NCBI RefSeq assembly: GCF_965152275.1
Contig: NC_134234.1
Location: 39,330,920 to 39,394,919, forward strand
Reading direction: 5' to 3'
DNA from: Natator depressus
Taxonomy: Eukaryota
Length of the DNA: 64,000 bases
Positions 1 through 64,000 of the stretch are shown here, piece by piece (the stretch's first letter is position 1; each line of letters starts with the position of its first letter). The position numbers were made by a program, and so were the translations under genes. The notes under the pieces were generated by a model. It searched no databases. It worked only from the letters and a program-made list of their open reading frames with translations, and was not told the DNA's origin.

Positions 1-249
1 GGGACACCCAGAGAGTGGGGGTCGTGTATCCCTGACCATCTTGGCTAGTAGCCATTGATGGACTTTTCTTCCATTAACTTATCTAATTCTTTTTTGAATC
101 CAGTTTCAGTTTTGGCTGTCACAACATCTTGTGGCAGTGAGTTCCACAGACTGTTTGTGTGAAGAAGTACTTCCTTTTGTTTGTTTTAAAACTGCTGCCT
201 ACTAATTTCATTGGGTGATCCCGGGTTCTTGTGTTATGTATAAGGCTCC

Positions 250-880
250 ATGTTTGTCACAGATTCCGTGACTTTCTGTGACCTCCATGACTTCTGCAGC
301 AGCTGGTGTGCCTGGCCTGGGGGCCGCCTGAGCAGCTCAGGTAGTCCCTGGGCCATTCGAATCGGCTGCTGCTGGGGCAGTCTCGCCCCCCCGCGCTCTG
401 CAGCAGGAGTTTTGGGGGGTTGGGGTGTGGGGCAGTGCTTACCTAGGGTGGGCTCCCCAGAACGTCTACAGGAACTCCTCTCCCTCAGTTCCTAGCTCCA
501 TGTGCCAACTCTGCTGGCAGACACCGCCCCAACAGCTCCCATTGGCCGCGGTTCCCAGCCAATGGGAGCTTTAGAACCGGGTATTGGGGCTGAGCGGAGG
601 CAGCATGTGGAGGTCGGGAGCCTGCCCCAGCCCCGCCAACCCTCCCCTTGAGCAGCTGCTGTGCCCCCCAACCGCACCCTCCCCCAGCACCCGCAGTGCC
701 CCCCAGGGCATTCCCCCAAGCCGCCCCCCCCCCCCCTCGCCTCCACCAAGTTTTAGTCAGGGGCATATAGTAAAAGTCATGTACAGGTCATGGGCTGTGA
801 ATTTTTGTTTAGTGCCCATGACATGTCTGTGACTATTACTAAAAATACCCAGGACTAAAACGCAGTAGTCTCTTTTCCAA
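250..880 (+). repeat. GC-rich interspersed repeat with a hairpin tail, copy A.
   Basis: It is homologous to 52380-52930, and both copies end ...gtgaatttttgtttag/acc..tgtctgtgact.ttactaaaaatacccaggactaaaacgcag. Confidence 0.55.
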
Positions 881-899
881 GCTGAATAGTTCCCTAGTC

Positions 900-1560
900 T
901 TTTTTAAAATCCATTCTCAAATGGAAGCTGTTCCATGCCCTTTTCTGTACCTATTCCAATTCTTATATTATCTTTTTTGAGAGAGGGTGACCATAACTGC
1001 ACACAGTATTCAAGGAGTGGGCATACTGTGGATTTAAATAGTGGCATTATGATATTTACTGTTTTATTATCTACCCCTTTCCCAATGGTTCCTAATACTC
1101 TTTTAGCTTTTTTGCTAGCAGCTGCACATTGAGCAGGTGTTTTCTGAGAACTATCCACAGTGACTCCAAGATCTTTGTGTGGCAACAGATCATTTAGACC
1201 ACATCATTTAAAATGTATAGTTGTGATTATTGTTTCCAATATGCATTACTTTGCATTTATCAACACTGAATTTCATTTGCCATTTTGTTTCACAGTCACC
1301 CAGTTTTGTGGGATCCCTTTGTAACTCTTCACAGTCAGCTTTGGACTTAACTATCTGGAGTAATTTTGTATCATCTGCAAACTTTGCCAACTCACTGTTT
1401 ACTCCTTTTTCTAGATCATTTATGAATATGTTGAACAGCACTGGTCCCAGTACAAATCCCTGGGGGACACCACTTTTTACCTCTCTCTGTTCTGAAAACT
1501 GACCATTTACTGCTACCCTTTGTTTCCTGTCTTTTAACCAATTACTGATCCATGAGAGGA
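900..1560 (-). mobile_element. CR1 LINE fragment (RT C-terminal region).
   Basis: The - strand ORFs carry FADDTKL....KCKVMHIG and LGVTVDSS...PLLEYCVQLWSP..KKD. Confidence 0.7.
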
Positions 1561-2589
1561 CCTCCCCTCTTACCCATTACTGCTTACTTTGCTTAAGAGC
1601 CTTTAGTGAGGAACCTTGTCAAAGTAGTGACATCATTTTATTTTTTAATATCTTAACTATTTAGGAGTACCTCTGAATAGCTTTTCTTTAAATATTTACA
1701 TCGTCCTCCAACAAAATTTGTGCATTGACCGATTTAGTTCTCTAACACCTTTATCTGCTTAAAAATGGAAGATAAGAAAAATGAAACCAAGGAAAATTTG
1801 AATTTGATTTGATTTTTCTTTGTCATCAGGAATGTCTTGTTTACCTTATTTGAGTCTCTACAAATAACTCCTCTGTAGTTAATCAGAAGTCATAGAAGGG
1901 CAGACTTGCAATTAGTTACCAAAATGTGAAGCCTAACTAAATCCTGTCTTGTTGTAGGAGTTGCTGTTATCTGACGCAGGGGCTCCTGTTTTGCCACCAT
2001 ATACAACACTAACACTACCTGTTCCAGGAGAACTTTTTCCTGTTAGTGTTAAGCACCTTGTGTCACCTAATGAGGTATATGTTATAAAAGTTGTTTAATA
2101 ACTGTTACAGGATATGACTGCCTCTTTCCAGTCTTGTGGACACTATCATGGAAATATCAGTGTCAGCATACAAGCATTTGTGGTTATAAGTTATTGATAA
2201 TTTAAATCTGTATCAGTTAATTAAATTACAGCATGTCAGATATTTATATAGTGGCTCAAATATTTGGGTGGCAGGAGTGTTTGAGAAATAAATAATCCTG
2301 TCTCTATTCTTTAAAAAATATTCTCAATGTCATGTTCACGTTATAGGCATGACCTTTAAAAAGCAGATGCCTCCTTGCACACACAAGCTATGCTGGCAGG
2401 AGTATATATTATAGTAGGATCACCCATTCTGGATAGGTCAAAGAGTAGGAGCCAGACTAAGGCAATCCACTAGCCCACCTGGTAGCAGGTTAAGAGTGGG
2501 CTAACAACCTACTCCTTTATAAAACAAAGTAATTACAGAAACCTATACAACTGCTCTGTTCAACAAACTCAATCCAACTTAATTCAAAT

Positions 2590-2992
2590 AGACCTAGAAG
2601 AGAGATGAAAACATGAAGTGGCCAAACCCCCAAGGAAGCTACTCTACTGATGAATTTGCTCTCTCCAAAATCCATTACCAAAATTGGTACGTGGAATGTG
2701 TGGACACTAACATGAGGCTGGTAAAACAGTCAAAGTAACAAAAGAAATGGGGAGATACAAATTAGATGTACTTGGCCTAAGTGAAATGAGATGGGTTATA
2801 TCAGGACAAATCACTTTGTCATCTGGACACATCCTACTATATTCTGGATTACCGAATGCCAGTGATATACACAGAGGTGGTGTGGGTCTGATAAAATCAA
2901 GGGGGGCAACTAAAAGCCTGATAGAATGGGCACCAGTTTCAAAAAGGATTAGAATAGTACAGTTTTCATCAAAGTTCCAGAAAGTGTCTGTT
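2590..2992 (+). mobile_element. RTE/L2-like LINE, 5' part, encoding the N-terminus of the AP-endonuclease domain. It is interrupted by the DIRS insertion.
   Basis: Translation in this region reads IGTWNVWTL..GRYKLDVLGLSEMRWVISGQITLSSGHILLYSG..GVGLI..WAPVSKRI..KVSVQC. This is the L1/RTE EN-domain pattern through the QCYAPTN box. Confidence 0.6.
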
Positions 2993-3354
2993 CAGTGTTG
3001 TTCTTCTTCAAGGGGTTGTTCACATCCATTCCACATTAGGTGTGCACGCACTGTGTGCACAAGCGTTGGAAAGTGTTTCCCTTAGCGGCTCCCTGTGGGC
3101 CCCCCGAGTGGCACCACTGCGCCCCGCCTGTATACCCACGCCGGCCCAACCCCCTCCAGTTCCTTCTTACCGTCTGTGGCGACGTTGGAACAACCTCTCT
3201 CTCTCTGGTAGAAGAGCAGTCCCTTAGCCTTAGAGTAGCTGTTATCAGTTCGTTTACATATGGATTGTGAACACTTATGTGATTAGGTGCTTGGAGGCCT
3301 CCAGCACTGGCCCTGGGCCGCGGGGCATGCCACAGGCCCACAGCTTCAAGGCTT

Positions 3355-4928
3355 GTGCCACGTGCCGCAAACCTACGCCAGTTAGTGACCCCCCACGACT
3401 CGTGTCTACGTTGCCTGGGGGACGGACATCAAACTGAAAGGTGTCGGATTTGCAAGGCGTTCAAGCCAAGGACAGGGAAAGAAAGAGACTTTCGACTAAA
3501 GCAACTGTTGATGGAGGCCGCATTGCAGCCAACAGGCCCGGAGTGCCCAATGCTGGCTCAGGCTTCCTCAGTGCATAGTGCCCCGGAGCCGTCGGGAGAC
3601 CCGGCACTGACAAAGCACCGTAAACTGACGGAGTGCCTGGCGAGGCCCCAGCACCGATCGTCCTTCCCCGTGTGGCCCCCGGCACAGCCTAAAGGAAGGC
3701 ATGGCCTCCCAAGGCACCGAGCACCGACAAGAGTGGGAAGGCTGCTGTACCGGCACTGACACAGGCTGTCCTGGCGGTACAAGCCCCACTGAGCCCAGAC
3801 CTAAGTGAGCTCAGTGTGGATGATGGGCTCGAGGGCATAATGGATCAGCCCTCTATGCCTGGCACCTTTGAGGCCACAAAGGACCTCATCGAGCTGTTGG
3901 CGGCGAGCCCGGTGCCATCCCATGGACTCCCGCCCCGGCCTGAGCCCGGGGCCCCTGCCACGGGAGATGGGGAGCAGGAGGACCAACCAGAGGGGTTGAG
4001 CAGCAGCTAACCTCCTCATCTTCCCCCGATGAGGCGGTGGCGGGTACAGAGGTATCCGGCCCTCCACCAATAGACCATAGAGCCCACCAGGAACTGCTGC
4101 GCAGAGTTGCCAAATATTTGGCGTTGCAGGCCGAGGAGACAGTTGAGCAGGAGGACCACATGGTGGACATTTTGAGCCCTGAAGGGCCATCCAGAATAGC
4201 ACTCCCGCTCATTAAGACCATTCAGTCTAACTATAAGACTATATGGCAGACCCCGGCCTCTAGCACTCCAACGGCTAAAGGAGTGGAACGTAAATACTTT
4301 GCCCTGTCTAAGGGCTATGAGGTGCTATTCTTCAGTGCATGCTCCCTAGTGGTTTCAGCGGTGAACAAAAGGGAGTGCCATGGACAGCAGGCCCTGGCCC
4401 CTAAGGCCAAGAAGGCAAAAACGCCTGGACCTTTTTGGTAGAAAGGTACACTCATCTGGGGGCCTTCAGTTGATTATTGCTAACCAGCAGGCCATCCTCA
4501 ACAGGCACAATTTCAACTCCTGGGTGGCTCTGGGGAAGTTGAAGGACAACCTCCCACAATGTTCCCAACAGGAGTTCACAGCCCTGGTGGAGGAGGGAAA
4601 GGCAGTAGCCAAGACCTCTCTCCAGGCTTCTTTGGATTCGGCAGATGTGGCGGCTAGAACAATCGTGTCAGGGGTGGTCATGAGGCGCTCGGCATGGCTC
4701 CAGGAGTCAGGCCTGCCCCCCGAGGTCCAGAATACACTCCAGGACCTCCCCTTTGAAGGGTCTGGGCTCTTCCCGGATCAGACAGATGCGAGGCTGCATA
4801 GCCTCAAGGACTCGCGAGCTACGCTCAAGTTGCTGGGTATGCACACCCCCGCAACCCAGAGGAAGCCTTTTAAGCCCCCTCAACGCCAGTACCAGCCTCG
4901 CCATAGGCATGAACCTTACCGTAGATGA
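3355..4928 (+). pseudogene. DIRS copy 1 gag-like ORF1, split by about 2 frameshifts (3355-3759, 4037-4441, 4380-4928).
   Basis: The Cys/His-knuckle-like motif CLRCLGDGHQTERCRICKAF is followed by LKQLLMEAAL. The homologous region of copy 2 reads CLKCIGEAHIKDRCMICRSF...LKALLMEAAL. Confidence 0.55.
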
Positions 4929-4964
4929 GGCAGGGATAACAGGCAACGGCGCAACAACAATAAT

Positions 4965-6185
4965 GTGCTGGGCCAGAGCCAAGACCAGCACAAACCCCAG
5001 CCGGGCACTAAGCCAGGCTTTGAAGGTGCGCTCAAGGACAGCGTACCAGACCAGTCACCTGATCCGTCCCTTTGCTTCCTGAACCGCCTATCCTGTTTCT
5101 CCCATGCTTGGTCCAACATTACGTCGGACCGTTGGGTCTTACACACGGTACGGAACGGGTACTCGCTGCAGTTCACCTCCCTCCCCCCCTCCAACCGCTC
5201 TTCCCTGTCCCTCTTCAGGGACCCCTCTCACGAGCATCTCCTAGAGGAGGAAGTCCGCTCGCTGCTACGGGCGGGGGCGGTAGAGGCAGTGCCTCACGGC
5301 CTCAGGGGAAAAAGGTTCTACTCCCGGTACTTCCTCATCCCCAAGGCCAAAGGGGGCCTTCGCCCAATCCTAGACCTGCGCGGGCTCAACAAATTCCTGG
5401 TCAAGGCCCACTTCCGCATGGTCTCTCTGGGCACCATCATCCCTTCCCTGGATCCGGGAGACTGGTACGCCGCTCTCAACATGAAGGACGCATGCTTTCA
5501 TATCGCCATTTTCCCAGCACATTGGTGGTTCCTACGCTTCACTGTGGGCCGAGAACATTATCAGTTTGCGGTTCTCCTGTTCGGTCTAGCCGCAGCCCCA
5601 AGGGTGTTCACGAAGTGCATGGCGGTGGTGGCCTTCTTATGGAGGCAGAGAATCCGGGTGTACCTGTACCTCGACGACTGGCTCCTGGTGGGCCACTCCA
5701 AGGCGGAGGTGTGGGGCCATGTGGAGGTGGCCCTGAGATTGTTCCACAAGCTGGGGCTCCTGGTCAACATCCCCAAGTCCACGCTCATACCCACGCAGAG
5801 AGTGGAATTCATGGGGGCAGTCTTGGATGTGGTGCAGGCCAGGGCAAGCCTTCCGGTATCCCGATTCCAGGCTATCCAACAAGCAGTGGCCTCCCTGCGC
5901 CAGTTTCCAACAACAACGGCCAGGTGCTGCCTGTGGCTGGTGGGCCACATGGCAGCACGCACGCACGTGGTCAGGCATGCCAGACTGAGACTCAGGATTC
6001 TGCAGGCGTGGCTCGCTCAGGTGTACTGCCCAGGCAGGGACCCCCTGGAGTTGGTAGTGACAGCCCCAAGGGATGTGCTGGACTCCCTGCTGTGGTGGCA
6101 GTCCCAGCCTGTGGTTTGCGAAGGCATCCCCTTTGCCGCCCCACATCCGGACCTGACGCTGGTGACAGACATGTCAGACCAGGTG
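4965..6185 (+). CDS. DIRS copy 1 reverse transcriptase.
   Basis: The ORF at 4965..6497 carries RPILDLRGLNKF, the FGLAAAPRVFTK motif, and the YLYLDDWLL (YxDD) catalytic box near 5661-5690. The frame is lost near 6185-6210, where the RNase H ORF takes over in another frame. Confidence 0.75.
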
Positions 6186-6207
6186 GGGGGCTTACCTGGG
6201 GGACCTC

Positions 6208-6786
6208 ATGACGCAGGGGTTGTGGCCCGAGGCAGAGTGGTCGCTCCATATCAACGTGAAGGAGCTCAGGGCGGTTCGACTCACCTGCCAGACCTTTCAT
6301 GCCACTCTGAGTGGTCACAGCGTGACGGTTCTGACAGACAACACTACTGCCATGTTTTATGTAACGCCACTCTGTTGCGAGGCTCTCCTCCTCTGGGACC
6401 TTTGCATAGCCTATGCGATTCACCTCGAGGCGTCCTATCTCCCGGGGGTACGGAACGAGCTGGCGGACTCCCTCAGCAGGTCGTACCGCATGCATGAGTG
6501 GACGCTCAGGGCGGACGTCATGCTTTCGCTCTTCCGCAGGTGGGGCTTTCCCCGGGTAGATCTGTTTGCCACCAGGGCCAACGCCCAGTGCCCGCGGTTC
6601 TGCTTGTTCCAGGGCCTCAGCCTGGGCTCACTCGCAGACGTATTTGCGATCCCGTGGAGAGGGGGCTTGATGTATGCCTTCCCCCCGCTCCCCTTGGTGC
6701 ACAAGGTCCTGCTCAAGGTGCGCAGGGACAGGTCGGTGGTGATCCTCATCGCCCCAGCCTGGGCCCGCCAACACTGGTACACATAG
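6208..6786 (+). CDS. DIRS copy 1 RNase H domain ORF.
   Basis: The sequence GLWPEAEWSLHINVKELRAVRL...VTVLTDNTTAMFYV...LADSLSR has the DIRS-type RNase H signature. Confidence 0.65.
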   Translation: MTQGLWPEAEWSLHINVKELRAVRLTCQTFHATLSGHSVTVLTDNTTAMFYVTPLCCEALLLWDLCIAYAIHLEASYLPGVRNELADSLSRSYRMHEWTLRADVMLSLFRRWGFPRVDLFATRANAQCPRFCLFQGLSLGSLADVFAIPWRGGLMYAFPPLPLVHKVLLKVRRDRSVVILIAPAWARQHWYT

Positions 6787-6899
6787 CTCCTAGAGCTGTC
6801 GGTGGACGCCCCAGTAGTCCTGCCCCTACACTGGGACCTCATTGCACAGGACGGCGTGCGGCTTCTCCACCCTGACCTGCAGTCACTGCACCTGATGGC

Positions 6900-7930
6900 A
6901 TGGAGGCTCTGTGGCTAAACGCCCTGCAGAGCCAGTGCTCCCTTCCTGTGCAGCAGATTCTGCTTGGCACTGGAAAGCCCTCTACCAGGGCAGCCTATAT
7001 GGCCAAGTGGAAAAGATTCTCGTGTTGGTGTGAACCCCGACAGGTGCAGCCAGGCCCCGGTGCAGGCCATTCTGGAGTACCTCCTGCACCTCAAGCAGCA
7101 AGGGCTAGCCCCGTCCTCACTCAGAGTGCACCTGGCGGCTATCTCCGCCTTCCATCCAGGGTTCTCGGGGGGCTTGGTGTTTTCCCAACCAATGGTGGGG
7201 CAGTTCCTTAAAGGGTTGGAGAGGGTGTTCCCATACTCCCGCCCCCCAGTCCCTCCATGGAACCTTAATCTGGTCTTTTCTAAACTCATGGGACCCCCTT
7301 TCGAGCCCCTCACTACCTGTTCTCTCCTCCACCTTTCCTGGAAGGTGGCGTTTCTGGTTGCCATTACCTCAGCTAGAAGGGTGTCCAAACTGAGGGCCCT
7401 CACCTCTGAGCCACCATACACAGTATTTCACAAGGACAAGGTGCAACTCCAGCCGCACCCCAAGTTCCTCCCTAAGGTGGTGTCCCAATTCCATCTGGGC
7501 CAGGACATTTGTCTGCCGGTGTTCTTCCCGAAACCCCATACGGACCCGCGTCACCGCAGCTTGCACACCTTGGATGTGCGTCGAGCGCTGGCGTTCTATT
7601 TGGAGTGCACCAAGCCCTTTTGCAAATCCACGCAGCTGTTTGTGGCTGTGGCCAAGAGGTTAAAAGGCCTTCCAGTGTCGGCGCAGCAGATTTAGTCTTG
7701 GATTACAAGCTGCATCCTGGCGTGTTATGAGCTCGCAGGTGTTCCAGCCCCGGCGGTTACAGCCCACTTGACCAAGACGCAGGCGACTTCCACGGCGTTC
7801 CTAGCACAGGTCCCGATCCAGGAGATCTGCAGAGCAGCCACGTGGTCCTCAGTGCACACCTTCACGGCCCACTATGCGGTCAACCAGCAGGCCAGAGAGG
7901 ACGCGGCAGTTGGCAGAGCGGTCCTCCAAG
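6900..7930 (+). pseudogene. DIRS copy 1 tyrosine recombinase (phage-integrase-like), frameshifted into 3 pieces.
   Basis: The N-terminal SAM-like domain reads MAKWKRFSCWC...ILEYLLHLKQQGLAPSSLRVHLAAISAFH. The C-terminal catalytic region at 7700-7930 reads ...QATSTAFLAQVPIQEICRAATWSSVHTFTAHYAV, which places the catalytic Tyr in HxxxHY context. Confidence 0.65.
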
Positions 7931-8321
7931 CAGTTGTTCCATGACTCCTACCCTCCAGAGGTAAGCTTGTAATTCACCAAATGTGGAATGGATGTGAACA
8001 AGCATTTGAAGAAGAAAAAATGGTTACTTACTTTCTCGTAACTGTTGTTCTTTGAGATGTGGTGTTCACGTCCATTCCACCACCCACCCTCTTACCCCTC
8101 TGTTGGAGTCGCCTGCAAGAAGGAACTGGAGGGGATTGGGCCGGCGGCAGAATATATGTGGGGCTCAGTGGCGCCACTCGGGGGGCCCGCTGGCCTGACA
8201 GGAGCTGCTAAGGGAAAAAGTTTCTGACGCTTGTGCATGCGATGCACACACACCTAAAGTGGAATGGACGTGAACAACACCTCTCGAAGAACAACAGTTA
8301 TGAGAAAGTAAGTAACTGTTT

Positions 8322-10300
8322 TTTCTCCAACAAATCAAACTAACCAAGAGTAAAACAAAAAAAACCCACCAACCACCTTGTACAAGCAACTACATAACAA
8401 ACTAGATAAAATCCCCTCCTAGTAACTGGAGAAATTAATGCTAAAGTAGGGAGCAACAACACTGGCAGGGAAGTAAATATGGGGAAACAAGGCCTTGGGG
8501 AAACAAATTAAAATGATTAAATGTTTGCTGATTTTTGTGGAATGAATGATCTGGTCATTGGAGGAACCATCTTCCCTCACCATACTATTCATAAAATAAC
8601 TTGAAGGTCAGCAGATCACAGAACAGGAAACCAAATTACATTATACCAACAAAACAAGGAACCAAACCACATTACAATTCTGCACAAATGTAATAGAACT
8701 TCAGAAGATGTAGGTAGCAGGAATGGGACAGGTGTGAGAATGGACCACACACTAACTAAATTGAGAATAAAAATAAAACCAAAGAATAGATCTGAACAGC
8801 AGAGACACCACATTATAAGGTCACCCAACTAAAATGCAGCAAGACTTTAGAATTGCTCTAGCAAATAGATACCAGGTGCTTGAAGATGAGACAATAGAAA
8901 GCAAATGGAAACAGGTAAAGGATACTTTCACTAAAACATGTAAAGAAATGCTGGGATTCAGGAAGAAACATCACAATGAAAGGATATATGAGAGGAAAGA
9001 TGCAAAATTAAACTGAAACAAAAACACAGACACACTGACTCCAGGAAGAATATGCAGTAAAGAACAAAGAGGACAAAATAGTGTTAGGAAAGGCAAATGA
9101 AACTTTGTAGACGAAATAGCAAGAGATGCACAAACTGCTGCAGCACACAATGACATGAAGACACTGTACAACATCATTAAACAGTTATCAGGAAGAATGT
9201 TCCAAGTAAGATAATTACATATTATAAAGAATAGGAGTACTTGTGGCACCTTGGAGACTAACCAATTTATTTGAGCATAAGCTTTCGTGAGCTACAGCTC
9301 ACTTCATCGGATATATGCATCCGATGAAGTGAGCTGTAGCTCACGAAAGCTTATGCTCAGATAAATTGGTTAGTCTCTAAGGTGCCACAAGTACTCCTTT
9401 TCTTTTTGCAAATACAGACTAACACGGCTGTTACTCTGAAACCTGATATTATAAAGAATAAAGAAAGCGATAGATTCAAGGTAAGAAGAAGAATAGGCAG
9501 GATTCAGACAGGAGAGATCATGTATAGATCAAATAGTAATCCTACATAGCATCATAGAACTTGTGATCTAATGACAGAAGTTAGAGGACCTTGACTTTGC
9601 AGATGACATTAACTTGCTATCCCATTCTCATAGAGACATGAGTGCCAAAACAAATGATTTACAGGCCTATCCACAAGTAGTAGGATTGAAAATCAACAGT
9701 GTAAAAACTTAGTCATGAGAATCAACACACAACAAGAAACACCAGTTGCATTTTCTGGGGCCGACCTAGATGAAATCCGATATATCACATACCTTGTCAG
9801 CATTTTAAGTACAACAGATGGAATAGAGGAAGACATTAAAACCAGAATAGTGAAAGCAAGATGTATTGTTGTAACTACAGTCGATCTGGAGAAACAGAAA
9901 TCTTACGCTCCAACTAAACTTCAAATATTTAACCATTATAAAATCAGTCTTGCTACATGGTGTTGAAACTTGGAGACTTATGAAAAACTTTACTATCTAA
10001 ACTCTGTCTTCATCAACAGCTGCCTTAGACAAATCCTCAATATTAGATGGGCAGAAAAAATCACAAGCAACAAACTCTGAAGGAGGATGAAACAGAAGCC
10101 AGTAGGACTGGAAATTACAGAACAAAAATGGAGATGGCTAGGACATTCATGAAGGGAAAGACCCAATAACATAACAAGATAGGCATTGAACTGGAACCCC
10201 CAGGGCAGGAGGCAGTGAGTTAGAACCACAACAGAAGCAGAATTGAAACCTATCTGAATAAAGTGAAAAGAAGCAAAGACTGCCACAGGAGACTAGCAAA
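8322..10300 (+). mobile_element. RTE/L2-like LINE, continuation. It covers the rest of the EN domain and the RT C-terminal region, and itself carries a hairpin insertion at 9240-9420.
   Basis: It resumes exactly with ..SPTNQ...FY.QL...LDKIP...LVTGEINAKVG...GETN. Further on come HKITWRSADHRTGNQID and a 3' RT tail (..LRQILNIRWAEKITSNKL..LGHS). Confidence 0.6.
9240..9420. repeat. Hairpin (palindromic) PLE-terminal-repeat element, inserted in the RTE LINE.
   Basis: The palindrome is near-perfect, with centre ...catcggatatatgcatccgatg..., and carries the family tail cagactaacacggctg..actctgaaac. Confidence 0.7.
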
Positions 10301-12289
10301 GATGGAAGGCCGTGGTGAAAGCCCTATGTTCCACATGAAATACAGAGGTGTAAGAGAAGAAAGAAACTTGCACTCACAGATGTTCCCTCAGAAATGTATT
10401 TGGACTATGGGACGACTTGTTGTTGTTGTTTTTTTTTTTTTTTCAACCCGGTCTGATTTTTTTTTTATTATTATTCATTTGATGTAATAGACAATAAGTA
10501 ATTGGATTTGATCACTGTGGCAGCATACTGATTTCCTCTCCTGTATTTTCCTTCTTATATTGAAGTGGTGAAACATTCTTATGCCACAATGTTCTGTTTT
10601 GTGGGCTTTTAGTATATTACCATTTTTCTTTTGTTGGCTTCCTATTCAGCATTTTTTTTCCTCTCAGTCCACACAGCTGCTCCTGGTACTGCCCCTTCTG
10701 GACAAGGGCCTAATCTTATGCCCACTGTAATCAAATGAAAGACTCCCACACACTTCAGTGAATTTTGGATCAGACCCCAAACCACATACCAGTGAGAAGC
10801 TGGTTCAGTCATAAAATCTGAAGGAGGGATTGGTTTACATTGAGCTATTAAAGTTATGTTGCTTGGTAAATCTATCAGTGGCTCTGTTACTCTCTTTAAT
10901 GACTCTTTTTGTATACTGCTCTAGCTTTCTACATGAAACCATGGAAGTTTCTTGGTAGAGCTAATGGTGTTAAAATATAAGACTGAATTTAGAACGTGAT
11001 GTTAAGGTGCTTAAATACCTTAGTGATGGGCTTCCAGTTTAAGAATTAAAATAGAATATATATTCTTAATTTAATTATCTAACAAATGCTTTTGGTTCCT
11101 TGTCCATGAATAAGCTGAACGTCTATATGCTTTTGATCAGGATAAATATTCCATTATAAAGCCACTGCTAGAAACTCTACTCATATTCCTTTAATTTTGG
11201 GCAGCAGTTATGTATATGCAACGTCAGTATGAAATGCATTACCATGATTAGAAAAGTAATAGTACGTTGTAATTAGAATCTTTCTTAATCAAGGGTGGAT
11301 GGTAATGGTGAGTTCTTTTCCAAATTCTGTCCCCTGTCTATATTCTACAACATGGGTATGCATGCACTCCATATGCCTGCGACTGGAGATTTGATGCAGA
11401 CCATAGCTTCGTATATTAATGAAAGTTTATCTCTCTGTATTACAATTATTTGCTTATTTATACTGATGCACACATTTATACTAGTAGGCCATATTAAAAA
11501 TAAAATTTAGATGAAATAGAATGTTTTCATGCTTTGCAAGAGAGGGAAACCATTTTAGAAGTTTTTTCCATGAATTTCAGATTGAATCTGTTTAAATTTT
11601 AATTTTCCATAGTGGCAAATCCAGAGGAGTGGGAGGGAATCCTGAATTAGACCAAGCCTCTGTGGAAGTCTAACACCTGCACACTTTCGTATATGCAGGG
11701 CTTATGTTACCATGGTTAGAAGGTGTGGCATTAATAAGTAGTAACTGGTTGCCTTGAACTAAACCCTGAGTAGTAAAATGTAAAACTAATTTTAAGGTGT
11801 GGAGGAAAGAAGAATTAGGGGGGTGGGGCAGTGTTTCTTAGTGACAAATCTTTCCAAGATAAAAACCGTTATCCTCTTAATATCCCTTGATCACTTATTA
11901 CACGTGGCAGTTAATTCTGATGTGTCTGTGAAAGCTGTAATCTTTGTCTTTTATAAAACTCTTCTGCCTTTTTTAGATGTACATTTGCCTTGAATCAGCA
12001 GAGGGCCTTAACCAGCAGAGCGATACAGAAGATAGTGGTGTCAGCTGGGATTTGGAATCTGAGAGTCTAGATCAAGTCCTGAAGCACTGTAATCAGAATG
12101 TGGAGTCTCTTCCTTTTCTAACAGATTTTAGAACAGGTATTTTTGCAAATTTGTTTGCCCTGTTATACCTTACAGAAGTACAAACCTATTGAGTAAATAC
12201 TTCTATTTTATGTGTGTCTATATTTTTAAATAAAACTTAAAACTATAAATTCTTTTGGGAGTGTCAGAGTCACAAGAGACAATAGTGGT

Positions 12290-15200
12290 GGTTCTTAGAG
12301 TGTTCATATCAACTCCATGTTAGGTGTGTGCGCTCCCATGTGCACAGTTGCCAGAGATTTTTCCCTTAGTGGTATCCATAGGGCCATCCCTAGCGTCCCC
12401 TGGAGTCCCGTTCTCATGCTCCAGTATAAGGGGCACTGCTGGCCCCAGACCCCCTCAGTTCCTTCTTATCAGCCGTGACAGTTGCTGAAATGACTTCTTT
12501 TTTGCGCTTGCAAGTTCTCCTAGTGGTTTTTCAACTCTGTTATTCTTGTATATAGTTAGGACTTAGTTGTTAGCAGTTAGTTAAGTTGAAGTAGATAGTG
12601 GTCGCATTCCAGGATGTTGTCCCAGGGACAGGGCATGCCCTGGTCCCCGTGTTTCAAACCGTGTGCCACCTGTCATAAGCCCATGCCAGTGAGCAACCCA
12701 CATGTGAGCTGCTTAAAGTGCATCGGAGAAGCCCACATTAAAGACAGGTGCATGATCTGCAGGAGCTTCAGGCCACACACACACAAAGGGACAGGGACAT
12801 TCATCTGAAGGCCCTGCTAATGGAAGCAGCGCTCAGACTGGCCTTGGAGCTGTCCCACTCTGATTCAGCGCTGAGCACTTCGGCCTCAGTACGGAGTGCT
12901 CCCCCAGCATCATGGTCTGCTTGGCACCATTCACCATCTTCAGTGCCAAGGAAGCGGCACAAGAAAATGTGCACTGAAAGATGGCACTCACCTGTGTCAA
13001 AAAAGGATAAGAGGTGAGTGGCTGACAAGATGAGACCCCCTGCTGGGCCACTCGTCCTCCCCAGAGCTGTGGTTGATGGCAGTTGAGCCCAGTCAGGGAA
13101 CCACCACTGACTCCTGGGAGCAGTTGAGGCACCCTATGCTTGAGATCCCCCTTGACACCAGAGGCATTTCAGGCAGCAGAGGACCTGATGGCCCTCCCAG
13201 TACTGCACAGACCATGAGGCCACTCTTCATTGAAGACTGCTCCCTCCAGAGGGAAACCCCCTCATAGGTCGGCCGCAGTGGTCGCCAACCCAACACCGGT
13301 CCCCAGCATCCCGGCACTGGTCTCCAGTTCCGCAGCCTAGGTCACCAGCTTCATGACACCTGTCCCCAACTCATTGGCATCAGTCACTGGAAGCATGGCA
13401 CTGGTCTCCATCCCCCCGGCACCATTCCCTGACTCCACATCATATCCAGCAGGTGGGAACGGCAACGGCTCCGCCGTGGTCTCCAAGGGAGGAATACTCA
13501 TCGGAGAGGAAGAGGAATCCATCCCCCCACCAAGGAGACCCCACTTTTCTTACGCACTGGACTTTGGTGGTGTTCCTGCTGTGGGCACTTGGCCACCGGG
13601 GCAGTGGCCAGTACACTGGCAATATTGGAACCCGTGAGGGGTTCCTTCCAATGCCAGGCCCCCACTCCCATCTGTCATCCACAGCCACATCTGAGAAGTG
13701 AGTCTTGGCAACACCCCAGCCAGTACAGGACCCCGACTCGGACTCCAAACCCAGTACCAAGACCCCAGCAGTGGCTTAAGTGGAGGTGACCCCAGTAGCA
13801 GAGGACTTTCCAGCTCCTCCTGTGGTGGTGCATCTTCCTCATCCCCAGATTAGGCAGTTGTGGGTTCCACCCCCTGCCACTGGACGACTTCCAGACTCAC
13901 CAAGATCTCCTTAAACAGGTTGCCACGAATTTGGGGCTAGAGGCAGAGGAACTGAAGGAGCCCATGGACAGCCTCTTTGATATTTTTAGCTGCAACAGCC
14001 CCCTCTAAGGTTGCACTGCCAGTCTATGATGGGGTGCTAAAACTGGTTAAAGCACTGGCAGACCCCATCTTCTCTGCCCCAACTTCGAAAAGGGCAGAGA
14101 AAAAAGCCCTGGCTAAGGGGTATGAATACATGTACTTGCACCCTCCTCCTGGGTCCCTGGTGGTTTCCACCGCAAATGAGCGGGACAGACAGGGTCAGGC
14201 AAGCGTCATGTCTAAAAATAAGGATGCGGAGAGACTTGACTTGTTCGGCAGAAAGGTATAGTCAACAGCTAGCCTACACCTCCAGATCTCCAACCAGCTG
14301 GCACTGCTGGGAAGATACAGTTATAACATTTGGGACTCTATGGCCAAGTTCAAAGACTCTCTGCCTCAGGAGTCAAGGTAAGAATTCCTGGTCATTCTGG
14401 AGGAAGGCAAGGCGGTAGCCAGGGCCTCTTTTTAGGCTGCCTTGGATGTGGCTGACTCGGTGGCCAGGTTGATGGTCTTGGAAGTGTCCATGCGGTGCAG
14501 CTCGTGGTTGTAGTCCTTGGGCCTTTCTCATGAGGTGCAGCGGTTGGTCCAAGATCTCCCTTTCAAGGGCAATGCATTGTTCTTGGAGCAGATGGACACC
14601 AAGCTGCACAACCTGAAGGACTCAAGGGCCATGCTGCGATCTCCGGGCCTTTACACGCCCCCAGCCTCCAGAAGGCACTTCTGGCCGCAGCCACATCCAA
14701 GATTTTTGGGGCCTTTTAGACACGAGCCCTACAAGAAAAAAGGGAAGGGTTATAAGCGCAGACCTTGGCCTGCCAGTCAGGCTTGGGCCAATACCTGGCT
14801 GGCCCGAGACAGGCCTTTCGAGAGTGCAACCAAGGACGGCCTACTGGACTTAACCCAGGATCCACCATCCCCCTTTTGTTTTTGGACTGTTTATTTCCAT
14901 TCTGTACTGTGTCCCCCAAATAACTTCAGACCACTGGGTGCTTTCCACCATGACAGTTGGGTACACCCTGCAGTTTTTATCCATTCCTCCCTCCCAACCC
15001 ACATACCTGTCCCTATTCTGGGACCCTTCTCACGAGCATCTCCTCATCCAGGAGGTAGAAACCCTCCTACGTGTGGGGAGCATAAAGGAAGTTGCTTGAC
15101 ACTTGAGAGGGAAAAGGGTTCTACTCCTGATATTTCCTAATCGTAAAGGCCAAAGGGGCCTCAGGCCTTTTAGACCTGCATTGCCTCAACAAATATCTCA

Positions 15201-16950
15201 AGAAGTTCAAATTCCGCATGGTCTCCCTGGCATCCATCTTTTCCCTCCCTGGATCCGGGAAACTGGTACTCAAACTAAAGGATGTTTATTTCCACATCTC
15301 CATCTTCCATGGTCACAGGTGATTCCTATGATTCATGGTGGGCGAGCGCCACTACCAATTCACCACATTCTGTTTCAGACTGGCGTCAGCCCCAAGGGTT
15401 TTCACAAAGTGTATGGCAGTAGTTTAAGCTTACCTAAGACATCGAGGTGTACATATCTACCCCTATTTCAACGACTGGTTAGTCAAGGATCATTCATGAG
15501 CTCAGGTTCAACACAGTGTGAGCAAAGTATGGGCCACCTGTCAAGAGCTGGACCTGCTGATAAATTAGCAGAAATGCACTCTGATTCCAATTCAGAGGCT
15601 AGAGTTTATAGGAACAGTGCTCAACTCTATTCGGGCCAGAGCCTACCTGCCAGAAGCCTAGTTCTGGTGATGTCTGAGCTAATTGCCCCTGTCAGATCCC
15701 ACCCACTCATGACTGCTCTGGTATGCCTCAGGCTGCTCGGTCATATATCAGCATGCACTTACATGGTGCAGTACACACAGTTGTACCCCAGACCTCTTCA
15801 GATGTGGCTGGTGTTAGTCTACTCCCCCCAGAAGGCACCATTTGGACTTAGTTATTACAATCCCTTTGGCCATTCTAGCATCATTAACTTGATGATCAGA
15901 TCCACAGTCAATAATGACCAGGGTTCCTTTTGCCACCCCGTGCTCATTGGTGACATGAATCTCAGATGGGTTAGACCTGGGGTGAGGAGCCCACTTCTGC
16001 AGTCACAGTACCCAGGGCCTCTAGTCACAGGGAGAACTCTCCCTGCACATAAATGTCAGGAAACTCAGGGCAATTCGCTTGGCCTGCCGGGTGTTCCTTC
16101 TCTACCTGTCGGGCAAGGTAGTGCAGGTCCTGACAGACAATACAGACGTGATGTTTTATGTCAACGAGAATGGGGGAGTTTGCTCCTCGGCCCTGTGCCA
16201 GGAGGCTCTTCAATTGTGGGACTTCTGCATGCAACACGTTCATCTCAAGGCATCGCACTTTCCAGGGGACCGGAATACACTGGCAGATCACCTTAGCAGG
16301 TCCTTTTCTTCTCACCACGAGTGGTCCCTCCACCCGGAGGTAATCAGCTCTGCTCAATGCATGGGCTTGGCAACGGTTACCAGTCAGACATCTTCCTACA
16401 GCCGTGGTCAAGGGATCTGCTGTATGCCTTTCCACATATACCGTTGGTACACAAGGTCCTCTTGAAAATCAAGAGGGACAAGGCAAAGGTAATCTTGATT
16501 GCCCTGGCATGGCCGTGCCAGCACTGGTTTAGCATGCTCCTGGACCTTTCCGTAGTAGCTTCACTAGAGCTCCTCGTGTGTCCGGATTTGATCTTACAGA
16601 ACCAAGGCCAGCTACTCCACCCAAACCTTGTGTCCCTGCACCTGGCAGCTGTGTGGCTGAACCAGGAGTAGCAAGCCTGCTCAGAGCATGTCCTCTATCA
16701 GAGCGATCTACTTGGCCAAGTGGAAGCGCTTCACTTCTTGGGCCTGGCGGATCAGCTGAGCAGAGATGTAATGGAACTGCGTGAGTGGTCATTTAAACAA
16801 ATCCACTGTAGACAAGATCTTTACCCTGTGGGGTTAAGATTTGCTCACAACAATACAAAATGCAAAATGTCATCTGTTCTCTTCAAGAGCCGAGAGAAAG
16901 TCTATCCATATCAGACACCTTTCTCCTCATTAGGGTAGAAGTTCTGCTCT
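12290..16950 (+). mobile_element. DIRS-like retrotransposon, copy 2. It is degenerate with many frameshifts and is 3'-truncated.
   Basis: The left ITR at 12296-12365 is homologous to the copy 1 left ITR. The gag Cys motif is at 12614-12808. RT remnants lie at 15103-16296 and RNase H at 16079-16465 (VLTDNTDVMFYVNENG...LADHLSRS). The YR N-terminus (AKWKRFTSWA) is at about 16720. Confidence 0.65.
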
Positions 16951-17214
16951 GTGCCTTCCTTTTCACCAGAGGGGGATAAAGATAAGAAAAGTCAGACCCA
17001 AAATAATTTTTATTGTCCAAGCATGGGCCAATACAGAAGTGGTTGTTAGCCTTTCTGACTTAAACTCTTCCCTCCTGTTGAGCTAATGTCTACCCAGACC
17101 CTCTATCATGCAGACCTCACTGCATGAGCTATAAGACTGTACTGGACCTTGAGAAATCTTGTCCATTACAAGTGCAATAAATATTGATTAAGTAGAAAAC
17201 AGTCAACTAGAAGG

Positions 17215-19000
17215 TACTATCATCTCAAATGGACCAGATTTGTGAAGTGGGTGAGTGAGAAACTTACAAATCCACCCGAAGCACTAGTTCAGTCTATTCT
17301 TGAATATGTACTTGACGTAAAGCTTTCATGACTTTCCCTTTCCTCCTCTGAAGGTTCATGTAGTGGCTGTCCATCATGCATTGATAGATAATAAATCAGT
17401 CTTTACACATGATACAATAAACCAATTAACAAAGGGACTTGCTGAAATGTAGCCACCAATAAAGAATCCAGTACTGTCATGGGATCTCAGTTTAGTTCTT
17501 CCTCAGATTATGAAGCCTGCCTTTGAGCCTATAGCAGTGTTCTCTGTTCCAGCTATCTATCAGAATAGCTTTCATTGTAGCCTAACGTTGGCTAGATGAA
17601 TGAACTACATGCCCTCGAGGCTGATCTTCCATTCATTGTCTTTCACAAAAATAAGGTGATATTTTGCCCTAACCCTAGTTTCCTTCTGTCAAGGTTCCTC
17701 CCCCACTCTGAACTCTAGGGTACAGATGTGGGGACCTGCATGAAAACCTCCTAAGCTTACTTTTACCAGCTTAGGTTAAAACTTCCCCAAGGTACAAATT
17801 AATTTTATCCTTTGCCCTTGGAATATCCACTGCCACCACCAAACTCTAACTGGGTTTACTGGGAAACGTAGTTTGGACACGTCTTTCCCCCCAAAATCCT
17901 CCCAACCCTTGCATCCCACTTCCTGGGAAAGGTTTGGTAAAAATCCTCACCAATTTGCATAGGTGACCACAGACCCAAACCCTTGGATCTGAGAACAATG
18001 AAAAAGCATTCAGTTTTCTTACAAGAAGACTTTTAATAGAAATAGAAGTAAATAGAAGTAAAGAGATCACCTCTGTAAAATCAGGATGGTAGATACCTTA
18101 CAGGGTAATTAGATTCAAAACATAGACAATCCCTCTAGGCAAAACCTTAAGTTACAAAAAAGACACACAGACAGAAATAGTCATTCTATTCAGCACAATT
18201 CTTTTCTCAGCCATTTAAAGAAATCATAATCTAACACATACCTAGCTAGATTACTTACTAAAGTTCTAAGACTCCATTCCTGGTCTATCCCCGGCAAAAA
18301 CAGCATACTGACAGACACAGACCCTTTGTTTCTCTCCCTCCTCCCAGCTTTTGAAAGTATCTTGTCTCCTCATTGGTCATTTTGGTCAGGTGCCAGCGAG
18401 GTTACCTTTAGCTTCTTAACCCTTCACAGGTGAGAGGATTTTTTCCTCTGGCCAGGAGGGATTTTAAAGGGTTTTACCCTTCCCTTTATATTTATGACAC
18501 CTTCCCATGTGGTATCTAACTTTCACCTTAATCAAACAATCTGCCAATATTTTTCCCCAGGTCTCATGCTTATATAGGTGAGTTAAAGCTACATACTTTG
18601 GATGCTAAAAGAGCTCTGGCTTACTATCTTAACAGAACCAAGGAATTTAGGATTTCTAGTCTCCTTGTTTCATATGTAGACAACCATAAGAAACTCACTA
18701 TTTCTTCTTAGACATTATCTAGATGGGCTAGATAGTGCATAGAGAAAAGCTGTAAACTAGCATCTGTTCTACTCTTGCGGGAGTATGCCTTAGACATATT
18801 CAAGTTTTAGAGAGATCTATAGGTCTGCTACTTGGAATTCTATGTGTATTTACAAAACACTACTCCCTAGATCTAGCATCTAGGTTGAATGCTAAGTTTG
18901 GTAGTGTTGCCTGATATATTGATTATGTTACTGATTTAATTTCCCCAATTAGCACTCTGAAATTTGATAGATTCTTGTCCCAAGATTAGGCCAGTATTAC
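17215..19000 (+). mobile_element. DIRS-like YR fragment, copy 3, split by an approximately 860-bp repeat insertion at 17650-18510.
   Basis: The section at 17215-17650 reads RYYHLKWTRFVKW...ILEYVLDVK...VHVVAVHHALID...PPIKNPVLSWDLSLVLPQIMKPAFEP, which is the YR N-terminal domain. The section at 18540-18990 reads HTLDAKRALAYYLNRTKEFRISSLLVSYVDNHKK, homologous to TLDVRRALAFYLECTKPF... in copy 1. Confidence 0.5.
17650..18510. repeat. Unclassified interspersed repeat inserted into DIRS copy 3.
   Basis: It splits a continuous YR reading frame. The internal sequence (...ctagggtacagatgtggggacctgcatgaaaacctcctaagcttac...ccctttatatttatgacac) looks like a high-copy turtle repeat to me. Confidence 0.4.
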
Positions 19001-19084
19001 CAAAATTTCTGTTCAGTTTGGAGCCCTGATGTGCATGGTTGTATCATTCACACTTAGGAAATCGCATTATATTTATAATACTTT

Positions 19085-19925
19085 TATTAATATAGTTAGC
19101 AAATTCATAAACACTCTAGCAAAACAACCTGAAATCCGAGGATGCATCAGGATGTATTTCCGGTAGAGATAAGGAAGTGGTGGTGTTGCCATTATATGAG
19201 GCACTGGTGAAACCTCATCTGGAATACTGTGCACACTTCTGGTCTCCATGTTCAAGAGAGATGAATTCAAATTGGAACAGGTGCAGAGAAGGGGTACTGG
19301 GATGATCAGAGGAATGGAAAACCTACCAAGGAGCTTGCTTGATTTAGCCTAACCAAACGAAAGCTGAGCGGAGATACGCTTATTCTCTACAAGTACATCA
19401 CAAGGATAAATACCAGGGAGGGAGAAGGAGTTATTTAAGTTCAGTGCCAGTGTGGACACAACAAATGGATATAAACTGGCCGTCAACAAGTTTAGAGTTG
19501 AAATTAGATGAAGGTTTCTGACCACCAGAGGAACAAAGTTTGGGAATAGCCTCCCAAGGGGAGCAGTGGGGGCAAAAACTAAATTTGTTCCAAGACTGAG
19601 ATTGATCAGTTTATGGAGGAGATGGTATGATGAAATTGCCTACAACGGCATGTGGCCCATCTGTGACTGCTAGTAGCAAAACTCCCCAGTGGCCAGAGAT
19701 GGGGTACTAGATGGGCAGGGCTCTGAGTTATTACAGAGAATGCTTTCCTGGGTGTCTGGCTGGTGGGTCTTGCGGACATGCTCAGAGTTCAACTGATCAC
19801 CATATTTGGGGTCAAGAAGGAATTTTTCCCCAGGTCAGATTGGCAGAGACCATGGGGGGAGGGGGGTTTGCCGCCTTCTACAGCATGGTGCACAGGTCAG
19901 TTGCTGTTTTAAACTAGAATAAATG
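19085..19925 (+). mobile_element. CR1 LINE 3' end, covering the RT C-terminus and the 3' UTR.
   Basis: The coding part reads LVKPHLEYCAHFWSP...LEQVQRRGTGMIRGMENLPR. The 3' UTR then shows the characteristic ..ctgcagcatggtgcacaggtcagttgctgttttaaactag..ggattctctgtaactggaagtctttaaattgtgatttgagg.. sequence. Confidence 0.7.
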
Positions 19926-20561
19926 GTGGATTCTCTGTAACTGGAAGTCTTTAAATTGTGATTTGAGGAGTTTGGTAACCCAGCCACAGGTTATGGGTCT
20001 ATTACAGGAGGGGGTAAGTGAGGTTCTGTGGCCTGTGATTTGACTAGATCAGTGGTTCTCAAACTTTTTTGGCTCAGGACCCATTTGTAACTGTGTATGG
20101 CCTGTTGCGACCCAGTAAATAGTCTGGGGGTGGAGTCCCTGGGGTGGTTTTGATCGGGTCCTGCCTCCGGGTGGGTGGGGGAGAGTGTCCTGCCCAGCAC
20201 TCACCCCACAGTGGCAGCTCCTGCAGCTCCTGTGCGTGGAATTGGCTGGTCTTGGCTCTCAGCTCAGGGCATTGCAACCTCTGGGGTTGCAGTGCTGCAG
20301 GTTTGCCCTCCCCCTGACTGGACCGAATTTGTGTGAGTGTGTTTGTAGCTCATGGAGTTGCAGTGCCACTCATTCAAATTTGGCCTAACCGGATTCCTGT
20401 CGTCATGATGACTGGGCCAAACCTGAGTGGTGCTAGGACCCCAGAGATTGCAGTGCCTGGAGCCAGGGAGGCGAGCCCAGCCAGCCCTCTGAGCCAGAAG
20501 TCACAGGAGCTGCTGTGTGACCTTTTGAAACATTCTGGTGACCCAATTTTGTGTCCTGACT

Positions 20562-20690
20562 AGGGTGACCAGATGTCCCGATTTTATAGGAACAGTCCTG
20601 ATATTCAGGGCTTCGTCTTATACAGGCGCCTATTGCCCTCCACCCCCGTCCCTATTTTTCAAACCTGCTATCTGGTCACACTAGTCCTGA
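20562..20690. mobile_element. Short MITE with terminal inverted repeats (TIRs) gggtgaccagatgtc / gctatctggtcacactag.
   Basis: The TIRs are complementary over about 14 bp. The internal sequence tttataggaacagtcctgat...cccccgtccctatttttcaaacctgc is typical of a reptile MITE family. Confidence 0.55.
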
Positions 20691-20770
20691 CCCATGGGTT
20701 GAGAAACCCTGGACTAGATGATCATGATGGTCCCTTCCGGCCTCAAAGTCAGAGTTATCTTACTCATCAC
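20690..20770 (+). repeat. CR1-type 3' tail fragment.
   Basis: The sequence ggactagatgatcatgatggtcccttccggcctcaaagtc is the conserved CR1 3' terminus. Confidence 0.5.
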
Positions 20771-22649
20771 CATCATCAGTGGTCGTCTTCTTGGCATCTC
20801 CCAGGGACTTCATCTCTCCCTCCCAAAGCACACAGGCTGGAATACAACTTTTATGTGTGACGCTGTGGCCACTATGCCTAATGCATGTTCAGTAGGGGGT
20901 TCTCCCCTTATTAGTATTTCCTCACCCGACTAATGTTGGGATGCCCTTCTCCCATAGGTTATTCATCCTTTTACCTCAAGCTTATTACATTTATTGACTT
21001 CCCAAACTAAAAATATTCCAAGCGTGGTTACCTACCAGAAGTTTAGTCTTTACGGCAGTCTTTGTTGTGATATCTTATGATCTTCTAGGATCACTCTTGG
21101 TTATACTTATGCTAAGGCTTGTTATGCCTTAGTTAATTTAGCTTAGATTTTTTTTACAGGTCTTGAGGCTTGTAGGCTCATTGCATTATTGCCTTAACTC
21201 AGTGGTTCTGAAACTTGGGGCACACAGGAATGTGTCAAGGGAGGCACGAGCTGTGTGCTTTTTAAGAGCTTTGACTGTCAGCCCTGGGTGGCTTGGACTC
21301 ATGCAAAAGAGTTGTGCACACCTGGGAGTCAGGAAATGGGACTAAAGGGGACAGCTGGAGAATACAACACAGAGCTGTCTTGAGTCCCCACTCAGTAACC
21401 TGGAAAAATTACACACCACCCCGGGCTCCTCTGAGAGGCAATACTTCCCCATTCACAAGCAGAGAGTCTAAGCGTAGAAAAGAAACTTTTAATGAAAGGA
21501 GGAAAGTCATCCAACATTAATTAGGGAAAATGCCACAAGCAGGATTCATAAACAAAACTCTGAGCAGAACACCCACGCCAGAATGTGTGGGGCAGAGTCT
21601 TCTGCCTCATGTTCTTGAGTTCTACAACCAAAAGTTCCTGTACTGTGCTCTCCTCTGCTCCCTCACCATACACCATTCGCAGTGGTTGTCCTTGGTCAGT
21701 GAGGACCCAGGATTCAGAGCTGCATCTGTGTGAATTTACCTCCCACCGAGGGAAGAAGGCACGTTGCTTGCTCCTTCATCTGAGTCTGCATGTGTGTGAG
21801 TTTACCTCCCACCAAGGGAAGAAGGCTCCTTGCTCTGGCTGGCCACCCCACCAACCGCGGTTCCTCTCCGCTGGTCGCCCCGCCTGGCCACCCTCCCAGC
21901 AGCTGTTCCTTGTTACCTGGCTGCCCTACCAACCAACTGCTTGCCACTTTCGCCAGCCACCCATCAATTACCTTCTGCTGCCACCTGCCTCTCTGCTGTG
22001 ACCTCTGTAGGTCAGTCTCTTAGTGATTTTTAACTCTCAGCAAGCTGGGCAGAAACTGCTCCACCATAAGTGATTTCCACTCTTATTGAGTACTTGAAAT
22101 AACAAAATGCTCCTAATGAAGCCAATTTAGCTCTATCTTTGAACAGTGGGGAGGAACTGGTTAAACCAGACCGGGGACCCTTAGAGAGAGTCCACACCTC
22201 CTGGCTGGGACACTTGTCCTCACTCCTCTTACTTTCACAGGAGTCTGGCATTCGAGCTCCTGGCTTAACGAGGTTCTTTTAGCTGAGGGTGACTCCCTCA
22301 TTTGGGACAAGTTAAGTACAGTTCTGCTTCATACAATAAAGACAGCAGTATTGATAACATTTCACTACCCCTGCATTCAGTACTCAAGTGATTTGTAACC
22401 CAGCACCAGCCAAAGTTGATCATTTTGAGCAACACCGCTCTATCTGCTTGATATCTTGGCAGAATAGGTGTGTTCATGTAAATACAGTTTGCTCCTGAAG
22501 TCTCTCCTCCTCCCCAACTAGCTGTCAAAGGAGAGTTCATTCAGACCTGGCTTATACTTACACTTAGTGTGGCTTTTTCCCCCAAGTAAATTTTAAAACA
22601 TTATAAGCAGCGTGCATACAGTGAGAAACAGCTTACATGAGAAATTAAT

Positions 22650-24290
22650 CATTTTGTGACAAAGGGAGAAAAGTGTACAACACAAACCAACGTGAGGACA
22701 GCAGTGGCAGCTCCAGCAAAACACAGAAGCCAAAAATATTACAAAACTTATTTCAACCAGGCTTTACATGGAGCAGGTCCAGCGATGCACCAAGGCCTCA
22801 GTGTGGCAAAGTACTGTCAAACAACAGTATGCAGCCATGGAAGCTACACTGACATCTTAAAGCAAGCTAGCCTACCTTAATATATAAATTTGTAGAGTTT
22901 TTTTGAGAGAAAGCTCAATGAGTTAACAGGACAAAAAGCATTGTGGATATGTACAGCACTGTCACCATGAATGCTACAGAGGCTTCTTACCATGTGGCTT
23001 TGTGCATTGCCAAAGCGGTTAAACCAGACAACATAAGTGAGAAACTACTTCCAGCTGCAATGGATATATGCACAGTGATTATAGGAGAGAAAGCAGCATC
23101 ACACCTAGATGTGATCGTACTTTCTAACGATAGTTTCACCCCATATTGCAGAGATGGTCACTGATGTAAAAAAGCAGCTCCTAGAAAGTCTTTGTCAGAG
23201 CCCATATTATTCAGTTCAGATTGATGAGTCTATCGAGCTATCAAATGCTACCCAGCTACTCATGCATATTTGTTTTGCTACAGCAACGAATTAAAAGAGG
23301 AATTTCTGTTTTGCCATTCATTTCCAACACAAGCAACTGGTGAAGAGCTTTTTAATCTATTAAATATTTTTGTTCAAGGCACAGGCCTTGATTGGGGACT
23401 TTTTGGAATTTGTAGCAATGGAGCACAGTCTGTGGCAGGACAGCATAGCAGGCTTGTGACAAAGGTACAAGCATGCCCACAGCAACCTAGAATCATTGTA
23501 TGATCCACAGATAGGCATTGGATGCTAAGAAGATGGCAGAGGAGCTCAGCAATGTTCTTTCAGTTGCAGTAAAAAATTGTAAACTTTATAAAGTCGCACC
23601 AGATTAATTCAAGGGGTTTTGCCGTTTTGTGCAAAGAGATGGAGGCAAACTTCACACAGTTGTTACATGCAGAAGTTTGTTGGCTGTCCAGGAGATATCT
23701 TTGTTGTCATATCTGGCTGAGATATTCAAGCGACTGAATTCTCTGAATGTGTCACTTCAGGCACAAGATGCAAATGTTTTAATTGCTAATGTTCCAATAG
23801 CAGCATTCATTAACAAACTTGAACTGTGGTCTTCATGTGTACAGCAGGGATCTGTTTCCATATTTTCAACATGGAGGACATTGCGCAACAGTGCGATCTG
23901 TCAGTTGACAGTATCCAAGATGTAATTGTTTAGCACTTAAGGGATCTGTAGGAGCAGTTTCGTGAATACTTTCCTGAAGTGGGCAAAGACAAATGTAATC
24001 AATAGATCAGGAACTCATTCAACTTTAAGCCAAACCCCACAAATATGCTGTTTTCAAAAGAAGAGGAAAACATTATCAACCTGTCAGGCAACAAGGAACT
24101 GCAGCACAAATTTTCACAAATGAAAAGCTTTTGGTTATCAGTGGGATCTGAATTTTATGAGTTAACACACCAGTCTTTTAAAGGACTCATTCCTTTTTCA
24201 TCCCTCTATGTGTGTGAGTCAGGCTTCTCAGCATTAACCACAATCATAACAAAAACAACAAGGAGTCCAGAGGCACCTTAAAGACTAACA
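22650..24290 (+). mobile_element. Decayed hAT (Charlie/Buster-like) DNA transposon, transposase remnant.
   Basis: The ORF fragments read ASYHVALCIAKAVKPDNISEKLLPAAMDICTVIIGEKAASHLDVIVLSNDSF and KSFWLSV..EFYELT...LIPFSSLYVCESGFSALTTIITKTTRS. The second is the hAT C-terminal dimerisation motif. Multiple stops show it is non-functional. Confidence 0.6.
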
Positions 24291-24480
24291 GATTTATTTG
24301 AGCATAAGCTTTCATGGGTAAAAATCTCTCTTCTTCAGAAGCATGGGGTGAAAGTTACAGATGCAGACATAGTGAGGTGTTTACCCACAAAAGCTTATGC
24401 TCAAATAAATCTGTCAGTCTTTAAGGTGCCACCGGACTCCTTGTTGTTTTTGTGGATACAGACTAACACGGCTATCCCCT
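24258..24480. repeat. Hairpin PLE-terminal-repeat element with an approximately 75-bp loop.
   Basis: The arms cttaaagactaacagatttatttgagcataagctttcatgggt and acccacaaaagcttatgctcaaataaatctgtcagtctttaaggtgccac are inverted copies, and the element ends cagactaacacggct. Confidence 0.6.
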
Positions 24481-25077
24481 GATACTTGAAATCATAACAC
24501 AGAATCACTCCCAGCTTTCTATTGAAGATGACTTACATCTCTTCTTTTCTACACTCCAACCCCGAATTCTACTACTTTGTATGGTGAGGAAACAAACACA
24601 CTCCTCCCCCTGAAAAGATAGGACTGATGGATATTATACTGAATTAACATATCATTGTTTGGTGTCCTGTTCCCTAAAATGTTTGAAGTTTTATTTTCAT
24701 TGCGTCCATTTGTATTTTAAAATTAACACTTCTGAAATTCATATGGATCTATAATTGATCAAATACCTTCTATCCTTTTATTCATTTTTTGCAACACACA
24801 GGATTTTCAATTTGTTATATTGTTTTAGTAAACTGTGGGGAGGCAGTTATTTTTTTTTATAGCTCAGGGAGGCTCACTATGACAAAGTTTGATAACCCCT
24901 GCCTTAACATATAACTGTGCCTCACCTAGCAAATACCTGTACCTGTAGGCTACTGTAGGGCAGTACTTCAATGCCTATTCAGTTAGGACTTTTGAGTCCC
25001 AACTTTCCTTTGAGGTACTGCTTGTCAGACTATCCCATAAGCAGGAATATGCAGAGGACACTCAAAGAAATAACCAA

Positions 25078-25380
25078 GATTACTTACCTGTAACTGGAGT
25101 TCTTCAAGGTGGATTCTGCATATTCACATTTCCCATTCACTGTCCCCTTTTCCTCAAATCCTAATGGAATCTTGAGTCTGCAGAAGCAGTGGAAGGAACT
25201 TTAGAGCCTCGCTTTCAGAATATTCAGAAACACAGGGGAGGAGGAGAAAGGGGCACATAAGAGCACTACAGGGCACTGCTGTGAGAAGCTTCCACAGTCT
25301 GAACTGTTTCTGCCAGTGCATCCCATGATTAATTATGCAGAGTCCATCTCAAAGAACTCCAGTTACAGGTAAGTAGACTT
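25078..25380. mobile_element. MITE with approximately 27-bp TIRs, 220 bp upstream of the RNF17 Tudor exon.
   Basis: The left TIR gattacttacctgtaactggagttcttcaa is at 25078-25107 and the right TIR ttcaaagaactccagttacaggtaagtagac is at 25352-25379. Confidence 0.5.
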
Positions 25381-25598
25381 TATTTGCTATAAGGTAAGTA
25401 ACCATTCCTTTCTAAATTAATTTAATTTTTTTCCAGCTACTCTGTCTTTTTTTAAAAAAATTATGGATACTATTTAAAAAAAAACATGAATTAGAGGACA
25501 GAAAATAAAACTTGATGGTATAATACAACTTGTTTTACGGCTCTGATAGCATATGTGCTAAATTTTGGATTAAATAATGTGCTTTTTCCTTCTTACAG

Positions 25599-25734
25599 AA
25601 ATGCCTTGCCTGGCAGAATACAATGATAGCTTGTGGTATAGAGCAAAACTACTCTATATTAAAGAATTTGACCCTGTTAATATTTTGGTTCAATTTGTTG
25701 ACTATGGATCAACTGAAAAATTACCAACAATCAA
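25599..25734 (+). CDS. RNF17: RNF17 (TDRD4) coding exon, start of the C-terminal Tudor domain. Translation: (..)[45 protein letters not shown].
   Basis: Acceptor ttcttacag at 25590-25598 and donor ATCAA|gtaagt at 25735. The translation carries the canonical Tudor core (LWYRA...V.FVDYG..E.L). Phase is continuous with the next exon. The gene name rests on synteny with CENPJ. Confidence 0.6.
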
Positions 25735-25859
25735 GTAAGTGCATAGTTCAATTTTTTAAACTTATATTTATCAAGATCTGGTATTTAAAAAAAAAAATTA
25801 GCTTGCATCTGTACTTCTAAATTGTTCCTGTCTGCCTTAGGTACTTATATGGCCAGCGC

Positions 25860-26075
25860 CCATTCCTTAGTATCTGAGCACCTCCCTCACAACTCCCCTG
25901 TGAGGGACGGCAGTACTACTATCCCCATTTTAGAGATGGGAAACTAATGCTCAGAAGGGCTTTGTGACTTGCCTGAGGTCACACAGGAAGTGGGTGGCAG
26001 AGCAGGGACTTGGACCCAGGTCTCCCAAATCCTAGGCTAGTTCCCTAATCATTGAGCTATCCTTCATTAACATTT
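25860..26075. repeat. MIR-like SINE.
   Basis: The sequence reads ccccattttagagatgggaaactaatgctcagaagggctttgtgacttgcctgaggtcacacaggaagtgggtggcagagcagggacttggacccaggtctcc. A partial related copy sits at 32020-32125. Confidence 0.5.
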
Positions 26076-26149
26076 TAGTTCTAGGTAGTGATTAACAATT
26101 GCACTGTTGTCTTGCATATTTTAAGACTAGGATTTTCATTCTGATTTAG

Positions 26150-26339
26150 ATTACGTCAGATTCCTTCTCATCTTATGCAATATCCTGCTCAAGCAGTAAG
26201 AGTTCTGTTGGCTGGATTTAAACCTCCTTTGTATGATACAGAAAAAAAGAGAATTCCATACTGCCCTGAATGGAGCATGCAAGCATTATGGGCCATGATA
26301 GACTGTCTTCAAGGCAAAAAGCTCTATGCTTCCACAGTG
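26150..26339 (+). CDS. RNF17: RNF17 coding exon, the extended-Tudor linker. Translation: [64 protein letters not shown].
   Basis: Acceptor ttcattctgatttag|A at 26149 and donor ACAGTG|gtaagt at 26340. Phase: AA + A gives K. The L..LP..F..P.QA..C.LAG.KP motif is typical of extended Tudor domains. Confidence 0.55.
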
Positions 26340-27039
26340 GTAAGTTTTTCTTTTTAGTTCCTGCCAAACATGAGGTATCTTGGTTTTAACATTTTAAGTG
26401 GAATGTCTGAACCTTATACAAGATTTATTGTGAACCTTGTTCTTTGGTTTAAAAAAATTAGACTCATAAACACTTTAATGTTGTGATGTTTCTGAAAAAG
26501 GCAGAGGATCAAGTGCATAGGAATTTTCTTCACCGTGTTACAGACAGCCCACTTCCCAAGCCCGCCTGCCTGCCTGCATGATTTTAACCTCCTTTATTAC
26601 TCCTCCACTAGAAACCATCATTCTTGCTTTTATGCTTCACATTTCCATTTGGGTTAGCGGTGTCCAGTGCCCAAAATAAACAATAGGTCTGTAAGTACTA
26701 AAAATGTACTGTCTCCTTCCTTCCCTCCTTCCCCTGCTTCTCCTTGCCTTTTTGCTGCCCCCTAATATTCCTCCTCATTCTCCTGTTAAGGTACCCAGAT
26801 ATTCAAAGTGAAAATCTGACCCACCTATCACAGAGGATTTTTTTTGTCACTTTGATGGGAAGGTCAAGGAGGTGAACAATAAAAAAGTAGGCTTTTGGGG
26901 GATGTTTGAGCTGCCTCTCCATCAGTCATTTTATTCTCTGTCCCGATCTATTGGATAGCCACTGACACATACAAACTCATGCAGCCGTCCCACATGTTAC
27001 TTTCAATCTCTTTCCCACCTGCCCCCTTCTCTTTGGGCT

Positions 27040-27335
27040 TGTCTACATTACCCACACGATCGAGGGGCAGCAATTGATCCAGCGGTGGTCGATTTAGCTT
27101 GTCTAGTCTAGACGCGATAAATCAACCACCGAGCGCGCTCCCATCAACTCCAGTACTCTACCGGAGCGAGAGATGCAAGCGGAGTCAATGGGGGAGTGTC
27201 AGCTGTCGACTCACCGCAGCGAAGACACCGGGGTGAGTAGATCTAAGTATGTCGACTTCAGCTACATTATTCACATAGCTGAAGTTGCATAACTTAGATC
27301 GATCTCCCCCCACAGTGTAGACCAGGCCTTTGTGT
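27040..27335. mobile_element. MITE with GTCTACA-type TIRs.
   Basis: It begins gggcttgtctacattacccac and ends cccacagtgtagaccaggcc. The internal sequence is rich in reverse complements (gtcgac, agatct). Confidence 0.45.
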
Positions 27336-28229
27336 CTTCCACTTACCTTCAACACGCTCTGGAATTCTGGCTACTCTATTTATTGAAAACTTCTATGCCT
27401 TGTGGATCTGAGTTAGGGATGTTTGTAAAATGTTAACATTGTTATTAACCAAATTTCTGAAATCTAAAGATAATGGAATATTTGTATAAAATCGTCTTAA
27501 GTTACTTCAGTATATTTAATGTCAAGTGGTTTAAAAAAAAAGTTCTTACTGGGTAGTTTGGCTAAGGGTTGCATTAATCACTGAAGGAACTTGCTACTAT
27601 CAGTTAACAATTTTATGTGGGAATATGCTATTTAATATAAAACAAAAAAATTTTAATTTCCAAATGGACATTTGTGTTGTACAATCATTATCCTGTGTCT
27701 AACATTTACCTAAAAAATTTCCTTCCAAAACCTTGTAACTTTCATCATATACGCAAAGTGAAAACTTAAACTGATTTTAAAAGAAACTTGTAATAGAGAT
27801 CAGGCTTAGTTCACGCAGTACTGTAATATTTTTCAGTTTTATGTTCACTTTCAAATGAACAGATCAGATAACTAAGGGTTTTTTTCCTTTTTTAATTCCT
27901 ATCATCAAATTTTAAGCTTAGCATCATTGCCATTTTTTTCTACTTAATGGGATTAAACTAATGATTCACTTATTTTTGCAACTGTCTTTCCCACCCCAGC
28001 CCTCTTGTTTATCTCATCCACCTGTTATGTCTTGTCTTTTACACTATAAGCTGTTTGGGACAGGGACTGCCCTTTTCCCTATTTTTGTACAGTATCTAGC
28101 TCAATAGAGCTCCAGTCTGGTTGGCCTTTAGACATTACTGCAGTATAGATGTAGAAGAATAATTGCAGCAGTCAACTCTTACTACTTGAAACAGATCTTT
28201 CTGTACTTCTGAAAATTTCTGATTTCCAG

Positions 28230-28328
28230 ACTCAGTCTCCAGAGCAAACTGTGTTTTTGTATGACGATGAACAATGCTTAGTTCACATGAAGCTGGTAGA
28301 AATGGGATTAGCAGACTTTGATCAATGA
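28230..28328 (+). CDS. RNF17: RNF17 terminal coding exon. Translation: TQSPEQTVFLYDDEQCLVHMKLVEMGLADFDQ*, with stop TGA at 28326-28328.
   Basis: Acceptor gatttccag at 28221-28229. The end of the Tudor fold (L..LV..GLA) is followed by a stop. Further RNF17 exons between 26340 and 28230 may have been missed. Confidence 0.45.
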   Translation, partial: TQSPEQTVFLYDDEQCLVHMKLVEMGLADFDQ

Positions 28329-30179
28329 CATATGTAAGTACAGTAAACTTGAAGTGTCACTTGAGGCAATTATAAAAAGTAAGATTTTTTAAATCTAATA
28401 TTTATTAAGCAGTGGGCTCAATTGTTTTTTAAATAATCATCTGACCAGAACTAGCTTTTTTTTTTTTTAATACCCTTTGGGTGCTAATGTAATGTAAATG
28501 GCAAATAGTTATTTTATAATAAATATGTAAACAAAAAAGTGCAATAATATTAGAAAACAAAACATTGCAGCACAACTGTACATTCTTGTGATCAGATGAT
28601 AGCTACACAGTCGATGCTGCCTGCTTTCACACAGTCAAAAGCAGCTCTTGGTCCTTTGAGGAGCAAATCCTTGTCTGTTTGCTTAAACCTGACCTGAAGT
28701 CTAGGGTCTAGTTTGAGAGCCAATAAGGACTGGAACAAGCTATTAAGTTCAACCAGCGTACAGAGGGAAGAGAGACTTTTATAGCCTGCTTGTAATCCAG
28801 ATAATCACTGACGAAACAGGTGAAATTGCAAGTGACTGGCAATTTTACAGTAGTCTCTATACAAACAGTAGTGACAAGTTACATCTGCAAGAACCAAGCT
28901 GCTTCCTCCACTAGAACCTCTTCAACTCCCATATTCTGGGGCAGTCTTTTTTCCCTATAGATAGCAAGATACTTTTTCTGTTAAACATTCATTTCAGAAT
29001 CTTGTTACATGATATGCCTTGGTGCATGGTGGCATATTTCCTACTACAGTCTCTTTGCTTATTAGTTTGCTTCACTGGTTTATTATGGTGACTAAACCAG
29101 TCATTCTTGTCTTTATAGTTGTATATATTGTAATATGTTGTCCTATGATTACTTTTATAGTAATTAGTGAAACCAGTGCATAATGTATTAATGAGGCAGT
29201 ATAGACTGTTCTTTCTGTACCTGGTAGTAGTTTAGACTCCTTAGTTAAGGAGCCTACCAGATACGGAGAAAGTAGCTGTTTTATTATCTAAATTTGACAC
29301 TAGTTTTTGTGTTTCCAGGTATACTATATAGAGAGCTTTTGATGAAGACTACAGTATCTGAAGAGGAAAGGTGGTTTTTTTGGGAGGGAGTTGGTGGTTG
29401 TTTTTTTTTTTTTTTTTAATTTTGTTCTGGCATGTTAATTTGCCTTGTCTTGTTCTTTCTACATACAGTAATTGAGTGGAATGCCTGAAATACTCAGGTG
29501 TGGTTTTTTTGTTCAGAGCTGTTTTCATAACTATGGAAGGATAATGTTAAAATAAATATTTGTTTTGTTTACCTTGCATCTGAAAGAAAAAGCTTTTGTT
29601 TTATTTGTTGATGCTTTTCCTTCATACTTGTACAAGACAAGTATGTGGGTTACCTCGTTTATATCATCTGAGGAGTGTGGGTTTCAAAGCGCCAAAGCAA
29701 AACGACAGGTCCAGCACCAAGGACAGATTGCAGTTTGGAGGTCTTGAAGTTTTCACTTTATTGCTCCGTTTGTACATGAGAGGGGAACATAAAGGAACAA
29801 AATGATAGTGTCCTAAGAGTGTTTGAAGTAATTAATGTTGGCACATTCAATGTCTCATATATGAAATGACTTATTTATGGCTCTCAAGATTGCTCACCTA
29901 GTTCTTACATAATAGTCTCAAGAGTTAACATAGTCCTTTTTTAGAGCAACATCTCCCGAAGTTGTCAGCTTTTCTGGACATCGTTTTACAGCATGATTCA
30001 GAATTTTAATGACTTAGTGACCACCTGGAAATATCTAGCATTTATAAACTGTTCTCTGTTCTTAGTACCTCCTGCAGCAAGCTTTTAATTTCTCCTTATA
30101 GAACATGCTCTCATCATACCAGTATTTTGGGTGTTTAGTAAAGACTTATCTATGGACCATGTGTATTGAACAGCTTAAA

Positions 30180-31190
30180 TGCACGCTCCAATTCCTCTCA
30201 GCAGACAGGAGCAAAGAGGAATTGGGCTAGATCTACACTGGAATTTAAGCACCTAAGTCCAACAGTTAGATGCCCGGATCATCCTCAGAACTCCTCAGTT
30301 GCTGCCTAATCCTGTAGGGGCCTAAATTCCCACAAATGGGCATGTTCAAAAGCACTTAAGTTCAGACCCAGCCGAGCTGCTTGACCCCCTAGCTCATGCC
30401 TAAGACCCAGCAGAATTCACAAACTAGGTCTTTCCTACTTTTCAGGAGCAGGGCTGCATCCAGTGATTCAGCACATTAGTCAGATCGCACTTCCCACAAA
30501 AGAGAGCTGAAGCCATCCACATTGCAGTGTGTGTTGGTTAGAGCAATCTGCTGGGAGGTGGGAGACCTGTTTTCAAATTCCCAATGTGCTTGATTTGGAG
30601 CAGGAACTTGGACCTCCCACATCCCAGTTGAGTGCCCAAACCCTACCCCCACCCCAGGCTATCGGATATTCACAGATGGGTCTTTCTCTGTCCCCTGAAG
30701 CTGTTCCACTTTGTATAAATACTAATTGGGCCAGAGAGAAAGAGACCAAAGCTGATGATTAGGGCAGTCATGTGGGATATGGGAGACCCAAGTGCATGTC
30801 CCTGCTCCAAATCAAGCAGGGCTGGGGGAGGGACCTTGAAACAGGTTCCTTATCTCTGAACTGAGTGCCTAACTGCTGTAGCTCTAAGGGGATGGGACGG
30901 TGTCTAATTTTTGAGAAAGTCATGTATATTAGGTTAGCCCCAACTCCAGGAAGAGGTTCACAGCTGTGACTCCCCAAGCAGAGATAGGCACCTAACTCCT
31001 TTGGGGGGGGGCTTAAAGCAGCTCCCCACTGAGGATGCTGGCTTCTGTGAATCCCATTCTTAAGTGTCTAATTCACCCCATGCATTGGAAAGGAGCCTGG
31101 GCACTTAAGTTGGGGCAGAGGATTCCACTGAACAACAGAGCACCTAAAAGTTAGGTGTCATAACACTGGGCAACCAAATCCCTTTCTGGA
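30180..31190. repeat. Interspersed repeat with an internal inverted duplication, about 30530-30640 against 30770-30860.
   Basis: The aggcacctaa / cttaagtgcc / gggcacttaagttgg motif family recurs. The reverse complement of gtgcttgatttggagcaggaacttggacctcccacatccc is found again at 30780-30830. Confidence 0.4.
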
Positions 31191-34079
31191 TTTAGCTCTT
31201 CTGCCTCTGCTTTTACAATATCCTTTCTGGTATAATTCAGTACATTACATTAAGCAAATAGACGAAGTATGTCTAATTTCCTTTTCTCCCTTGTTTTCCC
31301 ATTTTAAAATGCTTATTTTAATGCCACCTTATTTTGACGGAAAACTCTGCTTAACTAGTTATTTTGGTGGACCTTCAGCAGATCCTGCATTATTCTTAGA
31401 ACACTGTTCAATTACAAACTCCTGGTAAGTTTGACTGTTCCATTTAATACATTCTTTTGAATACTAGCTCCTGACTCTCTTGAGAGAGCCCCAGTTTGCT
31501 ATGAAATATTGAGTCTTATTCTTTGAAGTGTCCAATTTGAATGTGCCATAAACTTTCCAGTGCCTACTGTATAGGCCTTGCTACCTGACTATCACCACCA
31601 TTTCCAAGGGCTTGAGTCTGTTTTTGCTAAACTGCCATTTTCTCACCTCATAATTACTGATTATGTAGTTTGTTGGGCTTTCTTTTAAGGAAGAAAGATA
31701 TAATGTAGTGAAAACTTAATGTCTTGCTTGATAACATTTTCATGGTGGTGAAATGGTTCAGCACCCATGGAACAATTGCTATACGATGGGCAGAATTCAT
31801 AGTGTTTGTTCCAGTTACCTCAGTATTTTTTTACTATAATCTGTGACTATTTCTAAAACGTAATGTTTTCCAATGGCTAGTAGCTCCTAGCAAAAACGTA
31901 ACTCCTTCAAGGTGGTAGAGGGAACTGCTACTATTTCTCCAGTTAACATGTTTTCTTAAAAGGCCCAAGTCCGCACAGGCACCCAGGGAAAGGAATTGTC
32001 ACATACGGCATAGGAGTTTTTATATTTAATACCAACCAGTTAAGCACTAAATCTTATTGCTGCTATAAAGCAGAAGAATTGCCCCTATTTTACAGATGGA
32101 GCAATTGAGGCAGGGAGGTTATGGAACTTTTTCAGCTGTTGAAGTCCACACTCCTGTGGTGTGATCGTGTGCTTTTCTTCCATCTTTGACTGTTTGATAT
32201 TTTATTGTTTTGGATTATCACTGTACTCTGCAATCCTCAGTCACAATCTTTGAGAGTGAAAGTTACTGCCTTATGTAGAAGAATCACAGCAGCATCTATC
32301 ACTTCTCTATGAAACTTTACCATTTACTAGAGATGAGCTGCTGTAATAAAAGGGAAGGTAAGGAAAAAGTTTTTTGGAGTATGTCAATATGTGTGGGTGG
32401 TCCATTGTACACTTTGCATGCCCTTGCGTGCTCAATTGGAGACTTCAAAGTAGTGTCTGCAGGAGCGTGCCTATGCAGAGCAGCACCTTATGCTCAGAAC
32501 AAGGCCTCTACAGTACAGGCTGCCTTGGTCCCACAGTTGCTGCTTCGTCTGAGCCACTAGCCAGTAAGCAAAAGAGGAAAATACCTCTCCCCACAAGGAA
32601 ACAGGACTGATCACCCCCATCAAATTCATTCTCAGGAGATCTCATCCCTTTATGGGTACAGCAGAGACTCCAATCAACTCCAGTTCTAAGGTGTCCATAT
32701 TGCAGAAGAAATCCTCTTTAGACATAGCTCCCACTCTCAGAACAACTACTGCAGCAGCACTATCTGACACAATGTGGCACCGCAAGACACACACAGCTAC
32801 CATCCATGCTCCAGTACCAGTATTTCACCATACCTCTGAAAGGGGAGATCACTACAGTACCATGACAGCCTCCATCTCACCAGGCAGCACTGACCCAAAC
32901 TTCATTTGAAAGCTATCAGAACCCTCCACCTCCTTCCAGGTTCCTTTTGTGAGAGTATCTCATTATCTCTGCTGAACCTGAGTCACTAGGGAAGATCTGC
33001 CTCCCCATACAAAAGCAACAAGTTACAATTTGTTTGTGTCCAGCCTTTGGTACTAGTTAGACCCTCCCATACTGTGATGTTTCACTCCATGATTAACACA
33101 TACTCCAAGTTACACATTTTATTGAGCATTTGCTGAAAGATCAGCTTCAATTTATCAGTGCTGAAGGACAGCTGGTTGTGAAAGCCTCCCTGTAAATTGC
33201 CCAAGATATTGCTGACAGCCTCCAGTCCTCAGGCCTTCCAAGAAAAGTTCAAAACAGTGGAAGACCTTGTGTTTTGAAGGGCCTATGCTCTTCAGTAAAC
33301 CTAAGACTCCCCTCTCCACATACTCAAGACACCAGAGCAGTGCTGTAATAACTGGGGATTTATGTGCCTGTAACAAAAAGGCACTTTAGTAGATCCCAAG
33401 CTGCTCAAAGATAGAGATCATTCCAGTACCATCAGCACACTTTCTCTAAGGAGCAGGAGCCCACAAAAACAGGTATCTCCCAGCCATACTTCTACCCAAT
33501 TAGCCCCTCCTTCTAAGAGGCACTTTTGACACCTTGGTTGAGGGCATAAACTAATTCACTCCAACGGATCACCTGTTGTGCAACTACCCTCCTCCCCTTT
33601 GAAGATTAGCACATTACCTCAGACAAATGGATACTGAACGTTGTCAAATTAAGATATGCTATCCACTTCCATTCTATTCCTCCCTCAAGCCCTACCCCTC
33701 ATCCTTCTCATGAGGAACTCTTAAAACAAGTTGCCTCTTCTCCTTCTGGGAGCAACAGAACCAGCCTGACCAGAGTCATCAGAAGAGAGTTCAGTTCCAA
33801 TTACTTCCTTGTTCCTAAGAAAGATGCAGACCAATCCTTGACTTAAAATAACTCTCCTAGCACAGCACTTCAGAATGGTGACATTAGCTTCCATAAGTTC
33901 ATCCTTAGATCCAGGAGGCTGAGATGTTGTACTTGACTTTAAGGACACCTACTTTCATGTAGCCATCCACCCCTCCCACAAGTATTTCCCAAGATTTGTG
34001 CTCTGGGGAGAGCACTGTCAATATCAAGGTTTTCCCGTTTGGACTCTCCTGGTCCCCTGGGGTGTTCACAGATATTCTC

Positions 34080-34390
34080 TTTGTGGCACCTTAGAGACTA
34101 ACAAATTTATTTGAGCATAAGCTTTCGTGAGCTAAGCTCACGAAAGCTAATGCTCAAATAAATTTCATAGAATATCAGGATTGGAAGAGACTTCAGGAGA
34201 TCTAGTCCAATCCCCTGCTCAAAGCAGGACCAATCCCTAAATGGCCCTCAAGAATTGAACTCACAACCCCGGGTTTGGCAGGCCAATGCTCAAACCACTG
34301 AGCTATCCCTCCCCAGTATTTGTTAGTCTCTAAAGGTGCCACAAGTACTCCTTTTCTTTTTGCGAATACAGACTAACACGGCTGCTACTC
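34080..34390. repeat. Hairpin PLE-terminal-repeat element carrying a SINE insertion.
   Basis: The arms lie at 34080-34150 and 34320-34390 and belong to the tggcaccttagagactaacaaatttatttgagcataagctttcgtgagct family. Confidence 0.6.
34150..34330 (-). mobile_element. tRNA-derived SINE (tortoise Pol III/SINE-like) with a CR1-like tail.
   Basis: The reverse complement reads ggggagggatagctcagtggtttgagcattggcctgccaaacccggggttgtgagttcaattcttgagggccatttagggattgg..gactagatctcctgaagtctcttccaatcctgatattctatg, a tRNA-like head with A and B boxes followed by a CR1 3' motif. Confidence 0.65.
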
Positions 34391-37300
34391 TGAAATCTGT
34401 GGTAATAGCTTGCCTCAAATTCAGTGTTCCCATGTTCGGATGGCTTCTCAGAAGCTGGTTGCCCCAAGAGATCCAGTTGTCAACATCCAGAGCATTAACA
34501 GTATTCCAATCTCTGGGCCTTCACATCAACTGCAAAAAAAAAAAAAAAAAAAATCCATACTAGCTGCAGTACAGGGAATAGACTTTGTAGGAGCTACTCT
34601 GGACTCCACAATAGCAAGAGCCTCCCTATCCAAGGAGAAATTCTCCACCCAGTCCAACCTAATTTCAAGATTACAGGCAGCCCACAAATAGTGAGGTCTT
34701 GTCAACAGGTCTGGGTCACATCAGCCTCCATGTATGTGACTACATGGAGATGCCTCCAGACATGGATAAGAACAGCATATACCCAAACACACAGAGCCTG
34801 TCCAAATGCATCAGAGTGCTTGGAAGGTGTTGGATTCTTAGATGGTGGAAAGACCCTTGGAGGGTCTGTGTTGGAGTCCCATTTTTGTATCCAGCACCTT
34901 CAAAAGCATAGCACATGCATCTGTTGGGATGGAGAGCCCACCTACCAATAGCCAGCACAGGGCCAATGGTCAGCACAGGAATCTGCATTCACTCTCACTA
35001 TACTGAAGCTAAGAGCAGTATGATATGTTTGCCAATGCTTCCTTCATGCCATACAAGGTCACTCAGGATAATGCCTGACAACAAGGCAGCAATGTATTAC
35101 TTCAGCTGCCAGTCCTTATGCACAGTGTCACTAAAGCTATGGAACTGGCGCATCTCCAATAGGGTAGAAATAGCAGCAGTCTATCTACCAGGCCTCCAGA
35201 ATATAATTGCAAATTTCCTGAGCAGGCACTTCTGGCAAGATCGCAAACAGGAGCACAAAACTAGCTTCCACAGCATCTGCCAGCCTGCGAAAGACCTCTT
35301 GGCTATCCGAACAATGGAAAATGTCATCTGTTCTACTCCAAGGGATTTTATGACCACAACTCTCTAGTGGTTTCCCTGATACGCATAAAGAAGATTCCAG
35401 AGTCATGGTGTTTGTCATCGGTAGCTACCGGTGTGGTGCTCCACTCTTGTTCGATGATAACAGTCGGCTGTGTGCGTGTTCCCTCTGTGTACTGCCCCAG
35501 CTCTGCACAGATAGCTAAACACAGCAGACCCTGAGAGAACCCCCCAAAACCACAGACTCTAATAAGGTATGAAGAAACCCAAGCTAGGTTTGTCAAATGA
35601 AGCACACTAATAGTTCCCTATAGACTCTACCGGGCATACTATGAATTTGTGCTCCCCGACAATGGCCACAGCTCAGACAGTGACAGGACACGCCACTGCC
35701 CGCTAGGCTGGACAAATATGTGCACTCCAGGGCCTACTTTTATACTGTTGCAGGACAGATTACTCATCATAGTTCAAACAAATCTATCCATCATGTTGTC
35801 CTTTTGACTCTGTCTTTAAGATGCACCTGCCTGTTCCTTGTTAGGTCTATGGAATGTCTTGCTGCCGTCTTGGCACAAGTTCCTCTCATTAGCTGTGTGT
35901 GTGTGTGCACGCGCGTGCCTCTAACAACCTTTTCTTGCCAACTTCTGTGAGTGGGACTGGCCTCTGGCTCACAGCCCAGCTTTGCTTATCATTGCCTGGA
36001 AGTACTTTGGTTCAGGCTTTACTTTGGTTGAGGCTTCACGCCTCAGACTGGGCCTCTGATACAAGAATATGTTTCAGGGCCTCTTTTTGCTACATGTTAA
36101 CTAACTGTACCATTAAATCCTCAAGACCCTTCTCAAGCTGCACTGTGAGGTATCCTCAGAGCACCCTGCTTGGTTGAGCCACGTGTGGTACACAAACCTC
36201 ATCTCTCTCTCTCAAAAGGTAACACCCCTCAGACTTTCTATCACAAAAGGCATATTGACACATGACTTAGGGCCCTCATCAGTCCTAACCCTTTCTCCTT
36301 GAATCTGAGAGCATGGAATTGCCCTTTTTGGTTAAAATTCAGTCAGTTCTCTTATCCAAGAGAAAGGCCAGTATTTGCAAGAGTCACCTCCAGAAGTGGA
36401 AGCGCTTCCAGTTTGGTGCTCCATCCCATCTTCTCTAGCCTTGGAGGTTCCACTTTCCAAGATCCTGGACTATGTATTAGAATAAAAAAAAAAAAAAAAA
36501 AGACTCTGATAGAGTTCATTTGAGACACCCTTCCTCTAACCTAGCCAGGACTTTGGTGTCTTTGGCCACACCCCAGCCACTGGAGTTCTTAAGGGCCTAT
36601 GCAACTTCCCCCCACCCCCACAGACCTCAGCCTGGTTTTAAACACAAAAAACCATCCCTTTGAAACAGTGGCAACCTGTTCCCCCCTCCACCTCTCCCTC
36701 AAAATTTTGATCTTAATCACCATTCCCCCAGCAAGGTGATCTGGGAGCACTCATGGTGGACCCACAGTACACCACTTTCTGCAAAGACAAGGTTATACTA
36801 TATCTCCATCATTGCTTCCTCCCAAAGGTCTCCTTGAAATCACTAACCAGGACATTTGCCTTCCAGTTTTCTGCACAAAACCTCATGCCTCCAGAAAGAA
36901 ATAAAGCTTTCATTCACTGGATGTCAGAAGGGCATTTGCTTTCTAGCTGGACAGAGCTTAAACCATTCCAGGCTACTTAAATTAGTTGCAGATAGGATGA
37001 AGGACTAACCAATTTCCACGCTAAGATTGTCGAAGTGGATTTCAGGTTGCATCTTGACCTGCTATGAAAATGCAACAGTGCAACCCCCCCCTCCCCCGAG
37101 TAGCAGCACATTCCACTAGTGTTCAGTCCACAGCTATAGCACTACTGAAGGACATTGTACTGCTACATAGTCTTCTATCCATATCTTTGCCAAGTTGCTG
37201 CTTCCAGAGACACCATATTCAAAGTGACCTGGACTTACCTCTTCGGCACCCCCCACCTCATTGAGTTACTGCTTGAGAGGCTCCTACAGTGGACATAAGG

Positions 37301-37899
37301 GACATACTTGAAGAAGGAGAGGTTACTTACCTTCCAGCAATGAGGTCTTTGAGATATTTTTGCCTTAGGGGTATTCAAAATTCTGCTATCCTTCCCCTCT
37401 ACTGTGGAATTCGGCTTCACAGTTAAGGAACTGAGTGGCAGCAGGCTTGTACATCCCTGGATGCCCCCCCCCCTCTGAGCAACTGGAACTGCTCTGTGCA
37501 AGCATGGGCCTGCAGACACTACATTGCATGCCCATATGAGAGTGCACGAACACCAAGTTGTGTCTTATGTCCCTATGGAAGAACTTAGGTTACTGTAAGC
37601 TAAGTAACCTCTTCTTGCCATGCAACAAGTCCATTTGGTGAGTCCCAAGTATCAACAAATGATAGAATTCACATTTTATACACTACCCAAATAAAGTGAT
37701 AAGCACCACTGATGCTTAGATTCTGCTTCAGGTGGTCTTGCAGCGTTACATGCAGCTTAGCTCTTATGTTTGTGGCTAGTTAAGATTTTTGGTGCTAGAG
37801 CTGAATCCTATCAGCTGGCAATTAGTTTTAGCATCTCTCTTCAATGTCTAATACAAAGTCTCCTTGAACCCTTAAGGCTAGTGCTCACCAACCTGTTGA

Positions 37900-38470
37900 T
37901 TGCGGTTGTTGTGGGCGCAGGCTGCCCCCCCTCCCCTAGAGACATGCCAGCCACTTCTGGATGTGGCGTGAGGCCATGGCAGGCAGGCAGCCTGCCTGAG
38001 TCCTGCTGTGCCACTGATCGGGAGCTGCCGGTGGTATGCGCCTCCCAACTGGAGCCTGCACTTTGCACCTCAAAGCCCTGCCCCAGCCCTGAGCCCCCTC
38101 TTGCACCCCAAACCCCTGCCCCAGGTTCAGCCAATGCACAACCCACAGTTGAGATTGTTACACTGATTTGAGACAGTCCCTGAAGGATTTTGGATCTATA
38201 AACCACACATGACACTAATAAAAAGTGAAACTCATGAAATGTCCAGTGGATTCTATGAGATTAGGTGCAGTGTGACCACATGACCCCTGCACCCAAACTC
38301 CCTCCCAGAGCTTGCACCTCTCACTCCTACAGCCCAAACCCCTGCCCCAGGCTCAGTGTGGAGCCTCCTTCCACACTCAACCCCTTGGCCCCAGCCCAGA
38401 GCCTGCACCCCAACCTCCTGCCTCCGCCCGGTTAGTGAAAGAGTGGGGGAGAGTGAGCAACAGACTGAGT
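37900..38470. repeat. GC-rich tandem or diverged repeat blocks (..ctgcaccccaa(a/c)c(c/t)cctgccccag..) just 3' of CENPJ.
   Basis: The motifs gcaccccaaacccctgccccagg, cccagagcctgcaccccaacctcctgcc and cccagagcttgcacctc recur at 38040-38140 and 38290-38440. Confidence 0.4.
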
Positions 38471-38932
38471 GAGGCAGGGCAGATCCTGGATTCATCTTAA
38501 ATTCAAAGTTATTTTGTGCATATAAAGGTTGGTGACCACTGCCTTAGGCATAAGGTTTTAATCACTTCAGACTGCAAATCATGTAGTTGACAACAGCACT
38601 TGGTTTCTTTCACCAGCAAGACTTATTGCATCTAGTGATAAATAATTAAATATATGCTACTTTGAAAGGGAATTTAGGAAGTAGCTGCTTAACTCACATA
38701 TGAAAGCAGACAGAAATTTCTCAAAGTAAGCCCTTTTGATAGACCAAGTCAGAGACATCTCCTTAATTTCATTGTTTATTTTAAAAATAAATTTATTTTT
38801 GACAATCAAACAAAATTATGTACAATATGTACATTGGGTAAAGTTGTTGGGTTTTTTTTTGTTTTTTTTTTTAACAAATATACACTTTTGCTAAGTGTGA
38901 TAGGTGCTTACAAGAGTTTCATAAGTCATATG

Positions 38933-39125
38933 TTATAACTTAGTGTCCATTATAACATTACCATCCTTGTCCTTAACTCTTACTCTCCCACAGACATATT
39001 TAGTTTCCTGGTGTCCATTCGCATACACAGTCTTGACAGTGCCATCTGGATATTCACGTCTCTTGAACTGTGGCGTATGCAGCTCTCTCTGGCCATTGTT
39101 AAATTCTATAGTTTTGCTTCCATCT
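38933..39125 (-). CDS. CENPJ: CENPJ/CPAP last coding exon (G-box/TCP10 C-terminal domain). Translation: (R)[63 protein letters not shown].
   Basis: The reverse-strand translation matches the CENPJ C-terminus nearly residue for residue. The acceptor ttaatacag is the reverse complement of forward 39126-39133. The stop TAA is the reverse complement of 38933-38935. Several AATAAA signals lie about 130-170 bp further on the - strand (forward tttatt around 38762-38800). Confidence 0.8.
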
Positions 39126-40080
39126 CTGTATTAAATGAGTGTATATAATTAAATATAAAATACACAAAAGGCACTGTACATAGACTGACAGGGCCAGCCT
39201 TAAACTGAAATTCCAACACCATACTAACAGTTAGTAGGCAGGAATTTAATTGAATGTAGAAATTTGTAAAGATTCTCAAAGAGCATGCACTATTTTTCTA
39301 GAACTTTATAGTTGTCAAAAAACAAACTCATTAAAATCACAATAAAGTTGATAAATATCATCTCAGCTGATCACTAGTGTTGCAGTTAATTTTAAACAAT
39401 ACTAAAGCTGCATTCTGAAGGCAATTTTTTTTAAAAAAAAAAGTTCAGAGAGGCTGTCTTAATAGTTAAAGCAAGGAAGGAGAGGTAGAGATCACTGAAG
39501 TGTAAAAGTATGGGAATCATTAGAAACATGCATCTTTGGAAAGTTTATTCTTGATTTAGTTAAATCAAGGTATGAAATATAGCTTACCATCCTATTTGAA
39601 GCATTGGAAGGCCCAAACAAATTTGTCCCTGATTCAGGAAAAGTATTTAAGCACGTGCTAAAGTGCTTTCCTATTTCAGGGCCTATATTAGTACATGCAA
39701 TTAATTAAATGAATGCTTGGACTCTGTCTATTAAAAGCAGATTACAACATGTACTTTGTGTAAATACATTATTCAGTATAAACTGCTACATTTCTTCTAT
39801 ATATCAGACATGATGTATCAAACTTTTTCAAGTGTAAGCTTCTCAAGAGCTCAATAAGGTTTTAAATGAAGTCTTTTCTATTACTAGTGGATTACCACAC
39901 AGTTATACAAATATTCATTTTTCATCCTTTCATACAATATATCCATCTTAACTTGAAGACAAGCACTGTACACAGAAAATGAGTACTCAAGGAAGGGTGG
40001 ATGAACTTCAGTGTGCCAAGAACTCTTTCCCCCCCTCTACTGTGTGGGAACCTGTAGGGTATATTAAAAGTAAAAATTTA

Positions 40081-40248
<168 letters not shown>

Positions 40249-40294
40249 TTATATGAAAATTAAACTATACAGATAAAAGGTTCATAGTTTTTAC

Positions 40295-40379
40295 CTATTT
40301 GTCCATTTGAGAAATGTAAGACTTCTAACCCATCAGGGTATGTAGTATGAGTTGTCTGGGCATCTGCATAATAGTAAAT
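40295..40379 (-). CDS. CENPJ: CENPJ G-box exon. Translation: [28 protein letters not shown](E).
   Basis: Acceptor cttctctacag lies at forward 40380-40390 and donor ATAG|gtaaaa is the reverse complement of 40289-40294. The sequence is near-identical to the human CENPJ segment [30 protein letters not shown]. Confidence 0.75.
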
Positions 40380-40459
40380 CTGTAGAGAAGAATAGATCAT
40401 AAGTGTCTTTAAGAAAATCTGGCCATATAAACTGTTGGGAAGATAATTTGGATACATAC

Positions 40460-40600
40460 CACTCTTTGATCAGGCATAACTTGTTTCACATCCCCATTAA
40501 AGAATGTTACAGTTATGGTCTTTCCATCCGAACTCATTTCTTTCCGTGTTCCATTAGGGAAAAATATAAGATGACAGCCATTTTTTAAAACCTTTTCAAC
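40460..40600 (-). CDS. CENPJ: CENPJ G-box exon. Translation: [47 protein letters not shown].
   Basis: Acceptor taccttttag is the reverse complement of forward 40601-40610. Donor AGAGTG|gtatgt is the reverse complement of forward 40454-40459. The exon is phase 0 to 0. Confidence 0.75.
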
Positions 40601-41584
40601 CTAAAAGGTAAATTACATAAAGGTGGATGTTCAGCAATAAAACTGGTATAACGTTTCCAACAATAATTTCAGTTAAAATTAAATTCTTTGGTCATTTTAG
40701 CAGTTTGACAGAGTTTGAGCTATTGACAGGCAAATCAGCATTAGACGAATATTTGTCTGACTTTTGCCCAGACTTTAAGACTGAGCTCTTTGAGAGCCAA
40801 AGTTTGTTTCCACTTCTCATCCAACCTTGAATTTCCATAACTTTCCATTGTCTGGTTTGACACAATAGTAGTAATAAAATGCAGCCAGAGACGCTGTTGT
40901 GGAACCAGAAAGCAACACACAGGAATAACAATTTATGGATTTGTCATCCACATTCCTGAAATAGTTTCTCACATTTTGTCAAACCAGTTCTCCAATAATT
41001 TTCTCCAATAAGCAAAGAAAGTAGTTTCTTTTCCCTTAATTGTATAAATTCTTGTTAAATTGGGCATCTGGCTCAAGGACTTATTTATTTAAAACAGAGG
41101 TTGGAAATAATATTTTTAATATCATAACACTAAGAAGCCTCAGTCATGTACATTGTACAGCACCTAACCTAATAGTCAAACAGAATAAAAAGACAGTCCC
41201 TGACCCAAAGAACTTAAACTAAGTATAAGACAAAGACTGATTGGGGTGGGGGGAGTGTGTACAAGAAACAAATGAGACCCTCGTTTTCCTTTTTTTGCTG
41301 GTTTGGTCATTTCCAATTGGACTCAAGTATGAAACCATCCTATGTGTATATATGGAACAGTTTACAACACACAATTTTTATGAAAGTGATTTAGGTATTT
41401 AGATTTTAACATTTATCTTAGACTCTAAATGCTTCACAAATGAAAGGGATACCCACCCAACAGCCCCATATATAAATTGAACAAGAGAGGCACCGCAGCC
41501 CTGACAAAGATGAGTTCCCCTGAAAGAGTGAATTAATTGCCCAGATCTATTCTCTGTAGCCTCATAAAGGAAATCTAATCCTAC

Positions 41585-41686
41585 CTTTCCATCAGGATAG
41601 TTAACTTCTCCCTGTATTTCTTCACTACCTGTAGACACAAGAAAAGGGGACTCTAATGGCACACACGTTTCAGTAGGGGACATGTC
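41585..41686 (-). CDS. CENPJ: CENPJ exon. Translation: DMSPTETCVPLESPFLVSTGSEEIQGEVNYPDGK.
   Basis: Acceptor tttcatttcag is the reverse complement of forward 41687-41697. Donor GGAAAG|gtagga is the reverse complement of forward 41579-41584. It is phase 0 and joins in frame to VEKVLKNG... I could not locate one or two CENPJ exons expected between 41.7 and 46.7 kb. Confidence 0.6.
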
Positions 41687-43374
41687 CTGAAATGAAAAGA
41701 TTTCTCTAGTAAGCAACTGTGACAGAGTACAACCCTGTATTAATACCCTCCACACTACTGTAATAATCATTGTACAAATTATGTCCTGTGAGGTATCATT
41801 TGAAAACTAATAACTCACTGTCAATATCACGATGAAATACATACAATATTACATGTAAAATTAGGAACAAATTGAAATCCTGACTGAAGTTTGTTTATCA
41901 GACAAGTCTGGGGAGGGGGTAAACCTGTTTCTCAAAGACAAAGGACAAGCCTCTTGCCAGGTGTAAATCTACAAAGTGGCCATTCTTTGACAAAGAAGGG
42001 AGGCTTGAACAAACATCTGCATCTTAGCAAACAGCAGCATGAAACCTGGTTCACCTCAAGACTCCAGCCTCACAGTGGGAATGAACTTCATTTAAGGGTA
42101 GCCTTAAGGAAAATGTATTTCAGGTTGGGAGCTTACAGAAGCAAAAGCATTGTGAGACACCCCAAGTTGCAAGGCAGGTGGCGGGACAGCCCCTCACTAG
42201 TCTGGATTGCAACCTGGAATGTGACAGCAATAAATCAAGCTCCATTTTTGTGGGATTTTTCTGGAACATAAAGATAATCTAACTTTTCTATCACATCTGG
42301 TATCTTTTTTTACGCAGCCAAACTTGAGGGATTTTTCAGGAAGTGAGAAGGCAGCTCATGAAAGCAAGGAGGGACCAAGAGAATCATCAACCCAAAGCAC
42401 CTAGAGAAAAGGTCTGATATAGCTTATTGGATAATGACAAATCCACACACAAGATTTGTTAGGTTTTGGCAATCAGCTTTTGCCCAGATTGTTAAAGTGG
42501 ATCTCATTATAACAAATTCCAATCTGGTGCTTAACTTAAATCATCAGTAACAACAGATTCCAAGGCACGGAACCATTATTCAAGTTTCATATACTTCTAG
42601 CAAATGCTACATACAGTAATTAATAAAGATGTATTATGTCTCAACTACCTGCATTCTTACAAAATCCACTGTTCTTTCTTCAGAAAAGAGATAAACATCC
42701 AGTTTTTTCTACAAACATTTATTAAAATTCGGTAAATTTGTAAGATACTTTGCTTAGCTACAATTGAACATCACCAAACATCTCCCCCTGCTGTAACCAA
42801 AAAAAATATGGTTCCAAATACTAGATGCAAGTGTAATTTTCTGTACAAGTATTCTGCATTACCAAAGTGTAGTTTAATATTGTAGTCATTACTAAATCTT
42901 GTCTAGTGTTCTTATGGCAGTTTCATAAATCACTTTTCAGGCTTCACATTTACGTAATGCAGATAACTATTCTATTATTTGGAATCGAGTCAAAATAGAC
43001 AACATTCTGGTACAGGACTTACTATCATAAAAGTCCTAGAGGAATCTTCTAGTGTCATCATTGTCTTGTCAAAGTTACTCCCATCACTAACAGGTGCTGA
43101 TTTAGGTCTTCTAGAAGGCTTTCCTGTTCAAATTATAAAAACTGTTAATTTTACATCATCTCAGCAGCCAAGAAGCAGTTTGGGTGTTATAAGCAAATAT
43201 AATGATCAGAATGATAAACTATACTGGATATCTGCATACCTCATGTGCAGTATTAACTTGAAAGCAGTATCTTCAGCTACTCAAGAAGAATTAATATCGA
43301 GTTAAGTGTGTTACCTCAGATATATTATTGCTTGCTATAGTAGCAAAGAGCTACAATTTAAGTTATGTTTCAGA

Positions 43375-44400
43375 GTAGCAGCCGTGTTAGTCTGTATTCA
43401 CAAAAAGAAAAGGAGTACTTGTGGCACCTTAGAGACTAACAAATTTATTTGAGCATAAGCTTTCATGAGCTACAGCTCACTTCATCGGATGCATTCAGTG
43501 GAAAATACAGTGGGGAGATTTATATACATAGAGAACACGAAACAATGGGTGTTAACATACAGACTGTAATGAGAGTGATCGCTTAAGGTGAGCTAATACT
43601 AGCAGGAGAGTGGGGGGGGAAAAAAACCTTTTGTAGTGATAATCAAGGTGGGCCATTTCCAGCAGTCCTTGCTTACAGACAGCCCCCCAACCTGAAACAA
43701 ATACTCACCAGCAACCACACACCACACAACAGAACCACTAACCCAGGAACCTACCCTTGCAACAAAGCCCGTTGCCAACTGTGCCCACATATCTATTCAG
43801 GGGACACCATCATAGGGCCTAATAACATCAGCCGCACTATCAGAGGCTCGTTCACCTGCACATCCACCAATGTGATATATGCCATCATGTGCCAGCAATG
43901 CCCCTCTGCCATGTACATTGGTCAAACTGGACAGTCTCTACGTAAAAGAATAAATGGACACAAAATCAGATGTCAAGAATTATAACATTCAAAAACCAGT
44001 CGGAGAACACTTCCATCTCTTTGGTCACTCAATTACAGACCTAAAAGTTGCAATTCTTCAACAAAAAAACTTCAAAAACAGACTCCAAGGAGAGACTGCT
44101 GAATTGGAATTAATTTGCAAACTGGATACAATTAACTTAGGCTTGAATAGAGACTGGGAGTGGATGGGTGTTCTCCCCCCCCCCCCCCCCCCGCTCTCCT
44201 GCTGGTAATAGCTCACCTTACCTGATCACTCTCGTTACAGTGTGTATGGTAACACCCATTGTTTCATGTTCTCTATGTATATAAATCCCCCCACTGTATT
44301 TTCCACTGCATGCATCTGATGAAGTGAGCTGTAGCTCACGAAAGCTTATGCTCAAATAAATTTTTGTTAGTCTCTAAGGTGCCACAAGTACTCCTTTTCA
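43375..44400 (+). mobile_element. 5'-truncated Penelope-like element (PLE): a GIY-YIG endonuclease remnant flanked by inverted terminal arms.
   Basis: The internal + strand frame at 43660-44130 reads ..TCTSTNVIYAIMCQQCPSAMYIGQTGQSLRKRINGHKSDVKNYNIQKPVGEHFHLFGH.., a GIY-YIG motif. Arms of about 120 bp at 43375-43495 and 44300-44400 are inverted copies of the ...tacttgtggcaccttagagactaacaaatttatttgagcataagcttt.gtgagctacagctcacttcatc... family. Confidence 0.55.
44166..44193. repeat. Poly-C tract inside the PLE remnant. Other homopolymers in the window: A at 34534-34553, A at 36483-36502, T at 10421-10445, T at 29400-29426.
   Basis: Read directly from the sequence. Confidence 0.8.
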
Positions 44401-46722
44401 ATTTAAGTTATGAAAGTCATAATAAATGTGCTATCTATACTATATTTTATTTATAGATTTCAAATTATAAAAAAGGCACCTTTTCAAAGCTCTAGGTGCC
44501 TAACTCATTTATTAATTATATAATGAAATAACAGCACTGAGATAATCATTCCAATAGGAACTCAGCCAGCAAAACACCTACAGAGAGATTCCTTTCTACC
44601 CCTTTTGATTTATAAGCAGCTCATCCTTGTCCTTTTCCAAAATAACCCTATAATGGTGTGTCCTTGCAGCATTCATGGAAGGTTTGGAACAAGTGAGGGG
44701 AACAATTTCCAGCATCTCGAAACCCTCACAGAGAACAGAAATGTCCTTCCAGCTACCCACTCTTTTATAGTGAGGGATGTCTAGTTTAGGCACTGCTGCA
44801 GACTGTAGCTGTGGCAACCTGGGACCAAAAGAAAGGCGATCTCTCAGGTACACCAGTCTCAAGACAGATAAGGCTTTATAGGTCATAAGCCAAGACTTAA
44901 ACTATACCCAAAGACCAACAAACACCCAGTGAAGATCCTAGCATCAGATGCTCCCAACAAAATGCCTCACTCAGTACGTGAGCCACACCATTCTGTACCA
45001 GCTTCATTCCTTGAATGATTTTAAAGATGTAACCCCATATAGAGTGCATAGCTATGCTTTCGTTAAGATAATTGCAAACAGCAGCAAGGTTCACATCTGA
45101 AAGATTGCAACCTCCTAGCCAGACGCAGATGTAAAAACAACAAAAAACCTGGACTACTGCTGTAATTAGAGAGTCAAACAGCAGCTGGGATCTGAAAAAA
45201 AAAAAAAATCACTCCTAAAATGCAAATCTTAGTAACTAATGGTGGATGGATTCCCTCAAATCCAAGGGACCAATTATCTCCAGCTGCTTCCCCATCACCT
45301 CGACTTTTATTCTGATCTGGATTGAGCAGCCAACTCACAGTCATTCATGGCCCAATCTTAGTTAGAAGCTGTCTGAGTCACATCATCCAAGCTGAAAATG
45401 ACAGATATACTTTTTGGTGTCATCAGCATACTGAAAACATACTTTATGCTTTCTTACTAACCCGCCTAATGGCCCCATATATATGTTGAACAGGAGGAGG
45501 TGACAGAATAGCACCCTGCAACATCCACCACTTTAGAGGTCTTCAGAAATTGCCTCCAACTACCTCTTTTGTGATTTCTCAGAGAGAAAATAATCACACC
45601 ACTGAAGAGCATCCTGTGCTCTCCCACTAGAGCCTGTAAGCACGTGAACACTACCTGGTGATCAAAACGGTATCCAAGGCAGTTTATCTAGCACAGATCA
45701 TTGACCATGCAGTCTCTGGGCCATACCCAGTTCTGTACCCAGAGTGGGAAGGAAATCAGGGACACACCTACATACTGAGAGAGCTGTGTCCACAACTTTC
45801 TCCACAATCTTATCCAAGACGATATTTATTATTTATCAGAGCATTAAGTCTGATTTTTAAACTTTCACATGCATTATATTTTTGGACTATTTAATACATG
45901 CATTGCCTGAGGGAAATAAAGATATTACCAATTATCAGTTGCTGCAAACAAACATTAAAACTGGCAATTTTCTTTTAAAGAGTTAATACGATTCTCCTAT
46001 TGAATAAATATTTATACCTTTTACTGGTGAATAACCTTTGCCATTCATCTTGCTACTCTTTTCTATTTGAGGAACTGGAGACAGAAACTGTTTTTTTTTA
46101 AATCTAGTTGATGGACTCTGAAAATACATAATAAAGATTTTATTTAGTTCAAGAATGGTTTATTGATAGCACTCATCAACACAGACCACTTGTCCATAAT
46201 TTTTATAGCAATGACTGTTAATTATACACTTTTAAAGTATATTGTGAAGGGAATAAAGACTGAGCTCCTCTTTCCCCTACTTCCTCACTATGCACAATCC
46301 CAAATTTTACCTTGGTGCAGTTAACCAGGGATAAGTATACTCCTCCTTACATTAGTTTAAGTTTTAGTAGTCTAACTGTGAAATCTTTCAGTGAAGACTG
46401 GCTGGTTTCACTGGATAATCTTTAGAGTGCAAAGGCACCAAAGTCAATTGCAACTGATTTCCCTATCGAACTCCAAAATAATTCAGTTTGAGAGAGCAAG
46501 ATCCTGGAGAGCATGGTACCTGCACACAGTGAAAATCCAGGTTTATAGGGGCAGTAGAAGTCAACAGCAGTGTACTGTCTTACAAACACCAATACACCCC
46601 CATTAATTTAAATGAAACATCCAACTGGTCTCTTCTGAATACCAGCTGAAAATATCAATGAGCCAAAACTCACTATACAGCTGCAAAAATCAGTTTAAAA
46701 TACCTCAAAACAAACAACTTAC

Positions 46723-46935
46723 TATAGATTCTGCTCTCTTCAAATTCATTCCAGAACTTTCAGCCTTCCTGTTGCTTTCAGCAGCTTCTGCTTTCTTCCA
46801 AACTTCTAGACGAAATCTTTCCATGATTTTGATCTCTTCTCTTAACTCTGTGTTCTCCTTTGTTAAGGTTTCTATCTGGTTTCTAAGGCGACCATGAGTA
46901 GACAACCATTTTGCTTCTCTTCGCTTTAAGTCTTC
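46723..46935 (-). CDS. CENPJ: CENPJ coiled-coil exon. Translation: [71 protein letters not shown].
   Basis: Acceptor gatttgcag is the reverse complement of forward 46936-46944. Donor CTATA|gtaagt is the reverse complement of forward 46717-46722. It is 213 nt and phase 0, and the heptad-rich sequence fits a coiled coil. Confidence 0.6.
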
Positions 46936-48834
46936 CTGCAAATCTGCAAGCTGCTGTTTTAAAGCCTTAGAAAAATATTTATCAATTGTTTGTAGGAGGA
47001 TACAAGCCAGTCATTTTCTGCTGTATTAAAACATAGACTAGAGAAAATAGTAATCTTTTATTAGCAGTGACAGCACAGAAGACAGTGACCCAAAACTAGT
47101 GAAATCTTCTGTGTGTGAAGGACAGGAAGTGTGTTTTCTTTCCTAAAATCAGGAGCTACTTTGTATTAATAACTTACCTGATCTCTCTCCCAATCAGGCA
47201 GCGAGCTTCATCCCTACTCAGGCCCCTTTACACTAGATAAAAGGTAAGGCCCAGAGCAGTGTAAAGGAGCCATAAAAGCCTTCCCTTGCCAGAACAGGGG
47301 ATTACCCTGGTACAGGAACTGGAGTGCTTCAGAGGAGTCCTTCACAAACCTGGCCTCAGGGGCATACTGAGGATGGGGCTGCAGCACACAGCACTACAGA
47401 GGTTCTGGGCAGCCTGCAATATTTTAGACAGGTCCCTCCCCCAGGACTGCCTAGTTATATGGGTGGCCCCTCCAGCCTCCAGAGCAGCCCAAGATAGGGA
47501 GGGTGCAAAGGAGGCTTAAAAGACAATTTACCTCACCTTCTCCCTGGGCTGTAAGTTCTGTGCGCAGTGTAACACAGAATCTCACCCTAGGTCCTAGGGA
47601 AGGAAAAGGACTTTTTCTTCATAGTGTTCAAGATTGTATTCTTGTGTTTTTGTTTTTTTTTAATTAAGAAAAAGCAAGCTAAGTTTCCCCATCTGTAAAA
47701 TAAGGATAAGGATATCACCTTTGTAAAGCACTTTGAGATCTACTGATGAAAAATGCTACATAATAACTAGGTATCATTATTATACAGAGATGTCTAGCTA
47801 GATGGTTTGACAAGAGTCATGCTGCCATGTAGATAATATTTGGTTTCACATTTCAAGCCAAAAAATTAAAAAATGAATATTACATATAAATATGCATAGA
47901 AAAAGTCCATTGGGCATGATGGGCCAGGAAGCACAATCATGTATAGTTATAAACTTAATAGCAAATAAAAGGATTTTTAGGGCAGTCTGAAAAACAAGAA
48001 CAAATTTTCTATTCCTCTTTCCCTCCCCAAACAAGCTCAGAGGAAATCAGGAATTAAGTAATTTGAATTAAATAACTGTCACCTTTTATTTTGATCACTT
48101 TAGATTGAGTTAACCAAATAATAATGGATAACTCAATCACTAACTTTAGTAAGATATTAAAAAAGAAATCTAAAATTCTAAAAGCTAGAGGGAAAGATAC
48201 CAATATTACAATAAACTGCATTATTCAGACATTTTTAGCAACACGAATGTGCTATGCACCCTAGTAGTGACTAACAAGTCTTATCTTGTTCTAAGCAATA
48301 GGATTAATGATGGAAATTAGAAGACATGTTTAGGCATCAGACACATTATAATCGACATCTATTATGAGATAAAACGGTGCTTGGCACGCAACAATTATGG
48401 ACAGAACGATGCTTGATACAGGTTCAATTTTGCATTCAATTCACTACAGCGAATGAATTTGCAACATACTTATTACAGTAATATTTTGTAACTTGATTTA
48501 GTTTATTGGTCTGATATCATGTTCTTTGTTAGTGCCATTCTGCACCTTTTTTGGTATGGGAGTCTGACAGAAAGACAACAGTTCTTTAGTACTGTTTTTG
48601 TTTTGTTTTGTATTTTAAAGCAAAACGATACTTATGTGAAGCCTGTGATTTTCAGTGTGGGAATACTGATGGATTCCAGTCATCTTGGTCTAGTTTTATA
48701 TATATATTTTTTCTTTCCTATCAAACCCCTTCAAATTAACAGGATCCACAAATTCCAAATTGCACAACTGTGAAAAGCTGAAGTTTCACTGTGAAGATCA
48801 GAACAATCTTTATATTTTTCTTACCTGAATTTCA

Positions 48835-49000
48835 TCACGCTCCTTTTTATCTGGCATCGCTCTAGCTGCTGTGGAATATTTTTCAAAAACTTTACGGTCT
48901 TTTTGCAGTTTTCTCATTTCTTCTTTTTTAACTTCTTCTATCCGAGCCAATTCTTTTGTTTTCTGCTGTTCAAAGTCTGCAATTTCTCTCCTGAAATTAC
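48835..49000 (-). CDS. CENPJ: CENPJ coiled-coil exon. Translation: (R)[55 protein letters not shown].
   Basis: Acceptor gtaatttcag is the reverse complement of forward 49001-49010. Donor ATTCAG|gtaaga is the reverse complement of forward 48829-48834. It is 166 nt with phase 2 in and phase 0 out, consistent with both neighbouring exons. Confidence 0.65.
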
Positions 49001-49804
49001 ACAAGGTAGCTTATTGTTCTGGAATAGAACAACTTCAAGTTTGGAGTATTTATATTTTTTTTTGTGTTGTTTTTTAAAGGAGAAAATTAAGATTTAGAAT
49101 TTTACTCCTTGGTAACTGAAAATAGTATCTCTTGTTCCCAGAAAGACTTTCCAATTTAAATAAATTACACACACTATATATTTAGTCAGAAGGGTCTCCT
49201 CACTGCCACTGCTGAAGTCTTAAGAATCATCTCTTTGCAGTTCCCACTAACAAGAATCCGCTCCATATTTACTGTTGCTTTGACTGACAACTGGACAGGA
49301 CCTCTTTTCAGAGACTGCAAATAACATTCCTTAATTGGCAAAAGGGATCGCTATCGTCTAACATAAGGCATTCCCTCTCCTTCCTCCATCCCCAACTCTA
49401 CCCCGTTTCCAGCCGACGTATGCCCAGGAAGGTTTTTCCAGGAACAAACATCTGATCAAAAATACAGCATCATAGTCACACTTCAGCAAGACACCAGGTA
49501 AAAGCATCAAGCTCTGGAAAACTGATATATTTTTTTTTTTTTAAAAGATTGAGTCATTTAAAACAATCTATAAAGTATATGGAAAAAAAAAAAAATCTCC
49601 CAACCATATGAGCTTTCATACTGAACAAGTTGGGTATAGCTTTTTTAAATCATGTTTTGATCCTTTTTCTAGAGTAGCAACTTGAGTGATTAATTATACA
49701 GTTTATTTATTGCATGTTGTACATTTAAACTACCTATAGTGTCAAACTTTTTTTTACCTATCTACACAATTATATTCTAAGAGATGCCAATTACTTACCT
49801 GTAT

Positions 49805-50150
49805 ACTAAATATATCACGGGTGGCCAAACTGTGGCTCACCAGCCATAGCCAACTCTTTTACAGTTAAAGTGCGGCTTGCAGAGCCCCTCCATTCTCAAC
49901 CTACCAGACTGGGGGTAGGTGGAGCTCAGGGCCTCTGCCCAGTGGGAAGGGAGTCTAGGGGCTTCAGCCCCGCAGGAGGCACCTGCCAGGGCTCAGGACT
50001 TAGGCCCCACTCTTCCTGAAGCCCCAAGCACTGGCAGGCACCATCCGTGGGGCTGAAGCCCAGAACCTCACCACCCTGCCGCAGGGTGGAAGCAGGTGCA
50101 CCCAGCACTCAGACTTCTGAAGATCATCAGAGGACCAGTAAGTTCGGCCA
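49805..50150. mobile_element. MITE-like GC-rich element inside a CENPJ intron.
   Basis: It begins gggtggccaaactgtggctcacc and ends aagttcggccacccctg. Internal reverse-complementary blocks include ggggcttcagccc / gggctgaagccc. Confidence 0.4.
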
Positions 50151-50314
50151 CCCCTGAAATAGATCTCTGTAATATTTACTACTATCCAATACTAGTGTGC
50201 TTACCTGCAGATTTGGTCATTTGCCTATCTATAAAATAGCTCTAACTAAACAGTTAAGGAAATGTATTTACTAAGCAAGTAAAATAAACTGAAATACTCC
50301 CACTGAAAAATTAC

Positions 50315-50447
50315 CTGAGATTTTCTAAGGAGCTCTCTCGTTCTTCACGGAGTTTTGTTAGAGATGCATTTTCAGCTCTGAATCTTTCAATTTCTGTTTC
50401 CAATTCAACAAGCTTCTCTCTTAGTACCTGGGATCGAACAATGTCTC
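50315..50447 (-). CDS. CENPJ: CENPJ coiled-coil exon. Translation: (G)[43 protein letters not shown](R).
   Basis: Donor TCTCAG|gtaatt is the reverse complement of forward 50309-50314. The acceptor at cttgatag|GA was chosen because it keeps phase with the exon 7 end (G + GA) and with the next exon. An alternative acceptor at cccag|GTACT would also work. Confidence 0.55.
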
Positions 50448-50999
50448 CTATCAAGGAACAGGCATACCCAAGTTAAGAGACATTCATACAGAGTGTTGAA
50501 GTATACACTAAATTGTCAGATATAAGTGATTTCATCAGTTGATCTTACTCTGAGGCACAAATAACTAGTCTCCAAATAATACAGTAGGTGACAAATAAGT
50601 CAGTCCTTGTCAAAGCAATCTGTGCTTCTTGTTCAACCATCTCAGGTTTTGAATGTATTTGCTGCACAGGCACAACAGGGTATGCAAGGACTACAAATTT
50701 AAATCTGAATTAGTCTTCAAAATAGAGTAATTCTCATTGAATTTATGATCAGGGTTCATACAGGAGGCGGAGGGGAGGTGGTCAGGCTCTTCAAAGCTGT
50801 GCCGACAAAATAAACTCTGCCCATGCAGGTCAGCAAAATAAGACCAACTTCAAAGTTTATTATGCAGATGTTCAAAGTATGATTGTTCATACTCTCGTTT
50901 CGGTGAGCCTGGCTCAACCTCAGTAGGTATATCTACCCAGCAAAGAGCAGAAAGCCCCCAGCCCGGATTGACAGACTTGGGCATGATCTAGGTCTCTTT

Positions 51000-51445
51000 T
51001 TTTTTTTTTTTTTTTTCCTTCTTTTCTTTTTTTAAATTTCCAATCAAGAAGAGCCTAACAGAGCCCATGGGTGTTTTCGACCTTTACATCTACAAAGCTC
51101 ACAGCAGCAAGACTCACAGCCTGGATCAACAGACTTAAGCTTGCAGGGCTCATACTAGTACTCTAAAAAACAGCAGTGTAGACAGCTCTTCAAAGTAGCA
51201 GCTCAGGCTCTGAAGCCTACCCCTTCCTCCCTTGGCTTCAGAGCCTGAGCTGCTACTTTGAAGAGCTGTCTACACTGCTGTTTTTTAGAGTACTAGTATG
51301 AGCCCTGCAAGCTTAAGTCTGTTGATCCAGGCTGCAAGTCTTGCTGCTGTGAGCTTTGTAGATGTAAAGGTCGAAAACACCCATGGGCTCTGTTAGGCTC
51401 TTCTTGATTGGAAATTTTAAAAAAAAAAAAAAAAAAAAAAAGGTA
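51000..51445. repeat. Approximately 440-bp near-perfect palindrome (inverted duplication) in a CENPJ intron.
   Basis: The arms at 51003-51220 and 51225-51443 are reverse complements with a few mismatches. The structure starts with T(22) and ends with A(24). Confidence 0.75.
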
Positions 51446-52379
51446 TCTCCCAACCACTTTCTACTTGGGGCACCGAAGTGAAATGGTGCTCAAAGTTTCT
51501 TGTGGAGATCTATGATCCTCCATCTCCTTTCTTACATGAGGAATGAAACAGTTAATATTGATGTTTAAATCTTTGTCAGTGCGCATCTGAATAAGCCCAT
51601 TCCTGAAATTAATGCGGCAGTTCTCTCTGCATTGATTACACACTGACATTTTTTTAAATTTTCTTCTCAACCATAACAATAGAGGCTTTAATTAAAAAAA
51701 AATCAAGCAAATATATTCTGGATAACAAGACAAAGTTGAATCCATACCCCGTTTATGGTATAAAATTATTTTGCCAGATATTAAATGATCAGCAATGTGC
51801 TTTTTGTATTTTAGTACCTATCTTGATCAATTTTGCTAAGTATTTTTCCAGTAAGGGTTTATTAGAATTGCTGAATTTATTCCAGTAGTTAAGAGAAGGA
51901 AGATGTGGATACAGATTGACAACAATGGGGGGGAAAAGTCTCTCACTTCTAAGACTTTTCAGCCAAGCATTAAGCATTACATTTGACAACGTAACACAGT
52001 TGTTTCTAAATCATCTACATACACAGATGTAGTGCTGAGTCCATCCTCCCAGCCCCAATAGCCTAGGAAACCGAACATCCCAGGATCTGAACTCTTAACA
52101 CACAGGCTGCAGTGCATTTTACAACCACTAAACCATTAACAAAGTCCAGGTCTGCAAAAAAACCAAAACCGACAATAATAAACAACCTTCCCTCACATAT
52201 TTTGCATTAGAACAATCAGCTTGTGTACTTAAAAAAAAATCCTAGTGACCAGCAAATCTAACAATTATTAAAATTAGGTTGCTGTAAAGGATGATGAAAA
52301 ACTAACAAAGGAAATGTAGCTACAATCCCAAAGATTGACTCTCTAGTAGGAAGAAGAATTGTGCTCTGAAGATTGTTAG

Positions 52380-52930
52380 GAAGCGGCCATGGGGGCTGCA
52401 GGGGCAGTGCCTGCAGGCGAAGGCAGCACACAGAGCTGCCTGGCCACGCCTCGACCTAGCAGCTGAGCAAGGAGGATTTTGCCGCTTCCAGGGAACCCCC
52501 AGGTAAGCGCCGCCCAGGGCCTGCCTCATCCCACTCCGTGCCCACTCTGCCCCCTCCCATCACCCAAATTCTGCTGCTGCTACTGGGGGGAGGGAGGGGA
52601 GGAGGGGAGGCACAGAGCAGGGTAGGGAGCCTACCGGCCCCGCCAACCCCCAGCGGCCCATCCCCAGCAGGGGTCCTGGGATGCACGCCACTGCCCGCCC
52701 CCTCCCCAGCACCAGCAGAGGTCCCCCTGCCAACGGGGGTCCCGAGCCATGCACCGCCACCTGTCCCCCTCCCCAGCACCCAGGCCATCCTTCCCCAGCA
52801 CCTGCGGCCCCCCGGGCAGCCCCCACCAAGTGTTAGTCACAGGTATTTTTAGGAAAAGTCACGGTCAGGTCACAGGCCGTGAATTTTTGTTTACCTGACC
52901 TGTCTGTGACTTTTCCTAAAAATACCCAAG
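52380..52930 (+). repeat. GC-rich interspersed repeat with a hairpin tail, copy B.
   Basis: The hairpin gtcacggtcaggtcacaggccgtgaatttttgtttacctgacctgtctgtgac sits at 52858-52912. The same family occurs at 250-880. Confidence 0.55.
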
Positions 52931-54159
52931 ACTAAAACGTAGCATTAATTATGAATTAGGTAGAGCTGGTTGAAAATTTTTTTACAAATCGGAGTTTTGT
53001 CAGACAACACAAGTTTGTTGAACCCAAAATGTCTCGTGAAACCAGGTCAGATTCAACAAACTTTTGTCAAGTCACTAGTAGGGTTCTGATGGAACCCAGG
53101 TTCCCACGGTCCACAGCTTAAGAGCAGCCCTGTCACACCAGGGCTTCCAGCCTCCCTGTTGTGGAGCCAGGAAGCTCAAAGAACTGGGAGCCTGGAAACC
53201 CTGGGCTTAGGGCTTCCCGGATCCATGGCTCCCAGACAACCCCATCATCTGGATGGACATTCCTGGGCCAGAGACCCCAACGATTCCAGACTATCAGACC
53301 AGCAGACTCTCTGTGCAGCCTGATTCCCAAGTGGCCAGCCCTGGGAGATGCAGACCCTGGAAGTCCCAGAGCTGACTGACTACTGAGGTTATTAGCAGTC
53401 GTGAAAATGAAAAGAGTGTCAAATTTCAGTCAGCAGCTTCCAGACCCAGGGAGCATATTTTGTTTCAGAAATACCAAGTGTTGGTGTTCCCCCAAAAATT
53501 CAGGATTTCCAGTTCACAAGAAATTTTGATAAATTTGGTTCTATTCTGATTTGGAACAAAACCAAAATTTCAAAGTAGCAAAATTTCTTGCAAACCAGAA
53601 ATCTCAAATTTCAGCCCACTCTAGAACTAAGTTCTAAGGGCCTGATTCTCCCCTTACTTACAGTATTTTGACAACTATAGTTTTAGATTTCACTGACATT
53701 ATTCATAATTTGCACTAGTATAAATGAGTGGAGAATCAGACTCTAAAAATTGATATTTGGTATGAATCCCTTTCAGTAATTTCAATCTATAAATAAAGTG
53801 ATCTGAGCATCTAGTTAAAATTTTTTGAAATCATGTCACTGGCCACTTAAACATTTTTTCTAATGCAATTGTAAGAGCCCTGCATGGATACAAAATTTGT
53901 ATCCGCATCCAAGCCATAAAAACGAGTCACGGATATCCACAGATTTGCATGCTCTAGCTATTGCTCTGTGCTGAACGGTTGCAATAATCAGCAACAGTTT
54001 ATGACAGCACCCACTAAATTCACCTGACTGATAATTAACAGAAACTGCAAGTCAACACCAGTAATTTTTTCATTCTTCTCCATTATTTTGATTGCATGTT
54101 TTAAGAACACCTAGTGCTCAATCTACAGTGAAGTCTGTGTGTATATATTATTCTCTTAC

Positions 54160-55762
54160 CTCCTGTTTCTTCTTGTCCCACATTTGATTTGGTTTCATGC
54201 CTTGCATGACAGCCTGGCTTCTGTTTAGGTTTCAGTGAAGGAAAGAGTTTCATCATGAGGTCTGATGTGGGAGGTGCACTTGCATCACCATCTGTCACAC
54301 TCTGTTTGGGCAAATCATCTCCCTTCTTTATTGAAGCGACCTTCCTCTTTATTGTTTTATCTGGGGCAGCCATTTCACTTTTATTGTAATAGTCAGTTTG
54401 TGGAGGTACTTTAATGGTATCATTTTGGGGTACTTCATGCTGAATCTCATTTTCTTCAAGGTCAGTCCATGTTCTTTCATCATCAAACTCAACCTTATTC
54501 CTATTTGTACATGAAACACTTCTTTGAGATTCAGACACTTTGCTATTACTCTGATTTGGTAGCACATTGGATTCATCACTACTATAATCTTTGTCTGATA
54601 AGTCAAGATCAACATCCCTACTTTTGCTTTCTTTGCTGAGGTCTTTGACAGGTCCTGTGCAATCACAGAATGCTGGATTATCTTGTCTGATGCTCAAAAT
54701 GAACTTTTTAGCATCTTCATTTGAACATTTTACGGTAGTCTCAAGTTCCTCCTCAGACTCTGTAGTAATGACACGGCTTCCATCATCCTTATCTTCATTT
54801 ACATTCCATTCAGTACTTTTGAAAGTTGGAGATGCCGCAGTGGAAGAAGTCTGAAATATTTTACTATCTGTTTTATTGAATTGGTCCCTTAGTCTAATAG
54901 ATGCCCTCAAATCCAAGACTGTATGTGTAACTGCTCTGTCATTTTTATTTCCTTGTAAAATAATTTCTGCTTTTTTATTTTTATTTATAATATCTAGTGC
55001 ATTCATCTGCTGTGGCATTGCTTTGACAGGGGTAGATGACATTCTACGGCCTTTTGAAATTTGCTGATCTCGATCCAAGAACCTTTGTACAAATGAGGAA
55101 TTACTCGAGAAAGATACTTCATCAGCAGCCTGTTCTAGAAACAAAAATTCATCTAATTCTATGTTCTCTTTTTCCTTTTCTTTTTCCCAGTTTTCCAACT
55201 TATTTTGGAATGAAAGTTCAAAAGAATGTTCTGAATCTTTTACAGGGTAACTTGTAGAACCTTTGGAAAGAGAAAAAGCTGTGGACAGCTGAGGCTTTTC
55301 TGTATCTGAAAATTTGTCAGTAGGCCTGGCAAAATCCATTATGTTTTCCTTATTTTCTGATCCGAAAGAATCTTTGAACTGCCCATCAAGATTCTTCTCA
55401 GTCTGCAGTCTCGCTGTTGGTGGCGATATATTTTTTCCATTATGATTCTTGAGTACTATGGCCTTCTGAACAGGGAAGACAGAATCATTTGTTATTTTAG
55501 CAGGTCGGTTACATTTTTTAGACTGCACAGCAAAATTCTCAGAAACCTGTTCCTTGCTTAAAGGTGCAGTTTTCCGCTGTATTTGTGGTCTGTCCGCTTT
55601 AACAACGTTTCTGTCCTCCAAAGTAGTTTGCTGAGTCATCAGTTTGCTTTCTTTATACTTTGTTACTTTAGATTTGGCATTAGTGAACCTAGTTAAGCCT
55701 TCTCCCCGTTTCAGAAAGGGTCGTTTTGTCTGTAGTTTCTGAAAGGTTGACCTTCCTACTTC
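54160..55762 (-). CDS. CENPJ: CENPJ large exon (the roughly 1.6-kb exon, exon 7 in human). Translation: EVGRSTFQKLQTKRPFLKRGEGLTRFTNAKSK ... SNVGQEETG(G).
   Basis: The six-frame ORF at 54101..55822 (-) runs 573 aa. Acceptor tatttgaag is the reverse complement of forward 55763-55771. Donor CAGGAG|gtaaga is the reverse complement of forward 54154-54159. A single giant exon is the hallmark of CENPJ gene structure, and the S/T/K/E-rich low-complexity sequence fits. Confidence 0.75.
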
Positions 55763-56077
55763 CTTCAAATAAAATAAAATAAAATAAAAAAAAAAATCAA
55801 AGGACAACATTAAAACTTCCATTGTATATGTACAGACTTATCTAAGTAAGGCTTACTAATATGTAAAGTTACACAGTACCTGTCCCACTATAGTTTTAAG
55901 GAAGGTCAGAATCTTAAAAATAGAATAATTGTTTTTAAGAACTTGAATATTGCATATATAAAGTTGTAAGCTCTTCAGGGCAGGGATCTGTCTTCTCACA
56001 TGTTTGTAAAGTTTCTAATACATTTTGGGAAGGTATATAAATAACTGTAGTATTTATAATAATTAACCTCTTGCTCT

Positions 56078-56173
56078 TCTTTTTGCTTCAGGCGCCGGTC
56101 TTCTAATCGTATCTGTTCTTCAAGGAATTCTTCAAACGTCTGTTTCCTCTCCTGAATCCCAGCTTTAATAGGC
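56078..56173 (-). CDS. CENPJ: Probable CENPJ exon upstream of the large exon. Translation: (R)[35 protein letters not shown].
   Basis: Donor CAAGAG|gttaat is the reverse complement of forward 56072-56077. It is phase-0 compatible with EVGR.... The acceptor is ambiguous: either actag|G at forward 56174 or ttaaag|CT at forward 56166. The phase with the 62.1-kb exon is unresolved. Confidence 0.45.
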
Positions 56174-59100
56174 CTAGTATAATTTTTTTTAAATTACAAA
56201 CTGCAATGTTAAAGTTAAATCTTTGTTTGACAATGCAATTAAAAATATAATTTATCATACAACATATGAAAATTATATAAACAGGTAAGGAATTAAGAAG
56301 TTCTTTAGTCATTTAGGTATCCAATGGCAAAGCTAAGGCTATTTAATTTGAAGAATATGCTAGATTACCAGTGACTCTCAAAGACAAGCACAATAATATT
56401 ACAGTAGAACCTCAGAGTTACGGACACCTCGGGAATGGAGGTTCTTAACTCTAAATAAAATGCAGCTCTGGCTCCAGCCGTTCACACTCCGGGCCAGTTT
56501 CCAGAGGCAGCTTCCTTGCAGGCAGTTTCTTTACCAGGCAAGCTTGTCCCCATCCTGACTGGGATTGGGAGGGGAGGTGGTGGTGACGAAAACAGCACAT
56601 CCACCTGCCGGGACAGGGTAAGGTGGAGAAAAGAGCCTCCCCCCCCCCCAGGCCATGGGAGGGGGTGAAAACAGCACCCACAGCTTATAGGGAAGCAGCG
56701 CAGACCCCAGTGCTGCTTGTGCTCCAGCTGCCTTGGGTTTGCAATGGAGGCTCACAGCTTTGCCTGCGAATCTCAGCTTCTTCACTTCCTAGCAGTAAGT
56801 GGGTGCCCTGTATGTGGGGGTAGGGGTGGGGACAGGAAGCCCAGATGTGTCTACCTTTAAGAAGCAATACAGGCACAGTACAGTATTTGCTTCTTTTTTT
56901 GGGGGGTCTCTGCTGCTGCCTAATTGGTTACTTCTGGTTTCACATGATGTTAGATTGACCGATCAGTCCGTAACTCTGGTGTTCGTATCTTTGAGGTTCT
57001 ACTGTACTTTATCACATTTGTTTTAAGTAACCATGAAAGGCACATGTGACGAATGACTAGAAAGGGTTAAATATCCTGCAAAATAAATAATCCACAGAAG
57101 AAATGTGGGGAGATAATGTTTGTGTTTTTGTGTATTTATATATGTATGAGTAGGGTGGACAATGTAATCAACAGTCCCTGTCTCTGCTGTATTCTGATAA
57201 TTCAGCAGTCAAAAGAACATCCTATCATGTAAATGAATTGTAAACATGGGCTATCTCACTATTCATCTCTCTTTGAAATGTACTGTGAATGGTGGAGGAA
57301 CAAGCAAATGGCCTTATGTTAATTCGTATAGCTAAGTATCAGTGATGGACCTCCTTCAAAGTCATCCTAATTACCTTTTGTTCCCTGAGGAATTCCAACT
57401 TGTCAAAAGACATGAAATTGTATAAAAGATCCTTGGGTCCTGATTCTGTCATCTCAGATCTGCTTAGACTTCATCAGGGGACGTCTGAGTCACAAGACTG
57501 AGGTCCCAGTTATGCTGGTACGCCCTGAATATGAGATTTGGACATTGGACTGTGACCTATGAACTGAATTCTAAAGGAACTCTTTCCAACTACACCATCT
57601 CTGCTGTGAATCTGAACCTCAATGAATTTAACTCATGTCTGTGGATGAATGGATGGATGGATATTTTAACAATACTCTTTTTTAAATAAATTTTAGTTTA
57701 GTTAATAAGAATTGGCTATAGCATGTATTTGGGTAAGATCTGAAACATTTATTAACCTGGGAGGTAATGTGTCTGATCCTTTGGGATTGGTAGAAACTTT
57801 TCTTTTATATGATGAAATAAGATTTACAGAAATTTTCATCATATTTGATGTGGGTACCTGGAATAAGGCCTGAGGCTGGATCACTTTAAGGGAACTGTGT
57901 TATTTGGACTTCTAACCAGTGAGGTAATAAAGAAACTGTTTTATGCTGTCTTGGTAAATCTAGGTATTGGAATATCCACCAGCTTTATGGGTATTGTCTT
58001 CCCCATTCTTTGCCATTCACCCTAATTGAGCGACCACAGCTGGCTCCCCACTAGGACCCCAGTCACAGCACGTCTAAATCTTGCTGCTTCTTCTTACACT
58101 GGATGTCAAAGACCTGATCCTTCCACTATGTCAATCTCTTATCCAGGCTCTGGTCACGTTCCAAATGCCTACACTGCCCTAAACACCCATGGCTGGCCCA
58201 TGTCAGCTGACTCAGACTCATGGGCCTCAGGGCTATAAAATTGCAGTGTAGATGTCCAAGAGCAGGGAGTGGTCCCAGACCCGGGTGACAACCTGAGCCC
58301 AGACATCTACACTGCAATTTTATATCCCTGCAAGCCACAGTCAACTGACATGGGCCAACTGCAGGTGTTTTATTGCAGTGTAGACATACCCCTTGTGTCT
58401 TGACTTCTCCAATTTTGCACTGAGTGCATTCAAAATGCTACTGTTAAGGTCATCTTCCTAGCCTGTCACTCTGAATACATCACCCCTCCTCTTTCACTGC
58501 ATCAAACACAGACTTCCTGTCCATGCTTTCAAGGACATGCACAATTTAGCCCTGTTCTATTTAACCCCATGTTCATTTTGGTTTCACTTCATCAGTAATG
58601 CCAGTCTTTACCACCCATTAGTCCATTTTACCCCCCAAACACCTTCATTCTTTCTCCCCTGCACCCACACACAAGAGAATGACTCCTTCTCAAAATGTAT
58701 AAAGTCATCACCTTATCCTCTTCCACATCTCTCCTTCAGACTCACCTCTGCCATGATGCTTACAGAAAAAGGCCATCTGATAATGGCTATGCCAGAGAAA
58801 GTTATGATTACTGCTACTGGATTGGCTTATTACAACTATAGTTGTGCACAGTAAAGCTATGCCAAAACATGATTTTGGTTTACCATTACCTTATCCCTAG
58901 ACTCATTTATTTCATCCACCTGTTATGCCACACCATAAGAATTTAGGGGCAGGGACTTCTTTTGCCATATCTCTGTATAATGCCTATGAGAATGGAGGCC
59001 CACTTGGTTGGAGCTTCTAGATGCTACTCGAATACAAATATTAAATTTTAAACCACTTTCAATCAATCAGGTCTTAGAACTTGGTCAAAAAAGATTGGAT

Positions 59101-59599
59101 AAAACTATTATATATAAGCTTATATTTACCTTTCCTCTATGTTAGCTGCTTGTAAGCATTTTCTTCCATTGGGACTTCCAGACAAATCTACATTTCTTGA
59201 ACATAAATGATCAGCGTCACTGTCTTCACCTCCAACAGAGTTTTCCATCTTTTGTTTTGGACACCAAGTGCTTTCTCCTATGAAATCATGGATATTTGTC
59301 TCTTTTTCTACAAGTTTTCAGCTTGTATTTACAAACCAGGAACAACATTCAGAGGCGATTCACAGATTACGAAGTCAAAAGGGACTATTGTTATTTAGTC
59401 TGACCTGGGTAACACAAAGCCATGAGACTTCCCTCAATTAATTCCTTTTTGAACTAGAGTTTATCTTTTAGAACATCCAATCTTGAATTAAAAATTTCCA
59501 GCGTTGGAGAATCCACCACAACTCTTGATAGTTGTTCCAATGGATACTTAGGGTCATTTAAAAATGTGCACCTTATTTCCATTCTGAATATGTCTAGCT

Positions 59600-60165
59600 T
59601 CAACTTCTAGTCATTGGATTCTGTTATATCTTTGTCTACCAGGTTAAAAAATCATCTATTATCAAATTTTTATTCTCCACTTCTAGACTATGATCAAGTC
59701 TAACTTCCTCTGCATCGCGCTAGAGACTCATGTTCAGTTCATTATCCACTGTGATCGCAATACTCCAATAGCAGAGTCAATTATTTCCAGGATAGAGTCC
59801 CCCATCCTGTATGTACAACCTGCATACTGTGTTCCCAGATGTATGACTTTATATTTGATGATACTGAAATGCATACTGATGCTTGCACACAACTTGTCAA
59901 CTGATCTAAGCATTGTGTATCAGGGACCTGTCCTCTTCATTATTTACCATTTCCCCCAATTTTGTGTCATCTGCAAACTTTATCTGTAATAATTTCATGT
60001 TGTCTTTCAGCTCATTGACAAAAATGTTAAAAAGCACGAGGCCACACGATATAAAGGACCTGATCTTGCTGCCATTGAAGTGAATGGCAAAACTCCCATT
60101 GGACTTCAATAAGGGTAGAATTAGGCCCATTGGCTGACAAATATATAGTCTATTGACAGGCAACT
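59600..60165 (-). mobile_element. CR1 LINE RT fragment.
   Basis: The - strand ORF at 59906..60163 reads ...LQIKFADDTKLGEMVNNEEDRSLI. Confidence 0.55.
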
Positions 60166-60364
60166 AGGATTCAATTACCATCAAGTGAACAAATAGTTAA
60201 AAGAAAACTAAATGTTTACAGTAGCCTAGGAAAATACTAAGATCAGTAACTATGAAAAGACTCCAGCTTATCTAGAAAATTGGGTCTTTCAATAAATTTA
60301 ACTAACCAGTAGTATTTTTGTGGTCCTTGTTCTTCCAATCGCTTTACATTTTCAGAGATGCATC

Positions 60365-60680
60365 TAGACGAGGGGTTCTCAAACTTCATTGCCCCACTAC
60401 CCCCTTCTGACAAAAAAAAAAATTACTATATGATCCCAGGAAGTGGGACCGAAGCCTGAGCCTGTCCAATCCCTGCCACCCGGGGGGGGCAAAGTTAAAG
60501 CCCTTGCCAGGCAGGGAGCCTGTAATCTCAGCCCCACTGCCCAAGGCTGAAGCTCTCAGGCTTCAGCCCCAGACACTGGGGTTTTGGGTTCAGCCCCTGG
60601 CATGAGCAAGTCTAAGCCAGTCCTGGCAACCCCATTAAAACGGGCTCACGACCCACAGTTTGAGAACTGCTGATCTAGAC
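60365..60680. mobile_element. MITE with GGTTCTCAAACT TIRs.
   Basis: It begins gaggggttctcaaacttcattgcccc and ends cgacccacagtttgagaactgctg. Partial relatives with the same start sit at 20040 and 21190. Confidence 0.5.
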
Positions 60681-61447
60681 ACTGTTTCTCACTGATAGAA
60701 TCTGAAGATAAACTGCTCTTCAAAGATCAGATGAATTCCTTGTCGTTTAACTTTTGTAGTAATTCACTCTTGTGTATGTGTAGAAACAAAAGAAAAATCA
60801 TCCAGGATAGAGCACTATCTCCACTGAGATTCTGGTACACAGGTGGTGGCAAGTAAGGCACAGTGTTTAAACTAGCTGGATGTCGACATCATTGACTCAG
60901 ATCTTCTGACTTTCGAGCATAGTCTCGAAGGGGGAGGGGAAAAAATGCATTATGCTTTGTATTTCCATTACAATATTGTTGTCTCTGCGAGGAGGAGACA
61001 GCAGTTCCAGAATTGGATTGGTCACATGTTCCTAGGGATAGGGGTCCAGGTACTTTTACACACATCTGGCCAATCTGTAGCCAAGTGTTTTTTTTCCTTC
61101 CCCTCCAGATGAAGCCTAAGGGTATTTCTGTGGGGTTGGGAAGAGTGAAAAAAGGGACTTAGGGTCAACAGTGATGAAGCAGGTTTTCTGAGACAGCTGA
61201 ACAGAGAGAAGAGAAAGGGAAATGTTTTGGGGGGAAAGTTTAAGATTCACATTTTTTAATTTTGTTTTTATGTTGTCGAGCTTTCACTATTTTTCTTTCT
61301 TTTCTATTTAGACTAAGTTCTCCAAAGCAAGGGCCCTATCATGCTACGTGTTTGTACAGCACCAAACACAACAAGAACCCAGTCCTGGTTGAGGTGTTTG
61401 GATGCTACTGTAATATGAATGTTGAGTAGTAGTTTTTAAAATGAACA

Positions 61448-61550
61448 GGAGTACTTATGGCACCTTAGAGACTAACAAATTTATTAGAGCATAAGATTTC
61501 GTGAGCTACAGCTCACTTCATCGGATGCATAGAATGGAACATATAGTAAG

Positions 61551-61601
<51 letters not shown>

Positions 61602-61930
61602 TAAGTTGGAAGTTACCATACAAACTGTGAGAGGCTTAATTAGTAACTTAATTAGTAACTTAATTAGTTAAGATGAGCTATTATCAGCAGGAGAAAGGAA
61701 AAAAAACTTGTCACAATTGTATGGTAACTTCCAATTGATCTGTATGTATGTATGTATGTATGTATGTGTGTGTATATATATCTTACTATATGTTCCATTC
61801 TATGCATCCGATGAAGTGAGCTGTAGCTCACAAAAGCTTATGTGCTAATAAATTTGTTAGTCTCTAAGGTGCTACAAGTATTCCTGTTCTTTTTGCAGAT
61901 ACAGACTAACACGGCTGCTACTCTGAAACC
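61448..61930. repeat. PLE-derived inverted-repeat element with internal microsatellites.
   Basis: Arms at 61448-61535 and 61795-61925 are inverted copies of the hairpin family. Inside are (ac)n at 61563-61600, three copies of attagtaactta, and (tatg)n at 61744-61778. Confidence 0.6.
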
Positions 61931-62092
61931 AGTTTTTAAAATGTTATTTTAAATAATGCAGTGTTTACCTGGGACTAATCCAGTAGTTTTGTGATAGTGT
62001 GTGAAAACAGTACTCAACATTTTAAGTAGAATATTAAAATTAAAGTGTTCAATTTCCTTAAAGTATACTGTATACTTTACTTCTCCACTTAC

Positions 62093-62216
62093 TAGGAAGT
62101 CCTTGATGGCCAGATACCATGATAAGTAGTTTCTTTTGCTCTTCCATAAGCCTTTGAAGTTGTTCCATCTGTTGCTTCTTCAGCTGTTCTTGTTTCTGCT
62201 GTTGTATTTCTTTTAG
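62093..62216 (-). CDS. CENPJ: Possible CENPJ 5' coiled-coil exon. Translation: (L)[40 protein letters not shown].
   Basis: An open frame on the - strand ends at the consensus donor CCTA|gtaagt (reverse complement of forward 62087-62092). The acceptor is aaag|CTA or aaaag|AA. The Q/E/K heptad coiled coil is only a candidate: exon phase to the 56.1-kb exon does not close, so an intervening exon is likely. Confidence 0.35.
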
Positions 62217-64000
62217 CTTTATCAAGCATAAAAATTAAGTGTGTTTGAAGTCAATAGTTTTCTTAGAATCTATATGAGATTAACTCGCATGAAGTGCTTT
62301 TTATATTTCTTGCCTGAAGATGCTTTATTATAACAAGTGGCATTTGAACAGGATGTAAACAAGCTATGTTAAAACTAAGCCCTTCACTCACTAATGGTAC
62401 ATTTTTAAACAAATTATACTGAAGGTATTTCCATCAGTGCCCAATTCTTTAATAGTTCCACTAGCCTTTAAACGGACCAACTTGTAAATTATATAGAAAA
62501 CCCCACCTTGAAGACTTTTGTTGTAAAATTCTTTTGAAAAATATCAAGATTTGGCTAATACTTACGTTTGTACTAGTACCTTTTTATTAATACTTGAAAT
62601 ATCTAATGAAAATGAAATCCTTATCATAGGAATTCATCCTGTTGCTCATTTCTTATTTGAAGTCATAATATAACATGTGACATCTCAGTTAGTTACAGAG
62701 GAAAAGGCTTTGATGTGACAGAGCAAATGAAAAACAAGAAGCACTAAAGACCATTTAGAGTCATAATGCCCCAGTGAGGTAGGTAAGTTTTATACTGATT
62801 AAAGTACAGAGGTATTAAGTGAAAACCATGGGCCACTAACTGCCACCCTTACATAATAGTGCCTTATTCCACAGGAAATCCCATTGAAAACAAAGAGATT
62901 ACTTGCAAAAGTAAAATACTACTCAAACATGAATAGAGGTGACAAGTTGAGAACAGATTCCAGGTCCTGACTCCAACTCTTGTATTCTTACCACTAAATT
63001 GTACTTCCTCCCAAAGTGTTCTATTCTCATGCTGGTGTCTTCGTTAAACAAACAGGAAAGTAACCACCTCCAAAACATATCACAACTCACACTCTCTCAC
63101 ACACACACACACCATTTAGAAAATGATTTCTAAATAGAACATCAATGCTTTTAAAGAGGCACAAGGTGCTCTTTAAACCATCAACAATTCCTCTTTAAAT
63201 ATCAACATAAAATAACGTATAGTCTTTGCACCTTATCATTATTCCATATTAGTGATGTATTCATTTACTTATTCATATGTAAAATACTTTTGAAAAAACA
63301 GTTTTTAGGATGAGTTGTGACATTTTGATCTGGAGTGTCTCGTTTTATTTTCAATGTTATCAAAGAGGGCTTTGTTTTCATAATAATCTGACTCCAATAC
63401 TTTATCTACCTAACCCAAATTAAACAAGAATTATAATCAAATGGCAATTCAAGTAGCTTCCAGAAGCTGCATATTCCTTTATTCCTCATTCATCTTTAGT
63501 GCAGAAGTATTGCATGTATTGTACAAAAAAAAAAAAATTTAACAGCACTTCGAAAATGTGAAGTCTACTCAAGACTCAAAAGATTCATCTTCTGTTTACA
63601 AATTTTATCTTGATTACCCACGTCTGGTTTTATAATCTTTTCCCTCATCAAAATTTAACTTAAAAAATAAGCTGTTAGTGTATGTCCAAACATAAAGCTG
63701 TGCACCCAGTATGTGATCACATGTAGGTGATGTACTCAGCTGTCCAGTTCAATCCTATGGTCCCTGATCCTGCCATGGCATCTAAATGAGTGCAGCCCTA
63801 TGCCCACACAGAGGCAGAGTATGTCATTTCCTCCCCAGATGCAAAACTACTCAAATGCAGAGAGATTTTAAAGCCAAATATATTGGTATATAAATTTTCT
63901 AAGGACTAACAGAATATTTTGCTATAGAAGAAATGGATAACAAAAATGGATAACAAAATGGATAACAAAATGAAATGGATAACAAAACTGAAATTCCACA

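What the first reader, a model, noticed from the sequence alone, without database searches (positions are those of the whole stretch)
2590..10300. Near-intact DIRS retrotransposon inserted precisely into the endonuclease domain of an RTE/L2-like LINE
The LINE EN reading frame stops at ..KVSVQC at 2992 and resumes at ..SPTNQ..FY.QL..LDKIP..GEINAKVG at 8322. The interval between holds a complete DIRS architecture: ITRs, an ICR complementary to both termini, gag, RT (YLDD), RNase H and YR. The only damage I can see is one RT-to-RH frameshift and about 4 frameshifts in gag and YR, so this looks like a young insertion. Full-length DIRS copies with both ITRs and the ICR preserved are uncommon in amniote assemblies. 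This one could serve as a reference or consensus copy for the family.
Basis: partly seen in the sequence, partly recalled or inferred. Interest (0 to 1): 0.6.

Follow-up and report, generated by a model that had tools for sequence, protein, structure and literature searches.

The report
Decayed DIRS retrotransposon nested in RTE LINE
A 5.3-kb DIRS1-like retrotransposon (a mobile element that integrates with a tyrosine recombinase) sits cleanly inside the endonuclease-coding part of an older, dead RTE-type LINE in what is almost certainly a turtle genome; this is an ordinary nested repeat, and the copy is neither young nor rare.

Summary
Window 3001-8325 is a DIRS1-like retrotransposon. [quoted passage not shown] It carries gag (LAP2alpha-like), RT (YLDD), RNase H, a methyltransferase-like region and a Cre-like tyrosine recombinase. 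It begins and ends with TTC, and the ICR junction is GAA, as the published integration model predicts. With one TTC kept, the flanks rejoin in frame (KVSVQCCSPTNQ). The joined protein aligns without a break to endonuclease proteins (E=6e-64).

The host LINE groups with RTE-type elements; nothing points to L2.

- The copy is not near-intact. It lacks 675 bp of gag and 24 bp of RNase H. It has about five frameshifts and two stops of its own, and a mutated recombinase motif.
- It is not young. Terminus-to-ICR mismatches are 10 of 109, against 0 of 100 in a painted-turtle copy with intact ORF1 and ORF2. CpG o/e is 0.51 against 0.82.
- It is not rare. The window holds two more DIRS-like remnants. 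Five other full-length elements came from a few protein look-ups. The literature reports hundreds of copies in turtles.

Ordinary and already known. Interest is low.

The parts
2617..3000 (+). Left part of the host RTE-type LINE: N-terminal half of the AP-endonuclease domain (…IGTWNVWTL…KVSVQC). It is degraded, with stops and one frameshift near 2710. A weak, non-significant extension reaches about 2480.
   Evidence: tblastn of P0001 aa 15-149 at 2617-3022; protein search E=6e-64; alignment A1.
3001..8325 (+). The DIRS1-like retrotransposon, 5325 bp. It starts with TTC (3001-3003) and ends with TTC (8323-8325). One of the two TTC copies is attributed to the LINE target.
   Evidence: Homology to an independent Dermochelys copy starts at window 2996 (the last 5 nt of the left flank, TGTTG, also match) and ends at window 8325. 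The ICR predicts the junction …TTTTTTC/TTCTTCTTC….
3001..3168 (+). Left inverted terminal repeat. The first 42 nt are also complementary to the left ICR. It contains the motif TGTTCACATCCATTCCAC, which is shared by both ITRs and both ICR halves.
   Evidence: the repeat finder I2, I3, I4, D6, I9; BLAST; alignment.
3327..3909 (+). ORF1 (gag) N-terminal part with the cysteine-rich motif CATCRKP…CLRCLGDGHQTERCRIC. Frame changes lie near 3390-3410 and near 3750. A 675-bp deletion of the arginine/serine-rich region sits at 3909.
   Evidence: tblastn with the Chrysemys ORF1; Dermochelys L001 6314-6984 encodes the missing RS-rich segment.
4010..4928 (+). LAP2alpha-like gag region. It has a frameshift near 4395-4417 and ends at a TGA (4926-4928) that the Dermochelys copy shares.
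   Evidence: Pfam LAP2alpha E=4e-4 and 8e-4; tblastn P0026 aa 39-167 and 172 onward; L001 ORF 7361-8020 ends at the same YRR-stop.
4995..6182 (+). Reverse transcriptase. The Pfam RVT_1 match covers 5337-5819 and YLDD lies at 5667-5678. A 1-nt difference at 5019 relative to the Dermochelys ORF2 start breaks the frame.
   Evidence: Pfam E=2e-15; 80% aa identity to Dermochelys P0029 and 62% to Chrysemys P0026.
6165..6480 (+). RNase H. The frameshift lies at about 6183, inside TDMSDQ/GWGAYL. A 24-bp in-frame deletion at 6365 removes the conserved NKQGG…S motif.
   Evidence: Translations; tblastn with L001 RH and P0026; gap list; weak Pfam RT_RNaseH hit.
6490..6915 (+). Methyltransferase-like C-terminal region of pol. 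It is interrupted by a TAG at 6784-6786 (WYT*LLEL).
   Evidence: Weak Pfam Dam match, E=0.065 here and 0.02 in P0026. PF05869 is precomputed on several homologues. Aligned to P0026 aa 767-1034.
6900..7944 (+). Tyrosine recombinase ORF, overlapping the end of pol. It has a frameshift at about 7049 and a TAG at 7693-7695. SARRVSKL lies at 7369-7392. AHLTKT at 7762-7779 is HSTR in the Dermochelys copy. The catalytic-Tyr context TAHYAV lies at 7864-7881.
   Evidence: Pfam Phage_int_SAM_4 E=4e-5; Cre-family recombinases (Tre, Cre) are the best PDB sequence matches; 85% aa identity to the L001 recombinase ORF.
7975..8080 (+). Internal complementary region. The left ICR is 7975-8016 and the right ICR is 8014-8080. 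They overlap on the 3-bp circular junction GAA (8014-8016).
   Evidence: the repeat finder I1, I4; alignments 38/42 and 61/67; junction bases.
8117..8325 (+). Right terminus. The right ITR is 8117-8294. The right extension (about 8295-8325) pairs only with the right ICR.
   Evidence: The extension is defined as in PMC3266345.
8326..10431 (+). Right part of the host RTE-type LINE: the rest of the endonuclease (SPTNQ…GEINAKVG…), a linker, and RT remnants with about 155 aa missing. The C-terminus reads …KALCST. A (TTG)4 run at the 3' end is followed by a T-run. It is heavily degraded, with CpG o/e 0.165.
   Evidence: tblastn with P0001, P0007, P0019, P0024, P0025; translations; 3' end sequence.
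9233..9445 (.). A 213-bp hairpin (palindromic) interspersed repeat inserted in the LINE's RT region. It is flanked by a perfect 14-bp direct repeat ATATTATAAAGAAT (9219-9232 and 9446-9459). It is a second, independent insertion in the same LINE.
   Evidence: Self-BLAST shows arms 94% complementary and at least six other copies in the window; the direct repeat was verified.

Best explanation
An RTE-clade LINE inserted here first and decayed. Later, a DIRS1-like retrotransposon integrated into the LINE's endonuclease-coding region.

Inferred mechanism, following the published DIRS model. The element's RNA was reverse-transcribed. Its ends were rebuilt on the internal complementary region, giving a circle whose junction reads …CTGTTTT-TTC-TTCTTCGAG…. 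The element's Cre-like tyrosine recombinase then recombined that TTC with a TTC in the LINE (…CAG TGT TG[T TC]T CCA…). This placed the element between two TTC copies, with no target-site duplication and no loss of LINE sequence.

Since insertion the copy has decayed: a 675-bp gag deletion, a 24-bp RNase H deletion, several frameshifts, two stops, CpG loss and divergence between termini and ICR. It is now an inactive fossil, probably tens of millions of years old.

Shown here: the anatomy, the in-frame rejoining of the LINE, the TTC/TTC/GAA relationship, the decay, and the existence of same-family and related copies in other turtles.

Inferred: the circular intermediate, the recombination step and the absolute age.
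For: Anatomy:
- ITRs and a bipartite ICR are present.
- A shared 18-nt motif occurs four times (D6 and I9).
- The element begins with TTC and ends with TTC, and the ICR halves overlap on GAA.
- This matches the structure and the 3-bp junction rule described in PMC3266345 and restated in PMC7192593.

Proteins:
- RVT_1 at E=2e-15.
- 137 homologues, the best being turtle DIRS-type pol proteins: Dermochelys 80% and Chrysemys 62% over 100% of the query.
- LAP2alpha-like gag, as reported for turtle DIRS1-like elements (PMC4495291).
- SAM-like integrase domain and Cre-like C-terminal motifs.

Independent copies:
- Dermochelys L001 5393-11856 is the same family at 80-86% nt identity. Its homology with the window element begins 5 nt upstream of the TTC start (window 2996; the last 5 flank bases TGTTG also match) and ends exactly at 8325.
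- Across 9 turtle insertions the first trinucleotide is TTC in 7 and TTG in 1. The last is TTC in 7, TTA in 1 and TTG in 1.
- One Chrysemys element sits inside the right extension of an older DIRS at TTA.

LINE continuity:
- Protein search E=6e-64 with 96-99% coverage.
- Gap-free codon continuity across the junction.

Decay and relative age.
Against: - No empty orthologous site could be examined, so the insertion is inferred from the structure alone.
- No Repbase or Dfam comparison was possible. Family names, copy number and the RTE assignment rest on protein relatives and on source-given names.
- Pfam alone barely detects the degraded endonuclease (E=0.025 for the left half, nothing for the right half).
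- The catalytic domain of the recombinase does not reach Pfam thresholds.
- The age estimate assumes that termini and ICR are identical at insertion (a theoretical point in PMC3266345). It rests on only 109 nt and is inflated by CpG decay.
- The circular double-stranded intermediate has not been demonstrated directly, even in Dictyostelium (PMC7192593).
Confidence: 0.93

Rival explanations
1. One reading: a young, nearly intact and possibly recently active DIRS copy that could serve as the family reference.
For: - All domains, both ITRs and the ICR are recognisable.
- CpG o/e of 0.51 is well above the LINE's 0.165 and the window's 0.26.
- The longest stop-free stretch is 522 aa.
Against: - 675-bp gag deletion, 24-bp RNase H deletion, about five frameshifts of its own, two stops, and HSTR changed to HLTK.
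- 10 of 109 terminus-to-ICR mismatches and ITRs at 140 of 178. The Chrysemys copy L002 shows 0 of 100 and 181 of 187, has intact 418-aa and 1034-aa ORFs, and has CpG o/e of 0.82.
- K2P distance of 0.11-0.135 to same-family copies.
Confidence: 0.04
2. The two LINE pieces are unrelated fragments that happen to flank the DIRS, or the DIRS insertion came with a rearrangement. On this view it is not a clean insertion into one LINE.
For: Each half alone is weakly recognisable by Pfam. The LINE carries other lesions, including an internal RT deletion and a hairpin-repeat insertion.
Against: - The halves abut at consecutive residues of the same endonuclease domain, on the same strand and in the same frame.
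- No codon is lost once one TTC is counted: QC-C-SPTN against QCYAPTN in the best relative.
- The break coincides to the base with the DIRS ends predicted by the ICR and by an independent copy.
Confidence: 0.02
3. The inserted element belongs to another class: an LTR retrotransposon or endogenous retrovirus, or a Ngaro/PAT-type tyrosine-recombinase element.
For: The RT/RNase H region is Gypsy-like. Several database relatives are mislabelled 'Ty3 Gag-Pol'.
Against: - The terminal repeats are inverted, not direct.
- There is a bipartite ICR adjacent to the right ITR.
- There is a methyltransferase-like region, which PMC3266345 says is absent from Ngaro and VIPER.
- There is a tyrosine recombinase in place of a DDE integrase.
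- No split direct repeats were found.
Confidence: 0.01

Closest known systems
DIRS1-like retrotransposons of vertebrates, as annotated by Piednoël et al. 2011 (PMC3266345), and the turtle DIRS1-like elements with LAP2alpha-like gag described by Abascal et al. 2015 (PMC4495291)
   Same: - ITRs; a left and a right ICR overlapping on a 3-bp junction; a right extension.
- The same trinucleotide at both ends, complementary to the junction.
- No target-site duplication.
- Domain content: gag with a LAP2alpha-like domain, RT-RH-MT pol, and an overlapping recombinase ORF.
- Size class of 5.5-6.3 kb when intact.
   Different: - The terminal trinucleotide here is TTC (junction GAA). Most elements tabulated in 2011 have NTT. 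This is a family-level detail, not a structural difference.
- This particular copy is deleted and mutated.
Same-family copy in Dermochelys coriacea (L001, CM019943.2) and a partial copy in Lepidochelys kempii (L003)
   Same: 80-88% nucleotide identity along the whole element. The termini, the ICR and the gag/pol TGA are the same.
   Different: They lie at different genomic sites. The Dermochelys copy keeps the 675-bp RS-rich gag segment and the HSTR motif, but carries a CR1 fragment inside its RT.
Dictyostelium DIRS-1, the founding member (Cappello et al. 1985; Malicki et al. 2020, PMC7192593)
   Same: Overall architecture and the ICR-dependent replication logic. It also tends to land in other repeats, and DIRS-into-DIRS nesting was seen in locus L002.
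   Different: Distant sequence, different ORF arrangement and ITR length. Dictyostelium DIRS-1 clusters at centromeres.
RTE-clade LINEs (RTE-1/BovB group). Turtle genomes are reported to be rich in CR1 and RTE LINEs (PMC4054807)
   Same: - An AP-endonuclease with the N-terminal IGTWNVRTL…GK motif, followed by an RT.
- Nearest named relatives are 'craniofacial development protein 2-like', a name derived from the RTE-1 endonuclease domain.
- A short 3' region ending in a simple repeat.
   Different: - Only 35-44% aa identity to the nearest database proteins, which are sea slug, coral and unnamed assemblies.
- It is not BovB itself, as far as can be judged.
- The copy is old, internally deleted and interrupted twice.

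Membership tests
DIRS1-like retrotransposons (order DIRS) | Inverted terminal repeats bounding the element | tested here: met
   3001-3168 against 8117-8294: 78-84% complementary, E=1e-37.
DIRS1-like retrotransposons (order DIRS) | Two internal complementary regions near the 3' end, complementary to the start of the left terminus and the end of the right terminus, overlapping on a 3-bp circular junction | tested here: met
   Left ICR 7975-8016 (38/42) and right ICR 8014-8080 (61/67), overlapping on GAA at 8014-8016.
DIRS1-like retrotransposons (order DIRS) | The element begins and ends with the same trinucleotide, complementary to the junction, and there is no target-site duplication | tested here: met
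   TTC at 3001-3003 and at 8323-8325. The LINE rejoins in frame with one TTC and shows no other duplication. The pattern recurs in 9 turtle insertions.
DIRS1-like retrotransposons (order DIRS) | A right extension that pairs only with the right ICR | tested here: met
   The last 31 or so nt (8295-8325) have no partner in the left terminus but pair with 8014-8044.
DIRS1-like retrotransposons (order DIRS) | Gypsy-related RT/RNase H with a YxDD motif | tested here: met
   RVT_1 E=2e-15; YLDD at 5667-5678; RNase H aligned to P0026 and L001.
DIRS1-like retrotransposons (order DIRS) | A methyltransferase-like domain after RNase H (distinguishes DIRS1/PAT from Ngaro/VIPER) | tested here: inconclusive
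   The region aligns to the homologous part of P0026 at 58% identity. Its Pfam Dam match is sub-threshold (E=0.065; E=0.02 in P0026). PF05869 is recorded on four distant homologues.
DIRS1-like retrotransposons (order DIRS) | A tyrosine recombinase instead of a DDE integrase, with catalytic R…HxxR…Y | tested here: met
   SAM-like domain E=4e-5. Cre-family recombinases (Tre, Cre) are the best PDB matches, and GHSARVG…W…Y aligns to AHLTKTQ…W…HY. The R of SARR and the Y are present. HxxR is mutated to HLTK in this copy but reads HSTR in the same-family L001.
RTE-clade LINE | An N-terminal AP-type endonuclease followed by an RT in one reading frame | tested here: met
   Endonuclease: E=6e-64, and the relatives carry PF03372/PF14529. 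RT remnants match P0019, P0024 and P0025 downstream on the same strand.
RTE-clade LINE | Groups with RTE references rather than L2/CR1 in an RT or EN phylogeny | not tested
   No reference LINE library was available. Indirect support only: all named hits are 'craniofacial development protein 2-like' or EEP/RT proteins of the same group, and none carries a CR1 or L2 name. The CFDP2 name traces to the RTE-1 endonuclease (reference listed in PMC4613681).
RTE-clade LINE | A short 3' UTR ending in a simple-repeat tail rather than poly(A) | tested here: inconclusive
   The ORF ends near 10330 and (TTG)4 at about 10420-10431 is followed by a T-run. The exact 3' end is not defined without a consensus.
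   None of the 25 significant hits carries a CR1 or L2 name, and the five informative names are 'craniofacial development protein 2-like' (2) or EEP-family (3). However, most of the 25 hits are unnamed, and no CR1 or L2 reference was compared directly.

The most novel reading that the evidence does not exclude
The recombinase of this DIRS family may choose pseudo-attachment sites longer than the 3-bp TTC. The only two full-length insertions of this family that I could examine are the window copy and the Dermochelys copy. Both lie immediately 3' of TGTTG: window GTGTTG|TTC and Dermochelys CTGTTGA|TTC. This resembles the element's own right end, CTGTTTTTTC. If real, it would give a testable target-site definition for a eukaryotic retrotransposon tyrosine recombinase, whose specificity has not been studied experimentally (PMC7192593). 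Six insertions from related turtle families show no such motif, so chance is the more likely explanation.
Probability: 0.08. Interest if true: 0.35.

Novelty: already known. Interest (0 to 1): 0.1.

Why it matters
It matters little beyond repeat annotation. The locus is a clean textbook example of DIRS integration without target-site duplication. Because the target is a reading frame, the junction can be read to the base, and it agrees with the 3-bp circular-junction model. It also gives a relative order of events at this site: first the RTE LINE, then the DIRS and the hairpin repeat, whose order relative to each other is not resolved. It does not open a new question. DIRS1-like elements with LAP2alpha-like gag are already documented in turtles in hundreds of copies, and better-preserved copies are available as references.

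Tried and rejected
1. Pfam on the two LINE halves and on the joined protein gave only a weak Exo_endo_phos hit for the left half. The question was settled instead by the large protein search and alignment.
2. I looked for other copies of the LINE inside the window to get a nucleotide consensus across the junction. There are none.
3. I tried to identify the source genome or an orthologous locus through an exact look-up of the 510-aa window ORF. It is not on record. The look-up for P0141 also failed. No tool searches turtle genomes by DNA, so the empty-site test was not possible.
4. I considered that the left boundary lies at 2996, with TGTTG belonging to the element. BLAST homology to L001 starts there, and the ITR complement reads CTGTTGTTCTTC. 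I rejected this for three reasons. The ICR junction has no TGTTG. The LINE frame needs exactly those bases (TGT TG = Cys plus the start of the Tyr-to-Cys codon, matching QCY in the best relative). Other insertions lack the motif.
5. I looked for an extended target motif across 8 left flanks and 9 right flanks. There is no consensus beyond TTN. A CAG/CTG within 8 nt upstream occurs in 5 of 8 flanks, but this was noticed post hoc and is not convincing.
6. I considered the gag/pol TGA at 4926-4928 as a lesion. The Dermochelys copy shares it, so it is probably ancestral to the family, either as read-through or with an overlapping ORF2 start at 4909.
7. Nothing in the question depended on them.

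Full report
**What is there**

The region 2400-10450 is AT-rich LINE sequence (GC about 0.37, CpG o/e 0.165). It is interrupted by a GC-rich block (GC 0.58, CpG o/e 0.51) between about 3000 and 8330.

- Terminal inverted repeats at 3001-3168 and 8117-8294, 78-84% complementary (BLAST E=1e-37).
- An internal segment, 7975-8080, with two halves.
- The left half (7975-8016) is the reverse complement of the first 42 nt of the element (38/42).
- The right half (8014-8080) is the reverse complement of the last 67 nt (61/67).
- The last 31 or so nt (8295-8325) pair only with this internal segment. They form the 'right extension' of the DIRS literature.
- An 18-nt motif, TGTTCAC(A/G)TCCATTCCAC, occurs in both ITRs and both ICR halves (D6 and I9).

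All of this matches the structure described for DIRS1-like elements by Piednoël et al. 2011 (PMC3266345).

**Coding content**

Conceptual translation, Pfam, a search of 5.8 billion proteins and tblastn with intact relatives give the following layout:
- ORF1/gag, 3327-4928. It has a cysteine-rich N-terminus and a LAP2alpha-like region (E=4e-4 on one ORF; E=8e-4 on the reconstructed gag).
- RT. RVT_1 E=2e-15; YLDD at 5667-5678.
- RNase H, from 6165.
- A methyltransferase-like tail, to 6915. The Dam match is weak (E=0.065).
- An overlapping tyrosine-recombinase ORF, 6900-7944. Its SAM-like domain scores E=4e-5. Its best PDB sequence matches are Cre-family recombinases (Tre E=0.01, Cre E=0.07), and the Cre motifs GHSARVG…W…Y align to AHLTKTQ…W…HY.

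The best relatives are all turtle proteins:
- Dermochelys coriacea, 80% aa identity.
- Lepidochelys kempii, 69-71%.
- Chrysemys picta, 62-68%, including a 1034-aa gag-pol ORF that covers 100% of the query.

The LAP2alpha-like gag is the known hallmark of these vertebrate DIRS1-like elements (Abascal et al. 2015, PMC4495291).

**Exact boundaries and mode of insertion**

An independent full-length copy of the same family lies in a Dermochelys intron (L001 5393-11856; 80-86% nt identity). Homology with the window element ends at window 8325. It begins at window 2996, because the last five bases of the left flank (TGTTG) also match.

Read as its reverse complement, the ICR gives the predicted circle junction …AAC(CA/TG)TTTT-TTC-TTCTTCAA…. 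The element's left end is TTC-TTCTTCAAGG and its right end is …CTGTTTT-TTC. So the element begins (3001-3003) and ends (8323-8325) with TTC, and the two ICR halves overlap on GAA at 8014-8016.

This is the published rule: the same trinucleotide at both ends, complementary to the 3-bp circular junction, with integration by recombination with an identical genomic trinucleotide and no target-site duplication (PMC3266345; PMC7192593).

I checked the rule on other turtle elements fetched through their annotated proteins (Chrysemys, Chelydra, Macrochelys, Malaclemys, Natator, Lepidochelys). Across nine independent insertions:
- The first unit is TTC in seven and TTG in one.
- The last is TTC in seven, TTA in one and TTG in one.
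- One Chrysemys element is inserted at TTA inside the right extension of an older DIRS. That is a DIRS-into-DIRS nesting.

**The host LINE**

The flanks, joined conceptually, hit 25 endonuclease/exonuclease/phosphatase proteins. The best scores E=6e-64, with 96-99% query coverage. The multiple alignment runs straight through the junction: KVS-VQCxSPTNQ against KVTILQCYAPTN.

At nucleotide level, window …3000 plus one TTC plus 8326… reads …GTT CAG TGT TGT TCT CCA ACA AAT…, which translates to VQCCSPTN. This is in frame with no base lost or gained.

The LINE belongs with RTE-type elements:
- Its relatives carry the typical IGTWNVRTL…GK start.
- The only informative names among them are 'craniofacial development protein 2-like'. 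That name traces to the RTE-1 endonuclease domain captured by bovine Bcnt (Iwashita et al. 2003, listed in PMC4613681).
- The painted turtle genome is reported to be rich in CR1 and RTE LINEs (PMC4054807).

None of the named hits points to L2 or CR1, though most hits are unnamed. A formal phylogeny against reference LINEs could not be done here.

The LINE is old and broken:
- It has many stops.
- About 155 aa of the RT are missing.
- A 213-bp hairpin repeat sits at 9233-9445, with a perfect 14-bp flanking duplication.
- Firm homology starts at 2617. A weak extension reaches about 2480.
- The 3' end is near 10431, at (TTG)4.

**How intact and how old is the DIRS copy?**

It is less intact and older than proposed. 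Compared with the Dermochelys copy and with Chrysemys ORFs, the window copy shows:
- A missing 675 bp of gag, the RS-rich segment that both relatives have (deletion point 3909).
- A missing 24 bp of RNase H, which removes the conserved NKQGG…S motif (6365).
- Frame changes near 3390-3410, 3750, 4417, 5019, 6183 and 7049.
- Premature TAG codons at 6784-6786 and 7693-7695.
- HLTK where the family has the recombinase motif HSTR.

The TGA between gag and pol (4926-4928) is shared with the Dermochelys copy. So is a frame change near 4005. Both are probably ancestral features.

The same metrics on other turtle copies give a calibration:

| Metric | Chrysemys L002 | Window copy |
|---|---|---|
| Terminus-to-ICR mismatches | 0 of 100 | 10 of 109 |
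| ITR identity | 181 of 187 | 140 of 178 |
| CpG o/e | 0.82 | 0.51 |
| ORFs | intact 418-aa ORF1 and 1034-aa ORF2 | longest stop-free stretch 522 aa |

Kimura distances between the window copy and the two same-family copies are 0.11-0.135 over all sites and 0.07-0.10 over non-CpG sites.

Termini and ICR are theoretically identical at insertion (PMC3266345). On that basis the within-copy divergence is about 0.05 substitutions per site per lineage. [quoted passage not shown] That implies tens of millions of years, possibly about 100 million. The uncertainty is wide: only 109 nt, CpG inflation, and dependence on the model.

The copy is clearly younger than its host LINE, but it is not young.

**Rarity**

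The claim that such copies are uncommon in amniotes is not supported:
- The window contains two more DIRS-like remnants, at about 12300-16660 and 33613-35334.
- A handful of protein look-ups returned five other distinct full-length turtle elements with both ITRs and an ICR, beyond the same-family Dermochelys copy.
- Piednoël et al. counted 775 DIRS1-like sequences in Anolis.
- Abascal et al. found 642 RT_DIRS1-bearing loci among 792 LAP2alpha-like regions in painted turtle, and confirmed ITRs manually.

**Mechanism, with status of each step**

Shown here:
- The order of events. The LINE came first, since it is split cleanly.
- The TTC/TTC/GAA relationship.
- The absence of a target duplication.
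- The subsequent decay.

Inferred from the established DIRS model (Cappello 1985; Goodwin and Poulter 2001; PMC3266345; ICR requirement shown experimentally in PMC7192593):
- Reverse transcription of a sub-genomic RNA.
- Restoration and joining of the ends on the ICR to give a circular DNA.
- Tyrosine-recombinase crossover between the junction TTC and a genomic TTC.

Asymmetric cases in other loci (TTC/TTA, TTC/TTG, TTG/TTC) suggest that only TT must match. The third base is then inherited from either partner. This is compatible with a short heteroduplex overlap, but it is an inference.

**Verdict**

This is an ordinary, already-known kind of repeat nesting in a turtle-type genome.

The only mildly unexpected detail is that both same-family insertions lie just after TGTTG. 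Six insertions of related families lack the motif, so I treat it as probable chance.

Noticed in passing
window 12300-16660 (+): A second, more diverged DIRS-like element. P0026 aa 57-1015 aligns by tblastn at 13877-16659 (30-58% aa identity, several frameshifts). It is about 70% nt identical to the RT of the first element. An ITR-like match lies at 12301-12369.
   Followed up: partly
window 33613-35334 (+): A third DIRS-like fragment covering RT/RNase H (P0026 aa 410-915). It is interrupted near 34081-34399 by copies of the hairpin repeat.
   Followed up: no
window 9233-9445; also 24250-24497, 34081-34399, 43367-43494, 44307-44399, 61436-61531, 61801-61941: A roughly 213-bp interspersed repeat that is an almost perfect hairpin (arms 94% complementary). 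Inside the LINE it is flanked by a perfect 14-bp duplication, ATATTATAAAGAAT. Related copies (84-86%) occur in the Dermochelys locus L001. The class was not determined. The 14-bp duplication looks more like retroposition than a cut-and-paste MITE.
   Followed up: partly
window 54101-55822 (-): A 573-aa open reading frame that does not look like a repeat (lysine/serine/glutamate-rich, …DLMMKLFPSLKPKQK…). It is probably a large coding exon of a host gene. It could identify the locus and species.
   Followed up: no
window 401-800: A short GC-rich stretch (GC 0.64) in otherwise AT-rich sequence. It may be a CpG island or another repeat fragment.
   Followed up: no
L002 3938-4232 and 10463 onward (Chrysemys picta CM062323.1): The Chrysemys element with intact ORF1 and ORF2 is itself inserted at TTA inside the right extension of an older DIRS. 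The left flank reads …CGAAGAACAACAG. The right flank, CAGTACAGG…, continues the older element's extension as predicted by its ICR. This is DIRS-into-DIRS nesting, as described for Dictyostelium.
   Followed up: partly
L001 8871-9296 (Dermochelys coriacea CM019943.2): The same-family Dermochelys copy carries a 427-bp CR1 3'-end fragment, in antisense orientation, inside its RT. NCBI's gene model for P0029 treats it as an intron.
   Followed up: partly
window 4909-5025 and L001 8001-8130: In this family the gag frame ends at a shared TGA, and an ATG 17 nt upstream opens an overlapping +1 frame. In the Dermochelys copy that frame runs on into RT. The related Chrysemys family instead has one fused gag-pol ORF. 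The ORF1/ORF2 arrangement therefore differs between closely related turtle DIRS families.
   Followed up: partly
window 2996-3000 and L001 5388-5392: Both insertions of this family are preceded by TGTTG (window GTGTTG|TTC; Dermochelys CTGTTGA|TTC). This resembles the element's own right end, CTGTTTTTTC. It is not seen at six insertions of related families.
   Followed up: yes

What the first reader, a model, noticed from the sequence alone, without database searches (positions are those of the whole stretch)
43375..44400. Hairpin-forming element family is Penelope-like: one copy retains a GIY-YIG endonuclease remnant
At least five loci carry the same approximately 120-bp arm in inverted pairs: 9240, 24258, 34080, 43375 and 61448. 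The longest copy encloses an internal + strand frame with a clear GIY-YIG motif (VIYAIMCQQC...YIGQTGQSLRKRINGHKSDV...HFHLFGH). This is the endonuclease found at the C-terminus of Penelope-like retroelements, which characteristically generate inverted terminal-repeat structures. So the short palindromes are PLE solo-terminal hairpins rather than DNA-transposon MITEs. They are potentially strong secondary-structure formers inside introns.
Basis: partly seen in the sequence, partly recalled or inferred. Interest (0 to 1): 0.55.

Follow-up and report, generated by a model that had tools for sequence, protein, structure and literature searches.

The report
Truncated Penelope-like retroelement hairpins, turtle
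The five palindromic repeats in this turtle window are dead, head-to-head inverted fragments of a Penelope-like (Neptune-type) retrotransposon. One copy still carries the remnant of its GIY-YIG endonuclease, and this is an ordinary, already described kind of repeat.

Summary
Both the observation and the interpretation hold. The window is turtle DNA that includes the CENPJ gene.

- **Repeat family.** A 20-mer from the arm occurs 9 times against 0 expected. A family profile finds exactly five loci, all inverted pairs with the 3' ends facing outward. Four have AT-rich target-site duplications of 10-14 bp.
- **Coding remnant.** The 1,031-bp copy at 43368-44398 is a 291-bp inverted fragment joined to a 743-bp sense fragment. 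The sense fragment encodes the last ~170 codons of an ORF, with one frameshift. It matches Pfam GIY-YIG above the curated cut-off. It has the PLE-specific cysteine pair between GIY and YIG, and the CX4CX2C linker motif found in Neptune/Nematis but not Penelope/Poseidon.
- **RT upstream.** The remnant is 90% identical to the C-terminus of a 463-aa protein with reverse transcriptase directly upstream. A loggerhead turtle locus shows the same RT-EN arrangement in genomic DNA.
- **Other PLE marks.** Each pair has one arm with a 38-50 nt "tail". Each arm carries a minimal hammerhead motif with helix II covariation, although Rfam does not detect it.

All of this matches published PLE anatomy. The MITE reading is rejected. 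Only two of the five loci are shown to be intronic. Novelty: already known. Interest is low.

The parts
43354..43367 (.). Left target-site duplication of copy D (CAATTTAAGTTATG, 79% AT)
   Evidence: Exact 14-nt direct repeat with 44399-44412
43368..43658 (-). Copy D, inverted 5'-truncated fragment: tail, complete region downstream of the ORF, and the last ~12 codons of the ORF (...DCWKWPTLIITTKGFFPPPLSC*)
   Evidence: nhmmer profile positions 2-272 on the minus strand. The minus-strand ORF tail is read. The junction with the sense fragment is ambiguous by up to 6 nt (GTCCTT).
43368..43406 (-). 39-nt tail, present on this arm only (sense orientation TTTTTGTGAATACAGACTAACACGGCTGCTACTCTGAAA)
   Evidence: The sense arm of D stops at ...GTACTCCTTTTC (44398).
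43453..43492 (-). Minimal hammerhead motif in the inverted arm (core CCGAUGA; one C-to-T change in helix II)
   Evidence: Fuzzy motif search; alignment
43656..44398 (+). Copy D, sense 5'-truncated fragment: ORF from ...VLAYRQPPNLKQ to its end, poly-C tract, downstream region without tail
   Evidence: tblastn with P0112 aa 282-449 at 43665-44169; nhmmer profile 1-239
43657..44169 (+). Remnant of the linker (CX4CX2C) and GIY-YIG endonuclease, with a +1 frameshift from an extra A at 43961-43964. The RT is missing, so the copy is dead.
   Evidence: 90% identity to P0112 C-terminus; Pfam PF01541 24.0 bits against a cut-off of 22.6
44175..44192 (+). Poly-C tract (18 C) at the ORF end. The matching tract in the inverted arm is 8 G at 43613-43620.
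44312..44351 (+). Minimal hammerhead motif in the sense arm: GCAU-CUGAUGA-A-GUGAGC-UGUA-GCUCAC-GAA-AGCU-U|AUGC
   Evidence: Not detected by Rfam.
44399..44412 (.). Right target-site duplication of copy D
9221..9460 (.). Locus A. TSD ATTATAAAGAATA at 9221-9233 and 9448-9460. Short antisense arm 9234-9314. Long sense arm 9315-9447, with tail at 9403-9441. Hammerhead motifs at 9275-9314 (-) and 9317-9356 (+).
   Evidence: RNA fold -165.6 kcal/mol, z = -27.
24242..24499 (.). Locus B, an older subfamily. TSD AATCATAACA at 24242-24251 and 24490-24499. Short antisense arm 24252-24361. Long sense arm 24362-24489.
   Evidence: Arms are 90% identical to each other but 72-84% to the other loci.
34081..34395 (.). 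Locus C. Short antisense arm 34081-34141. Sense arm 34127-34165 plus 34318-34395 (tail 34357-34395), interrupted by a nested 152-bp dispersed repeat at 34166-34317. The palindrome centre lies in the loop of hammerhead helix II. No TSD recognised.
61431..61943 (.). Locus E. TSD AGTTTTTAAAATG at 61431-61443 and 61931-61943. Short antisense arm 61444-61698. Long sense arm 61713-61930, with tail at 61890-61928. Hammerhead motifs at 61489-61528 (-) and 61804-61843 (+). Microsatellite expansions in both arms.

Best explanation
**What it is.** The five loci are dead insertions of one family of endonuclease-containing Penelope-like retroelements (PLEs) in a turtle genome. By its endonuclease linker motif the family is Neptune-type.

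**How each insertion formed (inferred, except where marked).**
- The element's RT-EN protein cut AT-rich target DNA on both strands with a 10-14 bp stagger. That stagger became the target-site duplication.
- Reverse transcription was primed from the nicks and started at internal, sequence-specific sites near the 3' end of the element RNA.
- The two complementary DNAs grew toward each other, stopped early (5' truncation) and were joined head to head. This gives an antisense arm on the left, a sense arm on the right, and both 3' ends facing the flanking duplications.
- The family has two alternative start sites about 40 nt apart. Each insertion used one of each, so one arm carries a 38-50 nt tail and the other does not.
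- When both complementary DNAs stopped after 105-140 nt, the product is a ~215-240 bp near-perfect palindrome (loci A, B, C). When they ran further, the arms are longer (E). In D the sense arm reaches back into the ORF, so it keeps the linker and GIY-YIG coding region.
- The arms contain the family's minimal type-I hammerhead motif. Published work suggests this motif can cleave only as a dimer or with protein help.

**Shown here:** the anatomy, the homology, and the RT-EN linkage in relatives.

**Taken from published biochemistry on an Anolis PLE:** cleavage and extension of both strands, internal initiation at two sites, and preference for AT-rich targets.

**Inferred:** that the same steps produced these particular copies.
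For: **Family and copy structure**
- The repeat is real and specific (9 matches against 0 expected). There are five loci, all inverted pairs.
- All 13 inverted pairs seen in the window and in turtle loci L001-L005 are head to head, with 3' ends outward. None is tail to tail.
- TSDs are 10, 13, 13 and 14 bp and 79-92% AT.
- One long plus one short arm is found in 10 of 10 complete pairs. If ends were chosen independently this would have probability at most 0.001.
- The arms of a locus share subfamily-specific variants.
- The same sequence also occurs as solo 5'-truncated copies in Chrysemys locus L001. This is a retroelement hallmark.

**Coding evidence**
- GIY-YIG is above the Pfam cut-off.
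- The cysteine pair between GIY and YIG and the CX4CX2C linker can be read directly in the translation.
- The remnant is 90% identical to P0112, which has RT upstream.
- P0112 aligns over 457 aa with the 881-aa ORF P0126 (RVT_1, DKG motif). The related 707-aa P0121 scores for both RVT_1 and GIY-YIG.
- RT and EN are contiguous in Caretta DNA, again in a head-to-head pair.
- A whole-library search found 4,867 relatives at E <= 1e-10. Many are 700-1,050 aa long with this domain at the C-terminus.

**Hammerhead motif**
- The CYGAWGA and GAAA cores are conserved, with a bulged A, a 4-bp helix I and a palindromic AGCU.
- Helix II covaries between subfamilies: AU 11 / GC 7 with no unpaired cells, and CG 13 / UA 3. 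Overall 94% of cells pair, against 15-49% when partners are slid.

**Literature match**
- Inverted 5'-truncated copies and a one-sided 30-40 bp tail: PMC8557442.
- Cleavage and extension of both strands, two adjacent internal RT start sites that define the tail, AT-rich targets: PMC11167929.
- Minimal hammerheads in PLE repeats, with a long helix II and an unpaired 5' nucleotide; often two on opposite strands 100-700 bp apart; reported in turtle: PMC4209133.
Against: - No full-length intact copy of exactly this family was recovered. The closest RT-bearing protein (P0112) is 5'-truncated, and the full-length ORFs compared are only ~44% identical.
- The RT was not placed on a PLE/TERT phylogeny, so the Neptune assignment rests on the EN linker motif alone.
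- Rfam finds no hammerhead, even at E <= 10.
- In the young subfamily the core reads CCGAUGA in 5 of 6 arms in the window. Conserved core position U4 is therefore C, which makes catalytic activity doubtful.
- Locus C has no recognisable target-site duplication.
- The two-nick mechanism is transferred from one Anolis Poseidon element studied in vitro. It has not been shown for this family.
- An alternative, snap-back synthesis by a single complementary DNA, would also give head-to-head arms.
Confidence: 0.9

Rival explanations
1. The short palindromes (loci A, B, C and similar ones elsewhere) are not random truncation products of the autonomous element. They are copies of a defined non-autonomous unit: roughly the last 105-140 nt of the element, from the hammerhead to the tail. 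This unit might be transcribed from a promoter in the terminal repeat, or produced when reverse transcription starts at the upstream of two repeat copies in one RNA. The PLE protein would mobilise it in trans.
For: - Inner (5') ends of arms and solo copies cluster at profile positions 130-171. That accounts for 21 of 39 arms, with only 2 shorter and 16 longer. Simple 5' truncation should give more of the shortest class.
- The modal unit matches the minimal RNA template defined in vitro for the Anolis element, which runs from just upstream of the hammerhead cut site to past the RT start sites (PMC11167929).
- A 2026 preprint argues that animal hammerhead retrozymes are non-autonomous PLE derivatives (doi 10.64898/2026.07.22.740005).
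- In Drosophila Penelope and in Chlamys the transcription start lies in the terminal repeat (PMC8557442).
Against: - The cluster is 40 nt wide, not a sharp boundary.
- Arms of intermediate and long length exist (E, D and several in L002-L005) and grade into ORF-containing copies.
- The sample is about 40 arms from loci partly chosen because they contain long copies.
- No transcript data were available.
- The palindromic sequences at this position (ATGCAT and helix II) could instead favour joining of two complementary DNAs there.
Confidence: 0.2
2. The hairpins are miniature inverted-repeat elements (MITEs) of a cut-and-paste DNA transposon. On this reading the GIY-YIG frame in copy D is unrelated captured sequence.
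For: The elements have terminal inverted repeats, are short, and are flanked by AT-rich direct repeats.
Against: - The arms make up essentially the whole element.
- The outer ends are systematically unequal by 38-50 nt.
- Duplication length varies from 10 to 14 bp.
- The same sequence occurs as one-armed, 5'-truncated copies.
- The arm is continuous with the 3' end of an RT-EN ORF, both in D and in other turtle loci.
- No transposase was found among 4,867 relatives of the coding part.
Confidence: 0.02
3. The inverted pairs are artefacts of assembly, or arose after insertion by local inverted duplication of single-armed copies.
For: PLE structures are known to confuse short-read assemblies (PMC8557442).
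Against: - The target-site duplications flank the whole pair, not each arm.
- The same architecture recurs in the loci drawn from three other assemblies (Chrysemys, Caretta, Chelonia).
- The arms have diverged by 3-13%, which a collapse or duplication artefact would not produce.
- The long/short rule holds in 10 of 10 pairs.
Confidence: 0.02

Closest known systems
Neptune-clade Penelope-like elements (EN+ PLEs of fishes, amphibians and reptiles; Arkhipova 2006; Craig et al. 2021, PMC8557442)
   Same: - C-terminal GIY-YIG endonuclease with the CCHH cysteines between GIY and YIG.
- Extra CX2-5CxxC motif in the linker (here C-NKAR-C-QL-C).
- RT upstream in one ORF in relatives.
- 5' truncation, inverted copies, one-sided tail, variable TSD, and a hammerhead motif in the terminal repeat.
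   Different: Nothing tested here differs. Clade placement by RT phylogeny was not done. Nematis shares the linker motif, but the papers read here report only Neptune and Poseidon in the vertebrates sampled (doi 10.64898/2026.07.22.740005).
PAc, the Poseidon PLE of Anolis carolinensis, characterised in vitro (Frangieh et al. 2024, PMC11167929)
   Same: - Order along the RNA: hammerhead, then two RT start sites that bracket a 30-40 nt tail in an AC-rich region. Here the tail contains ACAGACUAACACGG and can pair with an upstream GUUAGUCU.
- AT-rich target sites.
- Both DNA strands are used as primers, which predicts exactly the head-to-head pairs seen here.
   Different: - PAc belongs to the Penelope/Poseidon clade, which lacks the CX2-5CxxC linker.
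- In PAc the ORF starts inside hammerhead stem II. Here the ATGs at that position are followed at once by stop codons.
- No biochemistry exists for the turtle family.
Minimal hammerhead ribozymes of PLE terminal repeats (Cervera and de la Pena 2014, PMC4209133)
   Same: - Type-I layout with a short helix I (4 bp) and a long helix II (6 bp) that has an unpaired nucleotide at its 5' end.
- No real helix III, only a 4-nt palindrome (AGCU) that could pair between two copies.
- Often found as two motifs on opposite strands 100-700 bp apart.
- Reported in turtle.
   Different: The young subfamily in this window has C instead of U at core position 4 (CCGAUGA). Older subfamilies have the canonical CUGAUGA or CUGAAGA. 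Activity is untested.
MITEs / foldback DNA transposons
   Same: Short, palindromic, flanked by short direct repeats, and able to form a strong hairpin.
   Different: Unequal termini, variable duplication length, single-armed truncated relatives, and continuity with an RT-EN ORF. This is not a member.

Membership tests
Endonuclease-containing Penelope-like elements (EN+ PLE) | GIY-YIG endonuclease domain | tested here: met
   Pfam PF01541, 24.0 bits against a cut-off of 22.6, E = 4.7e-5, on the frameshift-repaired translation of 43650-44165. Relatives P0008 and P0110 also score above the cut-off.
Endonuclease-containing Penelope-like elements (EN+ PLE) | [quoted passage not shown] | tested here: met
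   VIY-AIM-C-QQ-C-PSAM-YIG, followed by ...NGH... and ...HFHLFGH. Both cysteines and the I and G of YIG are invariant in the 8-sequence alignment A2.
Endonuclease-containing Penelope-like elements (EN+ PLE) | Reverse transcriptase N-terminal to the endonuclease in a single ORF | tested here: met
   This is not present in the window copy, which is truncated. It is present in same-family P0112 (90% identical over 168 aa; RVT_1 plus GIY-YIG) and contiguously in Caretta DNA at L002 9061-10341.
Endonuclease-containing Penelope-like elements (EN+ PLE) | PLE-type (telomerase-related) RT with the N-terminal DKG motif | tested here: inconclusive
   The DKG motif (ADKGGA) is present in the full-length relatives P0121 and P0126, which are ~44% identical to P0112. 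P0112 itself lacks that region. No RT phylogeny was made. No solved structure matched.
Endonuclease-containing Penelope-like elements (EN+ PLE) | Insertion anatomy: 5' truncation, inverted or tandem partial copies, a 30-40 bp tail at one end only, TSD of variable length | tested here: met
   Five of five loci are head-to-head pairs. The tail is 38-50 nt and sits on one arm in 10 of 10 complete pairs. TSDs are 10-14 bp.
Endonuclease-containing Penelope-like elements (EN+ PLE) | Hammerhead ribozyme motif in the terminal repeat | tested here: inconclusive
   A motif with the published minimal-hammerhead layout is present and helix II covaries. However, Rfam gives no hit and core U4 is C in the young subfamily.
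Neptune clade of PLEs | [quoted passage not shown] | tested here: met
   The translation reads P-C-NKAR-C-QL-C-PH at 43752-43784, and the motif is seen across alignment A2, with single-sequence substitutions at the first two cysteines. The feature is defined in PMC8557442.
Neptune clade of PLEs | Placement within Neptune on an RT phylogeny | not tested
   No reference PLE RT set (Repbase) was available to the tools.
Hammerhead ribozyme (type I) | Conserved catalytic core CUGANGA ... GAAA with a cleavable NUH site | tested here: inconclusive
   GAAA and the C3, G5 and A6 positions are invariant in alignment A3. G8 and A9 are each changed in one or two of the 18 sequences. Position 7 varies U/A, as the consensus allows. 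Position 4 is C in 11 of 18 sequences and U in 7. The site AGCU-U|A fits NUH.
Hammerhead ribozyme (type I) | Helices supported by covariation | tested here: met
   Helix II has two pairs with changes on both sides (AU/GC 11:7 and CG/UA 13:3), and 96% of its cells pair. Slid controls give 15-49%. Helix I is only 4 bp with no compensatory change. These counts reflect few independent events.
Hammerhead ribozyme (type I) | Match to the curated Rfam covariance models; self-cleavage | tested here: not met
   There is no Hammerhead family hit at the gathering threshold over the window, nor at E <= 10 over 43340-44420. Self-cleavage cannot be tested with these tools.
MITE / cut-and-paste DNA transposon | Equal terminal inverted repeats, a fixed-length TSD, and a parent element encoding a transposase | tested here: not met
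   The termini are unequal by 38-50 nt, TSDs are 10-14 bp, and the parent ORF is RT plus GIY-YIG.

The most novel reading that the evidence does not exclude
The evidence does not exclude that the short palindromes are a self-sustaining non-autonomous lineage. The unit would be a ~105-140 nt "hammerhead-to-tail" module whose 5' boundary marks a transcription start, or another defined RNA end. The strict one-long, one-short arm rule would then reflect an ordered two-strand reaction, in which the two nicks made by a dimeric RT-EN protein are obliged to use different RT start sites. A related open point is that head-to-head pairs look much more frequent in the window and in sea-turtle loci (12 of 18) than in emydid loci (1 of 11). 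This would mean that the outcome of PLE integration differs between subfamilies or hosts.
Probability: 0.2. Interest if true: 0.45.

Novelty: already known. Interest (0 to 1): 0.15.

Why it matters
For genome annotation this is routine. PLEs are abundant in non-avian reptiles (PMC4350176), and one tortoise assembly was masked for about 140,000 Penelope fragments covering 30 Mb (PMC11315351).

The practical points are modest:

- These palindromes should be labelled as PLE fragments, not as MITEs.
- They feed spurious or chimeric gene models. Several public turtle "proteins" are host exons fused to this endonuclease.
- At least one "bacterial" GIY-YIG entry is almost certainly reptile DNA.
- Two copies sit 140 and 245 nt from CENPJ exons. 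They would form very stable hairpins in the pre-mRNA, which could matter for splicing, RNA editing or small-RNA production. Nothing here shows that they do.

The side observations bear on the still unresolved PLE integration mechanism. These are the strict long/short arm rule, the clustering of inner ends at the hammerhead, and the apparent lineage difference in hairpin frequency. All three could be tested genome-wide at little cost.

Tried and rejected
- **Rfam.** The scan of the whole window at gathering thresholds and the scan of 43340-44420 at E <= 10 gave no hammerhead or other credible RNA family, only chance-level miRNA and snoRNA matches on the poly-C/G tract.
- **Solved structures.** A PDB sequence search with the EN remnant gave only noise, and a search with the 881-aa relative gave nothing.
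- **First walk toward the RT.** A profile of the linker region returned only short fragments under 190 aa. The exhaustive representative search was needed.
- **P0110 rejected as evidence.** This 602-aa protein has an RVT_1 hit, but it is a chimeric gene model. Its N-terminal RT carries a LINE-like NYRPISLL motif and is separated from the PLE part by unrelated sequence.
- **Failed look-ups.** P0005, P0112 and P0006 could not be located on contigs.
- **Hammerhead cleavage as the cause of the clustered inner ends.** Rejected, because the predicted cut site lies 14-55 nt inside the arms.
- **First hammerhead reading.** I first drew a helix III of GC-UUAU-GC with cleavage after C. That leaves no helix I. 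The alternative (AGCU palindrome, cleavage after U, helix I GCAU/AUGC) fits the published minimal motif and was adopted.
- **tRNA scan.** ARAGORN found no tRNA in the window, so the tRNA-like look of the repeat nested in locus C is unconfirmed.
- **Supplements.** Those of PMC4209133, which should show the turtle hammerhead family, are not held.
Full report
**What the window is.** The sequence is turtle nuclear DNA. A 573-codon minus-strand ORF at 54101-55822 is the large exon of CENPJ (CPAP). It is 90% identical to the Terrapene triunguis protein and matches the Pfam CPAP tubulin-binding region. tblastn with turtle and bird CENPJ proteins places 13 exons on the minus strand between 62168 and 38936. 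Every close relative of the coding remnant is from a turtle, and the next closest are from lizards and frogs.

**Checking the observation.**
- A 20-mer from the arm occurs nine times (up to 3 mismatches) against zero expected.
Every one is an inverted pair.
- Copy D (43368-44398) is flanked by a perfect 14-bp direct repeat. Its arms are 92-95% complementary.
- Loci A, B and E have AT-rich flanking repeats of 13, 10 and 13 bp. Locus C has none that I can see.
- The + strand frame in D is real but crosses one frameshift, an extra A at 43961-43964.
- The repaired 171-aa translation passes the Pfam GIY-YIG gathering threshold: 24.0 against 22.6 bits, E = 4.7e-5.

**What the coding remnant belongs to.**
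- The translation has the two features that Craig et al. (PMC8557442) give as diagnostic for PLE endonucleases. [quoted passage not shown] The second is the downstream R, H, E and N residues.
- It also has the CX2-5CxxC linker motif (C-NKAR-C-QL-C). That motif is present in Neptune and Nematis and absent from Penelope/Poseidon.
- The exhaustive profile search found 4,867 relatives at E <= 1e-10. Many are 700-1,050 aa long with this domain at the C-terminus.
- Of the seven relatives tested that are not chimeric gene models, one (P0126) scores for RVT_1 alone and P0198 only marginally. The other five score for RVT_1 upstream and GIY-YIG downstream, two of them below the GIY-YIG cut-off.
- The key link is P0112. 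It is 90% identical to the window remnant over 168 aa. Its N-terminal 280 residues are RT motifs (ALYTNIPH, GTAMG, YIDD) plus thumb and linker. It aligns over 457 residues with the 881-aa ORF P0126, which also has the PLE DKG motif.
- In Caretta locus L002 the same RT-linker-EN string is contiguous in genomic DNA (9061-10341, minus strand). It lies head to head with a second, internally deleted copy.
- No relative encodes a transposase.

**Anatomy of the insertions.** The ten arms were aligned in sense orientation, defined as the strand that carries the ORF in D.
- Each locus has one arm ending at ...CAGACTAACACGGCTGCTACTCTGAAA(C). The other arm stops 38-50 nt earlier, near ...GTACTCCTTTTC.
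- In D the tail is on the antisense arm. In A, B, C and E it is on the sense arm.
- With six further turtle loci (Chrysemys, Caretta, Chelonia, Malaclemys) added, all 13 inverted pairs are head to head with the 3' ends outward.
- All 10 pairs with both outer ends intact have exactly one long and one short arm. Solo copies are long in 12 of 16 cases. Independent choice of ends would give this result with probability about 5e-5, and at most 1e-3.
- Arms within a locus share subfamily variants. Locus B is 72-84% identical to the others but 90% between its own arms. The two arms therefore arose in one event.
- Copy D consists of a 291-bp antisense fragment (tail, downstream region, last ~12 codons) and a 743-bp sense fragment that starts at ...VLAYRQPP. 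The junction at 43656-43661 is ambiguous by up to 6 nt.

**How this matches published PLE biology.**
- Craig et al. describe exactly this anatomy: heavy 5' truncation, an inverted 5'-truncated copy abutting the main copy, and a 30-40 bp tail at only one end.
- Frangieh et al. (PMC11167929) purified the Anolis Poseidon protein. They showed that it cleaves AT-rich DNA and extends both strands. They also showed that reverse transcription starts at two adjacent internal sites in an AC-rich stem-loop, and that the stretch between those sites is the tail.
- The turtle family fits this. Its duplications are 79-92% AT. Its tail is AC-rich (ACAGACUAACACGG) and can pair with GUUAGUCU about 40 nt upstream. 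Its arms point the way that priming from both nicks predicts.
- I therefore regard two-nick target-primed reverse transcription, with early termination and head-to-head joining, as the most likely origin. This step is inferred by analogy and was not shown for this family.

**The hammerhead motif.**
- Each arm contains GCAU-C(C/U)GA(U/A)GA-A-GUGAGC-UGUA-GCUCAC-GAA-AGCU-U|AUGC.
- This is the layout Cervera and de la Pena (PMC4209133) defined for minimal PLE hammerheads: a 4-5 bp helix I, a 6-8 bp helix II with an unpaired nucleotide at its 5' end, and no real helix III, only a short palindrome that could pair between two copies. They note such motifs in turtle, and often as two motifs on opposite strands 100-700 bp apart.
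- Across 18 distinct copies from several subfamilies, helix II keeps pairing through double changes (AU 11 / GC 7; CG 13 / UA 3). One subfamily accommodates an extra base as a bulge. 94% of cells pair, against 15-49% in slid controls. These counts represent only a few independent substitutions.
- Against activity: Rfam finds nothing. In the young subfamily the core is CCGAUGA. The single CUGAUGA in the window (D, sense arm) is probably a CpG decay product.
- Published minimal motifs cleave poorly and only as dimers or with protein, so function here is doubtful.

**Rival readings.**
- A MITE is excluded by the unequal termini, the variable duplication length, the one-armed truncated relatives and the RT-EN parent.
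- Assembly artefact or later duplication is excluded by duplications that flank the whole pair, 3-13% arm divergence, and recurrence in loci from three other assemblies.
- A more serious rival concerns only the short copies. Inner ends of arms and solos cluster at profile positions 130-171, the 5' edge of the hammerhead. That accounts for 21 of 39 arms, with only 2 shorter. Plain 5' truncation should not give this pattern.
- The cluster might mark a transcription start in the terminal repeat, with reverse transcription starting at the upstream repeat copy. It might be a stall at the protein-bound hammerhead. Or it might be preferential joining at the palindromes ATGCAT and helix II; the centre of locus C lies exactly in the helix II loop.
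- The cluster is not the predicted ribozyme cut site. I cannot separate these possibilities with 39 arms.

**The intron and hairpin claim.**
- Locus D lies in the CENPJ intron between exons 46120-45986 and 43124-43023, 245 nt from the latter.
- Locus E lies between exons 62168-62067 and 56187-56068, 140 nt from the former.
- Loci A, B and C lie beyond the last CENPJ exon, among other retroelement remains.
- As RNA, locus A folds into an almost perfect 80-bp stem (-165.6 kcal/mol, z = -27).
- Whether this affects CENPJ expression is unknown.

**Verdict.** The feature is an ordinary, previously described class of repeat. PLEs are abundant in reptiles (PMC4350176; about 140,000 fragments in a tortoise genome, PMC11315351). 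The inverted/tail anatomy, the endonuclease motifs and the hammerhead are all in the literature. Novelty: already known. Interest is low. The long/short rule and the clustering of inner ends are the only points worth a cheap genome-wide follow-up.

Noticed in passing
window 38936-62168, minus strand: The host gene is CENPJ (CPAP). Thirteen exons were mapped by tblastn, including the 1.6-kb large exon at 54158-55741. The exon set shows the window belongs to a turtle that is 90% identical in this protein to Terrapene, so probably not an emydid.
   Followed up: yes
window 2747-7695, 14517-16671 and 34915-35367: There are long + strand ORFs of another retroelement. ORF 4965-6497 hits RVT_1 at 57 bits with a YLDD motif, and ORF 6208-6786 has a weak RNase H-like hit. 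A degenerate second copy lies at 14.5-16.7 kb with clearly homologous ORFs, and a fragment lies at 34.9-35.4 kb. By eye the motifs look DIRS-like, but no recombinase domain was detected.
   Followed up: partly
window 34166-34317: A 152-bp dispersed repeat is nested in the long arm of PLE locus C, so it inserted after the PLE. It has four copies in Chrysemys locus L001 and one in Caretta L002. Its reverse complement looks tRNA-derived (GGGAGGGATAGCTCAGTGG...GGTTGTGAGTTCAATTC), but ARAGORN calls no tRNA.
   Followed up: partly
window loci A-E; L001 90986-91173; L002 7148-7407; L003 12780-12967; L004 15613-16701; L005 18039-18220: Every complete inverted pair has exactly one arm with the 38-50 nt tail and one without (10 of 10). 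Solo copies are long in 12 of 16 cases. This looks like an obligatory asymmetry of the integration reaction, not a free choice of start site.
   Followed up: partly
window and L001-L006, family profile positions 130-171: Inner (5') ends of arms and solo copies pile up at the 5' edge and helix II of the hammerhead motif (21 of 39, with only 2 shorter). This gives a modal unit of 105-140 nt. It does not coincide with the predicted ribozyme cut site.
   Followed up: partly
L001 and L006 (emydids) versus L002-L005 (sea turtles) and the window: Head-to-head pairs make up 1 of 11 insertions in the emydid loci, about 7 of 13 in the sea-turtle loci, and 5 of 5 in the window (Fisher p = 0.006 for window plus sea turtles against emydids). 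The sample is small, and the loci were partly chosen for containing long copies.
   Followed up: partly
L002 8632-8972; L003 10369-10645, 41504-41777 and 43516-43766: In the sea-turtle subfamily, a ~75-nt segment of the region downstream of the ORF (profile 16-89) is inverted, and sometimes duplicated, relative to its orientation in window copy D.
   Followed up: no
proteins P0001, P0006, P0010, P0026, P0096, P0113: Public gene models fuse this PLE endonuclease to host exons: trypsin, "copper uptake protein 1 isoform X3", CABLES1, and an MROH2B-like protein. Two "bacterial" entries are also 87-94% identical to the turtle element and are probably reptile DNA contamination: Listeria monocytogenes on a 345-bp contig, and Leadbetterella sp.
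   Followed up: no
window 43656-43668; L002 10461-10462; protein P0001: The sense fragment of copy D starts at ...VLAYRQPP (aa ~282 of P0112). An independent Caretta copy has an internal deletion that rejoins at RQPPNLKQ (aa 286). This may be a recurrent breakpoint or template-switch site.
   Followed up: no
window 61553-61598 and 61740-61780: Mirror-image microsatellite expansions, (AT)n(CA)n and (TGTA)n(TG)n(TA)n, sit at the same position in both arms of locus E. In other copies this position has a short TATGTATATA stretch.
   Followed up: no
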